A DNA stretch of 62,451 bases from Pseudomonadota bacterium. GTDB taxonomy: Bacteria; Pseudomonadota; Gammaproteobacteria; Eutrophobiales; Eutrophobiaceae. Location of the stretch: positions 1-62,451 of the forward strand of contig JADFPU010000001.1 of assembly GCA_022562175.1 (NCBI GenBank). Direction: 5' to 3'. Each line of letters opens with the position of its first letter. Within the stretch, counting starts at the first letter, position 1. The notes beneath the pieces were generated by a model. It was not told the DNA's origin, ran no database searches, and worked only from the letters and a program-made list of their open reading frames with translations. The translations under genes and the position numbers were made by a program. Positions 1 through 62,451 of the stretch are shown here, one piece after another.

Positions 1-753
1 GAACATGCGTTTGCCATTTATCCTCCCATCACACAGGCCATCGGCGCCGAGGCGGTGGTGGTGCCGGCAAAAGAATGGGGGCATGATCTGGCTGCGATGC
101 AGGCCGCCATCACTGACGCAACACGGCTTGTTTTTATTGCCAACCCGAACAATCCTACCGGTACCTGTCTGGACGCAGCATCAATGCTACAGTTTCTACA
201 GGCGCTGCCTGAGCATGTTATCGTGGTGATGGATGAGGCCTATTTTGAATATGCACAAGCTGATGACTACCCCGATTGTATCGCCTGGATCAGGCTATAC
301 CCGAACCTGATCGTCAGTCGCACCTTTTCCAAGGCCTATGGCCTGGCAGGACTGCGGGTCGGTTATGGCATATCACATCCTGATGTGGCCGATCTGATGA
401 ATCGCGTCAGACAACCGTTCAATGTTAATAGTGTCGCCCTGCATGCGGCGGCGATCGCATTCCAGGACAGCCAGCATATCGCACAATCTGTCGACATGAA
501 TCATACCGGCATGCAGCAGTTGATCGCCGGCTTTGATAGTATGGGGATTCATTTCATCCCGTCACGCGGTAATTTTATCAGTATCGATCTGCAACAGCCT
601 GCTATTGATATCTATGAGCAATTATTACGGCAAGCCGTCATTGTGCGCCCCATAGCGAATTACGGCATGCCGAATCATCTACGGGTAACGGTTGGCCTGA
701 AACAAGAAAACGAAAAGTTTTTATCTGCGTTGGCAACAGTATTAGCGGCATGA
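1..753 (+). CDS. hisC: histidinol-phosphate aminotransferase, 5' end outside window
   Basis: Frame 1 is open from base 1 (EHAFAIYPPITQAIGAEAVVVPAKEW...) and runs into the listed ORF 55..753. Aminotransferase class I/II motifs are present (IANPNNPTG, SRTFSKAYGLAGLRVGY). The stop overlaps the tyrA start (ATGA). Confidence 0.9.
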   Translation, partial: EHAFAIYPPITQAIGAEAVVVPAKEWGHDLAAMQAAITDATRLVFIANPNNPTGTCLDAASMLQFLQALPEHVIVVMDEAYFEYAQADDYPDCIAWIRLYPNLIVSRTFSKAYGLAGLRVGYGISHPDVADLMNRVRQPFNVNSVALHAAAIAFQDSQHIAQSVDMNHTGMQQLIAGFDSMGIHFIPSRGNFISIDLQQPAIDIYEQLLRQAVIVRPIANYGMPNHLRVTVGLKQENEKFLSALATVLAA

Positions 754-1652
754 TGTTGATTAATAAACTGGCTATTCTTGGCGTTGGTCTGATAGGCGGT
801 TCACTTGCGCGCGTGCTCAAACGTGAGGCGGCCTGTGCAACGGTGATTGGTTTTGGCCGTAATGAAGCGAACCTGAAAAAGGCAGTTGAACTCGGGGTGA
901 TCGATAACTACGCCATGGACGCGGCTGAGGCGGTAGCGGGGGCCGATGTGATAGTATTGGCCACACCGTTGATGAGCACAGAAGGCTTGTTACTCAGCAT
1001 TCGGGATTGCATAAAGACCGGTGCGATCATCACGGATGTGGGCAGTGCCAAGGGCAGCGTGGTTGACGTTGCACGACGAACCCTGACGGATGAACAATTG
1101 CATAACTTTGTGCCCGGTCATCCTGTCGCAGGGACCGAACAGAGTGGTGTTGAGGCATCATTCGCCGGGCTGTTTGAGAAGTGTCTGGTGATACTGACGC
1201 CCCTGCCGCAGTCAAATGGCAAGTCGCTGGATCTGATAGACAAGATGTGGCAATGCGCCGGGGCCAGGGTCGTGATCATGGATGTCTCTCACCATGATGA
1301 CGTGTTGGCCGCAACCAGCCATTTGCCGCACATGCTGGCCTATGCGCTGGTAGATTGCCTGGCCGCTATGCAGGAACGCGATGAACTGTTCAGGTTTGCT
1401 GCCGGTGGTTTTAGGGATTTTTCCCGCATTGCCTCCAGTAACCCGGAGATGTGGCATGACATTTGTCTTTCCAATCGTGATAGTCTGCTGAAAGTGCTGG
1501 AATGTTTCGATACACACCTGCTGCAAATAAAACAAGCTATCGAACAGGGTGACAGTCAGGGCCTGGTTGAGATCTTCACGCGTGCAAAAAAAGCCAGGGA
1601 TGAATACACTGAAACATATGGCACAGTAACCAATATAAATGCCATTGAGTGA
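750..1652 (+). CDS. tyrA: prephenate dehydrogenase
   Basis: 300 aa with an N-terminal Rossmann motif (GVGLIGGS). Its position between hisC and aroA matches the conserved aro operon. Confidence 0.9.
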   Translation: MMLINKLAILGVGLIGGSLARVLKREAACATVIGFGRNEANLKKAVELGVIDNYAMDAAEAVAGADVIVLATPLMSTEGLLLSIRDCIKTGAIITDVGSAKGSVVDVARRTLTDEQLHNFVPGHPVAGTEQSGVEASFAGLFEKCLVILTPLPQSNGKSLDLIDKMWQCAGARVVIMDVSHHDDVLAATSHLPHMLAYALVDCLAAMQERDELFRFAAGGFRDFSRIASSNPEMWHDICLSNRDSLLKVLECFDTHLLQIKQAIEQGDSQGLVEIFTRAKKARDEYTETYGTVTNINAIE

Positions 1653-1666
1653 CGGAGTACTAGGCT

Positions 1667-2995
1667 GTGAATATTAATCCTCGTCTCGATTTCTGCGTCC
1701 AGCCAGGCGCTGATCTAACTGGTCGCTTAACAATACCGGGTGACAAGTCCATATCGCATCGTGCCTTGATATTGGGGGCGATAGCACAGGGCACAACGCA
1801 TATCACTGGTTTTCTTGATGGTGAAGATACCATAACGACCCTGTCGGCATTCAGACAGATGGGGGTCAGGATTGAGCGGCCTGCGCCACATGAGGTGATC
1901 ATCCACGGTGTCGGTCTAGATGGCTTGCAGGCACCGTCTCAGGCACTTAATCTGGCTAATTCCGGCACCTCGGTGCGGCTGTTGGCAGGCCTGTTGGCAG
2001 GCCAGGCATTTGACAGCGAATTATGTGGTGACGCCTCATTGATGCAGCGGCCAATGCGACGTATCACCGAGCCATTGCGGCAAATGAATGCGAATATTCG
2101 CTGTTCGGAAACAGGCACCTTGCCCATTGTCATTGGTGCGAGCAATGCCCTGCAAGGCATCCATTACAAGATGCCGGTTGCCAGCGCCCAGTTGAAATCT
2201 TCATTACTGCTCGCCGGGCTTTATGCCTCCGGCAAGACCTGTGTCACAGAACCTGCTGTCACCCGTGATCATACCGAGCGTATGCTCAGGCACTTTGGTG
2301 GCGCTGTACGAAAGACACAGGAGGGTATCTGTATCGAACGTCAGCCCTTGCTTGGCAAACCGATTGAGGTGCCGGCCGATATCTCTTCTGCGGCATTTTT
2401 TATGGTTGCAGCCTGTATCGTTGAAGGGGCGGACCTGCTATTACCACGCATCGGCATAAACCCTACCCGCCATGCCGTGATCGAGATCCTGCAATCCATG
2501 GGGGCCGATATCAAACTCGAAAATACACAGGATTGTTGCGGTGAACCAGTGGCCGATATCCATATCAGGCACAGCGCATTACACGCAATCAATATTCCGG
2601 CACATCTGGTGCCGATTGCCATCGACGAGTTTCCGGCAATATTAATTGCAGCGGCCTATGCCGAAGGCGAGACCGTATTGACCGGGGCGGCGGAATTACG
2701 CGTCAAGGAAAGCGACCGTATCCAGGCGATGACTGCGGGTCTGAGGGCATTGGCGATTGACGTCACAGAAACAGATGACGGCATGCGTGTGAAGGGTGGC
2801 AGGCCCAGCGGGGGCATAGTCGATAGTTACACCGACCACCGTATTGCCATGGCATTTACCGTCGCCGGCCTGGCTGCAAGCGGACCGATCACTGTGCATG
2901 ATTGTGCCAACGTCAGTACCTCATTTCCCGGATTCGTCGATGCTGTGTCCGGTTTGGGCATTGTCATAGACGTCAGCCACGCTAGTAATGGATAA
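1667..2995 (+). CDS. aroA: 3-phosphoshikimate 1-carboxyvinyltransferase (EPSP synthase)
   Basis: 442 aa with a GTG start. The N-terminal IPGDKSISHRALILGA motif is typical of EPSP synthase, and the length is full. Confidence 0.95.
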   Translation: MNINPRLDFCVQPGADLTGRLTIPGDKSISHRALILGAIAQGTTHITGFLDGEDTITTLSAFRQMGVRIERPAPHEVIIHGVGLDGLQAPSQALNLANSGTSVRLLAGLLAGQAFDSELCGDASLMQRPMRRITEPLRQMNANIRCSETGTLPIVIGASNALQGIHYKMPVASAQLKSSLLLAGLYASGKTCVTEPAVTRDHTERMLRHFGGAVRKTQEGICIERQPLLGKPIEVPADISSAAFFMVAACIVEGADLLLPRIGINPTRHAVIEILQSMGADIKLENTQDCCGEPVADIHIRHSALHAINIPAHLVPIAIDEFPAILIAAAYAEGETVLTGAAELRVKESDRIQAMTAGLRALAIDVTETDDGMRVKGGRPSGGIVDSYTDHRIAMAFTVAGLAASGPITVHDCANVSTSFPGFVDAVSGLGIVIDVSHASNG

Positions 2996-3692
2996 TACCC
3001 CTGTCATTACCGTCGACGGGCCCAGTGGCGTCGGCAAAGGCACAGTCTGTGACAAGCTGGCAGGTCGTCTAGGCTGGCACTTTCTGGACAGCGGCGCCTT
3101 ATATCGTGTCCTGGCCCATGTTGCGCTCATTAACGATGTCTCTCTGGACAATGAATCAGCCCTGGCATCGATGGCGGCAAGCCTTGATGTCAGCTTTGAA
3201 AGTAGTCATGCTGAATCAGCGCCACGCATCATACTCAGTGGCCAGGATGTGACAGACGCCATCAGGACCGAGGAATGTGGCAATGCCGCATCCAGACTGG
3301 CCACCTATAACAAGGTGCGCAAGGCACTGCTGGAACGGCAAAGGGCGTTCAGACGGCCACCCGGCCTGATTGCCGATGGACGGGATATGGGGACAGTTGT
3401 TTTCCCGGATGCGGCACTCAAGCTTTTTTTAACGGCGAGCCCTGAAGAACGCGCGAAAAGGCGGTATAAACAGTTGAAGCAGAAAGGAATTAATGCTAGT
3501 CTCCAGCACCTTTCAGGGGTCATTGCAGAGCGGGATAGCAGAGATAAAGGTCGCAGTGTCTCCCCTTTGAAAGCGGCGGCGGACGCCATTGTTATCGATA
3601 CAACTGAGCTTGGTGTTACTGAAGTCAACAGCAAGGTTCTGGAATTGGTACGGATGAAATTTCCTGAAAATTCAGGAATACCGTCGGATTAA
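2988..3692 (+). CDS. cmk: cytidylate kinase
   Basis: P-loop GPSGVGKGT is present. It overlaps the aroA end by 8 nt and precedes rpsA, as in many proteobacteria. Confidence 0.95.
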   Translation: MDNTPVITVDGPSGVGKGTVCDKLAGRLGWHFLDSGALYRVLAHVALINDVSLDNESALASMAASLDVSFESSHAESAPRIILSGQDVTDAIRTEECGNAASRLATYNKVRKALLERQRAFRRPPGLIADGRDMGTVVFPDAALKLFLTASPEERAKRRYKQLKQKGINASLQHLSGVIAERDSRDKGRSVSPLKAAADAIVIDTTELGVTEVNSKVLELVRMKFPENSGIPSD

Positions 3693-3763
3693 TTAACCCT
3701 TAACATTAGTTTATGCTGTCTGTTACAGATTACCGTTGCAGGTGAGAGAGGAATATATTTTTT

Positions 3764-5434
3764 ATGAGTGAGAGTTTTGCTGAATTATTTGAACAGAGCA
3801 ATATAGAGGCCAAAATGCGGCCAGGATCAATCGTCAGTGCCACGGTGGTTGAAGTGAATGAGGATACAGTGATTGTCAACGCTGGACTGAAGTCAGAAGG
3901 GCTGATCCCTATTGAGCAGTTTTACGATGAAAAGGGTGAGTTAGAAGTAACTATCGGTGATGAGGTCGATGTTGCACTGGATGCCGTTGAAGATGGCTTT
4001 GGTGAAACCCGCCTATCACGGGAAAAGGCAAAAAGACTCATTGCATGGAAGACCCTCGAAGAGGCAAATGAAGCTAATACAACGGTTATCGGTGTTATTA
4101 CGGAGCGTGTGAAAGGCGGTTTTACCGTCGATGTCGAAAAGGTCAGGGCATTTTTACCGGGTTCACTGGTCGATGTTCGGCCTGTCAGGGATACCAGTTA
4201 TCTCGAAGGCAAACCTCTCGAGTTCAAAGTCATCAAGATAGACCGTCGTCGCAATAATGTTGTTGTGTCGCGGCGTGCTGTCGTAGAAAAAGAAAATACC
4301 GCCGAACGTGAAGCCCTGCTCGATACATTAAAAGAGGGTGTCACCATCAAGGGCGTGGTAAAAAATCTGACGGACTATGGCGCGTTTCTGGATCTGGGGG
4401 GTATAGACGGCCTGTTACACATTACTGATATGGCCTGGAAGCGGGTCAAGGATCCTGCCGAGATCGTGAATATTGGTGATGAGATCGAGGTCAAAGTCCT
4501 GAAATTTGATCGTGAACGTAATCGCGTTTCGCTTGGTCTGAAGCAAATGGGTGATGATCCGTGGACGGATTTGACCAAACGTTATCCGGAAGGTGCCCGT
4601 CTGAATGGACGGGTGACAAATATCGCAGACTATGGCTGTTTTGTTGAGTTGGAAGAAGGCGTTGAGGGTCTGGTGCATGTTTCTGAAATGGATTGGACCA
4701 ATAAAAATGTACACCCGTCAAAGCTGGTGCATATTGGTACTGAGGTCGATGTTGTGATCCTCGATATCGATCAGGAGCGTCGTCGTATCTCGCTGGGCAT
4801 GAAGCAGTGTCAGGCGAATCCCTGGGAAAAGTTTGCCGTCACGCATAACAAAGGTGATCGCGTAACAGGTACTATCAAGTCCATTACCGATTTCGGGATT
4901 TTTATTGGTCTTGATGGTGGCATCGATGGACTGGTGCATCTATCGGATGTTACCTGGTCCGAGGCAGGTGATGAGGCGATACGTAAATATAAAAAAGGTG
5001 ATGAAATTGAGACTGTGGTGCTCGCTGTTGATGCAGAGCGCGAGAGAATATCGCTGGGCGTCAAGCAACTGGAGAAAGACCCATTCTCGAATTATGTCGC
5101 GGAGCATCCCAAAGGTTCTATCGTCAAGGTGACTGTGCACAAAATTGACGTAAAAAATATTTTAGTGCAACTGGCCGATGGTGTGGAAGGGCAACTCAAG
5201 GCCTCTGAGCTTTCCATCGAAAAGAAAGTTGAGGATGCCAGATCTGTAGTCAAGGAAAATCAGGAATTAGAAGTCAAAATTACTGCAATAGACAGAAAAA
5301 AACGTACAATAAGCGTATCAGTGCGTGCCAAGGAGTCCGATGATGAATCAGCTGCAGTCAGAGAATATGCGCCGGACTCAACAAGTGGCGCGAAACTTGG
5401 GGATATTTTGAAGGAGCATTTGGACAGTAATTAA
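3764..5434 (+). CDS. rpsA: 30S ribosomal protein S1
   Basis: 556 aa with six repeated S1 domains (recurring GxV..I..FGAFV/FVEL-type motifs). A GAGAGAGG Shine-Dalgarno lies upstream. Confidence 0.97.
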
Positions 5435-5446
5435 CAATAATTACTG
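5425..5446 (+). terminator. AT-rich hairpin overlapping the rpsA stop (possible weak terminator)
   Basis: CAGTAATTA-acaa-TAATTACTG forms a perfect 9-bp stem followed by ATTTGGGTT. There is no strong T-run. Confidence 0.35.
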
Positions 5447-5542
5447 ATTTGGGTTATACATTGGAATCCGGTTAGAACAGAGGGAGTTCAGTGTTGTATT
5501 CAACTGCAAATTGTCCTGAATCCAAATCGAGAGAAAGTAAAG

Positions 5543-5848
5543 ATGACCAAATCTGAATTGATTGAGTTGCTTTCGAAACGTCAAAGTCAGTTGGCTTACA
5601 GAGATGTTGAGCTGGCGGTAAAGACGATCCTTGAACATATGGCATATACGCTGTCAAATGGAGAGCGTATTGAAATCAGGGGTTTCGGTAGTTTTTCGTT
5701 GCATTATCGACCTCCCCGGGTGGGAAGGAATCCGAAATCAGGTGAACCGGTTTCTTTACCAGCGAAACATGTTCCTCACTTCAAACCTGGCAAGCAGCTT
5801 CGTGAACGCGTAGATAACACAAAAACAGTGTCCTCAGACGTTTATTGA
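5543..5848 (+). CDS. ihfB: integration host factor subunit beta
   Basis: 101 aa. MTKSELIE...[28 protein letters not shown] is the HU/IHF signature, and the gene is downstream of rpsA. Confidence 0.95.
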
Positions 5849-5952
5849 TATTTTCAGTACTCTGCAATACCTCAACAAGCGTATTTTTACTTTGTGTCAG
5901 GGATGGTGTTAGTTTTAAAATAGCGGAACCCACTGTTATTTGAGGTAATGTT

Positions 5953-6246
5953 ATGTCCCGCTTGATGAAACTTATCCTTATATTTTTTCTGATCCTTATT
6001 GGCCTTGTATTTCATTTGCGAAATAGTCAACAGGTTGTTCTCGACTATCTTATAGGCAGTCAGGAATTCTACTTATCAATATGGATGTTTGTATCGCTCG
6101 TTAGTGGAACTCTGCTCGGGATATTTGCCAGTTTACCGGTCATATTTAAACTTAAGCGCGATAACATCAGGTTATCAAAACAGGTGAATGAAAGTGAAAA
6201 GGAAATAAAAAACCTGCGTGCGCTGCCAGTTAAAGATAACCCCTGA
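5953..6246 (+). CDS. lapA: lipopolysaccharide assembly protein LapA (YciS/DUF1049)
   Basis: 97 aa with two predicted TM helices. It lies immediately upstream of lapB and overlaps it by 1 nt (TGATG). Confidence 0.8.
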   Translation: MSRLMKLILIFFLILIGLVFHLRNSQQVVLDYLIGSQEFYLSIWMFVSLVSGTLLGIFASLPVIFKLKRDNIRLSKQVNESEKEIKNLRALPVKDNP

Positions 6247-7424
6247 TGGAAACAGACTGGATATTATTACTGTGGTTGCTGTTACCTTTGGCAGCGGCAT
6301 CGGGTTGGCTCGTAGCGAAGCAGAGTTTTAACAGGAATATTGCAAACACTAATAAAAAACTATCGCCTGAATATTTCAAGGGTCTTAACTATGTTCTCAA
6401 TGAGCAACCTGATAAAGCAATAGAGATATTTATCAAGATGCTTGAGGTAGACAGTGATACTGTTGAGACGCATCTGGCGCTTGGTAACCTGTTCAGGCGT
6501 CGCGGTGAAGTTGATCGCGCGATTAGAATTCATCAAAACTTGATTGCTCGTCCTACTTTAAACCGGGAACAGCGTTCAATGGCGCTACTGGAACTGGGTA
6601 TGGATTATATGCGATCCGGTTTACTCGACAGGGCAGAGGGCTTGTTCGAGGAATTGGTAGAAAGTGGCGCGTATACTTCTCAGGCCTTTGCAGAACTGCT
6701 TAAGATCTATCAACAGGAGAAGGACTGGAATAATGCCATCGCCGTAGCTCGACGACTGGAAGCTGTATCAGGTGAAAATCTGGATCAAATGATTGCCCAG
6801 TTTTATTGTGAACATGCCTGTGAAAATTTTTCCCGGTCTGAGGACAAAAAAGGCAAGGACAACCTTAAACGCGCTCTTAATATTGATCCTGATTGTGTGC
6901 GTGCCAGCCTGATTGAAGCAGAAATGGCCGGCAGGGCCGGTAAATACAGGCAGGCTATCAAGGCCTATAAAAGGATCGAGAAGCAGGATCCTGAGTACAT
7001 TCCGGAAATCATCAGCCCAATGTTGAATTGTTACCGCCAGATCAACAAGATAGACGAGTATATGAAATATCTTCGGGAAATAGTGGCTACATATGGTGGT
7101 ATTACACCGCTTTTATCTTTAACAGAGCTTATAGAAGAGGTAAACGGGGAGAAGGACGCCATTAAATTTATATCTATGGAGTTAAAGAGACGGTCAACAG
7201 TCAGAGGCGTTGACAAGTTGATTGAATATACGCTGACAAACGCGGATGGCGAGATACGGGACAGTTTGAAAATGATTAAAGATATGACAGGTAAATTATT
7301 ACAAAGCAGCTCAGTGTATCAATGTATCCATTGTGGCTTTGATGGTAAGTCAATACACTGGCAATGCCCCAGTTGCAAGAGATGGAATACTATAAAACCG
7401 GTACATGGAATTGAAGGTGAATAA
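6246..7424 (+). CDS. lapB: lipopolysaccharide assembly protein LapB (YciM), TPR plus rubredoxin-like zinc finger
   Basis: 392 aa with an N-terminal TM segment and TPR repeats. The C-terminal CIHCGF...WQCPSCKRW motif is the metal-binding site. Confidence 0.9.
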
Positions 7425-8127
7425 TCCATGCGTCATTATATCATTGGATTTTTCCAATGCAGAGACTGCCCTGATGCATGTAGAAAAATTCGATCCGGAA
7501 CATTGTCGACTGAAAATCGGCAAAGAATTGTTTACCAGCAGCGGCCCGGCGTTTATTGAAAAGCTGGTTGCTAAGGGTTTTGATATTTTTCTTGATCTGA
7601 AATTTCATGATATACCCAGTACTGTAGCAAAGGCATGTAGTGCGGCAGCAAGCCTGGGTGTCTGGATGTTGAATGTACACGCATCGGGTGGCAGGACTAT
7701 GCTCATGAGTGCACGCGAAGCCATCGATAAATCCAGTCAGCAACCGCTACTGATAGGTGTGACGGTATTAACCAGTTTGTCATCAGAGGAACTGAACGAG
7801 ATTGGCATCAGTGCAACACCGGAAGAACAGGTGTTGCGGCTTGCCAGACTCAGTAAAGAGACCGGTTTGGATGGAATAGTCTGTTCTGCACAGGAGGCGG
7901 TATCACTCAGAACAGAGCTAGGGGATAAATTTTGCCTGGTGACTCCAGGTATTCGGCCAGCGGGCGTATCTGCTAACGATCAAAAACGGATCATGACCCC
8001 GGCGCAGGCAATTATTGCGGGCAGCGACTATCTTGTCATCGGCAGGCCGATCACACAGGCAGAAGATCCGCGTAAGGCATTGATCGCTATTAATGAAGAA
8101 ATTAATAGTGTTCCTCGGCACGAGTAA
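7405..8127 (+). CDS. pyrF: orotidine 5'-phosphate decarboxylase
   Basis: VIISLDF...[10 protein letters not shown]...DLKFHDIP motifs are present. The start at 7405 overlaps the lapB end by 20 nt, and a GTG at 7417 is an alternative. Confidence 0.9.
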
Positions 8128-8142
8128 CGATCCACGAACAAA

Positions 8143-11100
8143 GTGTCTGAAGAAAGTTATATAAGTCCCTTAACGCCTGAGCTACCTGACAAAGCAGGAG
8201 AAAAACGCTACTGGGCCCGTTTGTATGGTAGTAGCAAGGCACTGGCCTTGAACTCTGCTGCACAGACAAGCCAGGTTCCTTTGGTGATTATTACGGCTGA
8301 TCTGAATCGCAGTCATCAATTACTGGAAGAATTACGGTTTTACCGGCGCGATGGTGACAAGCCATACCCGTTCTTGTCTTTTCCCGATTGGGAGACATTA
8401 CCTTACGATAATTTTTCCCCCTATCAGGATATTATTTCAGAACGTCTGGCTACCCTCACACAACTGCCAACGTTTAGTCGTGGTATTCTGGTGGTGCCGG
8501 TGTCGACTATTATGCATCGTCTGTTGCCGGGCGATTATTTACGGGCGAATAGTCTGATGCTGCTGACCGGCCAGGAATTGATAATTGATGCATTTCGTCA
8601 TGATTTGCGAAACAACGGTTACCGGTTTGTCTCTCAAGTGATGGAGCATGGCGATGTGGCAGTTCGTGGCTCGTTGGTGGATATCTATCCAATGGGGGCA
8701 GATGCGCCTTATCGTATCGATCTGTTTGATAATGAGATAGACAGTATACGACTATTTGATCCGGAGTCGCAGCGCTCACAGGAAAAGATCGAAAGTATCA
8801 GTATCTTGCCGGCACGAGAGGTCGCCATGGTCGATGCAAATATTGCCCGCTTTCGATCAGGCTGGCGTAGCCGGTTCGAGGGCAACCCCGGTTCTTCTCC
8901 CGTCTATCGAGATGTCAGCAACGCTATTGCACCACCCGGTATCGAATATTATTTGCCGCTGTTTTATGAAGAGACCTACAATCTGCTGGATTATCTGCAA
9001 GATACCTGCGTGGTGGTGTTAGATGATGGCGTAGCCCAGGCAGCGGACTCATTCTGGCAGGACGTCGAACAACGTTATGAGCAAGGCCGTTATGATCAGG
9101 AAAGACCACTGCTGCCACCACGGGATATGTTTTATAATCCGCACGACTTTTATACACGCATAAAAATCTTTCCGCAAATACACATCACGGGCGTAGCGCA
9201 ACAAGAATCCACGGCCGGCATTGTAAATTACACCAGTAAGTTGCCGGTAAAACTCCCGGTTGATGCACGCGCTAAAGATCCCTTTAGCATAGTAAAGCGA
9301 TTCCTGAATGAATTTAATGGCCGCGTCCTGCTGGTGGCTGAATCATCAGGTAGAAGGGAAACCATACTTGAATTGCTTCATCAGCATGGCTTGCGGCCAG
9401 AATTATTCTCTCAGTGGTTTGAGTTCCTTGAGGATGATGCATTATTCGGTCTGACTGTTGCACCGCTGGAACAAGGACTGTTACTCAGTAATCCACATAT
9501 TGCGGTTATCAGTGAATCGCAGTTATTCGGTGATCGGGTACAGCAAAGAAGATTGCGTAAACGCAGGCAGCAGGATTCTGATGCTATTGTCCGTAATCTG
9601 GCTGAGTTATCCATCGGTGCTCCTGTTGTGCATGAAGATCATGGTGTCGGCCGATATCAGGGCCTGGTCACCCTGGACGTAGACGGTGTGCCGGCGGAAT
9701 TTATCTCGCTGCTATATGACCGGGGGGATAAGCTTTATGTACCGGTAGCCTCTCTGGATTTAATCAGTCGCTATACAGGAGTAGATGCGGATCATGCGCC
9801 GCTACATCGTCTGGGTAGCGGACAATGGCAAAAAGCCAAACGCAAGGCAGCAGACCGTGTGTATGATGTTGCTGCGGAATTGCTCGAATTACATGCGCGA
9901 CGGGCGGCAAGACCCGGCCATAGCTTTGAGCTGGATGAAGATGCCTACCGGGCTTATGTACAGAGTTTTCCGTTTGAGGAAACACCTGGGCAAATGGATG
10001 CTATTAATGATGTCATCAGTGACATGCAAAAGAGCAAACCGATGGATCGTCTGGTTTGTGGCGATGCAGGGTTTGGTAAGACTGAAGTGGCAATGCGGGC
10101 AGCTTTCATCGCGGTGCAGAATAACAGGCAAGTAGCCATATTGGTGCCGACTACCTTGCTGGTACAACAACATTATGAAAATTTTAAAGACCGTTTTGCC
10201 GACTGGCCGGTACGAGTAGAGATATTGTCCCGATTCCAAACCCATAAACAACAGGCCGAAACGATTGCAGGGTTGCTTAAGGGCACTGTCGATATCGTCA
10301 TAGGCACACACAAATTATTACAAGGGGATATTAAATTTGCCCGTCTCGGGCTGGTCATTATTGATGAAGAGCATCGCTTTGGCGTCAGACAGAAGGAACG
10401 CTTCAAATCGTTACGGGCCGAGATAGATGTGCTGACACTGACAGCGACGCCGATACCGCGTACACTGAATCTGGCACTTACAGAACTCAGAGATCTATCG
10501 ATCATTTCCACCCCTCCATCCGGACGATTGGCAGTAAAGACGTTTATACGGGAATGGAACGATAGTCTGATAAAAGAAGCATTATTGCGGGAAATTAAAC
10601 GCGGTGGTCAGGTCTATTTTCTGCATAACAAAGTTAAAGATATTGAACAAAGAGCACGTGAAGTGGCAGCACTCATCCCGGAGGCCCGCGTGCGTATCGC
10701 CCATGGTCAGATGCCTGAGGTGAAACTCGAACAGGTTATGCGCGATTTCTATCATCAGCGTTTTAATGTGCTGGTCTGTACTACTATCATTGAGACAGGG
10801 ATTGATGTACCGAATGCCAATACAATGATTATCGATCGCGCTGACAAGTTTGGATTGGCACAATTGTATCAATTACGGGGCAGGGTAGGTCGTTCACATC
10901 ATCGCGCCTATGCCTATCTTATCGTACCGCCAAGAAAGGCGATGACTGTCGATGCGGTAAAAAGACTGGAAGCGATTGAGTCGCTGGAAGATCTGGGCAT
11001 AGGATTTACACTGGCCACACACGATCTGGAAATCAGAGGCGCGGGGGAGATCCTGGGCGAGGATCAAAGTGGCCAGATTCAGGAGATAGGTTTTGGATTA

Positions 11101-11625
11101 TATATGGATCTGCTTGAACGTGCTGTGACTGCCATGAAACAGGGAAGGCAACCGGAACTTGACAGGCCGCTTGATCATGGCGCGGAGATAGATTTGCATA
11201 TACCAGCCTTGATCCCTGAAGACTATCTGCCTGATGTGCACACACGGCTTATCATGTATAAACGTATTGCCAGTGCAAAAGATGAAGATGGATTACAGGA
11301 TTTACAGGAAGAAATGATCGACAGGTTCGGCGTGCTGCCGGAAGCTTTAAAGAATTTATTTAATATTACACGTCTAAAACTGGCAGCGAGTCCACTCGGT
11401 GTGCGCAAGATAGACCTGGGACCACAAGGTGGACGTTTGCATTTTCATGAACAAACCCGTATTGATCCTATGCGGGTTATAAAGCTTATTCAGTCGGAAC
11501 CCCAGACTTACAGGTTGGATGGAAACAACAAGCTTAAAGTGTCAAAAGAATTGCCCGATGCTGATTCAAGATTCCAGGTTATTAGGGGTTTGCTTGAAAA
11601 TATCTCAACGAGGGACGCAGCTTGA
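8143..11625 (+). CDS. mfd: transcription-repair coupling factor
   Basis: 1160 aa with a GTG start. It carries Walker A GDAGFGKTEVA, the DEEHRFG box and a superfamily-2 helicase C-terminal domain. Confidence 0.97.
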   Translation: MSEESYISPLTPELPDKAGEKRYWARLYGSSKALALNSAAQTSQVPLVIITADLNRSHQLLEELRFYRRDGDKPYPFLSFPDWETLPYDNFSPYQDIISERLATLTQLPTFSRGILVVPVSTIMHRLLPGDYLRANSLMLLTGQELIIDAFRHDLRNNGYRFVSQVMEHGDVAVRGSLVDIYPMGADAPYRIDLFDNEIDSIRLFDPESQRSQEKIESISILPAREVAMVDANIARFRSGWRSRFEGNPGSSPVYRDVSNAIAPPGIEYYLPLFYEETYNLLDYLQDTCVVVLDDGVAQAADSFWQDVEQRYEQGRYDQERPLLPPRDMFYNPHDFYTRIKIFPQIHITGVAQQESTAGIVNYTSKLPVKLPVDARAKDPFSIVKRFLNEFNGRVLLVAESSGRRETILELLHQHGLRPELFSQWFEFLEDDALFGLTVAPLEQGLLLSNPHIAVISESQLFGDRVQQRRLRKRRQQDSDAIVRNLAELSIGAPVVHEDHGVGRYQGLVTLDVDGVPAEFISLLYDRGDKLYVPVASLDLISRYTGVDADHAPLHRLGSGQWQKAKRKAADRVYDVAAELLELHARRAARPGHSFELDEDAYRAYVQSFPFEETPGQMDAINDVISDMQKSKPMDRLVCGDAGFGKTEVAMRAAFIAVQNNRQVAILVPTTLLVQQHYENFKDRFADWPVRVEILSRFQTHKQQAETIAGLLKGTVDIVIGTHKLLQGDIKFARLGLVIIDEEHRFGVRQKERFKSLRAEIDVLTLTATPIPRTLNLALTELRDLSIISTPPSGRLAVKTFIREWNDSLIKEALLREIKRGGQVYFLHNKVKDIEQRAREVAALIPEARVRIAHGQMPEVKLEQVMRDFYHQRFNVLVCTTIIETGIDVPNANTMIIDRADKFGLAQLYQLRGRVGRSHHRAYAYLIVPPRKAMTVDAVKRLEAIESLEDLGIGFTLATHDLEIRGAGEILGEDQSGQIQEIGFGLYMDLLERAVTAMKQGRQPELDRPLDHGAEIDLHIPALIPEDYLPDVHTRLIMYKRIASAKDEDGLQDLQEEMIDRFGVLPEALKNLFNITRLKLAASPLGVRKIDLGPQGGRLHFHEQTRIDPMRVIKLIQSEPQTYRLDGNNKLKVSKELPDADSRFQVIRGLLENISTRDAA

Positions 11626-11688
11626 AATGTTTATGATTCGAGGTTTGAGGTTTAAGGTTGAACGTTGAACTATTTTCAGGAGTAAAGT

Positions 11689-12462
11689 TTGGTTAATAAA
11701 CTCACTATAAAGACCATATGTTTATTTGTATTCTTGTTGATCGGCTGGCCGGTTCAAGCCGCCTGGTATCAGGTCGAACTGATTGTATTTGAGCATCTGA
11801 ATCCGAATCTTGATGGGGAACAATGGTCGGAAAATCCAGGACTGCCATCGCGTAATGATTCAATCGATTTGATTACCGGTATCGCTGATCAGATAGATGT
11901 TCAATCCGGAGCAATGGATAGCCAAGATAATCAAGTACATCCTGAGGAAAATACACAGGGTTTAGTCCCATACAAGGCTTTATCCAGTGATAAATTCCGA
12001 CTGAAAAAGGACTTCAGGATACTTGAATTATCCTCAGCATACCGGCCTCTATTACATGTGGCATGGCAACAACCAGGTCTGCATCGTAATTCTGTACGAG
12101 CCGTACACCTGGAGAGTTATGAAAAAACTAATGAGATAGACACACACATATCAGAAGAATTTGTTGATTCACAAAAGGCAGAATATATTTATACGGCAGC
12201 GGAAATTATCTTTGATGGGATAGTGCGACTGCGTAGCGCACATTTTCTGCATGTAGATGTTGATCTGGCATTCTTCCCTGAGCCGGGTTTTCAGGATATA
12301 AAAACACCAATACAGGGTTCTGAAAATATTACCCCCGTTTTACAACAGGCAGATTATGTCCGCCTGACCGAGAGCAGAAGGATAAAATTAAATGAATTAC
12401 ATTACTTTGATCATCCCTTGTTTGGAGTGATTATACAGGTTAGCCGGTTAGAGATTAACTGA
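11689..12462 (+). CDS. CsiV-family periplasmic protein (putative)
   Basis: TTG start 7 nt after AGGAG. The signal peptide ends VQA and is followed by AWYQVELIVFEH, the N-terminal signature I associate with the CsiV family. It is adjacent to mfd, as I recall for Vibrio. The family assignment comes from memory of the motif only. Confidence 0.6.
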   Translation: MVNKLTIKTICLFVFLLIGWPVQAAWYQVELIVFEHLNPNLDGEQWSENPGLPSRNDSIDLITGIADQIDVQSGAMDSQDNQVHPEENTQGLVPYKALSSDKFRLKKDFRILELSSAYRPLLHVAWQQPGLHRNSVRAVHLESYEKTNEIDTHISEEFVDSQKAEYIYTAAEIIFDGIVRLRSAHFLHVDVDLAFFPEPGFQDIKTPIQGSENITPVLQQADYVRLTESRRIKLNELHYFDHPLFGVIIQVSRLEIN

Positions 12463-12589
12463 TGCTTAATCCCCGTTAGATTAAAATGAACTGTTATCTT
12501 TATCCTTATCCGGACGATTGTATTGGCCGGTAAAATCGTGTCTTAATTTCATTCGCACACATTGCTCCAGTTCTAGTTCGGCAAGGAAA

Positions 12590-13330
12590 TTAAATTTTCG
12601 GAATAACCGCTGCCAATAATGCGTGTACTTTCTCAAGTGCATTACGCATATTCTTTTCGATTACTTGCATGGTAATTTCATCACTGGACTTGCCAGCGGC
12701 CCAATTGGCAACTATTGAAATCGAAACATAATTTATTTCCAGTTCCTTGGCCAGTGATGCCTCAGGCATGCCAGTCATGCCGACGATATCACAGCCATCT
12801 CTCTCCATTCGTTCTATCTCTGCTGCTGTCTCCAGACGAGGACCTTGCGTTACGCCATAAGTAGCCGCAGGGGATAGATCGAGTTTTTCATTCATGGCAG
12901 TATTAATTAACAAGCTACGTAGACTCCTTGAGTATGGTTGAGAAAAGTCTATATGCATGGCAGTGCTCAGGTTGTCCTCAAAAAATGTATGTGCGCGAGA
13001 CCATGTGTAGTCAATTATTTGATCCGGACATGTGAGGCGGCCAGGGTACATTTCTCCGGTAATACCCCCAACGGCATTAATCCCGATAATATTTTTTACC
13101 TGATGCTCTTTCAGAACCCAGATATTGGCTCTGTAGTTTACTTTATGTGGTGGAATAACGTGAGGGTCACCGTGACGTGGCAAGAAGATTATTTCCTTAT
13201 CAGCATATGTCCCATAGGTCAATGTGCCTGATGGCATGCCATAGGGGGTCTCATATTCTTGTTGTCTCGTCACAACGGTCCCGTTTAGCTTTGTCAGGCC
13301 GGAACCGCCTATGATGGCTAAATCACTCAT
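12590..13330 (-). CDS. S-methyl-5'-thioadenosine / 5'-methylthioinosine phosphorylase (MTAP family)
   Basis: 246 aa with IIGGSGL, FLPRHG, VNYRANIW, TQGPRLETAAE and IVGMTGMPEA motifs. MTA versus MTI specificity cannot be decided from sequence. Confidence 0.88.
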   Translation of the reverse strand: MSDLAIIGGSGLTKLNGTVVTRQQEYETPYGMPSGTLTYGTYADKEIIFLPRHGDPHVIPPHKVNYRANIWVLKEHQVKNIIGINAVGGITGEMYPGRLTCPDQIIDYTWSRAHTFFEDNLSTAMHIDFSQPYSRSLRSLLINTAMNEKLDLSPAATYGVTQGPRLETAAEIERMERDGCDIVGMTGMPEASLAKELEINYVSISIVANWAAGKSSDEITMQVIEKNMRNALEKVHALLAAVIPKI

Positions 13331-14199
13331 TGTTGTTGCAAAAGGACTTTTCCCGACCAGTCTCGAGCAAACTGCCAGGCAGTTCGACCACTTCGAGAAC
13401 CGTGTTCAAGTGCCCACTTCAGAGCAGCCTTGTTGGCAATGTCTCTATTTGGGCGTGGTGCGTTTAATTTATTAAGCCAGTGTTCAATAATGGTTAAATA
13501 TTGCTCCTGATTGAAAGGCTGGAAAGATAGCCATACACCGAAGCGCTCTGATAAAGATAATTTTTCTTCAATAGCCTCACTCAAATGCAGTTCTCCTTCA
13601 ACGATTTGACTCTGCTGGTTATCACTCATATATTCTGGCATCAGGTGCCGGCGGTTAGAGGTTGCGTATATCAACACGTTGTCGGGGGTGTTGCTGATAG
13701 AACCATCGAGTATAACTTTTAATGCTTTATAGCTGGAGTCATTTGCCTCAAAAGATAAATCGTCACAGAAAATGATAATGCGGCCATCCAGTTCTGAGGC
13801 TAACTGGAAAATATCGTGCAGGTCATCAAGGTGTTGTCGTTCGACTTCAATCAAACGTAGTCCATCATTCTTGTATTCATTTAACAATGCTTTAATAAGT
13901 GATGATTTGCCAGTGCCGCGTGGCCCCGATAACAGTACATTGTTGGCAGGGAATCCCTTGATGAACTGTTTTGTATTCTGGACAAGCGCATCTTTCTGGC
14001 GAGATATACATTTCAGATCATCCAGTTGAATCGGGCTGATATTGTTGACTGGTTCCAACCATGAATGCTTGTTTTTACAGCGCCAGCGTATCGCTGAAGC
14101 GGTATTTAATTCCACCGGTTCCCGTTGCGGGGGTAATAAAGGATCCAGCCTGTCAATCAAGGCATTGGCACGTTCAAAAAATCTGTCAATTTGAGACAT
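13327..14199 (-). CDS. DUF815-family AAA ATPase (function unknown)
   Basis: 290 aa with Walker A GPRGTGKSS and Walker B IIFCDDLSF. Its stop overlaps the MTAP start by 4 nt. Confidence 0.8.
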   Translation of the reverse strand: MSQIDRFFERANALIDRLDPLLPPQREPVELNTASAIRWRCKNKHSWLEPVNNISPIQLDDLKCISRQKDALVQNTKQFIKGFPANNVLLSGPRGTGKSSLIKALLNEYKNDGLRLIEVERQHLDDLHDIFQLASELDGRIIIFCDDLSFEANDSSYKALKVILDGSISNTPDNVLIYATSNRRHLMPEYMSDNQQSQIVEGELHLSEAIEEKLSLSERFGVWLSFQPFNQEQYLTIIEHWLNKLNAPRPNRDIANKAALKWALEHGSRSGRTAWQFARDWSGKVLLQQQ

Positions 14200-14334
14200 T
14201 GCAGTGATATAAGAGACTTGTATTTGAGTAAGCCAGTATAAATGAATTTAAAAAAATATTCTTATGGGAATACAAACAGGTTGTATGTAAAAAAATTACC
14301 TGGCAGATTAGTTATTTGTTTTTTTGTTTCCGTC

Positions 14335-17187
14335 TCATGCGTTTAACAGAGATATCAGAGCTTTATTAAGACTTGATTCAATTCTGTTTTTATATTTAAG
14401 AAAATGGATTGTTTGCAGATCTTCTACAGATGATTCAATAAACATATTGCGTGATAAATCAATATCAGCGATATAAATAGGGTAAGCTTCTCCGTTTGAG
14501 CGATGCTTCAAAACATGTTTTGCAGTAGCAATGAATATATCATCTCCATATTCAAGTGACGAAAATTCATTATCCTGGCAATATATTGTCAGCATGGTCT
14601 GTTTATTATCATTCATATCACCAACCACCTGTATATTAAAGCAACTCTTTGAGTAAGGCTCTGGTGTAACTTCGATCAAACTCGCCAGGTATTGCTTTCC
14701 CCTGTTTTTTGACAGAAAATAAAATTCGACTGATATTTTATCAGTCGGTAAGTTATCACCACCACGCAGTATTTCACGCCGCTCGCTGATGGAAGAGAAA
14801 AACAGATTAAAATAATTGACTAATGACTGACTATTGTAAAATGGCATCACCTGATTAAACAATGAACCTCTCTCATCAATGATAAAAATATTTGCTTCCT
14901 TGTTCTCGACATAAAAAAACATCTGAATAACAGATGGTTTATTTAGCCTGTAGATGACAGGTATTGGTGAATGCCAGTTTATTTTTTCATCAAAGATTAC
15001 CGGCCCATAGCCAGGACGTGGTGAGCTGAGTTTATTTATCAAGCTGGCGGCAGAATTTGCCGTTGCATAGGTTAACTTGCCTTCATTTGATTCAGTTATA
15101 TAGAAACTATCTTCAGCTATTAACACATAGCGTGTCAGTTCTGCGTGTGGGTGTCCGAAATAGCTGTTAATGATGTCAGTGAAAAGAGGGGCGATGCGTC
15201 TTGAAATGGTATTCCCATAAGAGGGTGAGAAACAAAAACTGCTTATTATGGTCGGTGGAAGTTGTTTCTGTATAGGTGACCAGCGAAGGTAGTCACAGAT
15301 ACACTGCATCAGTCCTTTTATGCCGGTGTAGCTGTAAATTAATATTTCTTCCCAACTGGTAGCAACAATCAGGTCAAACGACTTGGCCAGATTCTCGTGC
15401 TTGCCGCCATAACTTAACGCATCATCACGGTTGCTGAACAGCAGTTTGTTTTCATTTTGTACAGCCTGTTTAAGTTTTACACCAACATTGATGAATAATC
15501 CGCTGGTAATGGCTATCGCCGGGTTGTTGAGATCATTGAAATTTGATTTCTTTATACTTCCATCAGGGAACAATTTTTCCAATGTTATGATGATGGATTT
15601 TAATTCCTTGATTGATACAGACAAGTTATATGAATGCACAGATATGGCTGTTGCAGAATTAATTATTTGATTGAAGTGGCACCAGGCGAGTAATTCCATG
15701 ACACTATGCGCTCTTTTAAGCGGTTTTCTATCGCCGATGTTGTGAGGGCTAATTTGACCACGAAAAAGCAGGTATCTATCCTTGCCATCATTATGTTCCA
15801 GGTGACAGATGGAGATTTCCCGTTCAAACAGGTTAGGAGCAATGCCACGATTTATAATTTCAACCTTGCCCGCCTTGCGTTCAAAGGCTGCATACAGTTT
15901 TCGTCCGAGTATATTCAGTTCCGCCTGACTGACGCGTGAAACTTCTGCATGCTGCCGGGCGAAATCAGAGAGAAATCGATAACTTTCCTGGAACGCCTTG
16001 ACGAGTAACTTTCGTTCATCAATGACATTATCTATGCGCCATGATTCTCGTGAATCCAGTATGGAAAGTTTTTCACTGTCCCAACCCCAGTCCAATAACA
16101 TATTTCCAAGAGTTTCTCTTCGCCAGTTAGTTAATCCTTTTTTGATTTTCTGACTCATGCGTAGATTAATCTTGAAGTAAAAGCATTCCCTGAAGAGATC
16201 TAGACGATCTTTTTCAATCCGGATCATTAAATATTCCTCGATCTTTTTATACATCATGATATAGGGATCAAGGGCGACGAATTCCGTGACGTTATTGTAT
16301 ACCGCTTTTTTGAATGACAGACTTAGCAGCTCGATATGCGGATGTTCACTTGCATAGACTTCCATTAACAGGAGTTTGAGGACAGATTTATAAGGTGAAT
16401 ATATACCTTTATAAAGTTGCCAGACTGCCGCGCCAAAAAATTCATCAGTAGGAATATTTGCGACATCACCAAAATCGACAACATCATCTTTGTCCAGTTG
16501 ACCACTATCAAATAACGCAGCAATGTATTGTTCATAATATGGCTCCTGATCAGGTGGTACTAACCACCAGACCGGAAAGCGACCAGCGATCAGCAGACTG
16601 GATCGGTAAAACTCATCCAGCAGCAGATAATGTTGAGCCGAGCCACTGCTTTCCGATGACAAATTATCATGCTGTCCCTGTTTAAATGTCTGATCATCAA
16701 ACACAAAAAAATGTACTTCCAGGCGTAACTCCATCGCCCAGGTTTCAATCTGCCTGGCTTTTTCTGTTAGTTCTTCCAGTCTGTCTACTGAAATGTCTGA
16801 TGTATGGATCAGCCATATATCAAAATCGCTTTTACTGCTGTAGGCAATGGTTCCACTACTACCCATGCAAAACAGGGCGAGAATATCTATTTTATGGCGC
16901 ATGCGCCGATCCAGCTTAAAGTCGGGGAAGTGTCTGGATACGCCTTTAATGGCAGCCTTGGTCGGCGAGTATTGTGAGACACCGGCAGGGGTGTTTTGTG
17001 TCACATAACCAGGTAGCTCCGGTTGATTGGTATGAAACAGTAACGGTAACAGATCCAGGAAATCACGCTGGCTGGCTGGCAGGCATTCTTGTGTACGCAG
17101 GATTCGCTCACGGTTGATCCTCAGGAATTTATCCTGAATTTTACGGACGTGATTCGGTGCAAAATTGGCTAAAGCGGTTTCTGCCAT
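14335..17187 (-). CDS. cyaA: class I adenylate cyclase
   Basis: 950 aa. The N-terminus (RINRERILRTQECLPASQRDFLDLLPLLFHTNQPELPGYV) and the overall length are typical of enterobacterial-type CyaA. Confidence 0.9.
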   Translation of the reverse strand: MAETALANFAPNHVRKIQDKFLRINRERILRTQECLPASQRDFLDLLPLLFHTNQPELPGYVTQNTPAGVSQYSPTKAAIKGVSRHFPDFKLDRRMRHKIDILALFCMGSSGTIAYSSKSDFDIWLIHTSDISVDRLEELTEKARQIETWAMELRLEVHFFVFDDQTFKQGQHDNLSSESSGSAQHYLLLDEFYRSSLLIAGRFPVWWLVPPDQEPYYEQYIAALFDSGQLDKDDVVDFGDVANIPTDEFFGAAVWQLYKGIYSPYKSVLKLLLMEVYASEHPHIELLSLSFKKAVYNNVTEFVALDPYIMMYKKIEEYLMIRIEKDRLDLFRECFYFKINLRMSQKIKKGLTNWRRETLGNMLLDWGWDSEKLSILDSRESWRIDNVIDERKLLVKAFQESYRFLSDFARQHAEVSRVSQAELNILGRKLYAAFERKAGKVEIINRGIAPNLFEREISICHLEHNDGKDRYLLFRGQISPHNIGDRKPLKRAHSVMELLAWCHFNQIINSATAISVHSYNLSVSIKELKSIIITLEKLFPDGSIKKSNFNDLNNPAIAITSGLFINVGVKLKQAVQNENKLLFSNRDDALSYGGKHENLAKSFDLIVATSWEEILIYSYTGIKGLMQCICDYLRWSPIQKQLPPTIISSFCFSPSYGNTISRRIAPLFTDIINSYFGHPHAELTRYVLIAEDSFYITESNEGKLTYATANSAASLINKLSSPRPGYGPVIFDEKINWHSPIPVIYRLNKPSVIQMFFYVENKEANIFIIDERGSLFNQVMPFYNSQSLVNYFNLFFSSISERREILRGGDNLPTDKISVEFYFLSKNRGKQYLASLIEVTPEPYSKSCFNIQVVGDMNDNKQTMLTIYCQDNEFSSLEYGDDIFIATAKHVLKHRSNGEAYPIYIADIDLSRNMFIESSVEDLQTIHFLKYKNRIESSLNKALISLLNA

Positions 17188-17472
17188 TTTATTCAGGCAA
17201 ACCGTACTAAAATTAGATCATGTGTCATACATTAATCACTCTTGTTAGCTGTAGATAGATTTCCCTTGCGGGCGATTAAAATCCGGAATTTGATGATTTT
17301 TGCTAAATTACAGATACACTCTCTGCTGTATATTGCTTTGATTAGCCTGCATATTCTATCGGCAGAACTGCAATATTCTTCAGTCTTTAGATGAACTTTT
17401 GTATGCCAGGCGGTTATGACAGGAAGCGGGCAATGCCCGTAAAACTACATATAAAACAATAGGAAAGTAACT

Positions 17473-18822
17473 ATGCGATCACTGTTAGGTCTGGTTCTTA
17501 TTGCGCTGGTATCTTCTCCGGTGGTTGCCGAGTCACACAGGGTAGGCATTGTTCTAAACGTACGAGACGCCATTGGCCCGGCAACCAGCGATTATATCAA
17601 ACAGGGGTTGGATCTGGCAGCTGAACGTGGCGCCGAACTTGTCTTATTACAGCTTGACACCCCTGGCGGTCTCGATAGCGCCATGCGCGATATTATTCAG
17701 CATATCATTGCTTCCCCGGTACCCGTGGTTATCTTTGTTTCGCCATCAGGCGCCAGGGCTGCCAGTGCCGGGACCTATATGCTCTATGCTGCCCATATCG
17801 CCGCAATGGCGCCCGGTACTAACCTGGGCGCTGCAACACCCGTGCAAATGGGCGGTCTGCCCGATCTCAAGCCACCTGCAAGCAGCAAAAGCAAGGAAAA
17901 TGAGTCTGATGAGGAAGTTGTGCCTGCGTCTGGAGATGCAATGGGCAAGAAAATGGTCAATGACGCTGTGGCGTATATTCGCAGTCTGGCAGAGATGCGT
18001 GGGCGAAATGCCGACTGGGCGGAGCAGGCCGTACGGGTGGCGGCAAGTTTGTCGGCAGAAGAAGCGCTTAAGCGTGGTGTGATAGATATCGTTGCCAGCA
18101 GCCCAACCGACTTGTTAGCCAGAATAGATGGCTGGACTGTCAATATAGCGGGACAGCATATACTGCTGGAGACAGAAGGACTTGAACTTGAGACAATTGT
18201 GGCGGATTGGCGTAATAAATTTTTATCTGTCATTACCAACCCTAATATTGCTTACATTCTCATGTTGCTGGGTATCTATGGCCTGTTCTTTGAGCTTGCC
18301 AATCCGGGCTTTGTGTTGCCCGGTGTTATCGGCGGTATCTGTTTGCTGTTAGCGTTGTATGCGATGCAGGTTCTGCCGGTTAACTATGCCGGCTTAGGTT
18401 TAATCCTGCTTGGTATGGCGTTTATGATTGCTGAGTTGTTCATGCCGAGTTTCGGTGTACTGGGAATCGGCGGGTTTGTTGCGTTCATCATGGGTTCTAT
18501 AATTCTTTTTGATATAGAAGACAGCAATGTATCTATATCACTGTCACTTATTGTTTCAGTTGCCGTACTGACAGCCGGTTTTTTTCTGGTTGCCATGAGG
18601 TTGATTATTAACGCACAAAGGAAGCCTGTTGTGACCGGCGCAGAACAGATGCTTGGCAGTGTGGGTGACGCACTCGAGGACTTTGACGGTACGGGCCATA
18701 TACATATTCACGGTGAGACATGGCAGGCCGAATCCAGTGTGCCCGTGATGCAAGGTGATAAGGTGCAAGTAAAACAAATAAGTGGATTGAAATTGATGGT
18801 TGAACCGCTAAAGGAGGAATAA
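17473..18822 (+). CDS. NfeD-family membrane-bound serine protease
   Basis: 449 aa with a signal peptide, a ClpP-like N-terminal domain, a multi-TM middle section and a C-terminal OB-like tail. It is followed 2 nt later by an SPFH gene, the classic NfeD-stomatin pair. Confidence 0.85.
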
Positions 18823-18824
18823 TC

Positions 18825-19580
18825 ATGATGAACTATTTCTATTTGTTGATTCTTCTTGTTGTAATCGTACCGTTGTTTATCAAAATACTGCGTGAATATG
18901 AACGTGCAGTGGTCTTTACCCTGGGTAGATTTACGTCAGTAAAAGGGCCTGGATTGATATTTATTTTTCCGTTTGTACAGCAGATCGAACGCCTTGAGTT
19001 GCGAACCATCGTCATGGATGTGCCGACCCAGGATGTCATCTCACGGGATAATGTGTCTGTCAAGGTCAATGCAGTCATCTACTTTCGGGTCATCGATCCG
19101 GAACGCGCCATTATCCAGGTAGAAGATTATCATGTTGCGACCAGCCAGCTCTCGCAGACAACATTACGAGCGGTACTCGGTAAACATGAACTGGACGAAA
19201 TGTTATCGCAACGGGAAAAACTGAATCATGATATCCGGGCGGATCTGGATAAGCAGACCGATGCCTGGGGCATAAAAGTTGGCAACGTCGAGATTAAGCA
19301 TGTGGATATTGACGAAAGTATGATCCGGGCGATTGCCAAGCAGGCCGAGGCCGAGCGGGAGAGACGCGCCAAGGTGATCCATGCCGAAGGTGAATTGCAG
19401 GCCTCGCATAAATTATTGGCGGCCTCAGAAGTGCTGTCGAATAATCAGAATGCAATGCAATTACGTTATCTGCAAACATTGACTGAAATTGCAGGTGAGA
19501 GGAGTAACACGATTGTCTTCCCGATCCCAATAGACTTCATGAAGGCATTTATGGACATGGCGAAGAGCAAATCTTCCTGA
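18825..19580 (+). CDS. SPFH/band-7 (stomatin-like) protein
   Basis: 251 aa with an N-terminal TM segment and SPFH core motifs ([34 protein letters not shown]). An AGGAGG Shine-Dalgarno lies upstream. Confidence 0.9.
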
Positions 19581-19740
19581 GAATTCACCAGGAGTCTGTC
19601 CTGGAGTAGCTGATCAGGCGCCGGAAATGGTAAAATACCGGCCTGAATATTTAATTCGGCGTGAGCCTTGTCGCCAGGAGATATCTGCCTGGATATTATT
19701 CGCCATTAATCTTCAATTAAACAGTATATAGAGGATATCG

Positions 19741-20994
19741 ATGTATCCAAAAGACATGAAAATAGCAGGGTTTGATGACGAACTCTGGCAGGCGATGGAA
19801 GCTGAGCGACATCGCCAAAATGATCATATTGAGCTGATAGCTTCGGAAAATAACGTTAGCCCCCGGGTCCTGCAGGCCCAGGGTTCTGTATTGACCAATA
19901 AGTATGCCGAGGGTTATCCGGGCAAACGTTATTACGGTGGTTGTGAATATGTCGATGTTGCAGAGCAACTGGCGATTGATCGGGTAAAACAGTTGTTCGG
20001 TGCAGATTTTGCGAATGTGCAGCCACATTCCGGCTCACAGGCTAACGGCGCCGTCTATCTGGCCCTGATAAAACCGGGCGATACCATTATGGGCATGAGC
20101 CTGGCCCACGGTGGTCACCTGACCCATGGTGCATCAGTCAATGTCTCAGGCCGGATATTTAATGCGGTACAGTACGGTTTGAATACGGACACCGGCGAGA
20201 TTGATTACGATGAGGCGGAGAACCTGGCGCTGGAGCATAAACCGAAACTGATCATGACCGGGTTTTCGGCCTATTCACGGGTAGTGGACTGGCAACGTTT
20301 TCGGGATATTGCTGATAAAGTCGGGGCCTATATGGTGGCAGATATTGCGCATGTGGCGGGATTGATCGCTGTAGGTCTGTATCCGAGTCCGGTGCAAATC
20401 GCCGATGTTACAACGACTACAACGCATAAGACCTTACGTGGCCCCCGCTCTGGATTGATCATGGGTAAAGCCAATGAAGAGATAGAGAAAAAGATCAATT
20501 TCATGGTGTTCCCGGCCTATCAGGGGGGACCGTTAATGCATGTCATTGCAGCCAAGGCGGTCGCGTTTAAAGAGGCGTTGCAACCGGAGTTCAAGCAATA
20601 TCAACAGCAGGTACTGAATAACTCAAGGGCTATGGCAAAGGTTTTCATGGATAATGGTGTCAAGATCGTTTCCGGTGGCACGGACAATCATCTGTTTCTG
20701 GTTGATCTGATAGAAAAGGCAATCACCGGCAAGGCGTTGGATGCCGCCCTGGACAGTGCTCATATTACGGTCAACAAGAATGCTGTGCCGAATGACCCGC
20801 AATCCCCGTTTATCACCAGTGGCATCCGTATTGGTACGCCATCGGTGACCACGCGTGGCTTTAAAGAAGAAGAATGCATACAGTTGACCCACTTGATCTG
20901 TGAAATTATTGATAATATGGGTGACGAGTCTGTGATAGAACGCGTTCGTGGAGACGTCAGCGAACTGTGCAAACGTTTCCCCATGTATGCGTGA
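19741..20994 (+). CDS. glyA: serine hydroxymethyltransferase
   Basis: 417 aa with the PLP site [14 protein letters not shown]. Confidence 0.97.
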
Positions 20995-21092
20995 CATCTG
21001 GGCATCTGATTCGCGTTTGCAGAAAGTAGAATACTCCGGGGGTTGTAAAGTCTCCCCGTTAATCAGTTGTGTTTTTAGGAGAGTGATAGTCT

Positions 21093-21596
21093 ATGCGATG
21101 CCCTTTTTGTACAACAATGGATACGCGAGTCATTGATTCGAGGCTGGTAGGTGAGGGTGATCAAATACGTCGCCGTCGCGAGTGTGTGATTTGTAAAGAG
21201 CGTTTTACCACCTATGAGTCAGCGGAGCTGAATTATCCCCGCATCATAAAGCTTGATGGCCGGCGTGAACAGTTCCAGGAGAATAAACTGCGCGGCGGTA
21301 TCACGCGAGCATTGGAAAAACGCCCGATAAATATGGACAGGGTGGAATTGGCCATCTCTCATATTAAGCATAAGCTGCGGGCAGCGGGTGAAAGAGAGGT
21401 TAAATCGAGAAAATTAGGTGATTGGGTGATGGAGGAACTACGGGTAATGGACCAGGTTGCCTATGTCAGATTCGCATCAGTTTATCGAAGTTTTGAAGAC
21501 GTGCGAGCATTTCTGGAAGAAATTGAACAGCTCGAAAATGAATTGCCTCCGGAACTAAGAAAAGATCAGCTTAATTTACTGCCTGATGAAAGTTAA
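21093..21596 (+). CDS. nrdR: transcriptional repressor NrdR
   Basis: 167 aa with an N-terminal zinc ribbon (CPFC...CVIC) and an ATP-cone. It precedes ribD as in most bacteria. Confidence 0.95.
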
Positions 21597-21779
21597 GACT
21601 TGTTTTGGACAACACTGATATTGGCGGCAGCTGTTACTGACAGGTCAATTTTTCCCGAAGATGTATTCGATAACTCACTCTCGCTGCGGTAGAAATGGCT
21701 CTTGCTATCGGCTTCACATTGCTATGTTCTTTACGGGCAGGTTAATGTTGTGAAATGGCTCGGCGCTGATCATCGATTC

Positions 21780-22862
21780 ATGTCTCGCGCCTTGCAACTG
21801 GCCGAGCGCGGACGCTATAGCGCGCATCCTAATCCTCGCGTCGGTTGTGTGCTGGTCAGGGACGACAAGATCCTTGCTGAAGCCTGGCACGAATATACCG
21901 GCGGGCCACATGCCGAGGTGAATGCCATCAATCAGGCAAATCAGCCTGTCGCAGGTGCGACATGTTATGTCACGCTGGAGCCTTGTAGCCATAGCGGACG
22001 TACCCCGCCTTGTGTTGATAGCCTGATTCGGGCACATATAGCAAAGGTAATCGCCGCCATGCCTGATCCCAATCCCCTGGTTGCGGGCCAGGGATTGTCA
22101 AAACTTGAACAGGCAGGGATAGCGACGGCGGTGGGTCTGTTGGAGTCAGAAGCACGTGCAATAAACAGGGGCTATATTAAGCGAATGACCCAGCAAAGAC
22201 CGTTTGTTCGATGTAAGCTGGCGATGAGTCTTGATGGCAGAACTGCACTTGAGAATGGACAGAGTAAGTGGATCACCGGTCCGCAGGCGAGAATGGATGT
22301 GCAACGGCTGCGTGCACAGAGTTCTGCCGTGATGACAGGGATCGGCACTTTGCTGGCTGATGATCCGGCTCTCGATGTCAGAGAGTCTGCATTGACAGAC
22401 AGACAGCCTTTACGTGTGATCATTGACCCGCAACTAAAGTTTCCGACAGACGCGAAAATGCTGAACTGTGCAGGACGTAGTCTGGTCTTTACTGCCAATC
22501 GTGATAAGGCTGCTCAAACGGTAGTCAGCGATGCGGGTGCAGAAGTGATCATGATGGAGTCTACAGAGGCCGGGTTTTTGCAAGCTGTCTTGCAGTATCT
22601 GGCCGAGGTTGAGGAGTGCAATGAAATCTTGTTGGAAGGCGGGGCGAAGCTTGCGGGAAGTATGCTGACTGCTGGTCTGATTGATGAATTAATTTTATAT
22701 CAGGCAGCCATATTGATGGGCGATAACGCAACAGGCTTGTTCCACCTGCCTGCGTTACAGACGATGGATGAAAAAATCGAACTGGAGTTGATAGATACCC
22801 GGCATGTGGGAAAGGATTTGCGGCACACTCTGAAAGTGAAAAGAAAAGCAGACACTGCATAG
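21780..22862 (+). CDS. ribD: bifunctional riboflavin biosynthesis deaminase/reductase RibD
   Basis: Deaminase zinc motifs HAEVNA and PCSHSGRTPPC are followed by a reductase domain. The ATG at 21780 (MSRALQLAERG) is preferred over the TTG-extended ORF from 21702. A GTG at 21750 remains possible. Confidence 0.9.
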   Translation: MSRALQLAERGRYSAHPNPRVGCVLVRDDKILAEAWHEYTGGPHAEVNAINQANQPVAGATCYVTLEPCSHSGRTPPCVDSLIRAHIAKVIAAMPDPNPLVAGQGLSKLEQAGIATAVGLLESEARAINRGYIKRMTQQRPFVRCKLAMSLDGRTALENGQSKWITGPQARMDVQRLRAQSSAVMTGIGTLLADDPALDVRESALTDRQPLRVIIDPQLKFPTDAKMLNCAGRSLVFTANRDKAAQTVVSDAGAEVIMMESTEAGFLQAVLQYLAEVEECNEILLEGGAKLAGSMLTAGLIDELILYQAAILMGDNATGLFHLPALQTMDEKIELELIDTRHVGKDLRHTLKVKRKADTA

Positions 22863-22878
22863 CTAATTCAATAGAATA

Positions 22879-23018
22879 CTGACCGTCCATAAACGCTATA
22901 ATTTTCTCGCCAAGGCGCAAAGACGCCATGCAAGAAATCATAATATGCTATTAAACCAATATATTATAACTTTGCGGTGTTTGCGCCTTGGCGAGGATTA
23001 TTCTTCATGGATGGACAC
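22879..23018. mobile_element. MITE, outer family (copy A), flanked by a 7-bp direct repeat TAGAATA
   Basis: Terminal inverted repeats of about 60 bp share a perfect 17-bp core, CTCGCCAAGGCGCAAA (left arm 22906-22926, right arm 22974-22995). The ends read ..CCGTCCAT / ATGGATGGACAC. TAGAATA occurs at 22872-22878 and 23019-23025. There is no coding capacity. Related copies lie at 27260, 29661, 34261 and 52586. Confidence 0.8.
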
Positions 23019-23050
23019 TAGAATAGTGTTTATTTACTTTTTGCTTGATT

Positions 23051-23650
23051 ATGTTTAGCGGCATTATCGAAGTTGTTGGAACAATCAGGCAGATTGAGAC
23101 TATTAATATAGACAAGCGCTTCACCATTGAAACAGGTAAGCTGGACCTGTCAGATTTAGCAGCAGGCGATAGTATTTGTGTGAATGGTGTCTGCCTGACT
23201 GCTGTGGAAATTTGTAAGGATGGCTTTGTTACAGACGTGTCGACCGAAACACTGTCCTGTACGACATTTGATGTTCTCGAAATTGCTGATCAAGTAAATC
23301 TGGAAAGGGCACTCAAACTTGGTGATCGCCTGAGTGGGCATATGGTCAGTGGACACGTCGATGGGGTTGGCAAGATAAAAAGTTTTCACGCAGATGCCCG
23401 CTCAACGCAATATCAAATTGATATGCCGGCGTCGCTGAACAGGTATCTGTGCAGGAAAGGCTCAATATGCGTTGATGGTGTGAGCCTGACGGTTAATGAG
23501 GTTGACGAAAGCAGCTTTACTGTCAATATTATTCCTCATACATTGGATGAAACGATATTTTCCAGTTACCGGCAAGAGACTCAAGTGAACCTTGAAATTG
23601 ATATGATCGCCAGATATGTGGAAGCCCTGATGCAGGCAGATCATCACTAG
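23051..23650 (+). CDS. ribE: riboflavin synthase
   Basis: MFSGIIE N-terminus and an internal duplication (GDSICVNGVCLT / GSICVDGVSLT). The ATG at 23051 is preferred over the TTG at 23045. Confidence 0.93.
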   Translation: MFSGIIEVVGTIRQIETINIDKRFTIETGKLDLSDLAAGDSICVNGVCLTAVEICKDGFVTDVSTETLSCTTFDVLEIADQVNLERALKLGDRLSGHMVSGHVDGVGKIKSFHADARSTQYQIDMPASLNRYLCRKGSICVDGVSLTVNEVDESSFTVNIIPHTLDETIFSSYRQETQVNLEIDMIARYVEALMQADHH

Positions 23651-23681
23651 TACTCCGTTACTTTTTAAATATTTTAATAAT

Positions 23682-24791
23682 ATGGCTTTAAGCTCAACTG
23701 AAGAACTCATAAAGGATATTAAAGCGGGTAAGATGGCGATCCTTATGGATGATGAGGATCGTGAGAATGAAGGCGATCTGGTTATTGCTGCAGAGTCAGT
23801 GCGTCCGCAAGATATCAATTTCATGGCGCGTTTCGGCAGGGGCTTGATTTGTTTGACCCTGACCAGAGAGCATTGCAGACGTCTTAATTTGCCGTTGATG
23901 GCGAGAAACTTTTATTCCAGTGTATCAACAAATTTCACTGTGTCGATTGAGGCTGCTGAAGGGATTACCACAGGGATATCTGCAGCTGATCGGGCGTTAA
24001 CAATTAAAAAGGCCGTCGCAGTGGATGCCAGTCCGTCCGATCTTATCCAGCCAGGCCATGTGTTTCCACTGATGGCACACCCTGGTGGCGTATTATCACG
24101 CGCCGGACATACGGAGGCAGGTTGTGACCTTGCCCAATTAGCCGGTTTTCTGCCGGCATCTGTAATTGTTGAGATACTCAAGGATGATGGTAGCATGGCC
24201 CGTCGCCCCGATCTTGAAGAGTTTGCTGATGAGCATGGACTGAAGATCGGTACTATTGCGGATTTGATCCGTTATCGGACCGAAAACGAAAAGACCATAG
24301 AGTGCGTTTCTGCATGTGAACTCTCCACTGAATACGGCACGTTTAAACTATTGGCCTATAAAGATAATATAACGGCAGGTTTGCATCTGGCGATGGTGAT
24401 GGGTGAGATCAAAGCTGATGATCCAACGCTGGTGAGAGTACATATAGAAAATCCGGTTTATGATCTGACAGCTGGAATACACAAACGTAGCCGCTGGCCA
24501 ATCAGGGAAGTACTGAGCCGAATTGCCAAAGAAAAGCGTGGAGTCATGGTTATACTATGTAATCAATTAGAGCCGGCAGCAATCATTGAGCAGATGCAAC
24601 AGGTTAATTCAAGTACCGGTAACAAGACGCAGGCTTCTGAACAAAGCAGTAAGGATCTGAGAACAATCGGTCTTGGCTCGCAGATACTTGCTGATATCGG
24701 TGTGCGCAAGATGATTGTCATGAGTTCTCCAAAGAGGATTCATGCTCTTTCCGGCTTTAATCTAGAAGTAGTCGATTATCTGAGCGGCTAA
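23682..24791 (+). CDS. ribB: 3,4-dihydroxy-2-butanone-4-phosphate synthase with a degenerate C-terminal GTP-cyclohydrolase-II-like domain
   Basis: The N-terminal DHBP synthase domain is intact (DDEDRENEGDL, GHTEA). The C-terminal half aligns to GCH II, but the zinc Cys triad region reads VRVHIENPVYDLTAG with no Cys. Confidence 0.88.
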   Translation: MALSSTEELIKDIKAGKMAILMDDEDRENEGDLVIAAESVRPQDINFMARFGRGLICLTLTREHCRRLNLPLMARNFYSSVSTNFTVSIEAAEGITTGISAADRALTIKKAVAVDASPSDLIQPGHVFPLMAHPGGVLSRAGHTEAGCDLAQLAGFLPASVIVEILKDDGSMARRPDLEEFADEHGLKIGTIADLIRYRTENEKTIECVSACELSTEYGTFKLLAYKDNITAGLHLAMVMGEIKADDPTLVRVHIENPVYDLTAGIHKRSRWPIREVLSRIAKEKRGVMVILCNQLEPAAIIEQMQQVNSSTGNKTQASEQSSKDLRTIGLGSQILADIGVRKMIVMSSPKRIHALSGFNLEVVDYLSG

Positions 24792-24837
24792 ACGTATATA
24801 AATATTGGAAAAAGGAAATGCCGAAAAAATAATAACC

Positions 24838-25311
24838 ATGTCAGAGATAACGACAATTGAGGGTCATGATACAGTGGCAGGCGCCAGAATAGCCATTGTT
24901 GCCAGCAGCTATAATAATTTTATAGTAGATAGATTGCTCAAGGCATGTATTGACTACTTGCGCAATGATGGCGTACAGAAAAATGACATTATACTTGTGC
25001 GTGTACCGGGTGCTTATGAAATCCCTGTAGCGGTCAAGCGTCTGGCGGATAAAAAGGATTATGATGCCATCATCGCATTGGGTGCGGTGATCAGGGGCGA
25101 AACACCTCATTTTGATTATATTGCGAGCGAATGTTGCAGAGGGCTGTCGACAATAGCCTTGCAGGCGGATGTGCCAGTTATCCTTGGTGTATTGACAGTC
25201 GATGATACACAACAAGCGCTGGATAGATCAGGCGATGAACAGAGCAATAAAGGCAGCGAGTCAGCGAAGGCCGCACTAGAAATGATTAGCGTCCTTAGAA
25301 AAATCGGATAA
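24838..25311 (+). CDS. ribH: 6,7-dimethyl-8-ribityllumazine synthase
   Basis: 157 aa counted from the ATG at 24838 (MSEITTIEG). VPGAYEIP and GVLT motifs are present. A TTG at 24805 is an alternative start. Confidence 0.9.
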   Translation: MSEITTIEGHDTVAGARIAIVASSYNNFIVDRLLKACIDYLRNDGVQKNDIILVRVPGAYEIPVAVKRLADKKDYDAIIALGAVIRGETPHFDYIASECCRGLSTIALQADVPVILGVLTVDDTQQALDRSGDEQSNKGSESAKAALEMISVLRKIG

Positions 25312-25328
25312 TTGTATTCAGCTGCGTT

Positions 25329-25769
25329 ATGTCTGTTTCCAAACATGCACGTATCCGGGCCAGACGTACTGCTATACAGGCATTTTATCAGTGGTTAATA
25401 GCCAAACAACCCATGTCTGATGTGATCAAGGAATTTGAATCCGACAGGAAGGAACTTAAAAAAGCGGACAAAGATTATTTTCGTGAAATCCTCGAAGGTA
25501 TGGCAAAACATACAGATGAGTTGGAGGAGGTGCTTTCGCCGTTTCTGGATCGTCCCCTGGCAGAAGTCGGACCTGTGGAAAATGCCATTATGCAGCTTGG
25601 TGTATATGAACTGATTTACCATCCGGAATTGCCCTGGCGTGTGGTGTTAAATGAGTCTATTGAACTTGCAAAGATGTTTGGAGCAGAGCAATCATATAAA
25701 TATATCAACGGTGTACTTGATAAAGTTGCGCAAAAGATCAGGGCGGCTGAAATATCCGGCACATCCTGA
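25329..25769 (+). CDS. nusB: transcription antitermination factor NusB
   Basis: 146 aa. The RRTAIQAFYQW motif and its position after ribH support the call. Confidence 0.93.
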   Translation: MSVSKHARIRARRTAIQAFYQWLIAKQPMSDVIKEFESDRKELKKADKDYFREILEGMAKHTDELEEVLSPFLDRPLAEVGPVENAIMQLGVYELIYHPELPWRVVLNESIELAKMFGAEQSYKYINGVLDKVAQKIRAAEISGTS

Positions 25770-25810
25770 AATATTTAACTCTGTGTTCTCTGTGGCTATT
25801 ATGTTGTTTT

Positions 25811-26776
25811 ATGTCTTTATCTGAATTCAAACTGATCAATAAGTATTTCAAGGATCTGACTGCAGTACAAAACGACGTGATATGCGGTATTGGCGACGAT
25901 GCAGCCATCATTAATATACCCGCGCATAAAGAATTAGTAGTATCCGTTGATACGCTTGTCAATGGCGTACATTTTCTGCCTGCAACAGATCCGTACGACA
26001 TTGGCTTTAAATCTCTTGCCGTGAATCTAAGTGATATGGCGGCGATGGCAGCTCAACCTCGTTGGGCAACCTTGTCGCTCACCATGCCGGACAATGATGC
26101 AGCCTGGCTGGAAAGTTTTTCCAAAGGCTTTAAAGACCTGGCACAGCAGTATTCAGTAGCATTGGTTGGTGGTGACCTGACACATGGGCCATTGACCATC
26201 ACTATACAAATCTTGGGACTGGTAGCAACGGGGGCTGCGATAAAAAGGAGCGGAGCCAGACCTGGCGATGCTATTTATGTCAGTGGTTGCCTGGGCGCAG
26301 CGGCGTTGGCCTTGAAGGTATTGAACAAGGAAATTCAGGGAGTCAGTACGTTATCAGCATCTTGTAACAGACATCTTCTCCAGCCTGTCCCGCGAATAGA
26401 CATCGGCAATAACTTGCAGGGTATTGCAACATCAGCGATAGATATATCCGATGGCTTGATTGCAGATCTCGGTCATATACTAAAAGCCAGTTCAGTTGGA
26501 GCAGTCATAGAGCTGGATACTGTCCCCCTATGCAAGGAGCTTAATAAAGTCACTGATCAGGATCTTGTCTGGCAGCTCAGTCTTTGCTCAGGTGACGATT
26601 ATGAATTGTGTTTTACTGTGCCAAGTAGCAGAAAAGATGAATTAGACAGCAAGCTGTCTGCTGTCGACTGTCCGATTAGCTGTATTGGTGTAATACAGGA
26701 AGGCAGTGTACTGCGTTGCTTGCTTGCTGATGGTTCAGAATACGATATCAAGGCGGCAGGCTACAGGCATTTTTAA
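25811..26776 (+). CDS. thiL: thiamine-monophosphate kinase
   Basis: 321 aa of the AIR-synthase-like fold (GIGDDAA, DTLVNGVHF, NLSDMAAMAA). It follows nusB. Confidence 0.92.
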   Translation: MSLSEFKLINKYFKDLTAVQNDVICGIGDDAAIINIPAHKELVVSVDTLVNGVHFLPATDPYDIGFKSLAVNLSDMAAMAAQPRWATLSLTMPDNDAAWLESFSKGFKDLAQQYSVALVGGDLTHGPLTITIQILGLVATGAAIKRSGARPGDAIYVSGCLGAAALALKVLNKEIQGVSTLSASCNRHLLQPVPRIDIGNNLQGIATSAIDISDGLIADLGHILKASSVGAVIELDTVPLCKELNKVTDQDLVWQLSLCSGDDYELCFTVPSSRKDELDSKLSAVDCPISCIGVIQEGSVLRCLLADGSEYDIKAAGYRHF

Positions 26777-26786
26777 ATATTTGATT

Positions 26787-26813
26787 AAACACAGAGGCAC
26801 AGAGGACACAGAG
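26787..26813. repeat. orphan left arm of the hairpin-MITE family (three 9-bp units ACACAGAGG-CACAGAGG-ACACAGAG)
   Basis: AAACACAGAGGCACAGAGGACACAGAG matches the hairpin arms at 27357, 34115 and 52702. The complementary arm is missing here and is replaced by an unrelated 8-bp hairpin at 26844-26864. The arm starts 11 nt after the thiL stop. Confidence 0.55.
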
Positions 26814-27259
26814 ATAATAAAAGTTAAAAAAATTAACGAAAATCTCTGGGGACTTGCCCCAGAGTTGGATAGCGATAATAGATATGACTGCATATTATAC
26901 TGAAACTTGGTCGCTTGCGACCGAGTTGTTCATAAGAACCCGGTATTCAGAAAGCGGAATAATATTATTAGACTCGTCAGCAATAGTGTGACTGAGAGTT
27001 TGCCTTAAGTAGAGCAATAATCATCCTGTTAATCCTGTCATTTTTTTCTTTCTGTTATTGAGCTACTGTTCCTGAAGTGTTGAGGTATAAGAAACATTTA
27101 GAGGATAAAACCAAGACAGGATAAACAGGCCGCTCCTGCACGTCCTGTGCTAGCGGCATTAGTGCTTCCATGCACGTCAGATGTTTCAGGATTAACACGA
27201 CTGCATATATGATTGTATGAGAGGACTGAAACCCGGAAGGGTCTTTCGGAGATGCTTCT

Positions 27260-27433
27260 CTCGCTAAGACGCAAAGCACGCAAAGTTATAAGATATTCAT
27301 AGATAGGATCTTAATGGAATACTCATTGTCTAGAGTTGTCAGATAATCTAAAATCTAAACACAGAGGCACGGAATACACGGAGTTAAGATGATATTTGTT
27401 CTTTATCTCTGTGTACTCTGTGCCTCTGTGTTT
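27260..27433. mobile_element. composite repeat: outer-MITE arm fragment plus an inverted, truncated hairpin-MITE (copy B)
   Basis: 27260-27302 (CTCGCTAAGACGCAAAGCACGCAAAGTTATAAGATATTCATAG) matches the left arm of copy D. 27298-27433 is the reverse complement of the module-plus-hairpin seen at 34115-34250. The hairpin arms are 27357-27383 and 27407-27433. The element ends 10 nt from the stop of the convergent DsrE-like gene. Confidence 0.7.
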
Positions 27434-27443
27434 AATCAAATAC

Positions 27444-27986
27444 TTAAAGATTTATATAGCCTTCATCAGTCAGGCGATTTATTTCTGCGGGTGCATAGGG
27501 TACCGACTCTATAAAGGCTGGCACATCGTTTCTGGAGATGCCCATACTTGACATGGTAGTCTCGCATATCTTCAGGTCTATAATATCGAAGGCATCCAGT
27601 TTCGCCGCCAGATCGACTAACGGCTTGTTCTTTTGGTAATTTTGCAGCGTAAACATATTGATGTCCGGGCCATGTAAAATCAGCACAATCTCAAGATCTT
27701 CAAAACCGTCGGGCCGGTTGTCGTTTATTTCATCGGCGCGTTGCAATAATGCCTGCAACTCTTCAAGGCTGTGTTCTGTCACATCGAATAAATATCGGGA
27801 GTAGTCGCTGTCTATCTTGATATTATCAGCGGGTGACTTGACCAGCTTTTCCGATGCAACAGGCGCAGCAGTTATCAACGTCCCCTTTGTATTATCAACA
27901 GGCTGGTCGCAAGCCTGCAGCAACAGGCCGCATATCAATGTAAATAAAGCCAGTGTGAAGCACGGCAATCGTTTTATAAATTTCAT
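27444..27986 (-). CDS. DsrE/DsrF-like (COG1416-type) lipoprotein, putative
   Basis: Start taken at MKFIKR, with lipobox LLLQAC. The C-terminal 110 aa resemble DsrE-family proteins (EIVLILHGPDI, ICETTM, ESVPYAPAEINRLTDEGYINL). Function is unknown. Confidence 0.55.
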   Translation of the reverse strand: MKFIKRLPCFTLALFTLICGLLLQACDQPVDNTKGTLITAAPVASEKLVKSPADNIKIDSDYSRYLFDVTEHSLEELQALLQRADEINDNRPDGFEDLEIVLILHGPDINMFTLQNYQKNKPLVDLAAKLDAFDIIDLKICETTMSSMGISRNDVPAFIESVPYAPAEINRLTDEGYINL

Positions 27987-28026
27987 ATCAGTATCTTTAG
28001 CATAAAGCGTCACTTAGTTATTTTTT

Positions 28027-29544
28027 CTAGGCAGTTTTTCTTTTGAGAATTATTTCTTTCCATTGGGCGGGGCCGGTCTGGTGGACGGAGATACCGTTTG
28101 TGTCGACCGCAACTGTGACTGGCATATCCTTGACTTCGAATTCGTGGATGGCTTCCATACCGAGTTCGGCAAAGGCAACGACCTGTGAATGGGTTATCGC
28201 CTTGGAGACCAGGTAGGCGGCGCCACCGACTGCCGTCAGGTAGACGGCTTTGTGTCGCTTGATGGATTCTAACGCTGCCGGGCCACGCTCGGCCTTGCCT
28301 ACCATGCCGATTAGTCCGGTCTTCTCCAGCATCATGTCAGTGAATTTATCCATGCGGGTTGCTGTGGTCGGACCGGCAGGGCCTACCACTTCATTAGCTA
28401 CCGCATCGACCGGGCCGACGTAGTAGATAAAGCGATTTGTGAAATCCACGCCTGCCGGTAATGACTCGCCTTTGCTGAGTAGATCTGCGATGCGCTTATG
28501 GGCAGCATCTCTGCCGGTTAATAATTTGCCGCTGAGCAATAATGTTTCGCCGGGCTTCCAGTCAGCGATTTCATCATGTGTAATGCTATCCAGATTGACG
28601 CGTCTTGCGCCTTTGCCGGCATTCCAGCTGATGGCAGGCCAGTCATCCAGCTCAGGTGGTGTCTGGTACACCGGGCCTGAGCCATCCAAAGTAATATGGG
28701 TGTGTCGGGTGGCCGCACAGTTCGGGATCATGGCCACGGGCAGATTAGCGGCATGGGTCGGATAGTCCTTTATCTTGACATCCAACACAGTGGTCAGACC
28801 ACCGAGGCCCTGAGCACCAATGCCGAGTTGGTTTACCTTGTCGAAGATCTCGAGCCGTAACTCTTCAATTTTATTACTCGGGCCTTTTGCCTTGAGTTCC
28901 TGAATATCGATAGTGTCGAGCAGGGATTCTTTGGCAAGTATCATAGCCTTCTCTGCGGTGCCGCCGATACCTATCCCGAGGATACCAGGGGGACACCAAC
29001 CGGCGCCCATGGTCGGCACGGTCTTTTCCACCCAATCGACGATGCTGTCAGACGGGTTGAGCATGACAAATCTGGATTTGGCCTCTGAGCCGCCGCCCTT
29101 TGCCGCCAGATGGATCTGCACTTTATCGCCCGGCACTATCTGCATGTGGATCACGGCCGGGGTGTTATCGCCAGTGTTTTGTCGGGTGCCGGCCGGATCA
29201 GCCAATATAGAGGCGCGCAGCATATTGTCTGGTAGTTGATAAGCTTGTCGTACGCCTTGGTTGATCATCTCATCGACACTCATTTCAGTGTCCCAGCTTA
29301 CCTGCATGCCTATTTTGAGGAATATGGTAACGATACCGGTGTCCTGGCAAATCGGGCGGTGGCCTTCGGCACACATCCTGGAATTGACCAGGATCTGGGC
29401 AAGTGCGTCTTTTGCGGCCTGTGATTCCTCCCGCTGATAGGCCTCATGTATAGCCTGAATGAAGTCCAGCGGGTGATAATAAGAGATGAATTGCAGTGCC
29501 CCGGCAACACTTTCAATAAGATCCTGTTGTTTAATGACAGTCAT
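28027..29544 (-). CDS. fumA: class I (Fe-S) fumarate hydratase
   Basis: 505 aa, single polypeptide. The N-terminal domain carries ICQDTGIV and the C-terminal beta domain carries GPTTATRMD. Confidence 0.92.
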   Translation of the reverse strand: MTVIKQQDLIESVAGALQFISYYHPLDFIQAIHEAYQREESQAAKDALAQILVNSRMCAEGHRPICQDTGIVTIFLKIGMQVSWDTEMSVDEMINQGVRQAYQLPDNMLRASILADPAGTRQNTGDNTPAVIHMQIVPGDKVQIHLAAKGGGSEAKSRFVMLNPSDSIVDWVEKTVPTMGAGWCPPGILGIGIGGTAEKAMILAKESLLDTIDIQELKAKGPSNKIEELRLEIFDKVNQLGIGAQGLGGLTTVLDVKIKDYPTHAANLPVAMIPNCAATRHTHITLDGSGPVYQTPPELDDWPAISWNAGKGARRVNLDSITHDEIADWKPGETLLLSGKLLTGRDAAHKRIADLLSKGESLPAGVDFTNRFIYYVGPVDAVANEVVGPAGPTTATRMDKFTDMMLEKTGLIGMVGKAERGPAALESIKRHKAVYLTAVGGAAYLVSKAITHSQVVAFAELGMEAIHEFEVKDMPVTVAVDTNGISVHQTGPAQWKEIILKRKTA

Positions 29545-29660
29545 ATCGATACTAAAGGAGTTGTTTTTATCACTAACATTATACTAAGGAATCGCTGATC
29601 AAGTCAGCGTTTCCTGTGCTGAAGTATGAATTCGTTCTGCGTATCCTTTTGCATCTTAAT

Positions 29661-29708
29661 GCGATAATAATAAAGAACGTTTATGCTGGATACGATATTA
29701 TTGGACAC
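29661..29708. repeat. possible degenerate solo arm of the outer MITE family
   Basis: GCGATAATAATAAAGAACGTTTATG...GGACAC followed by TAG resembles the right arm of copy D (GCGAGAAAAATTATAGCGTTTATGGACGGGCAC then TAG), with an insertion of about 18 bp. The match is by eye only. Confidence 0.35.
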
Positions 29709-29749
29709 TAGGGATCTGAATTTTGCCACAATCACCGGGGGGAGGCACT

Positions 29750-30124
29750 ATGAAGACAGTGTTGTTAACAGATGATAACGATGACATCGTTGAGTTGATG
29801 AAACTTATCCTTGCTAATTCCGGCTATCAGCTTGTCATAGCCAGTGATGGACATGAGGCTGTCAGGATATGTCTTGAAAAGACACCTGATCTGGTCTTGA
29901 TGGATCTGAATATGCCCAATATGAACGGTTTCGAGGCGACAAAGATCTTACGGGAGAAGGGCTTTAGCAACCCTATCGTAGTGTTGACGGCATCCGAATC
30001 TGAACGGGACAGAGCCAGGGCCGAGCAGGTCGGCTGTGATGGGTATATTTTAAAGACCATGGAAATGAAGGACGTTGAGTCAACGCTGGATCATTTCCTC
30101 CGCGAAGCAGGCGGCCTGAAATAA
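29750..30124 (+). CDS. single-domain response regulator (CheY-like receiver)
   Basis: The ATG at 29750 follows GGGAGG. Receiver residues are present: DD (LLTDDNDD), the phospho-acceptor D in LVLMDLNMP, T in VLTAS and K in ILKT. There is no output domain. Confidence 0.85.
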   Translation: MKTVLLTDDNDDIVELMKLILANSGYQLVIASDGHEAVRICLEKTPDLVLMDLNMPNMNGFEATKILREKGFSNPIVVLTASESERDRARAEQVGCDGYILKTMEMKDVESTLDHFLREAGGLK

Positions 30125-30258
30125 TTATTAATGCCATAAGTAAATAACAAAAAGAGCTGGTTCATCATGCATGGCCTCCAGCCAGGAAACAAGCAGGATG
30201 TGCAATGTTCACTGGCTGTTTGATGTGCTTGTTGGCCTGACAAAGTCTCAGCATTATT

Positions 30259-32877
30259 TTAACCTTCTGTCACAACGGCAATTCCATCCAGTTTTGTCTG
30301 CGCCTCTGCGGCCTTTTTCTGAAATGATTCAATTTCATTGAAGTTGAGATAACGGTAAACATCCGATGCCATGGTATCGATATCTTTGGCGAACTCCATA
30401 TATTCATCCATCGTTGGTATATGACCCAGAATGGATGACACCGCAGCGATCTCGGCTGAGGCCAGATAGACGTTCGCAGCATCGCCCAAGCGGTTGGGAA
30501 AGTTACGGGTAGAGGTTGAAACAACTGTCGAGCCTGACGCAACCCGCGCCTGATTACCCATGCATAAGGAACAACCCGGCATCTCGGTACGGGCGCCGAC
30601 CTTGCCGAAGATGCTGTAATAGCCTTCTTCGGTGAGTTGATGTTGATCCATTTTGGTGGGTGGAGCGATCCACAGCCGGGTGGGGATCGCTGATTGGGTT
30701 TTCTCCAGCATCTTACCGGCGGCACGGAAGTGGCCGATATTAGTCATACACGAACCAATGAACACTTCATCGATCCTGGTGCCGGCGACTTCGGACAAGA
30801 GTTTGACATCGTCGGGATCATTCGGACAGGCCAGGATAGGTTGCTTGATCTCGTTCAGATCAATTTCAAAGACCTTGGCGTATTCTGCATCCGCATCCGG
30901 TTCCAGCAGTACCGGCTTGGCCAGCCAGTCCTGCATCGCCTTGGCACGACGCTCAAGGGTGCGGGCATCGCCATAGCCTTCAGCGATCATCCAGCGTAAC
31001 AAGGTTACATTGGATTGCAGGTATTCAATAATGGGTTCCTTGTTTAGCCGGATGGTGCAACCACCCGCAGACCGTTCAGCGCTGGCATCAGACAATTCAA
31101 AGGCCTGTTCACATTTGAGATGGGGCAGTCCCTCTATCTCCAGGATACGACCGGAAAAGATATTCTTTTTACCCTTCTTTGCCACGGTCAGATCGCCACT
31201 CTGTATCGCAGCATAGGGAATCGCATTGACCAGATCACGCAAGGTAATGCCCGGTTGTATTTCGCCCTTGAAGCGCACCAGCACAGATTCCGGCATATCC
31301 AGTGGCATGATACCGGTGGCGGCCGCAAAGGCCACCAGGCCGGATCCGGCCGGGAATGAAATACCCATGGGAAAGCGTGTATGGGAATCAGCGCCGGTAC
31401 CGACGCTGTCCGGTAGTAGCATACGGTTCAACCAGGAGTGAATAATGCCGTCACCTGGTCGTAGTGAGACACCACCACGGGTGCGGATAAAGTCGGGCAG
31501 CGTGTGTTGCGTATCAATGTCCACCGGCTTCGGATAGGCGGCAGTATGACAGAAGGACTGCATCACCAGATCGGCGGAGAAACCAAGACAGGCCAGATCT
31601 TTCAGTTCGTCGCGTGTCATGGGGCCGGTAGTATCCTGGGAGCCGATGGTGGTCATCCTGGGTTCGCAATAGCTACCCGGACGGATCCCTGCCACGCCAC
31701 AGGCGCGCCCGACTATTTTTTGCGCCAGGGTGAAGCCTTTACCAGTATCTGCGACGGGGACAGGGCGGCGAAACAGCTTGGTGACCTCAAGTCCCAGGGC
31801 CTCGCGGGCACGTTCCGTCAGACCGCGGCCGATAATCAGCGGAATGCGACCTCCGGCCTGCACCTCGTCCAGCAGGATGTCGGTCTTTAAACTGAAATCA
31901 GACAGTATTTCATCGGTGCCGTGTTTTTTTACCTTACCTTCATACGGGTAGATGTCGATAACATCGCCCATATTCATAGCGGAGACATCACATTCAATCG
32001 GTAGCGCACCGGAATCTTCCATGGTATTGAAGAAGATCGGTGCGATATTGCCAGCGAGACAAAAGCCACCATCGCGTTTGTTGGGGATATGGGCAATATC
32101 ATTGCCCATGTGCCAGAGCACGGAATTGGTCGCTGATTTACGTGATGAACCGGTGCCGACCACATCGCCGACATAAACGAGGGGAAACCCCTTCTCTTTC
32201 AGGGACTGGAGCAGTTTGATGGGGCCGACTTCGCCGGGTTGATCCGGCTCGATCCCGTCACGGGCCATCTTCAACATGGCCTGGGCGTGTAAGGGGATGT
32301 CCGGGCGTGACCAGGCATCCGGCGCAGGGGACAGGTCATCGGTATTGGTTTCGCCAGTGACCTTGAAGACGGTAACGGTGACTTTTTCGGGTAATTTGTG
32401 CTTGCGGGTAAACCACTCGCCATCAGCCCAGGATTGCATGACTTGTTTGGCAGAATCATTACCGGCATCGGCCTTTGCCTTTACATCGTGGAAGGCATCG
32501 AACATTAACAGGGTATGGGACAGTGCCTTGGCTGCAGTGCTTGCCAGATCCGCGTCGTCCAGGCAGTCAATCAAGGTAGCGATGTTGTAACCCCCTAACA
32601 TGGTGCCCAGCAGTTCGACAGCGCTGACCCTGTCGATTAGTGGCGATTCAGAGTCTCCCTTGGCAATTGCTGTCAGCAGACCTGCTTTAACATAGGCTGC
32701 CTGATCGACTCCGGCGGGCACACGGTTTGTGATCAGATCCAGAATGAAATCTTCTTCACCGGCAGGTGGATTTTTTAATAATTCAACGAGGTCAGCGGTC
32801 TGTTCCGCATTCAGTGGCTTGGGTATGATACCCACAGCAGCCCGTTCTTCAACATGCTTGCGATATGCTTCGAGCAC
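30259..32877 (-). CDS. acnB: aconitate hydratase B
   Basis: 872 aa with the AcnB-specific N-terminal HEAT-like domain ([26 protein letters not shown]) and an Fe-S cluster Cys context ([15 protein letters not shown]). Confidence 0.96.
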
Positions 32878-32952
32878 AAGTGTTCTCCTGACGTTCAGTA
32901 TTTTCGAAAAAGCTGTTTAGTATCCTACAATTACTGCTTTTTGTCATGGATA

Positions 32953-34038
32953 TCAGTTGCAGGTGCTGTCGATAAGCCCGCCGCCAAGGCAGACATCGCC
33001 CTGATAAAAAACGATATATTGTCCAGGCGTCACTGCCCGCTGCGGTTGAGTAAAATGGACTGTGGCTGAGTCTGTGTCCAGGCTTTGTATGACACAGGAT
33101 TGGTCTGCCTGACGATAGCGGGTCTTTGCCAGACAGGAGAATGGGGTTTGCGGAGCACAGTCAGCAATCCAGTGAAGATTCACTGCAGTCAGAACCTGAC
33201 TGAACAGCAGCGGATGGTCATGGCCTTGTGCAGCGATCAAGCTGTTCTGCTTGATGTTTTTAGCAACAACATACCAGGCTTCATCATTGGCCCCTTTCAC
33301 ACCGCCTATACCTAAACCCTGCCGCTGTCCAAGTGTATAAAAATGTACGCCATCGTGCTCACCGATAACACACCCGTCCGGATTACGGATTTCACCCTTT
33401 TTTATCGGTATATAGCGGCTGAGAAACTCCCTGAACGGTCGTTCCCCGATAAAACAGATGCCGGTGCTGTCTTTTTTATCGTGGGTAATGAAGCCGGCCC
33501 TGGCGGCAAGTTCCCGCACTCGGAGTTTCTCCAGTTCGCCTATAGGAAATATTGAAAGCGAGAGTTGTTGCTGTGTCAGGCGACATAAGAAGTAACTTTG
33601 ATCCTTATTCGTATCCAGACCTTTGAGTAATTTATAATGGCCGTTGTGAGATTCAATGCGAGCATAATGTCCTGTGGCAATGTTCTCTGCGCCGAGTTGC
33701 AATGCATGCTCAAGGAAGGCCTTGAATTTAACTTCCTGGTTACAGAGGATATCGGGGTTTGGCGTACGGCCTGACTCATATTGCTTGAGAAAATCGGTAA
33801 AGACATCCTGCCAGTATTGCTCCGACAGATCGACAGTATTGATAGGGATATCGAGTTTATCACAGACGCGCATGGCATCTTCTACATCGGCCTCCCATGT
33901 GCAGCGTCCATCTGTTGAGTCTTCATGCCAGTTCTTCATAAACAGGGCCTCAACCTTATAGCCTCGTTCTTTCAAGAGTAATGCCGCAACGGAGGAATCG
34001 ACACCACCGGATATGCCAACGATAATTTTTTTCGTCAT
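32953..34038 (-). CDS. mnmA: tRNA 2-thiouridine(34) synthase
   Basis: 361 aa with PP-loop GISGGVDSSVAA. Confidence 0.95.
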   Translation of the reverse strand: MTKKIIVGISGGVDSSVAALLLKERGYKVEALFMKNWHEDSTDGRCTWEADVEDAMRVCDKLDIPINTVDLSEQYWQDVFTDFLKQYESGRTPNPDILCNQEVKFKAFLEHALQLGAENIATGHYARIESHNGHYKLLKGLDTNKDQSYFLCRLTQQQLSLSIFPIGELEKLRVRELAARAGFITHDKKDSTGICFIGERPFREFLSRYIPIKKGEIRNPDGCVIGEHDGVHFYTLGQRQGLGIGGVKGANDEAWYVVAKNIKQNSLIAAQGHDHPLLFSQVLTAVNLHWIADCAPQTPFSCLAKTRYRQADQSCVIQSLDTDSATVHFTQPQRAVTPGQYIVFYQGDVCLGGGLIDSTCN

Positions 34039-34085
34039 AGGATTATTTTATTGAAACACAGTTATGCTGTGTTCAAGTATTTACT

Positions 34086-34250
34086 CATAGGTTAGTCTTT
34101 AAGGTCAGCATGTTAAACACAGAGTCACAGAGTACACGGAGATAAAGAACAAATATTATCCAAACTCCGTGTGCTCTGTGCCTCTGTGTTTAGATTTCAG
34201 ATTATCTGACAACTCTAGACAATGAATATTCCATTAAGATCCTACCTATG
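34086..34250. mobile_element. hairpin MITE, inner family (copy C, complete), flanked by a perfect 10-bp direct repeat AGTATTTACT
   Basis: The termini CATAGGTTAGTCTTTAAGG / CCATTAAGATCCTACCTATG are imperfect inverted repeats. The central hairpin has 27-nt arms at 34115-34141 and 34165-34191. AGTATTTACT occurs at 34076-34085 and 34251-34260. Confidence 0.85.
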
Positions 34251-34260
34251 AGTATTTACT

Positions 34261-34290
34261 TGGCGAGAATTATTCTTCCTGGATGGACAC
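34261..34290. repeat. outer-MITE terminal arm fragment
   Basis: TGGCGAGAATTATTCTTCCTGGATGGACAC matches the right end of copy A (TTGGCGAGGATTATTCTTCATGGATGGACAC). It ends 3 nt before the yhdP stop codon. Confidence 0.55.
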
Positions 34291-34293
34291 TAA

Positions 34294-37200
34294 CTAGCCA
34301 CCTGATGTTTTATTACGGGGCTTTATTTTTTCTATATTCGGAGTATCCCAACTACCGGTTATTGTGTATTGATAACGAAGTATTTTATCAAAGATATTTA
34401 ATGATTTAAACATCTTGCCACCGAGGTAGAGTAACGCGCCGACACCAATTCCAACCGGGCCAAAGACAGCGCTTGCAACCGGAAGACTGCTGGAAACCTG
34501 CGGCGTAACAGTGACAAGTTGATCATAATCCTGATCGCTCAGGCCGGTTCTTCCGGTAACGACGACATCAGCCGATGGCCCCCGCATATATAGATCATTC
34601 GTGTAGGCATTGCCATCGGTGATGTCGAAATGCCCTTCGATCTTATCAAAAGCAAGTCCCTTGCTGAACAGATCGGTAAAATCAAGTGACAAGCGTCTGG
34701 GCAGGGTCTGTATGCTCAACAGGCCAAACAGACGTCCGGCTGACGGGTTAATATCAAGGAACCGGCCCTTGCCGATGTTCATGTCAAGTGTGCCGTTCAG
34801 GTTCTCCAGAGAAAATTCCATGGGTGATCCTGGCCAATCGGCATCTATCTGAAGTTTTGTTTTTCCTCCTTTTATGGATGTTGGCCTATAACCGAATGTT
34901 TCAAGCATCGCATCTATGTGATCTGCGTGGAGTTCTATATTAAAACGCGAGTTTTCCTCCTGTTCATGGACCAACCAAGCGCCATGCCCCTTTATTTGAA
35001 GAGACGGTTTGGTGAATTCAAAATGATCAATCGACAAGCCTTTTTCAACAGGAGTCGCTTGCAACTGCATCCTCCCCATATTGCGATCCAGGTAAACAAA
35101 ATCGGCAACATTGACCTTGAGTGCAGGCATGCTGAGTGGATTGGTGTTGTTCTGCCCATGTTTATCTGACGTTGTTTTGCCGATAGATAATTTTTCAAGA
35201 TTCAGGGTTATTTGACTATCCCTATCCAGTTTATCAGGCAGTATAATATCGCCGGTTATATCATCACCATCGAGATTGATGTGCCAGGTCGATTCTATTT
35301 TATCGGCAATTAGTCTGATATTTGAAAAAGACTGGTTAAATAAAACAAGGGATGAAATCTGAAGATCAGCCTTAATACTTTTATTCCAGTCATTGTTCCT
35401 GTCATTACGGCTATCAGTCTTTAGCAGTTTTAATATTTCCAGCCACTCATTAATCGGTAGCTTATCAATAGATCCATTTATAAATATGTCATGTTCGTTA
35501 TTTATTATCTCTGGAGTATCACCAAAATGCAGACTGACCTTCTGTAGTCTTTGTTGTTTGCTGTTATCGAGTTCAAACTTGCCGACCAGGATGGAGCCGT
35601 ACTGAATGTCAATATTCCGGCTGATGCCCTGGGTGATATTGGTAGTCAGCTTGATTGGCAACTGCAAGTGTTTTGTTTTGCCAATCGGGGCCGGCAAATC
35701 AACCGTGAGTCCAGCTAAATCGGAACTAATCTCAATCTGTTTATTTAGTTGAGGATGGTGCTCGCCACGCAAGTAAGTCAATTTTACCTGCCAGGCTGTT
35801 TCTCCCGAGAGTCGTTCGAGCAGATTTTGTCTTATGGGCGATAATGATGGCACGTATTCAATGACACGATCAGTAATAAATTTTTCATCAGCCATACCGT
35901 TTATACGGATGGAAGGCGGGTTGTCTTCATTATCCTTGGAACCGGATATATTTAATTCAACAGGTTGTTCAAGATAACGGGCAGACAAGTTTTGCGAAGA
36001 GACGGAATCTCTTGTAAAAGCCAGATCCCCGCTGACCTCTTTTAATTGTAATTTTTCCAGTGATGATGTTAATGTGATATCCGATAGACTCACATGGCCA
36101 TTAACCTTGGGTTTTTTAGCTTTTTGTTTGAGAGGGATATCAAGCTCTAATCCCATAGTGAAGTGACCACCCTTTAATGCGCCCTTAAGTTCATTTAGCG
36201 TCAAATCTTTATGCAGGGGGCTTTGCGCAATAAATAATGTCAGATCCTTTGTCTCTCCACTGATTTGGCCATTGAGTATAATTGTCTTTTCTTTTTTCAG
36301 TATGTCTGCAATGGAAGCATATGCTTTAGTAATATCGGCATTGAATATCTTGCCGCTGTGGATATTTGCCTGCATCTGTCTGCCGTTAAATATAATCTCA
36401 CTGTCAATCTGGTCTACCGGGGGCCATGTGGGAGAATAATCGAGCGATACATTGTTGACGTTTGCAATGAGTTCAAATCGACCATTATTCCGGTCAAATG
36501 GAAAATCATTCAGGTAGCCTCGAAATATTGCATTCGCATATTCGACAGACCCCCCCTGAATAGCACGTTCCAACCAGCTCTTTAATCTGAATCGCGGTGT
36601 TTGAGGTAAATAGTCAGACAGACTTTCCAACTCGGTTTGCCCCACGTTCATGACCAAATCTATAAATACTGCGGGATTATCCTTATGTTTCGATAGTGAC
36701 CCTGTCAGGTTGGCAGAGAAATCTGATGTTTTTATATGGATGAGATCGGATTTTATTTGCCAGCCTGTACTGTTTCGTGACCAGTCAACATTACCGCTTA
36801 ATTCCGCCAGCCAGATATTTTTTTCATCCATTGATGGAAAATGTAATGTGACAGAGTTTGCATGTAAAGAAATGTTACCCTCGGTCAGGCTGCCGTATAG
36901 TTGGCCGGACAGATTATCAAAGACCGGGAGTTGATCGCTGGGACCGGTCGTCAGGTGTTCAAACTCTATCTCATAGAGAAACTGTTTCGCGGGCACTTGT
37001 GATGGATCATAAACCAGTCTGCCATTACTTAACTCGCCGTCTATAAAAATTTGGCCAAGCAGCTTTTTGGCCTTGACCGGTAAAAATGCCAGGTTGGCGA
37101 AAAGCGGCGCCAGATCATCAAGTTTTAGATAGCTGAAGCTCGTTGTGTAACGATATTGACCTGAGGGTCCAACAGGTTCTGCCAGGACAAATATATCTGT

Positions 37201-38193
37201 ATTCGGCCATAGTCCATTTTCTGTTAACAGATTACTGAGGTTTAACTTAAATTGCCAACCGGCATCATCAAGTCGTTGCCCTGAGAAACGATAGCCTAGT
37301 TCTTTAATATGTAAACGCGTGTTACCGGACAGGGCATTAAAATCATTATACTGAAGTACTCCGTCAAGTTTGACCAGTCTTGCCTGTTGCCATGTGCTCC
37401 AGACTTTTAGATCTGCATTCCCGCCTGTGATATTAAAATCCAGAGGACGATAGTCCGTGTACCAGTTGTCCGGGTTTATATTATTGCCACTTAGATAAAG
37501 CTCACCTGACCAGTCAGATGTCAACAGATCCCCGAACACATCAAATGCGAAGTCCATTTTATGTCCATATTTCGACGGTAATGTTGTTGAACCTTCAATC
37601 TGCAATCGGTCAACATCACTGCGCAGCGTTAAATTGACATCTGTCAGCAATATAGGAGCTTGCTGATGTTTGACGTCCAGCCATTCGATGGTTGCATTCT
37701 GAATTTCTATTTCGTCTTGTCTGAACAGCCACTCTGCCAGTTCATTTTTTTCGGCCTGTGCACTTTCCAGCCCTTCAATATTTATCCCTTCAACATAAAT
37801 AGCACCGTTACTCAGATGTTCGACAGATAATTCAAAGCCGGATATCATGAGGCTCCTGGGTATGAATTGCCGCTTAATGACAGTGGCAATGGGGTTTAGG
37901 CTGATTCGTGCATGATCAAAACGTGTGATTGGTTTTGTACCTGCTTTGTTCAACAAGTCGATATCAGTTAAATAAAGATGCGGGGTCCAGCCTTTCCATG
38001 TTGCATCAATAGATCGGATAACGACAGGGAAGCCCATGTAATGGCTGACCCATGCCTCAATTTCACCACGGTATTCGCCTATATCGGGAAGTGCAAGGCG
38101 GATCAGGCTAACCGAAACGGCTGCAATCAGGACAATGACAGCGACTGTGTAAAAAGTGAAGTGGTAGAGTGCTTTGATTATTCGTGACAACAT
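34294..38193 (-). CDS. yhdP: YhdP-family (AsmA-like) envelope lipid-transport protein
   Basis: 1299 aa with an N-terminal TM anchor and the conserved C-terminal region (VTGRTGL...YDQLVTVTPQVSSSLPVA). It lies downstream of rng, as in E. coli. Confidence 0.88.
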   Translation of the reverse strand: MLSRIIKALYHFTFYTVAVIVLIAAVSVSLIRLALPDIGEYRGEIEAWVSHYMGFPVVIRSIDATWKGWTPHLYLTDIDLLNKAGTKPITRFDHARISLNPIATVIKRQFIPRSLMISGFELSVEHLSNGAIYVEGINIEGLESAQAEKNELAEWLFRQDEIEIQNATIEWLDVKHQQAPILLTDVNLTLRSDVDRLQIEGSTTLPSKYGHKMDFAFDVFGDLLTSDWSGELYLSGNNINPDNWYTDYRPLDFNITGGNADLKVWSTWQQARLVKLDGVLQYNDFNALSGNTRLHIKELGYRFSGQRLDDAGWQFKLNLSNLLTENGLWPNTDIFVLAEPVGPSGQYRYTTSFSYLKLDDLAPLFANLAFLPVKAKKLLGQIFIDGELSNGRLVYDPSQVPAKQFLYEIEFEHLTTGPSDQLPVFDNLSGQLYGSLTEGNISLHANSVTLHFPSMDEKNIWLAELSGNVDWSRNSTGWQIKSDLIHIKTSDFSANLTGSLSKHKDNPAVFIDLVMNVGQTELESLSDYLPQTPRFRLKSWLERAIQGGSVEYANAIFRGYLNDFPFDRNNGRFELIANVNNVSLDYSPTWPPVDQIDSEIIFNGRQMQANIHSGKIFNADITKAYASIADILKKEKTIILNGQISGETKDLTLFIAQSPLHKDLTLNELKGALKGGHFTMGLELDIPLKQKAKKPKVNGHVSLSDITLTSSLEKLQLKEVSGDLAFTRDSVSSQNLSARYLEQPVELNISGSKDNEDNPPSIRINGMADEKFITDRVIEYVPSLSPIRQNLLERLSGETAWQVKLTYLRGEHHPQLNKQIEISSDLAGLTVDLPAPIGKTKHLQLPIKLTTNITQGISRNIDIQYGSILVGKFELDNSKQQRLQKVSLHFGDTPEIINNEHDIFINGSIDKLPINEWLEILKLLKTDSRNDRNNDWNKSIKADLQISSLVLFNQSFSNIRLIADKIESTWHINLDGDDITGDIILPDKLDRDSQITLNLEKLSIGKTTSDKHGQNNTNPLSMPALKVNVADFVYLDRNMGRMQLQATPVEKGLSIDHFEFTKPSLQIKGHGAWLVHEQEENSRFNIELHADHIDAMLETFGYRPTSIKGGKTKLQIDADWPGSPMEFSLENLNGTLDMNIGKGRFLDINPSAGRLFGLLSIQTLPRRLSLDFTDLFSKGLAFDKIEGHFDITDGNAYTNDLYMRGPSADVVVTGRTGLSDQDYDQLVTVTPQVSSSLPVASAVFGPVGIGVGALLYLGGKMFKSLNIFDKILRYQYTITGSWDTPNIEKIKPRNKTSGG

Positions 38194-38206
38194 GTGTGTA
38201 GACTGC

Positions 38207-39754
38207 TTATAACAGGACGACGTCGTATTGTTCTTGTGTGTACAGCGTTTCTACCTGAAAGGAAATCGGTCTGCCAATAAATTCTTCCAACTCGGCGACA
38301 CTGGTTGATTCATCGTCCAGACACATATCAACTACCGGTTGCGAGGCTACCACGAGTAATTTCTTTGCCTCAAACTGTCTGACTTCCCGTAATATTTCAC
38401 GAAATATTTCATAGCAAACGGTTTCTTTTGACTTGATGGTGCCTCTGCCGCTACAAGTCGGACACGGTTCGCAAAGTATATGTTCCAGACTTTCACGGGT
38501 GCGCTTGCGAGTAAGCTGTACCAGCCCAAGAGAGGTTAATTCACTCATTGTTATTTTTGAATTATCCTGCCCCAGGTGTTTTTCCAGATTACGCAAAACC
38601 TGACGGCCATGTTCCGGATCCTGCATGTCAATAAAGTCTATAATAATGATACCGCCAAGGTTGCGTAGTCGCAGTTGCCTGGCTATTGCCTGTGCCGCTT
38701 CCAGATTGGTTTTATATATTGTTTCTTCCAGATTCCTGTGTCCGACAAAGCCGCCAGTATTCACATCGATGGTTGTCATGGCCTCAGTCTGGTCGATGAT
38801 GAGATGACCGCCGGATTTGAGTTGTACTTTTCGGTTGAGGGATTTCTGTATCTCATCTTCGACAGAATAGAGATCGAGGATGGGGCGTTCACCTGGATAA
38901 TATTCAATACGATCCAGCAATTCCGGGATAAAATTCTTCGCAAACTCTATCAGCCGTTGATAAGTTTCTTTGGAATCGATTTTTACTTTTTCGATTTCAG
39001 CATGCACCAGATCACGCATCACACGCATTACCAGAGGAAGATCTTCATAAACTACGCCGGGCGGTAAGGTATTCTGTGCCCGTATAGTGGTTGAGTCCCA
39101 GAGTTTATGCAGGAATGCTATGTCCTTGTGAATAGCTTCATCGGCCACACCCTCGGCAGCGGTTCGGACAATAAAGCCTCCCTTGCTCAGTATTTCAGCT
39201 CCAGTCTGGGCGGTATGTACAACAATACTCTCATCATCACCGACAGCCAGTTGCCGGATGTCTGTCTGATACTGGAGAATAGTCTGGCGAAGACGTTCAC
39301 GCTCTTTTTCATCTTCTATTCGTTGCGAGATACCAATACTTGGACGATCAGGAATAAATACCAGGTAGCGGGATGGCAATGAAATACGGGTGGTCAAGCG
39401 CGCACCTTTGGTGCCGATTGGGTCCTTGACGACCTGTACCATGATTTCCTGGCCTTCGGTCAGGATAGTTTCTATTGACGCTTCATGGAGTACTTGTGTG
39501 GTCTGGTTATTGCCAGCATCCTCGCCAGCGTCGACAATATCAGCGATGTGAAGAAATCCTGTACGTTCCAGGCCGGTGTCAACAAATGCAGCCTGCATCC
39601 CTGGCAAGACCCGGCAAACACGACCTTTGTAGATATTGCCAACAAGACCCCGTTTGAGTGTGCGTTCAACATACATTTCCTGTAATACGCCATTCTCGAC
39701 CACGGCGACGCGTGTCTCCTGTGGGGTGACATTGATCAGGATTTCTTCATTCAT
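38207..39754 (-). CDS. rng: ribonuclease G
   Basis: RNase E/G family with an N-terminal S1 domain (GNIYKGRVCRVLPGMQAAFVD). The start is taken at the ATG (MNEEILINV), 18 nt inside the TTG-extended ORF. Confidence 0.93.
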   Translation of the reverse strand: MNEEILINVTPQETRVAVVENGVLQEMYVERTLKRGLVGNIYKGRVCRVLPGMQAAFVDTGLERTGFLHIADIVDAGEDAGNNQTTQVLHEASIETILTEGQEIMVQVVKDPIGTKGARLTTRISLPSRYLVFIPDRPSIGISQRIEDEKERERLRQTILQYQTDIRQLAVGDDESIVVHTAQTGAEILSKGGFIVRTAAEGVADEAIHKDIAFLHKLWDSTTIRAQNTLPPGVVYEDLPLVMRVMRDLVHAEIEKVKIDSKETYQRLIEFAKNFIPELLDRIEYYPGERPILDLYSVEDEIQKSLNRKVQLKSGGHLIIDQTEAMTTIDVNTGGFVGHRNLEETIYKTNLEAAQAIARQLRLRNLGGIIIIDFIDMQDPEHGRQVLRNLEKHLGQDNSKITMSELTSLGLVQLTRKRTRESLEHILCEPCPTCSGRGTIKSKETVCYEIFREILREVRQFEAKKLLVVASQPVVDMCLDDESTSVAELEEFIGRPISFQVETLYTQEQYDVVLL

Positions 39755-39854
39755 GTGAATATTTCTCTGCAAAGACTCAAAAAATTAAATATCTATAAAC
39801 TATACATAGGGAATTTCTTCCAGGTATTGTACAAGGTTGTTGGGTTTTTAGTGA

Positions 39855-40024
39855 GCTAGGAGTCTATTCGGGAATAGAAAGCCTACTGCGGGAAAGCTGA
39901 TTTTGGCCATATTTTCCCATAAATATTCGTTAAATAGCGGTGCTATTCGCCTCAAATTATGAAAAAATCTGACTCAAAACCGCTTTGCCTCGCTACGGCT
40001 TCTATTCCCGGACAGGCTCCTAGC
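39855..40024. repeat. 170-bp long imperfect inverted repeat (third MITE/REP-like family)
   Basis: Arms of about 43 nt lie at 39855-39897 (GCTAGGAGTCTATTCGGGAATAGAAAGCCTACTGCGGGAAAGC) and 39982-40024 (GCTTTGCCTCGCTACGGCTTCTATTCCCGGACAGGCTCCTAGC). They are about 80 percent complementary by eye. The interior is also partly palindromic, and the element is followed by CTTTTT. Confidence 0.6.
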
Positions 40025-40366
40025 CTTTTTGCATTGATTTTATCAGGTTCTTATAATCTGACGCTGGTTGTGTGCCTGGTCAGGCGGGCTGTTTTTTGTT
40101 CAAGCAAGTGCCTGCTTTGGCTGTAAGCTCATCAGTAAACATCCAGAATGCTGGGATGCGGGGGCTACGGTTCCATCGGCAAGGAAGCGGTTGGATCGAG
40201 TCCGGTACAGGGGGAGGGGGTTGCGACAACATTGCCAACAGCTTGTCGGGTTTTGAGCAGAGACGCCAGACAGAGATTCTCTAAAAGAAATATTATTGCA
40301 GCAGCTAGCGAAGAACTCCAAATCCCGGCCAGCCTGCCTAATACAGGAAGGCATATTTTCCCCGGA

Positions 40367-41143
40367 TCATTCTATGATAAGGACCGAATCATCCTCCAGT
40401 TCATCTTCAAACATAGCCTCATAGTCTATTAATGGCGGATTTCCATCGTAAATTAAAAATTCCCGTCGCTGTAGATACGCCTCACGTGTGAAGGAATAGA
40501 GATCCACGGCTGCCTCATCACGTATGCTCGTCTCGTCCAATAAATCTGCCCGGAGATTAATAATGTTGATTGCCAGCAAGGGGAAAAAGATAGCACCCGT
40601 GACGTAGGTTAGCGGGTTGAGCAGTGTGCTTGACGCCAAATCAGGTGTATTTCGTATGGTATTGGGCCCAAGCACGGGTAAATACAGATAGGAGCCCCGG
40701 TTGATGCCCCAAACAGCAAGTGTTTGTCCAAAATCTTCATTGTGCTCGGGAAGACCCATAGGGGTGGCGACATCGAACAAACCACCGATCCCTATGGTAG
40801 AATTGAACAGAAGTCTGACGCTATCTGACAGTCCTTGATCAATTTTCCCTTGTAAAAAGGAATTTAGAATAACGTTAAGGTAGGCAATGTTATCAAAAAA
40901 ATTGGTAATACTTGTACGCACCAGTTGTGGAGTGAACTCTGCGTAGGTCTTTGAAATCGGTTTCAACAGGTGCTTGTCCAGTGCCTCGTTAAAGTTGAAG
41001 AAACCCCTGTTTGCGAGCTCCAGCCGATCAGGTGCTCCGGCATAGTCCTCTTTTGACGGTGCCGTGGAACAGCCACCAAGAAGACCGAATGAAAATATTA
41101 AAATCAGGCTAATTATCTTATGTTTCAATGATATATTATTCAT
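40367..41143 (-). CDS. mlaA: MlaA/VacJ-family outer-membrane lipoprotein
   Basis: 258 aa with lipobox LLGGC and VacJ core motifs (NRGFFNFN, FGQTLAVWG). Confidence 0.88.
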   Translation of the reverse strand: MNNISLKHKIISLILIFSFGLLGGCSTAPSKEDYAGAPDRLELANRGFFNFNEALDKHLLKPISKTYAEFTPQLVRTSITNFFDNIAYLNVILNSFLQGKIDQGLSDSVRLLFNSTIGIGGLFDVATPMGLPEHNEDFGQTLAVWGINRGSYLYLPVLGPNTIRNTPDLASSTLLNPLTYVTGAIFFPLLAINIINLRADLLDETSIRDEAAVDLYSFTREAYLQRREFLIYDGNPPLIDYEAMFEDELEDDSVLIIE

Positions 41144-41271
41144 TACTTACCCCGTGTAAGCATTCCTGATGCATAAGCAAATATTGACATACAATCTCTA
41201 TCGACACAAATCGAAAGGACATATTGGTAAATTACTGTGCAACAAATGGCTCAAATCTCAAGACAATTGGG

Positions 41272-41925
41272 TTATTCGTTACTGTTTTCCATTTGTTCAA
41301 TCTTTCTTTCTATCTCGGCGACCAGACCGTCGAATCCTTTTGCCCGGATGACGGCGGCATATTCAGCTCTTTTTAAGGATAGATCATTTACACCGTTTGC
41401 TATAACACTGATGATCAACCAGTTACCGTCCTTTTGATGCATTAAATAATTGAGTTTTATCGGCTCCTTTTTAACACGCAGCAGTTCTGTTTTAATCAGA
41501 AGACGTCCCTTTTTTAATACCTCTTTGGAAACTTCCCGAAATTGCTCGTCGTTATAATCATTAAATCGTGAGGCATAGGTCGCTATGCTGAGCTGATTAA
41601 ACATTTCAATGAAATTTGATTTCTGTAGCGCAGTTAATTTTTTCCAGTATCGGCTCAGGATAACTTTAACGATTAGCGGCGTGTCAAACAGTGACGAGAT
41701 GACAGGCGCCAGTTGGTTAAATCTAGCTTGATAACCAAGCGTGTCCGACTGCTGCATCACCTCTAAAAGCTTCTGGTGCAATCGCTCGACTGTTTCACTT
41801 GCCTCGGCAAATTCCTCCGTCGGCGCGGCTGTTACCGGGGAAACCAGTCCAACAGCCCATAACAGGAGGATTGTGCACAGTATTCCGCCTCCGCAAATCC
41901 GTGCTGATACAGTGTTTAATTTCAT
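41272..41925 (-). CDS. MlaC/Ttg2D-like periplasmic lipid-binding protein (HpnM-like)
   Basis: Start taken at MKLNTV, giving a signal peptide ending VTA-AP and removing the overlap with the upstream gene. It has toluene-tolerance Ttg2D family features (ILSRYWKKLT, YASRF). The HpnM label is based on context. Confidence 0.65.
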   Translation of the reverse strand: MKLNTVSARICGGGILCTILLLWAVGLVSPVTAAPTEEFAEASETVERLHQKLLEVMQQSDTLGYQARFNQLAPVISSLFDTPLIVKVILSRYWKKLTALQKSNFIEMFNQLSIATYASRFNDYNDEQFREVSKEVLKKGRLLIKTELLRVKKEPIKLNYLMHQKDGNWLIISVIANGVNDLSLKRAEYAAVIRAKGFDGLVAEIERKIEQMENSNE

Positions 41926-41971
41926 TGTGTCTAGTGTGTCTAGAGGTTTGACAGTGAAATCACGAAAAGTT

Positions 41972-43096
41972 TTAATCTGTTTGTCTGGTATAGGTACGGT
42001 CCTTCCAGATCGAACCTCTGCCACGCCAGTGATGGGTGGCGGAACACCAGGTCATCAGCAGGTAAAGCACGCCGGCAATTGGCAGCGTCAGTCCCCAAAA
42101 AATATTCACATCGTAAAATTTCAGTGTCGGCAAGTAGCTCGCCAGCATCAGCGCCAGGCTTATTAATGCCAGGACAATCGTGACAGGTTCCTGCGAGAAA
42201 AGTGCCGCCAGCGGCAGGATAAAAGCCGCAATCAGTAACAACGTGCATAATCCTAACAGCAAGTTTGAATATTGTAGTTGTGTAAATGCCGTTCTCGCCA
42301 CCATTTGCCAAATAGTCTGTAATGTAGGGTACTGCCTCAAACTAACCGCAGAATGGGACAGCCCTATCCAGGTACGATTGCCGGCCTGTTTCACCTTCCG
42401 GGCGAGGCAACAATCATCAATCAATGCATCCCTTATAGCAGAAAATCCACCTATTCCGTCCAGTGCTTGTTTACTGATCAAAATACAACCACCCGCCGCT
42501 GCGGCAACCAGTGTTGAACCGGAATTTGAAAGTCGGAACGGATATAACAATTTAAAAAAATAGATAAATGCCGGCATCAATAATCTCTCCCAGAAGTTTT
42601 CCATCCTGAGAAAAGCCATCAGCGAAACAAGTTGCCGCTGGTCGGTTTTAATCTTTGCCAACAAGGCGGCGAGGGTGCCGGGTTTCAGTTCGATATCGGC
42701 ATCCAGTAACAATAGATAATCAGTGTCAGCATGATGGCGAGCTTGTTCCAGTGCCCACAGTTTGCCACTCCAGCCAGACGCCAGGGGCAGGCCTTTTATA
42801 ATGCTGAGATTGTCTAAATCCAGTTTGCTGGCCACGGCGACCGTGTTATCGCTCGACTGATCATCTATCAGGATTATCTTGTGGCCTTGCCCCTGTTGAG
42901 TCAGTGCAACCAGTGTTTGCGCAATGACATCCTGCTCATTTCTGGCCGGTATTAATACCGTGACTTGTGACAAGTCCGGACTGCAAGAGCTATCTGCTTC
43001 CAGTGCCTCTTGTGTGCTCCAGGGACGCCATGGCAGCAGCAGTATACTGGCCCAGATGACGAGACCTGGCAGTGCAAGCCACAGTAATTCCATCAA
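41972..43096 (-). CDS. family 2 glycosyltransferase, hopanoid-associated (HpnB/HpnI-like)
   Basis: 374 aa with an N-terminal TM segment, a GT2 core (VLIPARNE, IDDQSSD, LLLDADIEL) and C-terminal TM helices. Its start overlaps the hpnH stop by 4 nt. Confidence 0.7.
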   Translation of the reverse strand: MMELLWLALPGLVIWASILLLPWRPWSTQEALEADSSCSPDLSQVTVLIPARNEQDVIAQTLVALTQQGQGHKIILIDDQSSDNTVAVASKLDLDNLSIIKGLPLASGWSGKLWALEQARHHADTDYLLLLDADIELKPGTLAALLAKIKTDQRQLVSLMAFLRMENFWERLLMPAFIYFFKLLYPFRLSNSGSTLVAAAAGGCILISKQALDGIGGFSAIRDALIDDCCLARKVKQAGNRTWIGLSHSAVSLRQYPTLQTIWQMVARTAFTQLQYSNLLLGLCTLLLIAAFILPLAALFSQEPVTIVLALISLALMLASYLPTLKFYDVNIFWGLTLPIAGVLYLLMTWCSATHHWRGRGSIWKDRTYTRQTD

Positions 43097-44229
43097 GCAA
43101 CTTGTTTATTGCTAGTATCGCGAGGCACCGGCACTGGCTTGATTTCCGCGATCAGTTTCAGTTCTGGAAAGGCTTCCTCTTCATACAGGACGGGCAGTTC
43201 GGGCGCCATGGGGCCATCAGTCCGAGGTCCAAGCACAGCCACTTTAAGCGCTTCCCAGGGCCTTTTAAAAGTATCGTTGACTGCCGTGGGTTCGTAACCA
43301 CAATGCACCATGCAGTTAGCACATTTAGGATTACGTCCGGTGCCGTATTTTTCCCATTCAGTTTCTGTCATCAAGCCATCAAAAGAAGAGGCATAACCCT
43401 CTCCAACCAGCAGATAGCAGGGCTTCTGCCAGCCGAAGACATTTCGTGTCGGGTTGCCCCAGGGTGTGCACTGGTAAGACTGGTTGCCTGCCAGGAAGTC
43501 AAGGTACAGGGCTGATTGGTTAAACCGCCATTTTTTACCCCGGCCTATCTTGAACAGATCACGGAACAGTTGTTTACCTTCTTTTCGTTGCAGGAACACA
43601 TCTTGCCTCGGAGCACGCTCGTAGTTGTATCCTGGCGAGATGGTCACGCCTTCGACACCCAGTTGCATGGCCATATCCATAAAATCCGCAACCTCTTGTG
43701 CAGATTCACCCTGAAATAAAGTACAGTTGATGGTGACACGGAAGCCTTTACTGTGGACCAGTTTTATTACTTTGATGCACTTTTCGAACACGCCTTGCCG
43801 GCAGACTGAAGTGTCATGTCGTTGCTGGTTGCCATCGAGATGGATCGAAAATGTCAGATAGGGGGAGGGCGTATACTCATCCATGTGCTGTTTCAGCAAC
43901 AAGGCATTGGTACATAAGTAGACGAATTTTTTCTTTTCGATGTAGCCGTTTACAATTTTCTGCATCTCCGTATGGATAAGCGGCTCACCACCCGCGATGG
44001 AAACAATTGGCGCCCCACATTCATCAATAGCCCTCATGCAATCTTCATAACTGAGGCGCTTATCAAGAATTTCTTGCGGGTAATCTATTTTGCCGCAGCC
44101 AGAGCAGGCGAGATTGCAGCGGAACAGCGGTTCCAGCATCAGCACCAGCGGGTAGCGGCTTTGCCGGCTAAGTTTTTTGCCTATTATGTATTTAGCGACC
44201 CGATACTGTTGTATTAATGGCACACCCAT
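43093..44229 (-). CDS. hpnH: hopanoid biosynthesis radical SAM protein HpnH (adenosylhopane synthase)
   Basis: 378 aa with the radical SAM motif CNLACSGC. The N-terminus (IQQYRVAKYIIGKKL) and the C-terminal Cys-rich region (KCANCMVHCGYE) are typical of HpnH. Confidence 0.85.
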   Translation of the reverse strand: MGVPLIQQYRVAKYIIGKKLSRQSRYPLVLMLEPLFRCNLACSGCGKIDYPQEILDKRLSYEDCMRAIDECGAPIVSIAGGEPLIHTEMQKIVNGYIEKKKFVYLCTNALLLKQHMDEYTPSPYLTFSIHLDGNQQRHDTSVCRQGVFEKCIKVIKLVHSKGFRVTINCTLFQGESAQEVADFMDMAMQLGVEGVTISPGYNYERAPRQDVFLQRKEGKQLFRDLFKIGRGKKWRFNQSALYLDFLAGNQSYQCTPWGNPTRNVFGWQKPCYLLVGEGYASSFDGLMTETEWEKYGTGRNPKCANCMVHCGYEPTAVNDTFKRPWEALKVAVLGPRTDGPMAPELPVLYEEEAFPELKLIAEIKPVPVPRDTSNKQVA

Positions 44230-44478
44230 TAAGATACTCCATTATTATTAATTTGATAGTTTCCCCAAGCGTGAGGATTTTTGTAAAAAACTGCTTTAAT
44301 ATGCCTAAAAATTAGTAAGATAAAGTAACAGACGATAAAAGTACAGATTTGTTTCCTGACATTGGGTTAATATCCCTGTTGTTTTTCTGCGTCCCAAAAA
44401 GGATACACTCCTTGCAAGGATGTAAAGCCAAATTCATAATACAGTTACTGGCCTTTTTTTTTAAAAAAAAGTATATAG

Positions 44479-46371
44479 ATGACTAACAACGTTAGAACAC
44501 CACTGCTCGATACGATCAATTCGCCAGCTGATCTGCGCAAACTTCCAGAGTCCCAATTGCAATTGCTGGCGAAGGAAATAAGGCATTTCCTGCTGCATTC
44601 CGTCAGCAAGAGTGGTGGTCATTTTGCTGCAGGTCTAGGTACCGTCGAACTTACTATCGCTTTACACTACCTGCTAAATACGCCGGATGACCGTATAGTC
44701 TGGGATGTTGGCCATCAGGCTTATCCGCATAAGATCCTGACCGGCAGACGGGATCGCATGCACAGTATCCGCCAATGGCAGGGCTTGGCGCCTTTCCCGA
44801 AGCGTGAAGAAAGTGAATACGATGCCTTTGGCGTGGGTCATTCGAGCACATCAATCAGCGCTGCCCTGGGCATGGCCATCGCAGCAAAACATTCAGGCAG
44901 CCGGCGCAAATTAGTCGCCGTTATTGGCGATGGTGGCTTGACGGCGGGCATGGCCTTCGAGGCCCTTAATCATGCCGGCGCCCTGCGCAGCAACCTGCTG
45001 GTTATTCTGAACGATAATGATATGTCGATATCGCCGAATGTAGGGGCATTGTCCAAGCGTTTTGCCCAGATGCTGTCCGGTAAACTCTACACCGCAGCGC
45101 GTGAGAAGGGTAAAAAGGTATTGTCCAATATGCCGCCGGCCTGGGAGATAGCGAAACGTGCGGAAGAACACATTAAAGGTTTGATTGTCCCCGGGACATT
45201 GTTTGAAGAGTTTGGTTTCAATTACATAGGCCCGATTGATGGACATGATCTGCCGACACTATTGGAAACCTTGCACAATATTATCCAGCTGGACGGGCCT
45301 CAGTTTCTACATATCATCACCAAAAAGGGCAAGGGCTATGAACCGGCCGAAGCTGATCCGGTTAAATATCATGGTGTCACGCCGTTTGATCCAATTCAGG
45401 GCATAATCGCTTCCAAGAAGGTCTCACGGCCTACATACAGCAAGGTGTTCAGTGATTGGGTCTGCGACATGGCGGCCCAGGATGAACGTCTGGTTGCCAT
45501 CACGCCTGCCATGCGTGAGGGTTCAGGTTTAGTCCGTTTTGAACAGGAATTCCCGGATCGCTATTTTGATGTAGCGATAGCTGAACAACACAGTGTCACG
45601 GTTGCGGCCGGCATGGCCTGTGATGGTCTGAAACCTGTGGTGGCGATTTATTCAACTTTTTTGCAGCGGGCTTATGATCAGCTGGTGCACGATATCATCA
45701 TCCAAAAGCTGCCGGTACTATTTGCCATTGATCGGGCCGGATTGGTCGGGGCAGATGGTCCTACCCATAACGGTAGCTTCGACCTGACTTTGCTGCGTTG
45801 CCTGCCGAACATGGTTATCATGGCGCCCGCTGATGAAAACGAATGCCGACAAATGCTGTACACCGGTTTTATGCTGGATCAACCTGCCGCAGTACGATAT
45901 CCGCGTGGAACAGGGCCCGGTGTAGAGATTGAACAAGTGATGAGCGCACTTCCAATAGGTAAGGCAGAGATGCGTAGACAGGGCAAGGGGATTGCTATCC
46001 TCGCCTTTGGCTCCATGCTGGCCGTTGCACTGGAAGTCGGCGAACAACTGGATGCGACAGTCATCAATATGCGTTTTATCAAACCAATCGATACAGAGAT
46101 GATCATACAGTTGACACAGGAGTATGATTTACTGGTGACGGTCGAAGAGAATACCGTACAGGGGGGCGCGGGCAGCGCAGTGACTGAAACCCTGACGGCG
46201 CATGGCATTACCCAGGCTGTGCTGCAATATGGTTTGCCGGATGAATTTATTCCTCACGGCGGCAGAGAGGATATGTTGAAGGGTGCGGGCATGACAACGG
46301 AGGGACTGTTAGAATTTATTCTGGGGCATCTGCAGGCACAGGACGCAGGCAAAGCTGCGAAGACAGCTTGA
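44479..46371 (+). CDS. dxs: 1-deoxy-D-xylulose-5-phosphate synthase
   Basis: 630 aa with [12 protein letters not shown] and the TPP motif [15 protein letters not shown]. No recognisable Shine-Dalgarno; the start is preceded by T9A8. Confidence 0.96.
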
Positions 46372-46427
46372 TAAAAGAGCGGATTTAAAAAGCAGCTAAT
46401 CGAAAAAAAATAGTATCGGGATACGCT

Positions 46428-47513
46428 TCACGCTCCACGCTTTACGCTCAATATCTGTTCCACCGCAACCAAAAACCTTTGCAAGTCTTGCTCTGTGACC
46501 GCGCCCATGACGGATATTCTAAACAGTGTCCTGGCGAACCCACCCTGGCCGGCATATATAACAAAACCTCTTTCTTTAAGACCATCATGCAAGGTTTGGT
46601 AGCTTATACCCTCGGGCAAATGAAAGGCGTTCAAGACGCAGGATGAGTCTGCTTCGGCAAGTAATGCTCTTATCCCCAGTGCCTGCAGCCCATTACGGAC
46701 TATGGTCATTTTCTGCCGGTATTGTTTATGTCTGGCTTGCCAGCCACCGTCGTTACTGTGTTCATTGAGTGCTTCATCCAATGCATAGAAGGCTTGCACG
46801 GATTGGGTAAAAGGGGTGCTGCCGGCGTCTTGTTGTTTCAAATAAGTCGCCAGATGTAAATATAAGGAACGTTGAACATGCGCTGCCTGCTTAATGGCAT
46901 CACGTCGGCTGATCACGAATGAGGTACCGGGTACGCCATGCAGGCATTTATTTGCTGTAGCGGCGCAGGCAATTATGTTCCAATCGTGAAAGTTGATCTG
47001 TTCTGCTGCAAAACTACTGACAGCATCAACCAGTAAAGGGATGTTTTTTTGCGTGCAGATCCCGGCGATCTGTGCAATATCATTCAAGCGGCCACTGGTT
47101 GTTTCATGCTGAACGACGGCAACATGTGTCACACCGTCGGATAGTGATTGTTCAAGTTCGGCGACATTGATCAGTTCTCCCCATGCATGGTGCAGAGACA
47201 GATGGTCGATATTGTAAATATCGGCAATTCGGCTCAAGCGTTCACCATAGACACCATTCTCAATGATTAATAACTTGGCTTGTGCAGGCATCAGGCTGGT
47301 GAGCATGGCCTCCATCGCAGACGTGCCTGAGCCGGTGAGCAAGACTGCCGCCCAGTCATCGGGGTTTAACGCATAAATATCAAGCAGCTTTTTACGAATG
47401 CCGTTTTGCAGCATGCTGAACTCAACTTCCCGGTGACACAAATCAGGTTTCAGCATGGCGTTGCGTACACGCTCTGAAAGGTTAACCGGGCCGGGGCTGA
47501 GTAAAATAGTCAT
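46428..47513 (-). CDS. 2-aminoethylphosphonate:pyruvate aminotransferase (class V)
   Basis: 361 aa with the N-terminus LLSPGPVNLSERV and a PLP-Lys context (ATANKCLHG). It is last in the pepM-ppd operon. Confidence 0.8.
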   Translation of the reverse strand: MTILLSPGPVNLSERVRNAMLKPDLCHREVEFSMLQNGIRKKLLDIYALNPDDWAAVLLTGSGTSAMEAMLTSLMPAQAKLLIIENGVYGERLSRIADIYNIDHLSLHHAWGELINVAELEQSLSDGVTHVAVVQHETTSGRLNDIAQIAGICTQKNIPLLVDAVSSFAAEQINFHDWNIIACAATANKCLHGVPGTSFVISRRDAIKQAAHVQRSLYLHLATYLKQQDAGSTPFTQSVQAFYALDEALNEHSNDGGWQARHKQYRQKMTIVRNGLQALGIRALLAEADSSCVLNAFHLPEGISYQTLHDGLKERGFVIYAGQGGFARTLFRISVMGAVTEQDLQRFLVAVEQILSVKRGA

Positions 47514-47520
47514 GCAAAGC

Positions 47521-48675
47521 TTAGAACCTTGAATTAATGTGCTGCATGAGGCGTCTCAGCACATCGGCTGGGCTTATACCAGGCCGTGCAAGATTTTCGA
47601 TGGTGCCGGCTGTTATTTTTAAATGAGCAAACCGTGGCCCGTGCGCGGCATTATGTTCAAACAGTTTGTCGATCATGACCGGATCAGCACCACTATATGC
47701 CACACTGTAGCCGCAGGCGCTGGCAATATCTGCAAAGGCGACATTGCCTGTGACTGTAGACTGTGCACCCGTGGAATCATGCGCTTCATTATCCAGCAGG
47801 ATATGAATAAAATTATTACCGGCATAACTACCGATCGTGGCAAAGTTGCCCATGCGCATCAGTGCAGCCCCGTCTCCATCGATGACAACAACTGTTAGAT
47901 CAGGACGGGCAAGCGACAGGCCTAAACCCAGAGAGGATGCGCAGCCCATGGAGCCGACCATATAAAGGTGATTATTTCGATCAGCAATGCTGAATAGTTC
48001 ACGACCTGTATAGCCGGTGGTGGCAATGGTGACAGTATCAAGTTCCTGGCAATTTGCGATAATGGTTTTTAAAGCATCATGTCTGGATATATATTTCCTG
48101 TTCGGACTATCGAATATCTTCTTCTCAACAAGTGCTGTATCAATTACAGAAATCGGATTGCGGGCCAGTTTGTGGGGTGCAACGCTGCCTTTCTTCATAA
48201 TGAATGCATAAGGCCGTTGTTCACGCTGCATATATTGTGTGGCATGTTCAAGTGCTGCCTGTATATCAGCTTGTTCGGATGGAAAATATTCCCAGGGTAC
48301 TTGCATGAGGTCAAACAGGTCGCCGCTGATCTTTCCCATCAATTCATGTTGTGGTTCATCAGTTAACTCTGCAGCGCCACGATGTGTGGCGATGATCAGT
48401 ATTGGAATACGAAAGATATAGCACAGGGATGTTATCGGGCTGACAGCATTTCCCAGGCCTGAATTCTGCATTAATACGACAGAAGCTTTACCACCTATAG
48501 CGGCGCCGGCGGCAGTTGCCAGGGCATCGCCTTCATTCGCAGACGAGACATAGTTCAGGGTTTCATCATTAATCACATAATTGATGAATGGTGTTAAAAA
48601 CGAACATGGCACGCCGGTGTAATACCTGAAGCCGTGATTGCGAGCGGCTTCAACGAAACTTCCTGCACTGATCAT
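47521..48675 (-). CDS. ppd: phosphonopyruvate decarboxylase
   Basis: 384 aa with the TPP-binding motif GDGAALMRMGNF...LLDNEAHDSTG. The N-terminus (FRYYTGVPCSFL) is typical of Ppd. Confidence 0.87.
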   Translation of the reverse strand: MISAGSFVEAARNHGFRYYTGVPCSFLTPFINYVINDETLNYVSSANEGDALATAAGAAIGGKASVVLMQNSGLGNAVSPITSLCYIFRIPILIIATHRGAAELTDEPQHELMGKISGDLFDLMQVPWEYFPSEQADIQAALEHATQYMQREQRPYAFIMKKGSVAPHKLARNPISVIDTALVEKKIFDSPNRKYISRHDALKTIIANCQELDTVTIATTGYTGRELFSIADRNNHLYMVGSMGCASSLGLGLSLARPDLTVVVIDGDGAALMRMGNFATIGSYAGNNFIHILLDNEAHDSTGAQSTVTGNVAFADIASACGYSVAYSGADPVMIDKLFEHNAAHGPRFAHLKITAGTIENLARPGISPADVLRRLMQHINSRF

Positions 48676-48698
48676 ATGAACATCAGCCCGGGGGGAAA

Positions 48699-50354
48699 TT
48701 ATGCCGAACCACGTGTAAAATCACTGGCGCGGTCAATATCATCCAGCGCATTTACATCAAGCCAATGTCCATGGATGTAATGGACATTGATTTTTTTCCC
48801 TTGACTAACCAGATAATTCAACAGATCCGGGATCGTCAGTTGATGGAAATTATCCTGTTTTTGCAGGAATTCGATGGCTGCGTCCAACCATTCTCTACCC
48901 TCGTTACGTACCCTGAGCATGCCGATCCATCTGCCCGATGGTGTCCCGTAATCAACTGCTTCGTGCTCAGAGACATGTTTTAGTTCGACTGTCTGTTTAA
49001 ACAACGCGCGGTCATCAGTCTGGCTGCAATAAGCATAGTCAGGACTGCCACTGATTGAGTTTGTTTGTTGGGAGGAGTCTACGACAACAACAAAGTCCCC
49101 ATCATAATCGAGAAGATCGCTAAGGACATAGCTCCTGAATAGCAGATCGCCATACATGATTATCATGTCACTATGGTATGCCTGCTGTGCACAGGCCAGT
49201 GAACTCAACTCACCAGTGGTCTCATAATCCTCGTTTAGACAGATATCAATGCTGCTGATGTTGATGGCCTCAGCTTTATAACCTGCTACCACCGTAATTT
49301 TATTGATACCTTGCTTCTTGAACTCATCAATAAGTCTTCGGAGCAATGGCTTACCACCTATCGAAAGCATTACCTTTGGTCTATCTTCTGTCAATTCATG
49401 CAGAGCATCTCCTCTGCTGGCGGCCAGTACTATCGCATGGGCTTCCTGCCGGTTCTTGAGATAGCGCTGCTGGGCCTGGGACAATTCGTCTGCCCCCTGC
49501 AGGGAAAATATTTTATCGACTGTGGCAATTTGGTGTTCTATACCCGCCAGGGATTCATGCAGAAAGATCTGACTGCTTACCTGTTCCATTGCTGCGACCG
49601 AAGCACGGATCATATGATTTGCCCAGATCACCAGGCTGATACCGGCTTTACGAAAGACTTCTGTCGGTGTGCTGTAGTATTTTGTGGGCACAATAACCAG
49701 CGGTGAGCGTCCCGCCCATTCATTGGCAAATGCAATGACCTCATCAGGATGTGAGAGCTTGCTATGGATCAATATTGCATCCGCCCCTGCAGCATGATAA
49801 GCCTCGGCACGTCGCAGGGCTTCAGTTAAATCCCAGCCCGCGATCAATGCCTCAATTCGGGCAATGATACAAAAATCCGCATCGGTCTGGCTGTCTTTAC
49901 CGGCCTTTATTTTTCCACAGAATTCATCAATGTCCACTAAAGGTTGTCGCTCGCCCTCTATAAAGCTGTTTGTCTTGGGGAACTGCTTATCTTCAATGCA
50001 AACGCCGGCAATACTACGTTGTCCCAGCTTTTTGACCAATCGTCGCATATTATTGAAATTTCCATAGCCAGTGTCACCGTCCAGTAATATGGGGATGTCA
50101 GTGACATCAGACATGAATTCCAGCATATCAACAACCTGGGTCCAGCTCGCTTCGTTACTGTCACGTACACCAAACTGCGCAGACAACGCCAGGCCACTGG
50201 CCCAGATACCCTTGAAACCTGACTGCTCGGCTATACGTGCGGAAATGCCATTGTGAGCTTCTAAAATAAATTCAAGCGTAGTGGATTTGAGCAAGCTGCG
50301 TAGTTGCTGACTTTTACTTGCTGACGCATCTATATTGGGTGGTTGTGGTGCCAT
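48699..50354 (-). CDS. pepM: phosphoenolpyruvate mutase fused to a C-terminal nucleotidyltransferase-like domain
   Basis: 551 aa. The PepM hallmark [10 protein letters not shown] (EDKxxxxxNS) lies at 49965-49994. From about residue 305 (48702-49442) there is an NTP-transferase fold whose usual LAAGxGxRL loop reads LAASRGDAL. Confidence 0.9.
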
Positions 50355-50360
50355 TTTAAT

Positions 50361-51098
50361 CTATTCAATATGGTCAAGAATTTGTGTTGCATGTTCGATA
50401 TCTTCCGGAAAGTCTATCTCGATCCACGAAAGTCCACTGATATCTTCAAAGTCGAATGTGTCCGGTTCGGCAAGCAACAGATCACGTATCACTTCTTCAT
50501 AGGGCTCATCTGTACGGTTATTATCTATATAATGCTGCGCCAGTTCTGCCAGCTTGTTTGCTGTCGATGCTGAGAATCTGAAAAAACCTACTGATTCCCC
50601 CTGAAAATCGAATTGCAGATCTTTGTCGATCTGTTTGCGAAAATCAATTAACAGTCCATCACGTATGCACAATTTAACGGGTTCATCACCTGCTTCAAAG
50701 TCTCTGTCCAGCAGAAAACAATTATTCAGGTCTGTATTGATCAGTGTTTGTATTATTCGTATGTCGTACAGCACGTCGGCGTCCATCAGTACAATATCGT
50801 CACCCGATTGCAAAAACTCCCTGGCACAAAACAGACTCACTATACTACCGGCCTGGTAATCGGGATTATATACTGTTCGTATCGCGGCGCTGGATTCTGT
50901 CGCAGAAAGCTCATGCAGGATCTGTTGCTGTTGGTAGCCGGTAATGATGATTATTTCCGAAATAGCGTGTTGGTTGAGGTTATGCAGATGGCGTTGCAGC
51001 AAAGAGCGTCCGGCAAATTCAAGCAGGCATTTGGGTTTGTCATTGTTTATATCACCCAGCCTTTTGCCGGTACCTGCGGCAAGAATTATAGCTTTCAT
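50361..51098 (-). CDS. nucleotidyltransferase (LicC/PntC-like cytidylyltransferase)
   Basis: The start is taken at MKAIILAAGTGKRLG, which carries the canonical NTP-transferase loop. The ORF-track extension to 51152 has no support. Its stop lies 7 nt before the pepM start. Confidence 0.8.
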   Translation of the reverse strand: MKAIILAAGTGKRLGDINNDKPKCLLEFAGRSLLQRHLHNLNQHAISEIIIITGYQQQQILHELSATESSAAIRTVYNPDYQAGSIVSLFCAREFLQSGDDIVLMDADVLYDIRIIQTLINTDLNNCFLLDRDFEAGDEPVKLCIRDGLLIDFRKQIDKDLQFDFQGESVGFFRFSASTANKLAELAQHYIDNNRTDEPYEEVIRDLLLAEPDTFDFEDISGLSWIEIDFPEDIEHATQILDHIE

Positions 51099-51293
51099 TT
51101 GAATTTGGTTCAGTATCAGTATTTGGTTTTTGTAAAGATGGAATATTATCACGATTCCCCATGTCGGATTCTTAAGTTACACACAAGTAATGACGATAAC
51201 AGTATTATCTTGCAGGTGAAAACAAAACCGGCCTGCAGTAATGTCTATATTTACTACCATGCTTTATATGCATGAAGTACTATATTGTCGAAA

Positions 51294-52589
51294 ATGTCGT
51301 TTCAAACACCTGAAAAACTCGGAAAGTATACGATCCACAAACAAATCGGACGTGGCAGCATGGGTATTGTTTACCAGGGATACGATCCGTACGCCGACCG
51401 CAAAGTAGCGGTCAAGGTAGCATTGGCGGAATCGCTCAAGGACAGTGAATCCGGTGCGCGCTATCGTAAGATGTTTTTCAATGAGGCGCATACTGCCGGC
51501 ATGCTCAAGCACCCGAATATAGTTAAGATCTTCGATGCCGGTGCTGATGGCGATGATTGTTACATCGTCATGGAATTGATAGAGGGGGCTGATACGTTAA
51601 AGAGTTTCTGTAAGCCGGAAACTCTGCTGCCTGTAGAACTGGTTATTGAAATTATTTTTAAATGTGCCAAGGCACTTGACCATGCACATCAAAATGGTGT
51701 TGTCCATCGTGATATCAAGCCAACAAATATCCTGATCACGAAGGATAAGGATGTAAAGATTGCTGATTTCAGTATTGCCCATCTTGTTACTTCAGATACG
51801 ACCCATACCATGCCAATCGGTTTTATCGGTTCACCCCGATATATGTCTCCCGAGCAGGTACAGGAAGACAATATATCTAACCAGACTGATTTGTTTTCGC
51901 TGGGTATTGTGATGTATGAACTGTTGACCGGCAAACACCCGTTCATTGCGGACAGTTTTTCCAGGTTGATACACAAGATCATTAATGAAAAACAACCGCC
52001 ATTAAGAACTTATCGCTCGGATCTGCCGGAGATACTTGAGAAAATAGTTCATCATGCATTACAGAAGGATCAGAACAGGCGTTATAAAATGGGACTGAAT
52101 ATGGCGGCTGATTTATCACTGGCGTTTGATTACCTGGAGGAACCACAAAGAGATATTGATATACAGGAAAAATTTAATGCTATACAGCAACTGGATTTTT
52201 TTGATGAATTCGTCGAATCAGAAATCTGGGAGATTATCAGGGCTTGTGTATGGCAGGAGTTTGAGAAAGGATCTGAAGTTATTGTGGAAGGTGATATTGA
52301 TGACTCATTTTATATCATTACCTCAGGCGAGGTCGAAGTACGCAAGGAGGATAATGTTATCGATATGCTCAAAAAAGGTGACTGTTTCGGGGAAATGGGA
52401 TATTTATCGAAAACCAGGCGATCAGCCACGATAATAGCTAAACAGAGGTTGCAACTCATGAAAATCAACGCGACCTTGATCGAGCAGGTCTCTATTGATT
52501 GCCAATTGCATTTTAGTCGCGTCTTTCTAAGCACACTGGTCAGACGCTTGTCGGCTACAACAGCGTTGGTCATTGCGCCTGCAGACTAG
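51294..52589 (+). CDS. Ser/Thr protein kinase (Hanks-type) with a C-terminal cyclic-nucleotide-binding domain, paralog 1
   Basis: Kinase motifs are complete: GRGSMGIVY, VAVKV, HRDIKPTNIL, DFSIAH and GSPRYMSPEQ. The C-terminal ~125 aa have a cNMP-binding beta-roll with phosphate-binding cassette GDCFGEMGYLSKTRRSATIIA (F at 52386). The ATG at 51294 gives the same N-terminal length as paralog 2. Confidence 0.85.
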   Translation: MSFQTPEKLGKYTIHKQIGRGSMGIVYQGYDPYADRKVAVKVALAESLKDSESGARYRKMFFNEAHTAGMLKHPNIVKIFDAGADGDDCYIVMELIEGADTLKSFCKPETLLPVELVIEIIFKCAKALDHAHQNGVVHRDIKPTNILITKDKDVKIADFSIAHLVTSDTTHTMPIGFIGSPRYMSPEQVQEDNISNQTDLFSLGIVMYELLTGKHPFIADSFSRLIHKIINEKQPPLRTYRSDLPEILEKIVHHALQKDQNRRYKMGLNMAADLSLAFDYLEEPQRDIDIQEKFNAIQQLDFFDEFVESEIWEIIRACVWQEFEKGSEVIVEGDIDDSFYIITSGEVEVRKEDNVIDMLKKGDCFGEMGYLSKTRRSATIIAKQRLQLMKINATLIEQVSIDCQLHFSRVFLSTLVRRLSATTALVIAPAD

Positions 52590-52922
52590 CCCGTGTCCAT
52601 CAAGAAAGAATAATTCTCGCCAAGGCGCAAAGATCGCAAAGTTATAAAATATCCATAGCTTAGTCCTTAAGGTCTGAAACCATTATTAAGGTCAGCATTT
52701 TAAACACAGAGACACGGAGTACACGGAGTTAGGATTATATTTGTTCTTTATCTCCGTGTACTCCGTGCCTCCGTGTTTAGATTTCAGATTATCTGACAAC
52801 TCTAGACTATGAATATTCCATTAAGATCCTACCTATGACTGAATGTTGGTTTAAAATAATATTACGATTTCTTTCATGGTGTCTTTGCGAGAAAAATTAT
52901 AGCGTTTATGGACGGGCACTAG
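52586..52922. mobile_element. nested MITE (copy D): outer-family element carrying an inner hairpin MITE at 52654-52837
   Basis: The ends read CTAGCCCGTGTCCAT... and ...ATGGACGGGCACTAG. The outer arms match copy A in the opposite orientation. The inner element runs from CATAG to CCTACCTATG, with hairpin arms at 52702-52728 and 52752-52778. The left terminal CTAG contains the kinase 1 stop codon. Confidence 0.8.
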
Positions 52923-52942
52923 TTCGTTATCCGAGCAACGAG

Positions 52943-54538
52943 CTATGTTTTATTTTTAAAATATTGCTCAATCAACAACGAGGTCGATGCATCATGCTTT
53001 GACTCGATCGGTGGTTTCTGTTCCAGATCGCTTATAATTTCTGTCGCCAGTTTTTTGCCAAGCTCTACTCCCCACTGATCGAATGGATTAATGTCCCATA
53101 TCATCGCCTGAACATAAGTGCGGTGTTCATACATGGCCAGCAGCATGCCCAGAATTTTTGGTGACAATTTTGGATAAGTAATCGTTGTGCTGGGTCTGTT
53201 ACCAGGGAAATGTTTGCATGGTTCTGTATTATTTTCCTGGCCGAGCATCAATGCCTTGCTTTGTGCGAAACAATTCGCGACAACTTTATGGTGTTTGTCA
53301 TCGCGACTGCTTTGCATAGCTATCAGAAAATCCACCGGTACAAGACGCGTGCCTTGATGTAATAACTGGAAGAAGGCATGTTGCGCATTGGTGCCTGCCG
53401 CTCCCCAGAAAACGGGTGATGAATGCAGTTCAAGCGCTTGTCCCTCAGAGCTTACGCCTTTGCCGTTGCTTTCCATGATGAGTTGACTCAGGTAAGCCGG
53501 TAATAGCTGCAGACCATGATCATAAGGTATGACTGCGTGTGTTTCGGCATTAAAAAAATTGTTATACCAGACATCGAGCATGGCAAGGATGATGGGGATA
53601 TTGTTTTCAGCAGGCGCATTATAAAAATGCTCATCCATTGCATGCGCACCCGCCAGGAAGTCTGCAAAACTGTTATTGTCTGTATAGACTGCGATGGCTA
53701 ATCCTACTGCTGACCAGACTGAGTATCGTCCACCCACCCAATCCCATATTTGAAATAAACGATCTGCTGAAATACCGAATTCCTGTATAGCGCTTTTATT
53801 TGACGAGACCGCAATGAAATGCCTGTGGATTTCGTGGCAACCATTATCGATAAGCCACTGCTTCGCCAGCCGGGCATTGGCATGAGTTTCGAGCGTGCTG
53901 AATGACTTTGATGTGACAATGAATAATGTTGTCTCAGGATCGGAATCATCCAGTACCCTATACAGATCCTGTGTATCAAGGTTCGCAACAAATGCAATTT
54001 TTATATTGCTGCTACGGTAGTCATATAAGGCATCCACAACGAGACGTGGTCCCAGGTCAGAGCCGCCAATGCCAATATTCACTACCTTGCTAATCGGTTT
54101 TCCCGTTGAACCCTTGTGCTCCCGATTGTGTAATGCCTTGACAAAGTTATACATCCGCTCAAGTTCGGCTTTTACCTGTGCGGGGATGGTTTTTTGATCG
54201 GTATCAGGCAGTTTATCATCAGGAGACCTCAGGGCAGTGTGCAATGCTGCACGATGCTCTGTTTTATTTACTTGCTGGCCTGAAAACAGTGCGGAGATTT
54301 TTTCCCTGATATTTGTAGCATTCGCCAGGGAAATGAGTAGATCGAATGTTTCATCTGTAATACGGTGTTTTGAGAAGTCGATCAGTAATCCATTCAAACC
54401 GGTTGAAAATTTCTTCGCCCTGGCTGGATCCTGGGCGAACAGGTCACGCATGTGTAGTTTGGCAATTGCCCGATGGTGTTCCTTGAGCTGATGCCATACG
54501 TATTCTTTTGACGGGCTTTGATTTTCTGAACTTCGCAT
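52943..54538 (-). CDS. pgi: glucose-6-phosphate isomerase
   Basis: 531 aa with PGI family motifs (IGIGGSDLGP, GGRYSVWSAVG). Confidence 0.96.
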   Translation of the reverse strand: MRSSENQSPSKEYVWHQLKEHHRAIAKLHMRDLFAQDPARAKKFSTGLNGLLIDFSKHRITDETFDLLISLANATNIREKISALFSGQQVNKTEHRAALHTALRSPDDKLPDTDQKTIPAQVKAELERMYNFVKALHNREHKGSTGKPISKVVNIGIGGSDLGPRLVVDALYDYRSSNIKIAFVANLDTQDLYRVLDDSDPETTLFIVTSKSFSTLETHANARLAKQWLIDNGCHEIHRHFIAVSSNKSAIQEFGISADRLFQIWDWVGGRYSVWSAVGLAIAVYTDNNSFADFLAGAHAMDEHFYNAPAENNIPIILAMLDVWYNNFFNAETHAVIPYDHGLQLLPAYLSQLIMESNGKGVSSEGQALELHSSPVFWGAAGTNAQHAFFQLLHQGTRLVPVDFLIAMQSSRDDKHHKVVANCFAQSKALMLGQENNTEPCKHFPGNRPSTTITYPKLSPKILGMLLAMYEHRTYVQAMIWDINPFDQWGVELGKKLATEIISDLEQKPPIESKHDASTSLLIEQYFKNKT

Positions 54539-54652
54539 AGCCCGGTATTTTTACATAAAACTATCCAGAAGGCTTGTGAACTGGTGCTGGCATATCGAAG
54601 CAAACCCTGAATTAATCAGCGTCTCATCAGATATGTCTGTACTCCACGCTAC

Positions 54653-55096
54653 TTACCCACTGCCAGCGATATAATGCTCCAGTTGTTCAATGATAAATTC
54701 CTTTTCTGAAATGGTAGTCTTTACTGCATCCATCACCGTCAGGATTCCGACTACCTTATCGTTTTCAATGACCGGTAAATGCCGGATTCGATGCTTTGCC
54801 ATCAGCAGCATACACTCTTCTATGCTGTTCTCGGGCGTCACACAAATAATCTTGCTGGTCATGATCTCCCGGACGCTGGTGCTTTTTGAAGATCGATCCT
54901 TAAGGATTACCTTTCGTGTATAATCCCGTTCCGAGATGATGCCCACCAGCTTGTCATTTTCCATGACCACCAACGCACCTACTTCATGCACTGACATGAG
55001 CGTAATAGCTTCAAAAACTGTGATATCGGCTGATATTGAGTAAACTTCGTTACCCTTTTTATCAAGCAGTTGACGAACATTTGTATTCATAGACAT
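54653..55096 (-). CDS. CBS-pair domain protein
   Basis: 147 aa consisting of two CBS motifs and no other domain. Confidence 0.85.
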   Translation of the reverse strand: MSMNTNVRQLLDKKGNEVYSISADITVFEAITLMSVHEVGALVVMENDKLVGIISERDYTRKVILKDRSSKSTSVREIMTSKIICVTPENSIEECMLLMAKHRIRHLPVIENDKVVGILTVMDAVKTTISEKEFIIEQLEHYIAGSG

Positions 55097-55401
55097 CCCT
55101 CCAAGTGTTTCATCAGTAATTTTGGCACCTAAGGTGGATAATCACAATATTTCTGAGCTGGAAATTAACCGTATTCCCATGGATTCCTGTCAGTAATCAT
55201 CCGCCGTTGGACGATTACCTCGATAGCAGATTGCTATAGTGTGACTGACATTGGCGCTTGGTGTCAGTACTGTGGTTGTGAAAGCCCGGACAATTCGAGT
55301 AACATTAACAGGTACAACCGATCACGTCTAAATTTCTAGTGTTCGGGTTCATGATCAAGATAGGCCCTTGCAGGGAATATCATTAATGATTTCGTGCAGT
55401 T

Positions 55402-56694
55402 ATGACAGATAAAGCGCCGAATAAACTGGGCAAATACCAGGTAAAAGAGGAAATCAGTCGTGGTAGTATGGGGATAGTATACCTCGGTCATGATCCTTAC
55501 ATAAATCGCCTTGTCGCCATCAAGATCGCGCTGGTAGAACCCCCCGACGATCCCGGCGCAAGTGATGACTTCCGCAAGATGTTCTTTAACGAGGCACATA
55601 CGGCAGGCATGCTGACCCACCCGAATATTATCAACATCTATGATGCGGGTGTGGACGAGGATACCTGCTACATTGTCATGGAGTATATCGAAGGTGGCGA
55701 CACGCTGAAATTACATACCAGGCCGGAAACATTATTACCGACGGAAAAAGTTGTTGAAATCATCTTTAAATGTGCAAAGGCGCTTGATTATGCGCATCGA
55801 CAAGGAGTCGTTCACCGGGATATAAAGCCTTCTAATATTCTCATCACCCGGGACAAGGATGTCAAGATAGGTGACTTTAGTATCGCCCATATCAATAACC
55901 CCGACTCGACCGAATCGAAACCTGTCGGCATGCTGGGATCACCCCGTTATATGTCGCCGGAACAACTAACGGAAGAATACATTACCAACCAGACCGACTT
56001 GTTTTCACTGGGCGTCATCATGTATGAGTTACTGACAGGCAAACATCCCTTTGCGGCCGAAAATTTTTCCCGTCTGGTTAACATGATAATGAATGAAGAT
56101 CCGTTACCGATGCGTGATTTTCGAGCGGATATTCCAGAGGTGTTGGAAAAGATTGTCCGCAAGGCGTTACATAAAAATGTGGACGAACGTTATCAGATGG
56201 GTCTGGATTTTGCCGCTGACCTTAGCAAGGCATTTGAAAATCTGCAGGGCCATCAGGAAGATATCAGTATTCAGGAGCGGTTCAACTCGGTGAAAAAGCT
56301 GGAATTCTTCCAGGGCTTTCCTGATGCGGAAATCTGGGAGATCATCCGGGCCAGCTCCTGGCATGATTATCGAAACAGTGATGAAATCATTATCGAAGGG
56401 GAACTGGATGACTGTTTTTACATACTCGTCTCCGGCAAGGTTGATGTAAAAAAAGCCAACAAAACAATACGTACACTGGGTATGGGGGACTGTTTTGGGG
56501 AAATGGGTTACCTGGCCAAGACCAAGCGCTCAGCCACCATCGTCGCGGAGCAAAGTACCTCCCTGCTGAAGGTGAACTCCACCGTGATCTCACAGGTATC
56601 GTTAAATTGCCAGGTACGATTTCTTAAGGTGTTCCTGCGCACCCTGATACATCGCCTTTCGGCAACAACCGAAATCATTTCTCAGGATATTTAA
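55402..56694 (+). CDS. Ser/Thr protein kinase (Hanks-type) with a C-terminal cyclic-nucleotide-binding domain, paralog 2
   Basis: Same architecture as 51294..52589: SRGSMGIVY, VAIKI, HRDIKPSNIL, DFSIAH, GSPRYMSPEQ and GDCFGEMGYLAKTKRSATIVA. Confidence 0.85.
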   Translation: MTDKAPNKLGKYQVKEEISRGSMGIVYLGHDPYINRLVAIKIALVEPPDDPGASDDFRKMFFNEAHTAGMLTHPNIINIYDAGVDEDTCYIVMEYIEGGDTLKLHTRPETLLPTEKVVEIIFKCAKALDYAHRQGVVHRDIKPSNILITRDKDVKIGDFSIAHINNPDSTESKPVGMLGSPRYMSPEQLTEEYITNQTDLFSLGVIMYELLTGKHPFAAENFSRLVNMIMNEDPLPMRDFRADIPEVLEKIVRKALHKNVDERYQMGLDFAADLSKAFENLQGHQEDISIQERFNSVKKLEFFQGFPDAEIWEIIRASSWHDYRNSDEIIIEGELDDCFYILVSGKVDVKKANKTIRTLGMGDCFGEMGYLAKTKRSATIVAEQSTSLLKVNSTVISQVSLNCQVRFLKVFLRTLIHRLSATTEIISQDI

Positions 56695-56752
56695 AACGTT
56701 CACAGTGCATGGTTCAACATCCAAGGATAAACTGTGAACCTTGAACGTTTTT
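56693..56752. terminator. bidirectional rho-independent terminator between kinase 2 and the TonB-dependent receptor
   Basis: AAAACGT/ACGTTTT plus TTCACAGT/ACTGTGAA form a bulged helix of about 14 bp. It is followed by TTTTT on the plus strand and TTTT on the minus strand, and sits between convergent stops. Confidence 0.75.
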
Positions 56753-56782
56753 ATTGTTTCATGAGCAACGAGCAACGCTCTG

Positions 56783-59356
56783 TTAGAATCGGTAACTCGC
56801 TTCCACGCCGAATGTTCGCGGCGTGCCCAGTACACAACGTTGCATACCGCCATCATCACCGCCTAAAATTGCCGGATTGACCAGGCCTAGTGTTGTACCA
56901 ATGGGTTGGTTAAAGATGGTTTGGCAATAACCTTCATCCCCCGCGTTTTTGACAAATGCGGACAGTTCCCATTTATCAGCCGGCCCTCTCAGGCCCAATT
57001 TTGCATTGAACAAGCCGTAAGACTCTTGCAAGGATTGTAGGTTCTGGTTCGTTTCTGCACCAACATTCTGGTCATCGACAAACTGGTATTCACCACGAAC
57101 AAACCATGACCAGTTTGTATTTGCCAGGCTATCTGTCCATTCAGCCACCATCGATAACTGCCATTTGGGTGAGAAATGGTTACGTTTGCCGGCAAGGTCC
57201 TGGCCTGTGGGGATAACACCTGGCGGTGTTAATGCAATCACGGCCGGCAGTGGTGTTGCATCCGGGAATCTCTGGAATTCAGAATCAAGATAACTCACGC
57301 CCAGCACGGCATAAAGCTGATCGACTGGCCGGGCCTGGATATCGAGTTCTATGCCTTGTTGACAGAGTTCACCTGCATTCTGTACGATAAAACTTACCCC
57401 ATCAAATTGTCTGTCCTGGAAGTCATCGATTTCAGTGCGGAAGAAAGTCAGGTTGGCAATCATCCTATTGCCAAACAGGGTGCTCTTAAAGCCTATTTCA
57501 TAATTATCCACAGTCTCTGATCTAAATGTCCTGGGTATCACACGATTGGCACCGTCAGAATTAAAGCCTCCTGACTTATAACCTGTGGATACCGTTGCAA
57601 ACATCATAAGGTCATCAGTCAAGTAATAGCGGGCATTACCTAACCAGGTAATTTCATTTTCGTCGAATTTAAGATTGGGAAAGGACTCGTTTATTCTTAA
57701 ATTTATCGAGAACGGCAAGCCGGTAGGTGCGACCGGTGAATCGAGAATAGGATTATTGACTATCTGTGTATAACTGCCGTCCTTTTCGTCATTGGTCCAG
57801 CGTATTCCTCCGGTGAGGCTTAATCTGTCTGTGACATTAAAGGTCAACTGTCCATACAGGGCGATACTGGTCATATCCTGTTGAAATTCCCCATCAACCG
57901 CTGCAGTTTGAGGAAAGGCGCTACAAGCTCCACTGGCAATAGGTGCTAATCCGATAAGAGAAGCAGCATCTGCTGCGCCTAATGCAATAGTAGCTTGAGT
58001 CGGTGTAATCCCAAATGCTGTTGTCAGGGCAAGAACCGTTGTGGTTACCCCGGTTACAATACCACCTGCTACAGCAGTAGCGAGGGGCACATTACCAGCA
58101 AAAACAGGGGTCAATCCTGAAGCCAATGGAGGTATTGCTCGTCCGGCTATCAGGTTACCAATGACCGGCGCACAAAAATCACTACCCAGGTCAAAATCTT
58201 GATCTATGGAATAATCTTCATCGTAGTAATAAAAACCGGCCACATATTCAACTTTTCCACCGGTCGGGGACAAAATCTGAATCTCCTGGGAAAATGTCTC
58301 GGTCTCGTAAGAAGTGACCCGGTTTAACAGATCTGCAGGCAGTCTCAGTGCAGATTCAAATGTGTCATTGGTCCATTTCCGGTATGCGGTAATGGAGCGG
58401 ATGGTATGTCCCCCAAAACTCCAGCTGATATCAGCAGACAGGCCCCATTGTTGGTCGTCTGCCGTATCCCTATGGTCCTGGTTTAAATCATAATCAAACG
58501 TATCGCTGCCATCCGGGGCCGGGCCGCTTAATATGGCCGATAATGTAGGGAGATATGCAGGCTGAAGCGTATCCGTTTTGACTTCAATCACCCCGCCTTC
58601 ATTATCCACTGATGAATAATCCACGGTGAGTGTAATATCGATATCATCAGTTGGCGTTAAATATAGTTTTGCACGTACACTGGCATCTTCCCAGGCACCG
58701 ACTTCATCCCGGCTCCCTCCTGCCGTAAAAGTATTATCACCATAACCATCCCGGTCCGAATAGCTGAATGAGAGACGGCCGGCAGCGTTGTCAGACAGCC
58801 TGCCACTGAATGAGCCGGAAATCCGTTTTGCGTCAAAATTAGCATAACTGCCTCGAATACTGCCTTCAAATTCGTCCGATGGTTTACGGGTTCGAATATT
58901 CAGGGCGCCCATTGAGGCGTTACGACCGAAAAATGTGCCTTGCGGGCCGCGCAAGACTTCGACCATCTCCAGATCGGTTAAACTACCGACAATAGAAGAG
59001 GGACGCGGGTAATAGACGCCATCTATAAACACCGCAACACTGGGTTCAATGGCATTATTTCCGACCGAGCCAACACCGCGCATAATGATGCGATTGTTTG
59101 CAACCTGGCTGGATTGGCTAAGGGTTAAGTTGGGAGTGAATTGACCAAGTGCCTGCAGGGTATAAATACCCGAATCTTCCATGAAATCACCACTGAATGT
59201 TGAAATGGAGATAGGCACGTCCTGGACATTCTCTGCGCGTTTTTGCGCAGTTACCACAACTTCCTCAATTTGTCCCAGGGCCGTGTTTGTCCATGTCATC
59301 ACATAAAGACACAGCAGAACTGCCGTAAGTAAATTTGATCTGGAAAGATTCCTCAT
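56783..59356 (-). CDS. TonB-dependent outer-membrane receptor
   Basis: Start taken at MRNLSRSNLL..., with a signal peptide ending ALG-Q. The plug domain (EEVVVTAQKRAENVQDVPISIS) and the C-terminal ...EASYRF with terminal Phe are present. Substrate is unknown. Confidence 0.9.
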   Translation of the reverse strand: MRNLSRSNLLTAVLLCLYVMTWTNTALGQIEEVVVTAQKRAENVQDVPISISTFSGDFMEDSGIYTLQALGQFTPNLTLSQSSQVANNRIIMRGVGSVGNNAIEPSVAVFIDGVYYPRPSSIVGSLTDLEMVEVLRGPQGTFFGRNASMGALNIRTRKPSDEFEGSIRGSYANFDAKRISGSFSGRLSDNAAGRLSFSYSDRDGYGDNTFTAGGSRDEVGAWEDASVRAKLYLTPTDDIDITLTVDYSSVDNEGGVIEVKTDTLQPAYLPTLSAILSGPAPDGSDTFDYDLNQDHRDTADDQQWGLSADISWSFGGHTIRSITAYRKWTNDTFESALRLPADLLNRVTSYETETFSQEIQILSPTGGKVEYVAGFYYYDEDYSIDQDFDLGSDFCAPVIGNLIAGRAIPPLASGLTPVFAGNVPLATAVAGGIVTGVTTTVLALTTAFGITPTQATIALGAADAASLIGLAPIASGACSAFPQTAAVDGEFQQDMTSIALYGQLTFNVTDRLSLTGGIRWTNDEKDGSYTQIVNNPILDSPVAPTGLPFSINLRINESFPNLKFDENEITWLGNARYYLTDDLMMFATVSTGYKSGGFNSDGANRVIPRTFRSETVDNYEIGFKSTLFGNRMIANLTFFRTEIDDFQDRQFDGVSFIVQNAGELCQQGIELDIQARPVDQLYAVLGVSYLDSEFQRFPDATPLPAVIALTPPGVIPTGQDLAGKRNHFSPKWQLSMVAEWTDSLANTNWSWFVRGEYQFVDDQNVGAETNQNLQSLQESYGLFNAKLGLRGPADKWELSAFVKNAGDEGYCQTIFNQPIGTTLGLVNPAILGGDDGGMQRCVLGTPRTFGVEASYRF

Positions 59357-59530
59357 CAGCGTTTCCCCCATGTTTTTAAAGTATAAAATACTGTTATGCC
59401 TGCAACGACCCCAGCCTTGCCTGTAGTGCCCTGCGCGGGAACTCATGATTCTCATTCTATAATTCAAGCACATTTATGAACATCAAGAAAGGTTATTCGT
59501 GAACCAATTAGCGGCTGCTACAATTTTGCT

Positions 59531-59549
59531 GATAACTATAAGTCATCTA
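59531..59549. promoter_or_regulatory. weak Fur-box-like sequence upstream of the TonB-dependent receptor
   Basis: GATAACTATAAGTCATCTA matches about 11 of 19 positions of GATAATGATAATCATTATC, counted by eye. Confidence 0.2.
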
Positions 59550-59562
59550 TATCTTGAGCCTT

Positions 59563-59576
59563 TTGATCTAGATCAA
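59563..59576. promoter_or_regulatory. perfect FNR/CRP-family palindrome TTGATCTAGATCAA
   Basis: Exact match to the FNR consensus TTGAT-N4-ATCAA. It lies 87 nt upstream of the cytochrome c start, in the divergent intergenic region. Confidence 0.6.
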
Positions 59577-59598
59577 GGAGCAAATAGAAAAAATACCG

Positions 59599-59612
59599 TT
59601 TAATTAGATCAA
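59599..59612. promoter_or_regulatory. second, half-conserved FNR-like site TTTAATTAGATCAA
   Basis: The right half ATCAA is perfect and the left half matches 3 of 5. Its centre is 36 bp from the first site. Confidence 0.3.
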
Positions 59613-59662
59613 GAGCTTTGTGCAGTGTATGTTTTCGTCCAGTAAAACCTAAGGAAAAAGAT

Positions 59663-60322
59663 ATGCCTACTATCAACAACAGTATTTTTAAACAGTGTGG
59701 TGTGGCACTTTTATGTCTGCTTGTGATGGTGCCTGCCAGGGCCGCAGAACAGTCGCTGCTAACAAAAGGCGAGCAGGTCTATAACAAGAACTGTGTGTTT
59801 TGCCATCAGGCCGATGCCATCGGCAAACCAGGCTTTGCCCCATCCCTGACGAATAAAGAGTTTTTAGCAAATGTTTCGGATGAATTTTTTATCGACACGA
59901 TCCGGGATGGCCGGTTGGGTACCAGCATGATGCCGTTTGCACACCTGGAAGAAGAAGATATCAAGGCGGTTGTTGCCTATTTGCGATCACATGAAAAACT
60001 TCCCAACAAGTCCGCTGCCGTAAACGCCCAGCCGGATGCCTGGGGCGACCCGCGTCTGGGCAAGGTCTGGTTTGATCAGATCTGCTCGACCTGTCACGGC
60101 ATCAAGGGTGATGGCTATCTGGCGGGTGGTACGGGCACGGCAATCGGCAAGAAGGGTTTTCTGGACAAGGCTACTGATGGTTTTATCCGTACCACTATCA
60201 AGGAGGGCCGATCCAACACGCGCATGCGCAGTTTTCAAGGGCCGGCAGGATTGGCGGATCTTAGCGATCAGGAGATCGACGATATTATTGTCTATCTGCG
60301 TAGCTTACCGAATTCAAAATAG
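59663..60322 (+). CDS. di-haem class I (c4-like) cytochrome c
   Basis: The ATG at 59663 follows AAGGA. It has a signal peptide ending ARA-AE and two CxxCH motifs (CVFCH, CSTCH), each followed by a distal Met region. Confidence 0.85.
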   Translation: MPTINNSIFKQCGVALLCLLVMVPARAAEQSLLTKGEQVYNKNCVFCHQADAIGKPGFAPSLTNKEFLANVSDEFFIDTIRDGRLGTSMMPFAHLEEEDIKAVVAYLRSHEKLPNKSAAVNAQPDAWGDPRLGKVWFDQICSTCHGIKGDGYLAGGTGTAIGKKGFLDKATDGFIRTTIKEGRSNTRMRSFQGPAGLADLSDQEIDDIIVYLRSLPNSK

Positions 60323-60337
60323 TCAGGAGCAAGCATC

Positions 60338-62451
60338 ATGAAACGTATCAAAACGAATCGACGCGACTTTATCAAGGGTGGCGCATTCATCACTGGCTCA
60401 GCGGCTGGCGCGAGTCTGATGGTGGCAAGTAATCCGGAACTGGAAGCGGCGCCTGCTTCGGCTGGCTCAACTACCCGTACCACTGCACTGGCCCAATGCC
60501 CCTACTGTGGCGTGGGTTGCGGCACGGTTATCCAGGTAGAGAACGGCAAGATCGTCTCCATGCGTCCGGACAAGGAGCACCCGACCAATTATGGCCTGAT
60601 GTGTATTAAAGGCCTGACTGCGGCTGAACCCATCTACGTCGATCGTATGGAAGGTGACAGCTATGTACGCAAGGACGTCTGGGCGGAATGGAGCAAACCG
60701 GGACATGGTGATCTGTCGTATGTGTCCAGCACCAAGGGTTCATTCGATGAAAAGCACTTTGTGCGCGTGCCCTATGAGAAGGCTTCTGAGTTTGTGGCAC
60801 ATAAGATCGTCCACTTTGCGAAAAAGTACGGTGGCAATTCCATTGCTCTATACGGTTCGGGTCAGCTCACCATGGAGGGCCAATACCTGGAAAACCTGTT
60901 CATGAAAGGTGTGTTGGGATCCAATACCATTGAAGCCAATGCCCGCATGTGCATGACTTCAGCGGTTACCGGTTATTTCGCTACCCTGGGTTCTGATACG
61001 CCACCTTTGGCTTACGAGGATATCGAACTCAGCGATATGATCATGCATTTTGGTCACAACGCCCGTGAGTCTCATCCCATCATCTTCTGGCGTTGTGCTG
61101 ATCACAAAAAGAAAACGGATATCCCCACTGTTGTGATTGATCCGCGCTACACCGGCACGAGTAAAGGTTATGAAGACATTAACTCTAACAACCAGGTGCA
61201 TGTACCTATCCTGAATGGTGATATCAGTTTCCTCAATGCTCTTGCCCATGTGCTGCTCAAGGAGCACGATGATGTCATCGATTGGGACTTTGTCAAACAG
61301 CACACCACCGGTTGGGAGGAATATACTGAAGCCGTATTGAAAGATTACAGCCCGGAACAAGTACAGGATCGTATGGGCGGGCCGAACCATGATGTCTCGC
61401 CTGCATTGATCCGGCGCGTCGCAGGGATGTTTGCCGATGCGACCCGCAAACGTCTGGCACGTGGCAAGGGTGGCCAGGGTGGTGTCATTATTATGTGGGG
61501 CATTGGTTATAACCAGCACATCCATGGTCAGCACAATGTTATTTCTATTATTAATCTATTAACTCTCACTGGTAACCTGGCCAAGCCTGGTTGTGGGCCG
61601 TTCTCAATGACCGGTCAACCCAATGCGATGGGTGAACGTTTTACTGGCGGCCTGACGGATCGCTTGCCGTTTAACATGCCCCTCACAGATGCCTCACATC
61701 GGGCCAAGATGGCCAAGGCATGGAATGTTCCGGAAGAAAACCTGATCAAGGCCATGAACTCCCCGAATCCCGGTTTTGCCATCGGCATGATGGAGCGTGC
61801 CCTGAAAGGTGAGGTCAAGGCTATGTTCCTGGTCTACGCCACTCACATTGACTTGCCGGATCTGGATAATCTGGTGCGTCCGGCATTATCCATGACCTTC
61901 AACGTGGTGCAGGAAATTTATCGTCATGCGCCGAATAATTTGTATGCGGATGTTATTTTCCCGGCAGCGACCTGGGGTGAGGTCTCTGGTGTGTATATCA
62001 GTTCCGAGCGGCGCATCAATATCTGTGAAAAGGCGGCCGATCCACCTCCGGGATGCCACTCTGATATGGATATGGTGGCCGATAAGGGTAAAAAGATCGC
62101 TGACCTGCTGGGTCTGGATGGTAACAAGATCTTTCCGTGGAGAAAAAATGCGGATGGTTCTATTAATACCGAAGAAGTCTTTCGGGATATCATTCGTGCA
62201 TCCAAAGGCACAGATACCGATCTGACAGGTATCCTTGAGGTCGAGAAAAAAGATGGCCTCAGTCCTTATGAGCAATTAAAGAAATTGCGCGGTATCCAAT
62301 GGCCGGCGCCGACATACACCATTGCCAAACAGGGCGGTGCAAAACGACGTTTTATGGCACAGGAAGGTCAGTGGGAGAACCGGCCCTATGGCTACTTCCG
62401 CACCAATGATGGCAAGGTGCATTTCAAACTCTGTAAACAGGATTACAGTAA
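60338..62451 (+). CDS. Tat-exported molybdopterin oxidoreductase, nitrate-reductase (NasA/NapA)-like catalytic subunit, 3' end outside window
   Basis: The frame is open from the ATG at 60338 to the window end (704 codons) and is absent from the ORF track because there is no stop. It carries the twin-arginine signal NRRDFIKG, the 4Fe-4S motif CPYCGVGCG and the Mo-ligand Cys context NARMCMTSAV. Confidence 0.85.
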   Translation, partial: MKRIKTNRRDFIKGGAFITGSAAGASLMVASNPELEAAPASAGSTTRTTALAQCPYCGVGCGTVIQVENGKIVSMRPDKEHPTNYGLMCIKGLTAAEPIYVDRMEGDSYVRKDVWAEWSKPGHGDLSYVSSTKGSFDEKHFVRVPYEKASEFVAHKIVHFAKKYGGNSIALYGSGQLTMEGQYLENLFMKGVLGSNTIEANARMCMTSAVTGYFATLGSDTPPLAYEDIELSDMIMHFGHNARESHPIIFWRCADHKKKTDIPTVVIDPRYTGTSKGYEDINSNNQVHVPILNGDISFLNALAHVLLKEHDDVIDWDFVKQHTTGWEEYTEAVLKDYSPEQVQDRMGGPNHDVSPALIRRVAGMFADATRKRLARGKGGQGGVIIMWGIGYNQHIHGQHNVISIINLLTLTGNLAKPGCGPFSMTGQPNAMGERFTGGLTDRLPFNMPLTDASHRAKMAKAWNVPEENLIKAMNSPNPGFAIGMMERALKGEVKAMFLVYATHIDLPDLDNLVRPALSMTFNVVQEIYRHAPNNLYADVIFPAATWGEVSGVYISSERRINICEKAADPPPGCHSDMDMVADKGKKIADLLGLDGNKIFPWRKNADGSINTEEVFRDIIRASKGTDTDLTGILEVEKKDGLSPYEQLKKLRGIQWPAPTYTIAKQGGAKRRFMAQEGQWENRPYGYFRTNDGKVHFKLCKQDYS

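What the first reader, a model, noticed from the sequence alone, without database searches (positions are those of the whole stretch)
46428..51098. 2-aminoethylphosphonate cluster with two nucleotidyltransferase modules but no visible transferase for the activated phosphonate
Seen: a four-gene minus-strand operon encodes a stand-alone NTP-transferase (ILAAGTGKRLG), a PepM carrying the diagnostic [10 protein letters not shown] fused to a second NTase-like domain, a phosphonopyruvate decarboxylase and a class V aminotransferase. Established: PepM, Ppd and the AEP transaminase give 2-AEP. LicC/PntC-like cytidylyltransferases, sometimes fused to PepM, convert it to CMP-2-AEP for attachment to lipids or glycans. 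Inference: the product is probably a nucleotide-activated phosphonate. Two NTase modules are unexpected; they may mean two different activated head groups, or one module may be catalytic and the other regulatory. No LicD-like, CDP-alcohol phosphatidyltransferase-like or glycosyltransferase acceptor enzyme is adjacent, so the final acceptor is unknown. The neighbours are dxs on one side and a cNMP-gated kinase on the other.
Basis: partly seen in the sequence, partly recalled or inferred. Interest (0 to 1): 0.6.

Follow-up and report, generated by a model that had tools for sequence, protein, structure and literature searches.

The report
Aminoethylphosphonate head-group operon, transferase unlinked
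These four genes make the carbon-phosphorus compound 2-aminoethylphosphonate and probably activate it with CTP; the gene set is a known but uncharacterised 'phosphonolipid' type, its missing transferase lies elsewhere in the genome, and its steady link to hopanoid genes is the most interesting part.

Summary
Window 46428-51098 (minus strand) is a tight four-gene operon: a stand-alone nucleotidyltransferase (sNT), PepM fused to a second NTase domain (fNT), Ppd and the AEP transaminase.

Two NTase modules are not unexpected. Rice 2019, Li & Horsman 2022 and a 2018 Nostoc paper all describe a Ppm-fused NTase plus a separate PntC. It is part of the seven-gene 'Group 1 phosphonolipid / Burkholderiales_CDP-OH' core.

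The window holds four of those seven genes. The genome has no LicD. It has one CDP-alcohol phosphotransferase of the cluster-specific subfamily, on contig C7. Homologues of that protein lie beside sNT in 37 of 80 loci from five phyla. Among 300 Gammaproteobacteria, 18 of the 19 genomes with this subfamily also have PepM.

sNT keeps every PntC catalytic residue. fNT has a PntC fold but a conserved, rebuilt site (S-R-G loop, no Arg15 or Lys153, and Tyr and Leu in place of the acidic amine ligands). Its role is unknown.

The operon lies within hopanoid genes across phyla, so a phosphonate-capped hopanoid is possible but unproven. Verdict: a new member of a known, uncharacterised kind.

The parts
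46428..47513 (-). 2-aminoethylphosphonate aminotransferase (AEPT, AepZ/PhnW type); last gene of the operon
   Evidence: TIGR03301 398.7 bits (cut-off 360.8) and PF00266. Conserved after Ppd in 47 related loci.
47521..48675 (-). phosphonopyruvate decarboxylase (Ppd)
   Evidence: TIGR03297 424.7 bits (cut-off 312.5), with TPP_enzyme_N and TPP_enzyme_C domains.
49455..50354 (-). PEP mutase domain of the fusion protein (residues 1-300)
   Evidence: TIGR02320 391.5 bits (cut-off 319.55). [10 protein letters not shown] motif present. Matches 1M1B PEP mutase at E 2.5e-123.
48699..49454 (-). fused NTase domain (fNT, residues 301-551): PntC-like fold with a conserved non-canonical site (A-S-R-G loop)
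   Evidence: PF12804 over residues 307-430. AF2 model pLDDT 90.5, with best Foldseek match 6PD2 PntC at TMq 0.81. Residue table over 98 homologues.
50361..51098 (-). stand-alone PntC-like cytidylyltransferase (sNT); first gene of the operon
   Evidence: Best PDB match 6PD1 Tde-PntC at E 2.5e-16, then LicC. The equivalents of R15, K25, K153, D106, E196 and E220 are invariant in 70 homologues.
44479..46371 (+). dxs, convergent with the operon (context: isoprenoid precursor supply)
   Evidence: TIGR00204 913.6 bits. The same position is conserved in about 30 gammaproteobacterial loci.
40367..44229 (-). hpnH-hpnB-hpnM-mlaA-like hopanoid side-chain and trafficking operon (context)
   Evidence: TIGR03470 HpnH 541.8 bits, TIGR03469 HpnB 392.4 bits, TIGR03481 HpnM 192.6 bits, plus an MlaA-like protein. 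Syntenic with the AEP operon in relatives.
51285..52589 (+). Ser/Thr kinase with a cNMP-binding domain, divergent from sNT (context; no functional link shown)
   Evidence: Pkinase and cNMP_binding domains. The order STK-PGI-STK-sNT is conserved in the closest relatives and in same-family genome G161.

Best explanation
This is a supply operon for a phosphonate lipid head group. PepM converts PEP to phosphonopyruvate, Ppd pulls the reaction forward to phosphonoacetaldehyde, and AEPT makes 2-AEP. These steps follow from curated family membership. The stand-alone PntC-type NTase then most likely makes CMP-AEP; this is inferred from conserved catalytic residues and from its nearest characterised relative. 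The operon is a split copy of the already described but biochemically uncharacterised seven-gene 'Group 1 phosphonolipid / Burkholderiales_CDP-OH' cluster. In this genome the head-group transferase is unlinked. It is the 225-aa CDP-alcohol phosphotransferase on contig C7 (3492-4166, beside an HpnA-like gene). The LPG_synthase_TM/HpnL-like partner lies on contig C129. The 2OG oxygenase of the core is absent, so the head group should be AEP rather than 1-hydroxy-AEP. CMP-AEP would be transferred to a membrane-lipid alcohol whose identity is not established. The PepM-fused NTase is a separate, ancient and strongly conserved subfamily with a rebuilt active site. It probably does something other than AEP cytidylylation, but what is unknown.
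For: Family scores are above the curated cut-offs. sNT's best solved relative is PntC, and all residues whose mutation cripples Tde-PntC (R15, K25, K153; PMC6697681 section 9) are invariant in 70 sNT homologues. The order sNT, PepM-fNT, Ppd, AEPT recurs in about 70 of 80 loci from Gammaproteobacteria and Nostocales. A natural 797-aa sNT-PepM-fNT fusion exists. The genome has no LicD and five CDP-OH_P_transf genes. Only the C7 type has homologues next to sNT or PepM: 37 and 28 of 80 CDP-OH-seeded loci, from gamma-, alpha- and betaproteobacteria, Verrucomicrobiota and Nostocales. Its DxxDGxxAR...G...D...D motif is intact. Among 300 Gammaproteobacteria, 18 of the 19 genomes with this subfamily also have a true PepM (1.8 expected by chance; Fisher p = 1.8e-20; 14 families). 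The one exception is a genome that is 75% complete. In the same-family complete genome G161 the transferase is likewise unlinked. The gene set matches the published seven-gene core (PMC8942020 section 13; PMC5987646 Fig. 7).
Against: There is no biochemical evidence. No product of this cluster family has ever been isolated (PMC8942020). The transferase assignment rests on gene neighbourhood and co-occurrence in other genomes, and the genomes compared are not phylogenetically independent. C7 is a separate 8.3-kb contig of a 277-contig MAG, so its membership of the same organism depends on binning (estimated contamination 0.81%). sNT has Asp, as LicC does, where Tde-PntC has Glu104, so its preference for AEP over phosphoethanolamine or phosphocholine is not proven. 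Ten related loci lack AEPT next to Ppd, so the pathway end product may vary between relatives.
Confidence: 0.7

Rival explanations
1. The lipid acceptor is a hopanoid. CMP-AEP would be transferred by the C7-type CDP-OH enzyme to the side-chain hydroxyl of a bacteriohopanepolyol, giving a phosphono-hopanoid rather than a diacylglycerol phosphonolipid. This refines the main explanation rather than replacing it.
For: The AEP operon lies between dxs-hpnH-hpnB-hpnM on one side and, in relatives L047, L071, L072, L074 and L076, hpnC/D-shc-hpnG-hpnN-(CDP-OH)-hpnA-hpnL on the other. HpnH also lies within a few kb in Nostocales (L035, L036, L041, L057, L068). CDP-OH-seeded loci carry HpnJ (17), HpnK (16), HpnI (14), HpnA (15) and HpnN (12) out of 80. 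18 of the 19 CDP-OH-positive genomes have squalene-hopene cyclase (2.9 expected; p = 8e-16), and 17 have PepM, SHC and CDP-OH together. In this genome the CDP-OH gene sits beside an HpnA-like gene (TIGR03466, 327 bits, which is below the 367.65 cut-off). Three papers note 'terpene-phosphonate' neighbourhoods from genome mining (PMC7285500, PMC8776678, PMC8942020).
Against: No phosphonate- or phosphate-bearing hopanoid has been reported. Co-location could reflect shared regulation of envelope lipids. A recent hopanoid gene survey does not mention phosphonates (10.1101/2025.07.29.667474). This genome lacks hpnI, hpnJ and hpnK.
Confidence: 0.3
2. The CMP-AEP transferase is one of the other CDP-alcohol transferases of the genome. 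The candidates are the NTase + CDP-OH gene pair on contig C58 and the IPCT/DIPPS-like NTase-CDP-OH fusion cut off at the edge of contig C14.
For: Both candidates combine an NTase with a CDP-OH transferase. Homologues of the C58 pair (66% identity) lie beside sNT-PepM in one alphaproteobacterial locus, L101. C14-like genes occur in L090 and L129.
Against: C58-type CDP-OH is found in 9 of 300 class genomes. Only the window's own genome among them has PepM, and the type is absent from same-family genome G161 (p = 0.6). Weak hits to the CDP-OH profile whose open frames are 449-480 aa long, which I take without checking to be C14-like fusions, fall mostly in genomes without PepM. Each candidate has its own NTase, which suggests an independent head-group pathway.
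Confidence: 0.08
3. The roles of the two NTases are reversed, or fNT is not an enzyme. In one version fNT is the AEP cytidylyltransferase and sNT activates another head group such as phosphoethanolamine or phosphocholine. In the other, fNT is a non-catalytic CTP-sensing or scaffolding domain of PepM.
For: According to Rice 2019, NTase fusions account for about 59% of the NTases lying nearest to ppm. I infer from this, without having tested it, that in many clusters the fused domain may be the only NTase. sNT carries the LicC-like Asp at position 104. fNT has lost Arg15 and Lys153, whose Ala mutants in Tde-PntC retain less than 10% of activity (PMC6697681 section 9).
Against: fNT lacks both acidic ligands of the AEP amine (Tyr in 96 of 98 homologues at position 104; Leu, Met or Ile at position 196), whereas sNT keeps Glu196. 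fNT keeps Lys25, Asp106, Asp220 and Trp218 and has gained invariant Arg12, Glu85 and Arg110 down to 35% identity across phyla. This pattern fits a changed active site better than a decayed one. sNT travels with the CDP-OH, oxygenase and HpnL module even where PepM is not nearby (Paraburkholderia loci).
Confidence: 0.15
4. The product goes to a glycan or stays soluble. In this reading AEP is attached to a polysaccharide by a glycosyl- or LicD-type transferase, or free AEP is made for phosphorus storage or export.
For: Phosphonoglycans are the documented fate of AEP in Bacteroides and oral anaerobes (PMC6697681). A GT2 gene (hpnB) lies about 3.3 kb away.
Against: The genome has no LicD. HpnB belongs to a hopanoid-associated family and sits in a different operon. 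The near-exclusive co-occurrence with a lipid-type CDP-OH transferase and an LPG_synthase_TM protein points to a lipid.
Confidence: 0.07

Closest known systems
'Group 1 phosphonolipid' (Yu et al. 2013), also called the 'Burkholderiales_CDP-OH' seven-gene core (Li & Horsman 2022, PMC8942020); the same cluster is drawn for lichen Nostoc (PMC5987646, Fig. 7)
   Same: PepM fused to a PF12804 NTase, Ppd, AEPT and a second separate PntC-like NTase. The CDP-OH transferase and the LPG_synthase_TM/HpnL-like protein of the same subfamilies are present in this genome.
   Different: Here the set is split over at least three contigs. The window holds only the four soluble-enzyme genes. The 2OG-Fe(II) oxygenase is missing; only a 41-aa PhnY*-like remnant was found on C129. 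The operon is embedded in hopanoid genes and flanked by a cNMP-binding kinase. No product of the family has been characterised in any organism.
Treponema denticola PntC (Tde1415, PDB 6PD1/6PD2), the characterised AEP cytidylyltransferase
   Same: sNT is its best sequence match among solved structures. sNT keeps the GxGxR...PK loop and the equivalents of R15, K25, K153, D106, E196 and E220. fNT has the same fold (TMq 0.81).
   Different: sNT is a stand-alone protein, not fused to AEPT, and has Asp instead of Glu104. fNT lacks R15, K153, E104 and E196 and carries an S-R-G loop.
Nitrosococcus GCF 731 and Acetobacteraceae 'terpene-phosphonate' neighbourhoods (PMC8942020, PMC7285500, PMC8776678)
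   Same: ppm-ppd-AEPT next to squalene and hopanoid genes.
   Different: Those reports rest on antiSMASH-type annotation only. They name no transferase and give no co-occurrence statistics.
Fom1 (fosfomycin biosynthesis): PepM fused to a cytidylyltransferase domain
   Same: A PepM-NTase fusion in which the NTase acts on a later pathway intermediate, not on the PepM product.
   Different: The Fom1 domain is N-terminal and belongs to PF01467 (CTP_transf_like). Here the domain is C-terminal and belongs to PF12804.

Membership tests
PEP mutase (Ppm/PepM) | EDKxxxxxNS catalytic motif and the TIGR02320 equivalog score | tested here: met
   [10 protein letters not shown] is present. The score is 391.5 bits against a cut-off of 319.55.
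Phosphonopyruvate decarboxylase | TIGR03297 equivalog score; TPP-binding N- and C-terminal domains | tested here: met
   424.7 bits against a cut-off of 312.5; PF02776 and PF02775 both match.
AEP aminotransferase (PhnW/AepZ) | TIGR03301 equivalog score | tested here: met
   398.7 bits against a cut-off of 360.8.
PntC (phosphonate-specific cytidylyltransferase): stand-alone sNT | GXG(T/S)RX4-8PK loop with equivalents of Arg15, Lys25 and Lys153 | tested here: met
   The loop reads GTGKR-x8-PK, with Lys at the T/S position. R15, K25 and K153 are invariant in 70 homologues.
PntC (phosphonate-specific cytidylyltransferase): stand-alone sNT | AEP-amine ligands Glu104 and Glu196 | tested here: inconclusive
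   Glu196 is kept. Position 104 is Asp in 70 of 70 homologues, as in LicC.
PntC (phosphonate-specific cytidylyltransferase): stand-alone sNT | Preference for AEP over phosphocholine with CTP | not testable with these tools
   This needs an enzyme assay.
PntC: PepM-fused fNT | GXG(T/S)RX4-8PK loop with Arg15, plus Lys153 | tested here: not met
   The loop is A-[S/T]-R-G-x-x. Position 15 is E, A, G or N and never R. Position 153 is Gln in 85 of 98 homologues. Lys25 is kept.
PntC: PepM-fused fNT | LicC/PntC fold | tested here: met
   AF2 model pLDDT 90.5. The best Foldseek hit is 6PD2 (TMq 0.81, E 6e-18); LicC gives TMq 0.77.
Group 1 phosphonolipid / Burkholderiales_CDP-OH seven-gene core | Ppm-NTase fusion, Ppd, AEPT and a second PntC in one cluster | tested here: met
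Group 1 phosphonolipid / Burkholderiales_CDP-OH seven-gene core | CDP-OH_P_transf and LPG_synthase_TM genes within the cluster | tested here: not met
   Both genes are present in the genome but unlinked to the operon. CDP-OH lies at C7:3492-4166 (295 bits to profile A1). The HpnL-like gene lies at about C129:8220-8960.
Group 1 phosphonolipid / Burkholderiales_CDP-OH seven-gene core | 2OG-Fe(II) oxygenase (for 1-hydroxy-AEP) | tested here: not met
   tblastn with all c12 and c40 members finds only a 41-aa fragment at C129:10999-11121. The genome is 93% complete.
Lic-type (LicC/LicD) head-group transfer to glycans | A LicD phosphotransferase in the genome | tested here: not met
   PF04991 gives no match in the whole genome, while the control genomes respond.
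CDP-alcohol phosphotransferase (the C7 protein) | DxxDGxxAR...G...D...D motif | tested here: met
   D82, D85, G86, A89, R90, G99, D103 and D107 are invariant in alignment A1. PF01066 scores 47.4 bits.

The most novel reading that the evidence does not exclude
The never-isolated product of this very common pepM cluster family may not be a glycerophosphonolipid. It may instead be a hopanoid capped with 2-aminoethylphosphonate, made from CMP-AEP by the hopanoid-associated CDP-OH transferase together with the HpnL-like and HpnA-like proteins. Within that pathway the PepM-fused NTase, with its rebuilt and conserved active site (Arg12, Glu85, Tyr104, Arg110), would perform a second, still unknown nucleotidyl-transfer or nucleotide-sensing step.
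Probability: 0.25. Interest if true: 0.8.

Novelty: new member of a known kind. Interest (0 to 1): 0.42.

Why it matters
Predicted phosphonolipid clusters of this type are the most abundant ppm neighbourhoods in sequenced bacteria, yet no product has been characterised. This window adds three things. First, the four soluble-enzyme genes can be separated from the membrane transferase, so a missing transferase next to pepM does not mean a missing pathway. Second, it gives a residue-level distinction between the two NTase modules, which turns the question of why there are two into a defined experiment. Third, it adds a genome to the multi-phylum pattern that ties this pathway to hopanoid producers. 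If the acceptor is a hopanoid, that would be a new lipid class. It might also explain why the predicted phosphonolipid has not been found, and it could be a new C-P biomarker.

Tried and rejected
1. LicD as the transferase: PF04991 gives no hit in the genome.

2. The C58 NTase + CDP-OH pair as the transferase: its phylogenetic profile is unrelated to PepM.

3. The C14 IPCT/DIPPS-like fusion: I judge it not to be correlated with PepM. That judgement rests on weak hits to the CDP-OH profile with 449-480-aa open frames, which I did not confirm as C14-like.

4. A single-protein related-loci search with the C7 protein found nothing. An alignment-based query was needed.

5. fNT as a decaying pseudo-domain: rejected. 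Its variant residues are invariant down to 35% identity across phyla.

6. sNT as a sugar-1-phosphate NTase: rejected. PntC and LicC are its top solved relatives.

7. A catabolic (PhnW) reading: I consider it unlikely, because the transaminase sits in one operon with PepM and Ppd. This was not tested further.

8. The search for homologous proteins on the fNT region returned only close relatives in its top 120. It therefore could not show whether all Ppm-fused PF12804 domains carry the S-R-G loop.

9. The promoter and terminator scan gave nothing above shuffled expectation.

10. Literature searches found no paper that characterises a Ppm-fused PF12804 domain or a phosphonate-bearing hopanoid.

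Full report
**1. Observation**

The region 46428-51098 holds four co-directional minus-strand ORFs of 361, 384, 551 and 245 aa. The gaps between them are 7, 23 and 6 nt. Curated models identify three of them above their cut-offs. They are the AEP aminotransferase (TIGR03301, 398.7 bits against 360.8), phosphonopyruvate decarboxylase (TIGR03297, 424.7 against 312.5) and PEP mutase (TIGR02320, 391.5 against 319.55).

The PEP mutase carries [10 protein letters not shown] and has a C-terminal PF12804 NTase domain at residues 307-430. I call this domain fNT. The first gene is a stand-alone PF12804/PF00483 NTase that begins MKAIILAAGTGKRLG. I call it sNT. The ATG at 51098 is the start conserved in homologues.

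Directly beyond dxs lies an hpnH-hpnB-hpnM-mlaA-like hopanoid operon, and it includes a GT2 glycosyltransferase (HpnB).

**2. Are two NTase modules unusual?**

No. Rice et al. 2019 (PMC6697681, section 6) found NTase domains fused to about 60% of Ppm enzymes. [quoted passage not shown] Li & Horsman 2022 (PMC8942020, section 13) describe a seven-gene core shared by 318 neighbourhoods. [quoted passage not shown] The same cluster, with a CDP-alcohol phosphatidyltransferase and hpnL, is drawn for lichen Nostoc (PMC5987646, Fig. 7).

In 80 loci recovered with the window's PepM-fNT protein, the order sNT, PepM-fNT, Ppd, AEPT is nearly universal. These loci come from uncultured Gammaproteobacteria and Nostocales and share 63-80% identity with the query. 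One metagenomic protein of 797 aa is a natural sNT-PepM-fNT triple fusion.

**3. What the two modules are**

sNT's best relative among solved structures is T. denticola PntC, the characterised AEP cytidylyltransferase (6PD1, E 2.5e-16). LicC comes next. I aligned 70 sNT and 98 fNT sequences with Tde-PntC and LicC. The table below uses Tde-PntC numbering.

| Position in Tde-PntC | sNT (70 sequences) | fNT (98 sequences) |
|---|---|---|
| Gly11 | Gly, invariant | Ser, Thr or Ala |
| Leu12 | Val or Ile (59 of 70); Thr in the window's sNT | Arg in 96 of 98 |
| Gly13 | Gly, invariant | Gly, invariant |
| Arg15 | Arg, invariant | Glu, Ala, Gly or Asn; never Arg |
| Lys25 | Lys, invariant | Lys, invariant |
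| Ser85 | Ser, invariant | Glu in 98 of 98 |
| Glu104 | Asp in 70 of 70 (Asp also in LicC) | Tyr in 96 of 98 |
| Asp106 | Asp, invariant | Asp, invariant |
| Asp110 | Asp in 57 of 70 | Arg in 98 of 98 |
| Lys153 | Lys, invariant | Gln in 85 of 98 |
| Glu196 | Glu, invariant | Leu, Met or Ile |
| Trp218 | Trp, invariant | Trp in 97 of 98 |
| Glu220 | Glu, invariant | Asp in 95 of 98 |

Arg15, Lys25 and Lys153 are the residues whose Ala mutants retain less than 10% of activity (PMC6697681, section 9). sNT keeps all three. fNT keeps only Lys25.

The fNT pattern holds from 80% down to 35% identity, in Cyanobacteria, alpha-, beta- and gammaproteobacteria and Verrucomicrobiota. An AlphaFold2 model of fNT (24-sequence alignment, pLDDT 90.5) has PntC 6PD2 as its best structural neighbour, at TMq 0.81.

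I conclude that sNT is the PntC-type AEP activator. fNT has the PntC fold but a rebuilt and conserved site. It lacks both acidic ligands of the AEP amine, so it is unlikely to be a redundant AEP cytidylyltransferase. Its conservation argues against decay. Whether it is a catalyst for another substrate or a nucleotide-sensing domain cannot be decided from sequence. I found no published assay of a Ppm-fused PF12804 domain.

**4. The 'missing' transferase**

The window belongs to a 2.75-Mb MAG of 277 contigs, estimated 93% complete. The genome has no LicD. It has five CDP-OH_P_transf genes:

- PgsA on contig C252.
- PssA on contig C155.
- An orphan 225-aa protein at C7:3492-4166.
- A CDP-OH gene preceded by its own NTase on contig C58.
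- An IPCT/DIPPS-like NTase-CDP-OH fusion cut off by the end of contig C14.

Only the C7 type has homologues beside the AEP genes. About 25 Nostocales loci and eight gammaproteobacterial loci carry one 1-4 kb upstream of sNT. Its catalytic DxxDGxxAR...G...D...D motif is intact.

I then seeded a search with an alignment of this subfamily and recovered 80 loci. They come from gamma-, alpha- and betaproteobacteria (including Paraburkholderia), Verrucomicrobiota, Nitrospirales and Nostocales. Of these loci:

- 37 carry sNT.
- 28 carry PepM-fNT.
- 37 carry an LPG_synthase_TM (HpnL-like) gene.
- 25 carry a 2OG oxygenase, and 15 carry a PhnY*-like oxygenase.

This is the published seven-gene core.

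Among 300 evenly sampled Gammaproteobacteria, 19 genomes from 14 families have this subfamily (more than 150 bits), and 29 have a true PepM. 18 of the 19 also have PepM, where 1.8 would be expected by chance (Fisher p = 1.8e-20). The one exception is a genome that is 75% complete.

The C58-type transferase occurs in nine of these genomes, and only the window's own genome among them has PepM. I therefore reject it as the AEP transferase. The C14 type also appears uncorrelated with PepM, but this rests on weak profile hits that I did not confirm.

In G161, a complete genome of the same family, the window's synteny is reproduced and the CDP-OH genes are likewise on other contigs. An unlinked transferase is therefore normal for this lineage.

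The HpnL-like partner lies on contig C129, next to hpnC/D, hpnG and hpnN. No 2OG oxygenase was found beyond a 41-aa fragment. The head group should therefore be AEP rather than 1-hydroxy-AEP.

**5. Most likely mechanism**

The steps from PEP to phosphonopyruvate (PepM), phosphonoacetaldehyde (Ppd) and AEP (AEPT) are shown by family membership. The step from AEP to CMP-AEP by sNT is inferred from conserved residues and the nearest characterised relative. The transfer of the aminoethylphosphonyl group to a lipid alcohol by the C7 CDP-OH enzyme is inferred from neighbourhood and co-occurrence. The HpnL-like membrane protein takes part in an unknown way.

**6. The hopanoid link**

In relatives L047, L071, L072, L074 and L076 the AEP genes lie in the middle of one continuous hpn supercluster. 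The order is hpnC/D-shc-hpnG-hpnN-(CDP-OH)-hpnA-hpnL-sNT-PepM/fNT-Ppd-AEPT-dxs-hpnH-hpnB-hpnM-mlaA. HpnH also lies near the operon in several Nostocales.

Many CDP-OH genes sit directly after hpnI-hpnJ-hpnK (L171). 18 of the 19 CDP-OH-positive genomes have squalene-hopene cyclase (2.9 expected; p = 8e-16), and 17 have all three genes. PepM itself is enriched in SHC-positive genomes (20 of 29).

Three genome-mining papers have remarked on 'terpene-phosphonate' neighbourhoods without follow-up (PMC7285500, PMC8776678, PMC8942020). A recent hopanoid survey calls HpnL's function unknown and does not mention phosphonates (10.1101/2025.07.29.667474).

A phosphonate-capped hopanoid is therefore a legitimate and testable reading. 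It remains unproven, and co-regulation of envelope lipids is an adequate alternative. Earlier notes of this scan reach the same idea in other genomes. They are AI notes and I do not count them as evidence. My analysis was done before I read them.

**7. Verdict**

CMP-AEP is the likely product. 'Unexpected' is wrong. 'No transferase' is true only for the neighbourhood.
- The feature is a new, split member of a known but biochemically uncharacterised cluster family.
- Its value lies in the defined difference between the two NTase modules and in the added support for the link between phosphonates and hopanoids.

Noticed in passing
L166 (G000 contig C58:4595-6259, outside the window): A second gene pair for head-group activation and transfer: a 301-aa NTase (LLAAGTGSRLRPL) directly followed by a 253-aa CDP-OH transferase. 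Its phylogenetic profile is unrelated to PepM and SHC. In one alphaproteobacterial locus (L101), homologues at 66% identity lie beside the sNT-PepM cluster. The substrate is unknown.
   Followed up: partly
L085 (G000 contig C14:2-1012, outside the window): An IPCT/DIPPS-like bifunctional NTase-CDP-OH transferase (NF041135, 210 bits, far below the 580-bit cut-off), cut off at its 5' end by the contig edge. A possible CDP-inositol-type pathway in a gammaproteobacterial MAG.
   Followed up: no
L004, L006, L018, L020, L022, L024, L026, L028, L066, L070: Ten related gammaproteobacterial loci have sNT-PepM/fNT-Ppd followed directly by dxs, with no AEPT gene. The transaminase may be encoded elsewhere, or the end product may differ (for example a phosphonate derived from phosphonoacetaldehyde).
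   Followed up: no
P0003 (metagenomic protein, 797 aa): A natural triple fusion sNT-PepM-fNT in one reading frame. This gene fusion indicates that the stand-alone NTase works together with PepM-fNT.
   Followed up: partly
G000 contig C129:10999-11121 (outside the window): A 41-aa tblastn match to the PhnY*-like 2OG oxygenase between hpnG and hpnN. The intact gene occupies that position in relatives such as L047. It looks like the remnant of a lost oxygenase, which would fit AEP rather than hydroxy-AEP as the head group.
   Followed up: no
window 51285-56694: The arrangement kinase(cNMP)-pgi-kinase(cNMP), divergent from sNT, is conserved in the closest relatives and in same-family genome G161 (L172). 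The intergenic region between the kinase and sNT is 186 bp. No functional link to the phosphonate operon was tested.
   Followed up: no
L093; L129, L139, L140, L145, L147, L155, L159, L171: Members of the same CDP-OH subfamily sit at the end of hpnL-hpnI-hpnJ-hpnK operons, or opposite hpnL-hpnC/D-shc, with no pepM within 10 kb. In at least four of these genomes pepM lies elsewhere (L014/L129, L023/L130, L032/L161 and L078/L109 come from the same assemblies).
   Followed up: partly

Follow-up and report, generated by a model that had tools for sequence, protein, structure and literature searches.

Within the 62,451-nt stretch of DNA that we analysed (the window), two open reading frames on the plus strand, here called K1 and K2, enclose two genes of opposite orientation. 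The features of this locus, and an adenylate cyclase gene elsewhere in the window, are as follows.

14335..17187, minus strand: class I adenylate cyclase CyaA (PF01295, 407.5 bits; PF12633, 232.8 bits)
51294..52589, plus strand: K1, 431 aa, a soluble Ser/Thr kinase of the Hanks type that carries a cyclic-nucleotide-binding (CNB) domain at its C-terminus (ORF, Pfam, AF2 model)
51321..52133, plus strand: K1 kinase domain, aa ~10-280 (orthologue conservation, Foldseek and phmmer against PknB)
52143..52574, plus strand: K1 CNB domain, aa ~284-427 (Pfam PF00027, AF2 secondary structure)
52377..52439, plus strand: K1 phosphate-binding cassette (PBC), G362-DCFGEMGYLSKTRRSATII-A382
~52670-52810, no strand assigned: palindromic repeat of ~130 bp (MITE/REP-like) in the convergent spacer between K1 and pgi
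52943..54538, minus strand: pgi, glucose-6-phosphate isomerase (PF00342, 583 bits; NF001211, 728 bits)
54653..55096, minus strand: stand-alone CBS-pair protein of 147 aa (PF00571, two repeats, 92.6 bits)
55402..56694, plus strand: K2, 430 aa, a K1 paralogue with the same architecture (ORF, Pfam, BLASTP)
~55429-56241, ~56251-56682 and 56485-56547, plus strand: K2 kinase domain, CNB domain and PBC, respectively

Both kinase reading frames, at 51294-52589 and 55402-56694, exist as the first-pass annotation had described them; translation of K1 could alternatively begin from the TTG at 51285, and the orthologue alignment favoured the ATG at 51294. Pfam searches at gathering cut-offs detected Pkinase at aa 12-265 (E=1.6e-53 for K1 and 7.9e-52 for K2; PF00069 bit scores of 182 and 177, cut-off 31.7) and cNMP_binding at aa ~321-398 (E=5.8e-18 and 8.6e-15; PF00027 bit scores of 65.1 and 54.9, cut-off 27.5). 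All four domain scores exceeded the cut-offs, and both proteins have the two-domain architecture assigned to them, with a very short linker between kinase and CNB domain. Their paralogy was borne out by a gap-free BLASTP alignment with 61% identity over 426 aa, and the runs quoted as identical in the two proteins (RKMFFNEAHTAGML, NQTDLFSLG, MYELLTGKHPF and GDCFGEMGYL) were found. The quoted motifs were likewise all located: GRGSMG/SRGSMG, VAVK/VAIK, HRDIKP(T/S)N, DFS and SPRYMSPEQ in the kinase domain, and FGEMGYL-x4-(R/K)RSAT in the PBC. The key residues of K1 are the G-loop G19-R-G-S-M-G24, K41, E64, H138-R-D140, N145, D158-F-S160, the activation-loop T172, S185-P-E187 and R263; in its CNB domain the predicted ligand contacts are those of E367 with the ribose 2'-OH and of R376 with the phosphate. 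Since the highest Kyte-Doolittle 19-residue windows reached only 1.52 (K1) and 1.03 (K2), neither protein has a TM segment, in line with the earlier description. The genes between them, on the opposite strand, proved to be pgi and the CBS pair, as had been stated.

The AF2 model of K1 (pLDDT 81.6) consists of a kinase fold, a beta barrel and a long C-helix. Foldseek superimposed its bilobal kinase part on the catalytic domain of PknB with a target-normalised TM of 0.85-0.91 and an rmsd of 2.0-3.4 A. The CNB part of the model shows N-terminal helices (284-298 and 308-317), a beta barrel (strands within 319-391) and a long C-terminal helix (the C-helix, 401-427), in keeping with the eight-stranded barrel and hinge/lid helix expected of a CNB domain. 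Taken alone, the kinase domain had its nearest relatives in PknB, PknA and StkP, not in the AGC group, the closest by sequence being Mycobacterium tuberculosis PknB (E~1e-45; fold TM ~0.9). The CNB domain sequence was nearer to PKA-R/PKG domains than to CRP, and its closest solved relatives were the CNB domains of PfPKG and PKA RI-alpha (~70 bits for the latter). Because both of their domains align, PfPKG and PvPKG were the best whole-protein matches in the PDB.

We examined conservation in 135 orthologues, 73 of K1 type and 62 of K2 type. K41, E64, HRD, K142, N145, D158, SPE and R263 were invariant in all 135. K11 and D81, the equivalents of the PknB dimer-interface residues R10 and D76, and T172, the equivalent of PknB T171, are invariant as well. 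The glycine of DFG was replaced by serine (DFS) in 133 of the 135, a substitution that may affect catalysis and is a point against the reading favoured below. Within the PBC, F365, G366, E367 and M368 were invariant, and R376 and A378 were each kept in 133 sequences (71 of 73 K1-type and all 62 K2-type). The loop glycines G333 (133/135) and G345 (134/135) were also retained, so that the canonical PBC is accompanied by the beta2-beta3 and beta3-beta4 glycines used as signatures by Kannan et al. 2007. The C-terminal region, on whose scoring as a CNB domain the first-pass annotation had staked its proposal, scores as one and carries a canonical PBC that is essentially invariant. Judged from these alignments, the catalytic and nucleotide-binding motifs are shown to be intact and under strong purifying selection. 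Across related loci K1 was 61-84% conserved and pgi 42-62%, and the kinases are thus under tighter constraint than the housekeeping gene between them.

The K2 orthologues form a monophyletic clade, and the two types are not conserved in the same way. The C-helix had a mean pairwise identity of 92.7% in K2 vs 67.6% in K1, and the first glycine of the G-loop was replaced by D, S, N or A in 55 of the 62 K2 orthologues, a loss seen in K2 only. This asymmetry suggests a division of labour and not redundancy, and at sequence level K1 and K2 appear to be sub-functionalised. More than 5000 homologues of K1 were found, the best 120 of which all had the same architecture. Relatives are encoded in more than 565 stretches from species-representative genomes and fall into ~80 clusters at 50% identity; the family is common and strongly conserved in uncultured bacteria.

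The suggested check on conservation of the kinase-pgi-CBS-kinase arrangement gave a positive answer for most loci. Here pgi is convergent with K1 and sandwiched between K1 and K2, and the CBS gene lies upstream of pgi on its strand, divergent from K2. The K1-pgi-(CBS)-K2 layout was present in 50 of 57 related loci holding both kinases, with the CBS gene in 28 of these 50, and in six further loci K1 and K2 were directly adjacent with no pgi between them. Since the kinases stay together in these six loci, the pair is the conserved unit; since pgi leaves it there, the link to pgi is not obligatory. Both flanks of the pair vary among loci. K1 and K2 are shown to be an ancient duplication of which both copies have been held together. 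No PP2C phosphatase, FHA protein or cyclase was found in the conserved neighbourhood, and no cyclase occurred within +/-8 kb in 78 loci.

A nested MITE had been reported directly after K1. The palindromic repeat itself is real: its hairpin arms (52692-52731 and 52749-52788) are 40 nt each and 83% complementary, its core motif gave 6 matches vs 0.02 expected, and two extra copies at ~27.4 kb and ~34.1 kb align with it at 82% mean column identity. The nesting fared less well, the outer inverted repeat being weak (25 nt, 72% complementary). The gap between K1 and pgi is 353 bp here vs a median of 11 bp in other genomes. The repeat does not belong to the signalling system. The adenylate cyclase put forward as a ligand source also exists, as a class I gene on the minus strand, but it lies 34 kb from the kinases with ordinary housekeeping genes between, so that no specific link joins it to them. 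Its presence tells us only that cAMP can be made by this organism, which makes cAMP plausible as a ligand, and CyaA is possibly the source of cAMP for the kinases. The PBC of most orthologues is R-T-A (PKG-like) and not R-S-A, and for this reason the ligand may not be cAMP.

The kinase-CNB architecture is already known, being annotated in public databases and listed by Kannan et al. 2007 (Genome Biol 8:R264), who noted bacterial CNB domains 'attached to ... kinases' and considered a CNB role in protein phosphorylation possible. Their 'Other_bacterial' CNB family has the PBC consensus GEMALLDGEPRSATVVA, which resembles the PBC of K1 and K2; their treatment is at census level, with no family definition, paralogue pairing, synteny or experiment. 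The same authors found co-evolution between the PBC Arg and the beta2-beta3 Gly among canonical cAMP binders. Bacterial cAMP signalling has been described as acting essentially via the transcription factor CRP (PMC11139211), and cyclic nucleotides go unmentioned in a major 2018 review on the Hanks kinases of bacteria. The statement that a bacterial cNMP-gated Hanks kinase had not been characterised agrees with our reading, as reviews and full-text literature searches yielded no characterised example. Taken together, the predictions of the first-pass annotation that are open to computation all held up, and no outcome that it had named as refuting was observed.

Eukaryotic PKG, especially that of apicomplexans, resembles K1 and K2 in carrying kinase and CNB domain(s) on one polypeptide, and CNB-B of PfPKG shares RSATII with the PBC in this window. 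However, K1 and K2 place the kinase first and have one CNB domain where PKG has two to four, their core is of the PknB and not the AGC type and lacks the AGC C-tail, and they have no N-terminal dimerisation or autoinhibitory segment. We therefore rejected membership of the AGC-group PKG/PKA kinases in view of the order kinase, single CNB and the PknB-like core; the proteins are functional analogues only, and their fusion looks independent of PKG (convergent logic) and not orthologous to it. With the PKA holoenzyme (R2C2) they would share the logic of cAMP acting through a CNB domain on a Ser/Thr kinase, but their regulation would be in cis whereas that of PKA uses a dissociable R subunit, and their linker lacks the RRxS/A pseudosubstrate inhibitor site. 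PknB, in contrast, is a receptor kinase of the membrane that senses through extracellular PASTA repeats and has DFG in place of DFS, whereas K1 and K2 are soluble with a putative intracellular second-messenger sensor. A PASTA/PknB-type receptor kinase was rejected, NF033483 scoring 291 bits against a cut-off of 450 in the kinase region only and a TM segment being absent; so was a CRP/FNR transcription factor, with no HTH_Crp match and the NCBIfam CRP model reaching 36.5 and 27.9 bits (cut-off 266) in the CNB region only.

Among bacteria, Kimura and co-workers are said to have described in 2009 the Myxococcus xanthus Ser/Thr kinase SpkA together with CbpB, a PKA-R homologue (cited in PMC11139211). 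This pair likewise couples a bacterial Ser/Thr kinase to a cAMP-binding CNB protein, but as two proteins acting in trans in a myxobacterium, whereas in K1 and K2 the CNB domain is covalently fused and the proteins form a conserved paralogue pair. In the mycobacterial cAMP-gated acetyltransferase (Rv0998/MSMEG_5458) and in Bdellovibrio Bd1971 (CNB-EAL) a CNB domain directly gates a fused catalytic domain, and these are a precedent for non-CRP cAMP effectors in bacteria. Unlike theirs, the output domain of K1 and K2 is a Hanks kinase, through which the signal would be spread by protein phosphorylation.

On balance, and with moderate confidence, we regard K1 and K2 as probably an uncharacterised pair of directly cyclic-nucleotide-gated, catalytically competent, soluble RD-type Hanks Ser/Thr kinases, each with a single canonical CNB domain, that act together. 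We infer that kinase activity is gated by nucleotide, and we infer likewise the ligand, the direction of regulation and the substrates. A 3',5'-cNMP would bind the PBC, cAMP being plausible and cGMP also allowed. Binding would shift the N-terminal helices and the C-helix of the CNB domain, elements that presumably lie next to the kinase C-lobe. Such a shift may alter N-lobe dimerisation, as in PknB, and trans-autophosphorylation of the activation-loop T172, and so switch activity. No pseudosubstrate-like basic motif was visible in the linker, and PKA-style inhibition is therefore not supported. The paralogues could cooperate as a heterodimer or in a two-step relay, K2, whose CNB C-helix is ultra-conserved and whose G-loop is altered, being the more specialised sensor or partner and K1 the main catalytic output. 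Pgi, or wider control of carbon flux, would be the leading candidate target, given the conserved sandwiching of pgi, which is associative only. A far more specific scheme, which we consider a long shot, would make K1 and K2 an obligate heterodimer with K2 as dedicated sensor and allosteric activator and K1 as catalyst. Its direct phosphorylation of Pgi, the CBS protein or both would switch flux between glycolysis and gluconeogenesis, a CRP-independent, post-translational cAMP 'catabolite' control evolved independently of PKA/PKG.

K1 and K2 might instead be independent, partly redundant cNMP-regulated kinases whose proximity to each other and to pgi is the inherited gene order of one lineage and not functional coupling. 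Further paralogues in related genomes are indeed singletons elsewhere (between recN and fur; beside thiL-pgpA), the more distant members, in Gallionellaceae and in a deltaproteobacterial MAG, likewise stand singly among unrelated genes, no common upstream motif was found, and the six loci in which pgi is absent from the pair fit this account as well. Yet the pair persists where pgi has gone and where both flanks have been replaced, it is kept across lineages in which pgi has fallen to 42-47% identity, and the asymmetry described above (C-helix 93% vs 68%; G-loop Gly lost in K2 only) speaks against redundancy; we judge such independence unlikely, though deserving of some weight.

It is improbable, in our estimation, that the CNB-fold domain is no cAMP/cGMP sensor at all and takes another small-molecule ligand, or acts purely in dimerisation or autoinhibition, like the folds of CooA, CprK and the FNR type. 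Ligands other than nucleotides have been taken up by CNB folds repeatedly, among them haem (CooA) and chlorophenols (CprK) (Kannan 2007, Genome Biol 8:R264), a 2023 review notes CNB-like regulators that respond to an unidentified cNMP, and a minority of distant ~430-aa representatives of the family have a degenerate PBC without the Arg. The K1/K2 clade, however, conserves the complete canonical PBC and both signature glycines, known families with non-nucleotide ligands have non-canonical PBCs (Kannan 2007), and the nearest sequence relatives are bona fide cNMP-binding domains. An anti-phage module, with a PD-T4-6- or MADS-type kinase effector or with a CNB effector that, as in Pycsar, responds to a cyclic pyrimidine, is scarcely credible. 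The kinase domain matched the PADLOC PD-T4-6 and mad6 models strongly (E ~1e-80) and the CNB domain matched PycTIR weakly (E=4.5e-6), but the PADLOC matches are non-specific and confined to the generic kinase domain (aa ~10-290). The genes lie at a fixed chromosomal position with fixed synteny in core housekeeping DNA, K1 retains its 61-84% identity across deep lineages, no cyclase or other defence genes are adjacent, and this pattern is the opposite of patchy, fast-evolving defence islands; we rejected membership on these grounds.

If K1 and K2 are directly cNMP-gated Ser/Thr kinases, as we favour, cyclic-nucleotide signalling in bacteria would gain a fast output at the post-translational level. 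PKA/PKG logic would then have been invented independently on a PknB-type kinase scaffold, which bears on the evolution of allosteric kinase control. The compact 430-aa design with a single CNB domain could be used as a minimal model of phosphorylation switched by cNMP, or as a part for it in synthetic biology, and the kinase-pgi-kinase layout provides a concrete, testable hypothesis on the substrate or pathway.

The first-pass annotation had described two reading frames as soluble, paralogous Hanks-type Ser/Thr kinases with a C-terminal cyclic-nucleotide-binding (CNB) domain, separated by pgi and a CBS-pair gene on the opposite strand. Both reading frames, here K1 (431 aa) and K2 (430 aa), and both intervening genes were found in the window:

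51294-52589, forward strand: K1, Pkinase and cNMP_binding domains
52943-54538, reverse strand: pgi (match to NF001211, 728 bits)
54653-55096, reverse strand: gene for a 147-aa CBS-pair protein (Pfam/NCBIfam scan)
55402-56694, forward strand: K2, Pkinase and cNMP_binding domains
55456-55473, forward strand: G-loop of K2, in which the first glycine of GxGxxG is replaced in most orthologues

A TTG codon at 51285 might extend K1 by three codons; the orthologue consensus starts near the ATG. Pfam placed the Pkinase domain at residues 12-265 in K1 (E = 1.6e-53) and K2 (E = 7.9e-52) and the cNMP_binding domain at residues ∼321-398 (E = 5.8e-18 and 8.6e-15, respectively), all four scores exceeding the curated cut-offs. 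Since NCBIfam gave only sub-threshold partial matches, of the kinase region to PknB-type kinases and of the C-terminal region to CRP, no curated protein family spans these proteins. K1 and K2 align over 426 residues with 61% identity and no gap, all the identical runs that had been quoted for them are present, and neither sequence contains a hydrophobic segment of transmembrane strength.

We aligned 73 K1-type and 62 K2-type orthologues taken from 78 related genomic loci. All residues required for catalysis (K41, E64, H138-R139-D140, K142, N145, D158 and F159, and likewise S185-P186-E187, D199 and R263) were invariant in both groups, and the glycine of the DFG motif was replaced by serine (DFS) in 133 of the 135 sequences. 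The assignment of the C-terminal region as a cNMP-binding domain was borne out by the orthologues: F365-G-E-M368 of the phosphate-binding cassette (PBC) was invariant, the predicted phosphate-contacting R376 and also A378 were each kept in 133, and the signature loop glycines G333 and G345 were essentially invariant. On the sequence evidence, K1 and K2 are two intact RD-type Hanks kinases, each with a canonical CNB domain, soluble and under strong purifying selection. After the PBC arginine, most orthologues have threonine (R-T-A, the PKG form) and the window has serine (R-S-A, a form also found in CAP, MlotiK1 and PfPKG), so that cAMP and cGMP are not separable by sequence.

An AlphaFold2 model of K1 built from a 76-sequence alignment (mean pLDDT 81.6, pTM 0.62) predicted a bilobal kinase whose activation loop (residues 167-178) is disordered and whose C-lobe is completed by a helix (269-282). 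A very short linker near residue 283, modelled with low confidence, leads to a CNB domain in which two N-terminal helices (284-298 and 308-317) precede a beta barrel (319-391), followed by a long C-helix (401-427). No PKA-style pseudosubstrate was found in the linker. The kinase core superposed on Mycobacterium tuberculosis PknB with TM scores of 0.85-0.91 (Foldseek), in agreement with the sequence match (phmmer, E∼1e-45). In the phmmer alignment the back-to-back dimer residues R10 and D76 of PknB correspond to K11 and D81, and its activation-loop phosphorylation site T171 to T172; none of the three positions varies among the orthologues. The CNB domain alone scored ∼50-72 bits against CNB domains of PKG and PKA-R, compared with ∼28 bits against MlotiK1 and CRP-family proteins. 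The full kinase-CNB architecture of K1 was found in no solved structure.

Homologues returned by a word-indexed search numbered more than 5000. Of these, the best 120 were all ∼430 aa long with both Pkinase and cNMP_binding domains, were 73-98% identical, carried generic names only and came from MAGs of uncultured Gammaproteobacteria or 'Thiotrichaceae'; the closest K1 homologue among the matches listed was 98% identical (P0001). Species-representative genomes held at least 565 confirmed relatives. HMMER was also run exhaustively against 1.84 billion representatives at 50% identity; of the top 150 matches, about 80 (405-500 aa, 38-63% identity) aligned with K1 end to end, and the architecture thus defines a broad family. 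Catalytic and PBC residues are retained in most of these distant representatives; the PBC is degenerate in a minority, and many have a normal DFG motif. Distant members of the family occur singly, in unrelated gene contexts. All named members are MAGs. They belong to Gammaproteobacteria, in one case to 'Deltaproteobacteria', and, in a large betaproteobacterial branch, to Gallionellaceae (Gallionella, Sideroxydans and Sideroxyarcus, genera that include cultured species such as Sideroxydans lithotrophicus ES-1, Gallionella capsiferriformans ES-2 and Sideroxyarcus emersonii). No isolate sequence occurred among the matches listed, and all those inspected were MAGs or SAGs. Records titled 'uncultured Enterobacteriaceae', 'Klebsiella pneumoniae', 'Klebsiella sp.' and 'Planctomycetota' (loci L003, L016, L025, L032, L037, L045, L061; L008) are probably taxonomic mislabels at source, the synteny being distinctly non-enterobacterial.

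When the proteins of the window were compared with the 78 loci by tblastn, the kinase-pgi-CBS-kinase layout proved to be conserved: 50 of the 57 loci holding both kinases had the order K1(+), pgi(-), K2(+), with the CBS gene, likewise (-), present between pgi and K2 in 28 of the 50. Complete MAG chromosomes that carry the pair include OZ000552.1, OZ245888.1, OZ244890.1 and OZ257136.1. In six further loci K1 and K2 were directly adjacent without pgi, and in one the CBS gene was present and pgi was not detected. The K1-type gene was always upstream, and position and sequence type never conflicted. The two kinase genes have thus stayed paired, in most cases on either side of pgi. In a neighbour-joining tree the K2 orthologues were monophyletic, and K1 and K2 formed a clade leaving out 76 of the 78 other family representatives, which indicates a duplication that is old and confined to this gammaproteobacterial lineage. 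Across loci the kinases surpassed the intervening housekeeping gene in conservation (K1 61-84% identity versus pgi 42-62%). The flanks were less deeply conserved; a phosphonate cluster upstream of K1 occurs in ∼43 loci and is missing in the deeper branch, and the genes downstream differ between loci. No PP2C, FHA, CRP or phosphodiesterase partner was found in the window or within ±8 kb of the 78 loci.

Additional CNB-kinase paralogues of intermediate type, 45-47% identical to K1, occupy other core positions as singletons, one between recN and fur (locus L086, 7001-8323, MAG CAYZJI01) and one after thiL-pgpA (locus L084, 7001-8305). The MAG with the recN-fur type also carries a K1-pgi-CBS-K2 locus (L037), so some genomes of the lineage hold at least three CNB-kinases. 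In the window thiL (25811-26776) is not followed by a kinase gene. Downstream of K2, 10-18 related loci (L004, L030, L015, L040 and others) have three conserved same-strand genes whose products (∼604, ∼455 and ∼292 aa) look like secreted or outer-membrane proteins; the trio is absent in the window, where a TonB-dependent receptor gene (56783-59473, reverse strand) lies 3' of K2.

The two kinases differed in where they are constrained, as seen in the identities below and in the G-loop. The first GxGxxG glycine was kept in 68 of 73 K1-type sequences; among the 62 K2-type sequences, 55 have another residue (D 31, S 13, N 8, A 3) and only 7 have G. On these alignments, the asymmetry is the pattern expected of sub-functionalised partners, not of redundant copies.

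Mean pairwise identity among orthologues
Kinase domain: K1 73%, K2 70%
CNB domain: K1 60%, K2 70%
PBC: K1 73%, K2 88%
C-helix (residues 401-423): K1 68%, K2 93%

The first-pass reading of K1 and K2 as cNMP-switched kinases is well supported by these data, from which we infer nucleotide binding and gating. A 3',5'-cyclic nucleotide would bind the PBC. Ligand binding would move the CNB helices, held against the kinase C-lobe by the short linker, and so alter PknB-like dimerisation and trans-autophosphorylation of T172. K1 and K2 may act as a heterodimer or a relay, with Pgi, or central carbon flux, as a plausible target. One could instead regard them as kinases that act independently and lie close together through inherited gene order; persistence of the pair while the flanks and even pgi change argues against this, as does the asymmetric constraint. 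It could also be supposed that the CNB fold serves a non-nucleotide ligand. The PBC and loop-glycine features are those of canonical cAMP/cGMP binders and are lost in CNB folds with other ligands (Kannan et al. 2007), and the fully canonical PBC of K1 and K2 speaks against such a ligand. A role as an anti-phage defence effector was rejected: PADLOC gave generic kinase matches only, and the core-genome location, vertical inheritance and slow evolution are the reverse of what a defence island shows.

The genome has a class I adenylate cyclase gene, cyaA (14335-17187, reverse strand), whose product had been proposed as a plausible ligand source and makes cAMP a reasonable ligand for cyclic nucleotide-switched kinases. 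The gene is indeed in the window, but it lies 34 kb away amid housekeeping genes and gives no specific linkage to the kinases. CRP sites (TGTGA-N6-TCACA, at most one mismatch) numbered 0 in the window versus 2.5 expected. A k-mer search for a shared operator upstream of K1 (60 sequences) or K2 (28 sequences) gave no convincing motif, the best 8-mers occurring in only 10 and 13 sequences, respectively, and promoter and terminator consensus counts in 51100-56850 were at or below shuffle expectation.

The 'nested MITE' annotated after K1 is a real palindromic repeat of ∼130 bp, with weak evidence for nesting. It looks REP/MITE-like, carries the core motif CACGGAGTACACGGAG in inverted pairs and has three intergenic copies in the window (82% mean column identity, repeat search):

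52670-52810: copy 3' of K1
∼27325-27465: second copy
∼34083-34223: third copy

The copy 3' of K1 widens the convergent K1-pgi spacer to 353 bp; in related genomes the median spacer is 11 bp. A 189-aa ORF (27444-28013, reverse strand) that adjoins one copy matched no Pfam family at E≤1e-5. An Rfam scan detected no RNA family at gathering threshold in the whole window. The phosphonate cluster (46428-51152, reverse strand), directly upstream of K1 and divergent from it, is of the 2-aminoethylphosphonate type; its content points to lipids or glycans decorated with CMP-activated phosphonate. Hopanoid-associated genes (40367-46371) adjoin it, and in 20-32 related loci two of these, the radical SAM gene and dxs, share synteny with the kinases. 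The genes of both groups are:

40367-42024: MlaA/MlaC-like lipid transport genes
41972-43096: GT2 glycosyltransferase
43093-44229: HpnH-like radical SAM enzyme with DUF3463
44479-46371: dxs
46428-47513, reverse strand: class V aminotransferase
47521-48675, reverse strand: phosphonopyruvate-decarboxylase-like TPP enzyme
48699-50354, reverse strand: PEP mutase-cytidylyltransferase (nucleotidyltransferase) fusion
50361-51152, reverse strand: second nucleotidyltransferase

K1 and K2 have in common with PKG and PKA the logic of a cyclic nucleotide acting through a CNB domain on a Ser/Thr kinase, but their domain order is reversed, the CNB domain is single and the kinase is PknB-like rather than AGC-type. 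They are therefore outside the PKG/PKA family and inside the Hanks kinase and CNB superfamilies. The closest experimental bacterial analogue found was Myxococcus SpkA/CbpB, reportedly a kinase and a CNB protein acting in trans. Direct gating has a precedent in bacterial fusions of CNB domains to an acetyltransferase or an EAL phosphodiesterase. For bacteria, a census lists CNB domains 'attached to ... kinases' (Kannan et al. 2007), a 2018 review of bacterial Hanks kinases nowhere mentions cyclic nucleotides, and in most bacteria cAMP works through CRP (2024 review, PMC11139211). In agreement with the first-pass annotation, the literature searched, which was not exhaustive of all literature, held such census-level mentions and the in-trans system only, and no characterised bacterial CNB-fused Hanks kinase. 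We classify K1 and K2, on present evidence, as uncharacterised bacterial, putatively cNMP-dependent kinases with reversed domain order and a single CNB domain, an ancient paired duplicate flanking pgi. The domain combination by itself is unsurprising to domain-architecture specialists. What is new is how broad and how extremely conserved the family is, together with the conserved pairing of paralogues under asymmetric constraint and the linkage to pgi, and these features make a CRP-independent bacterial cNMP output directly testable.
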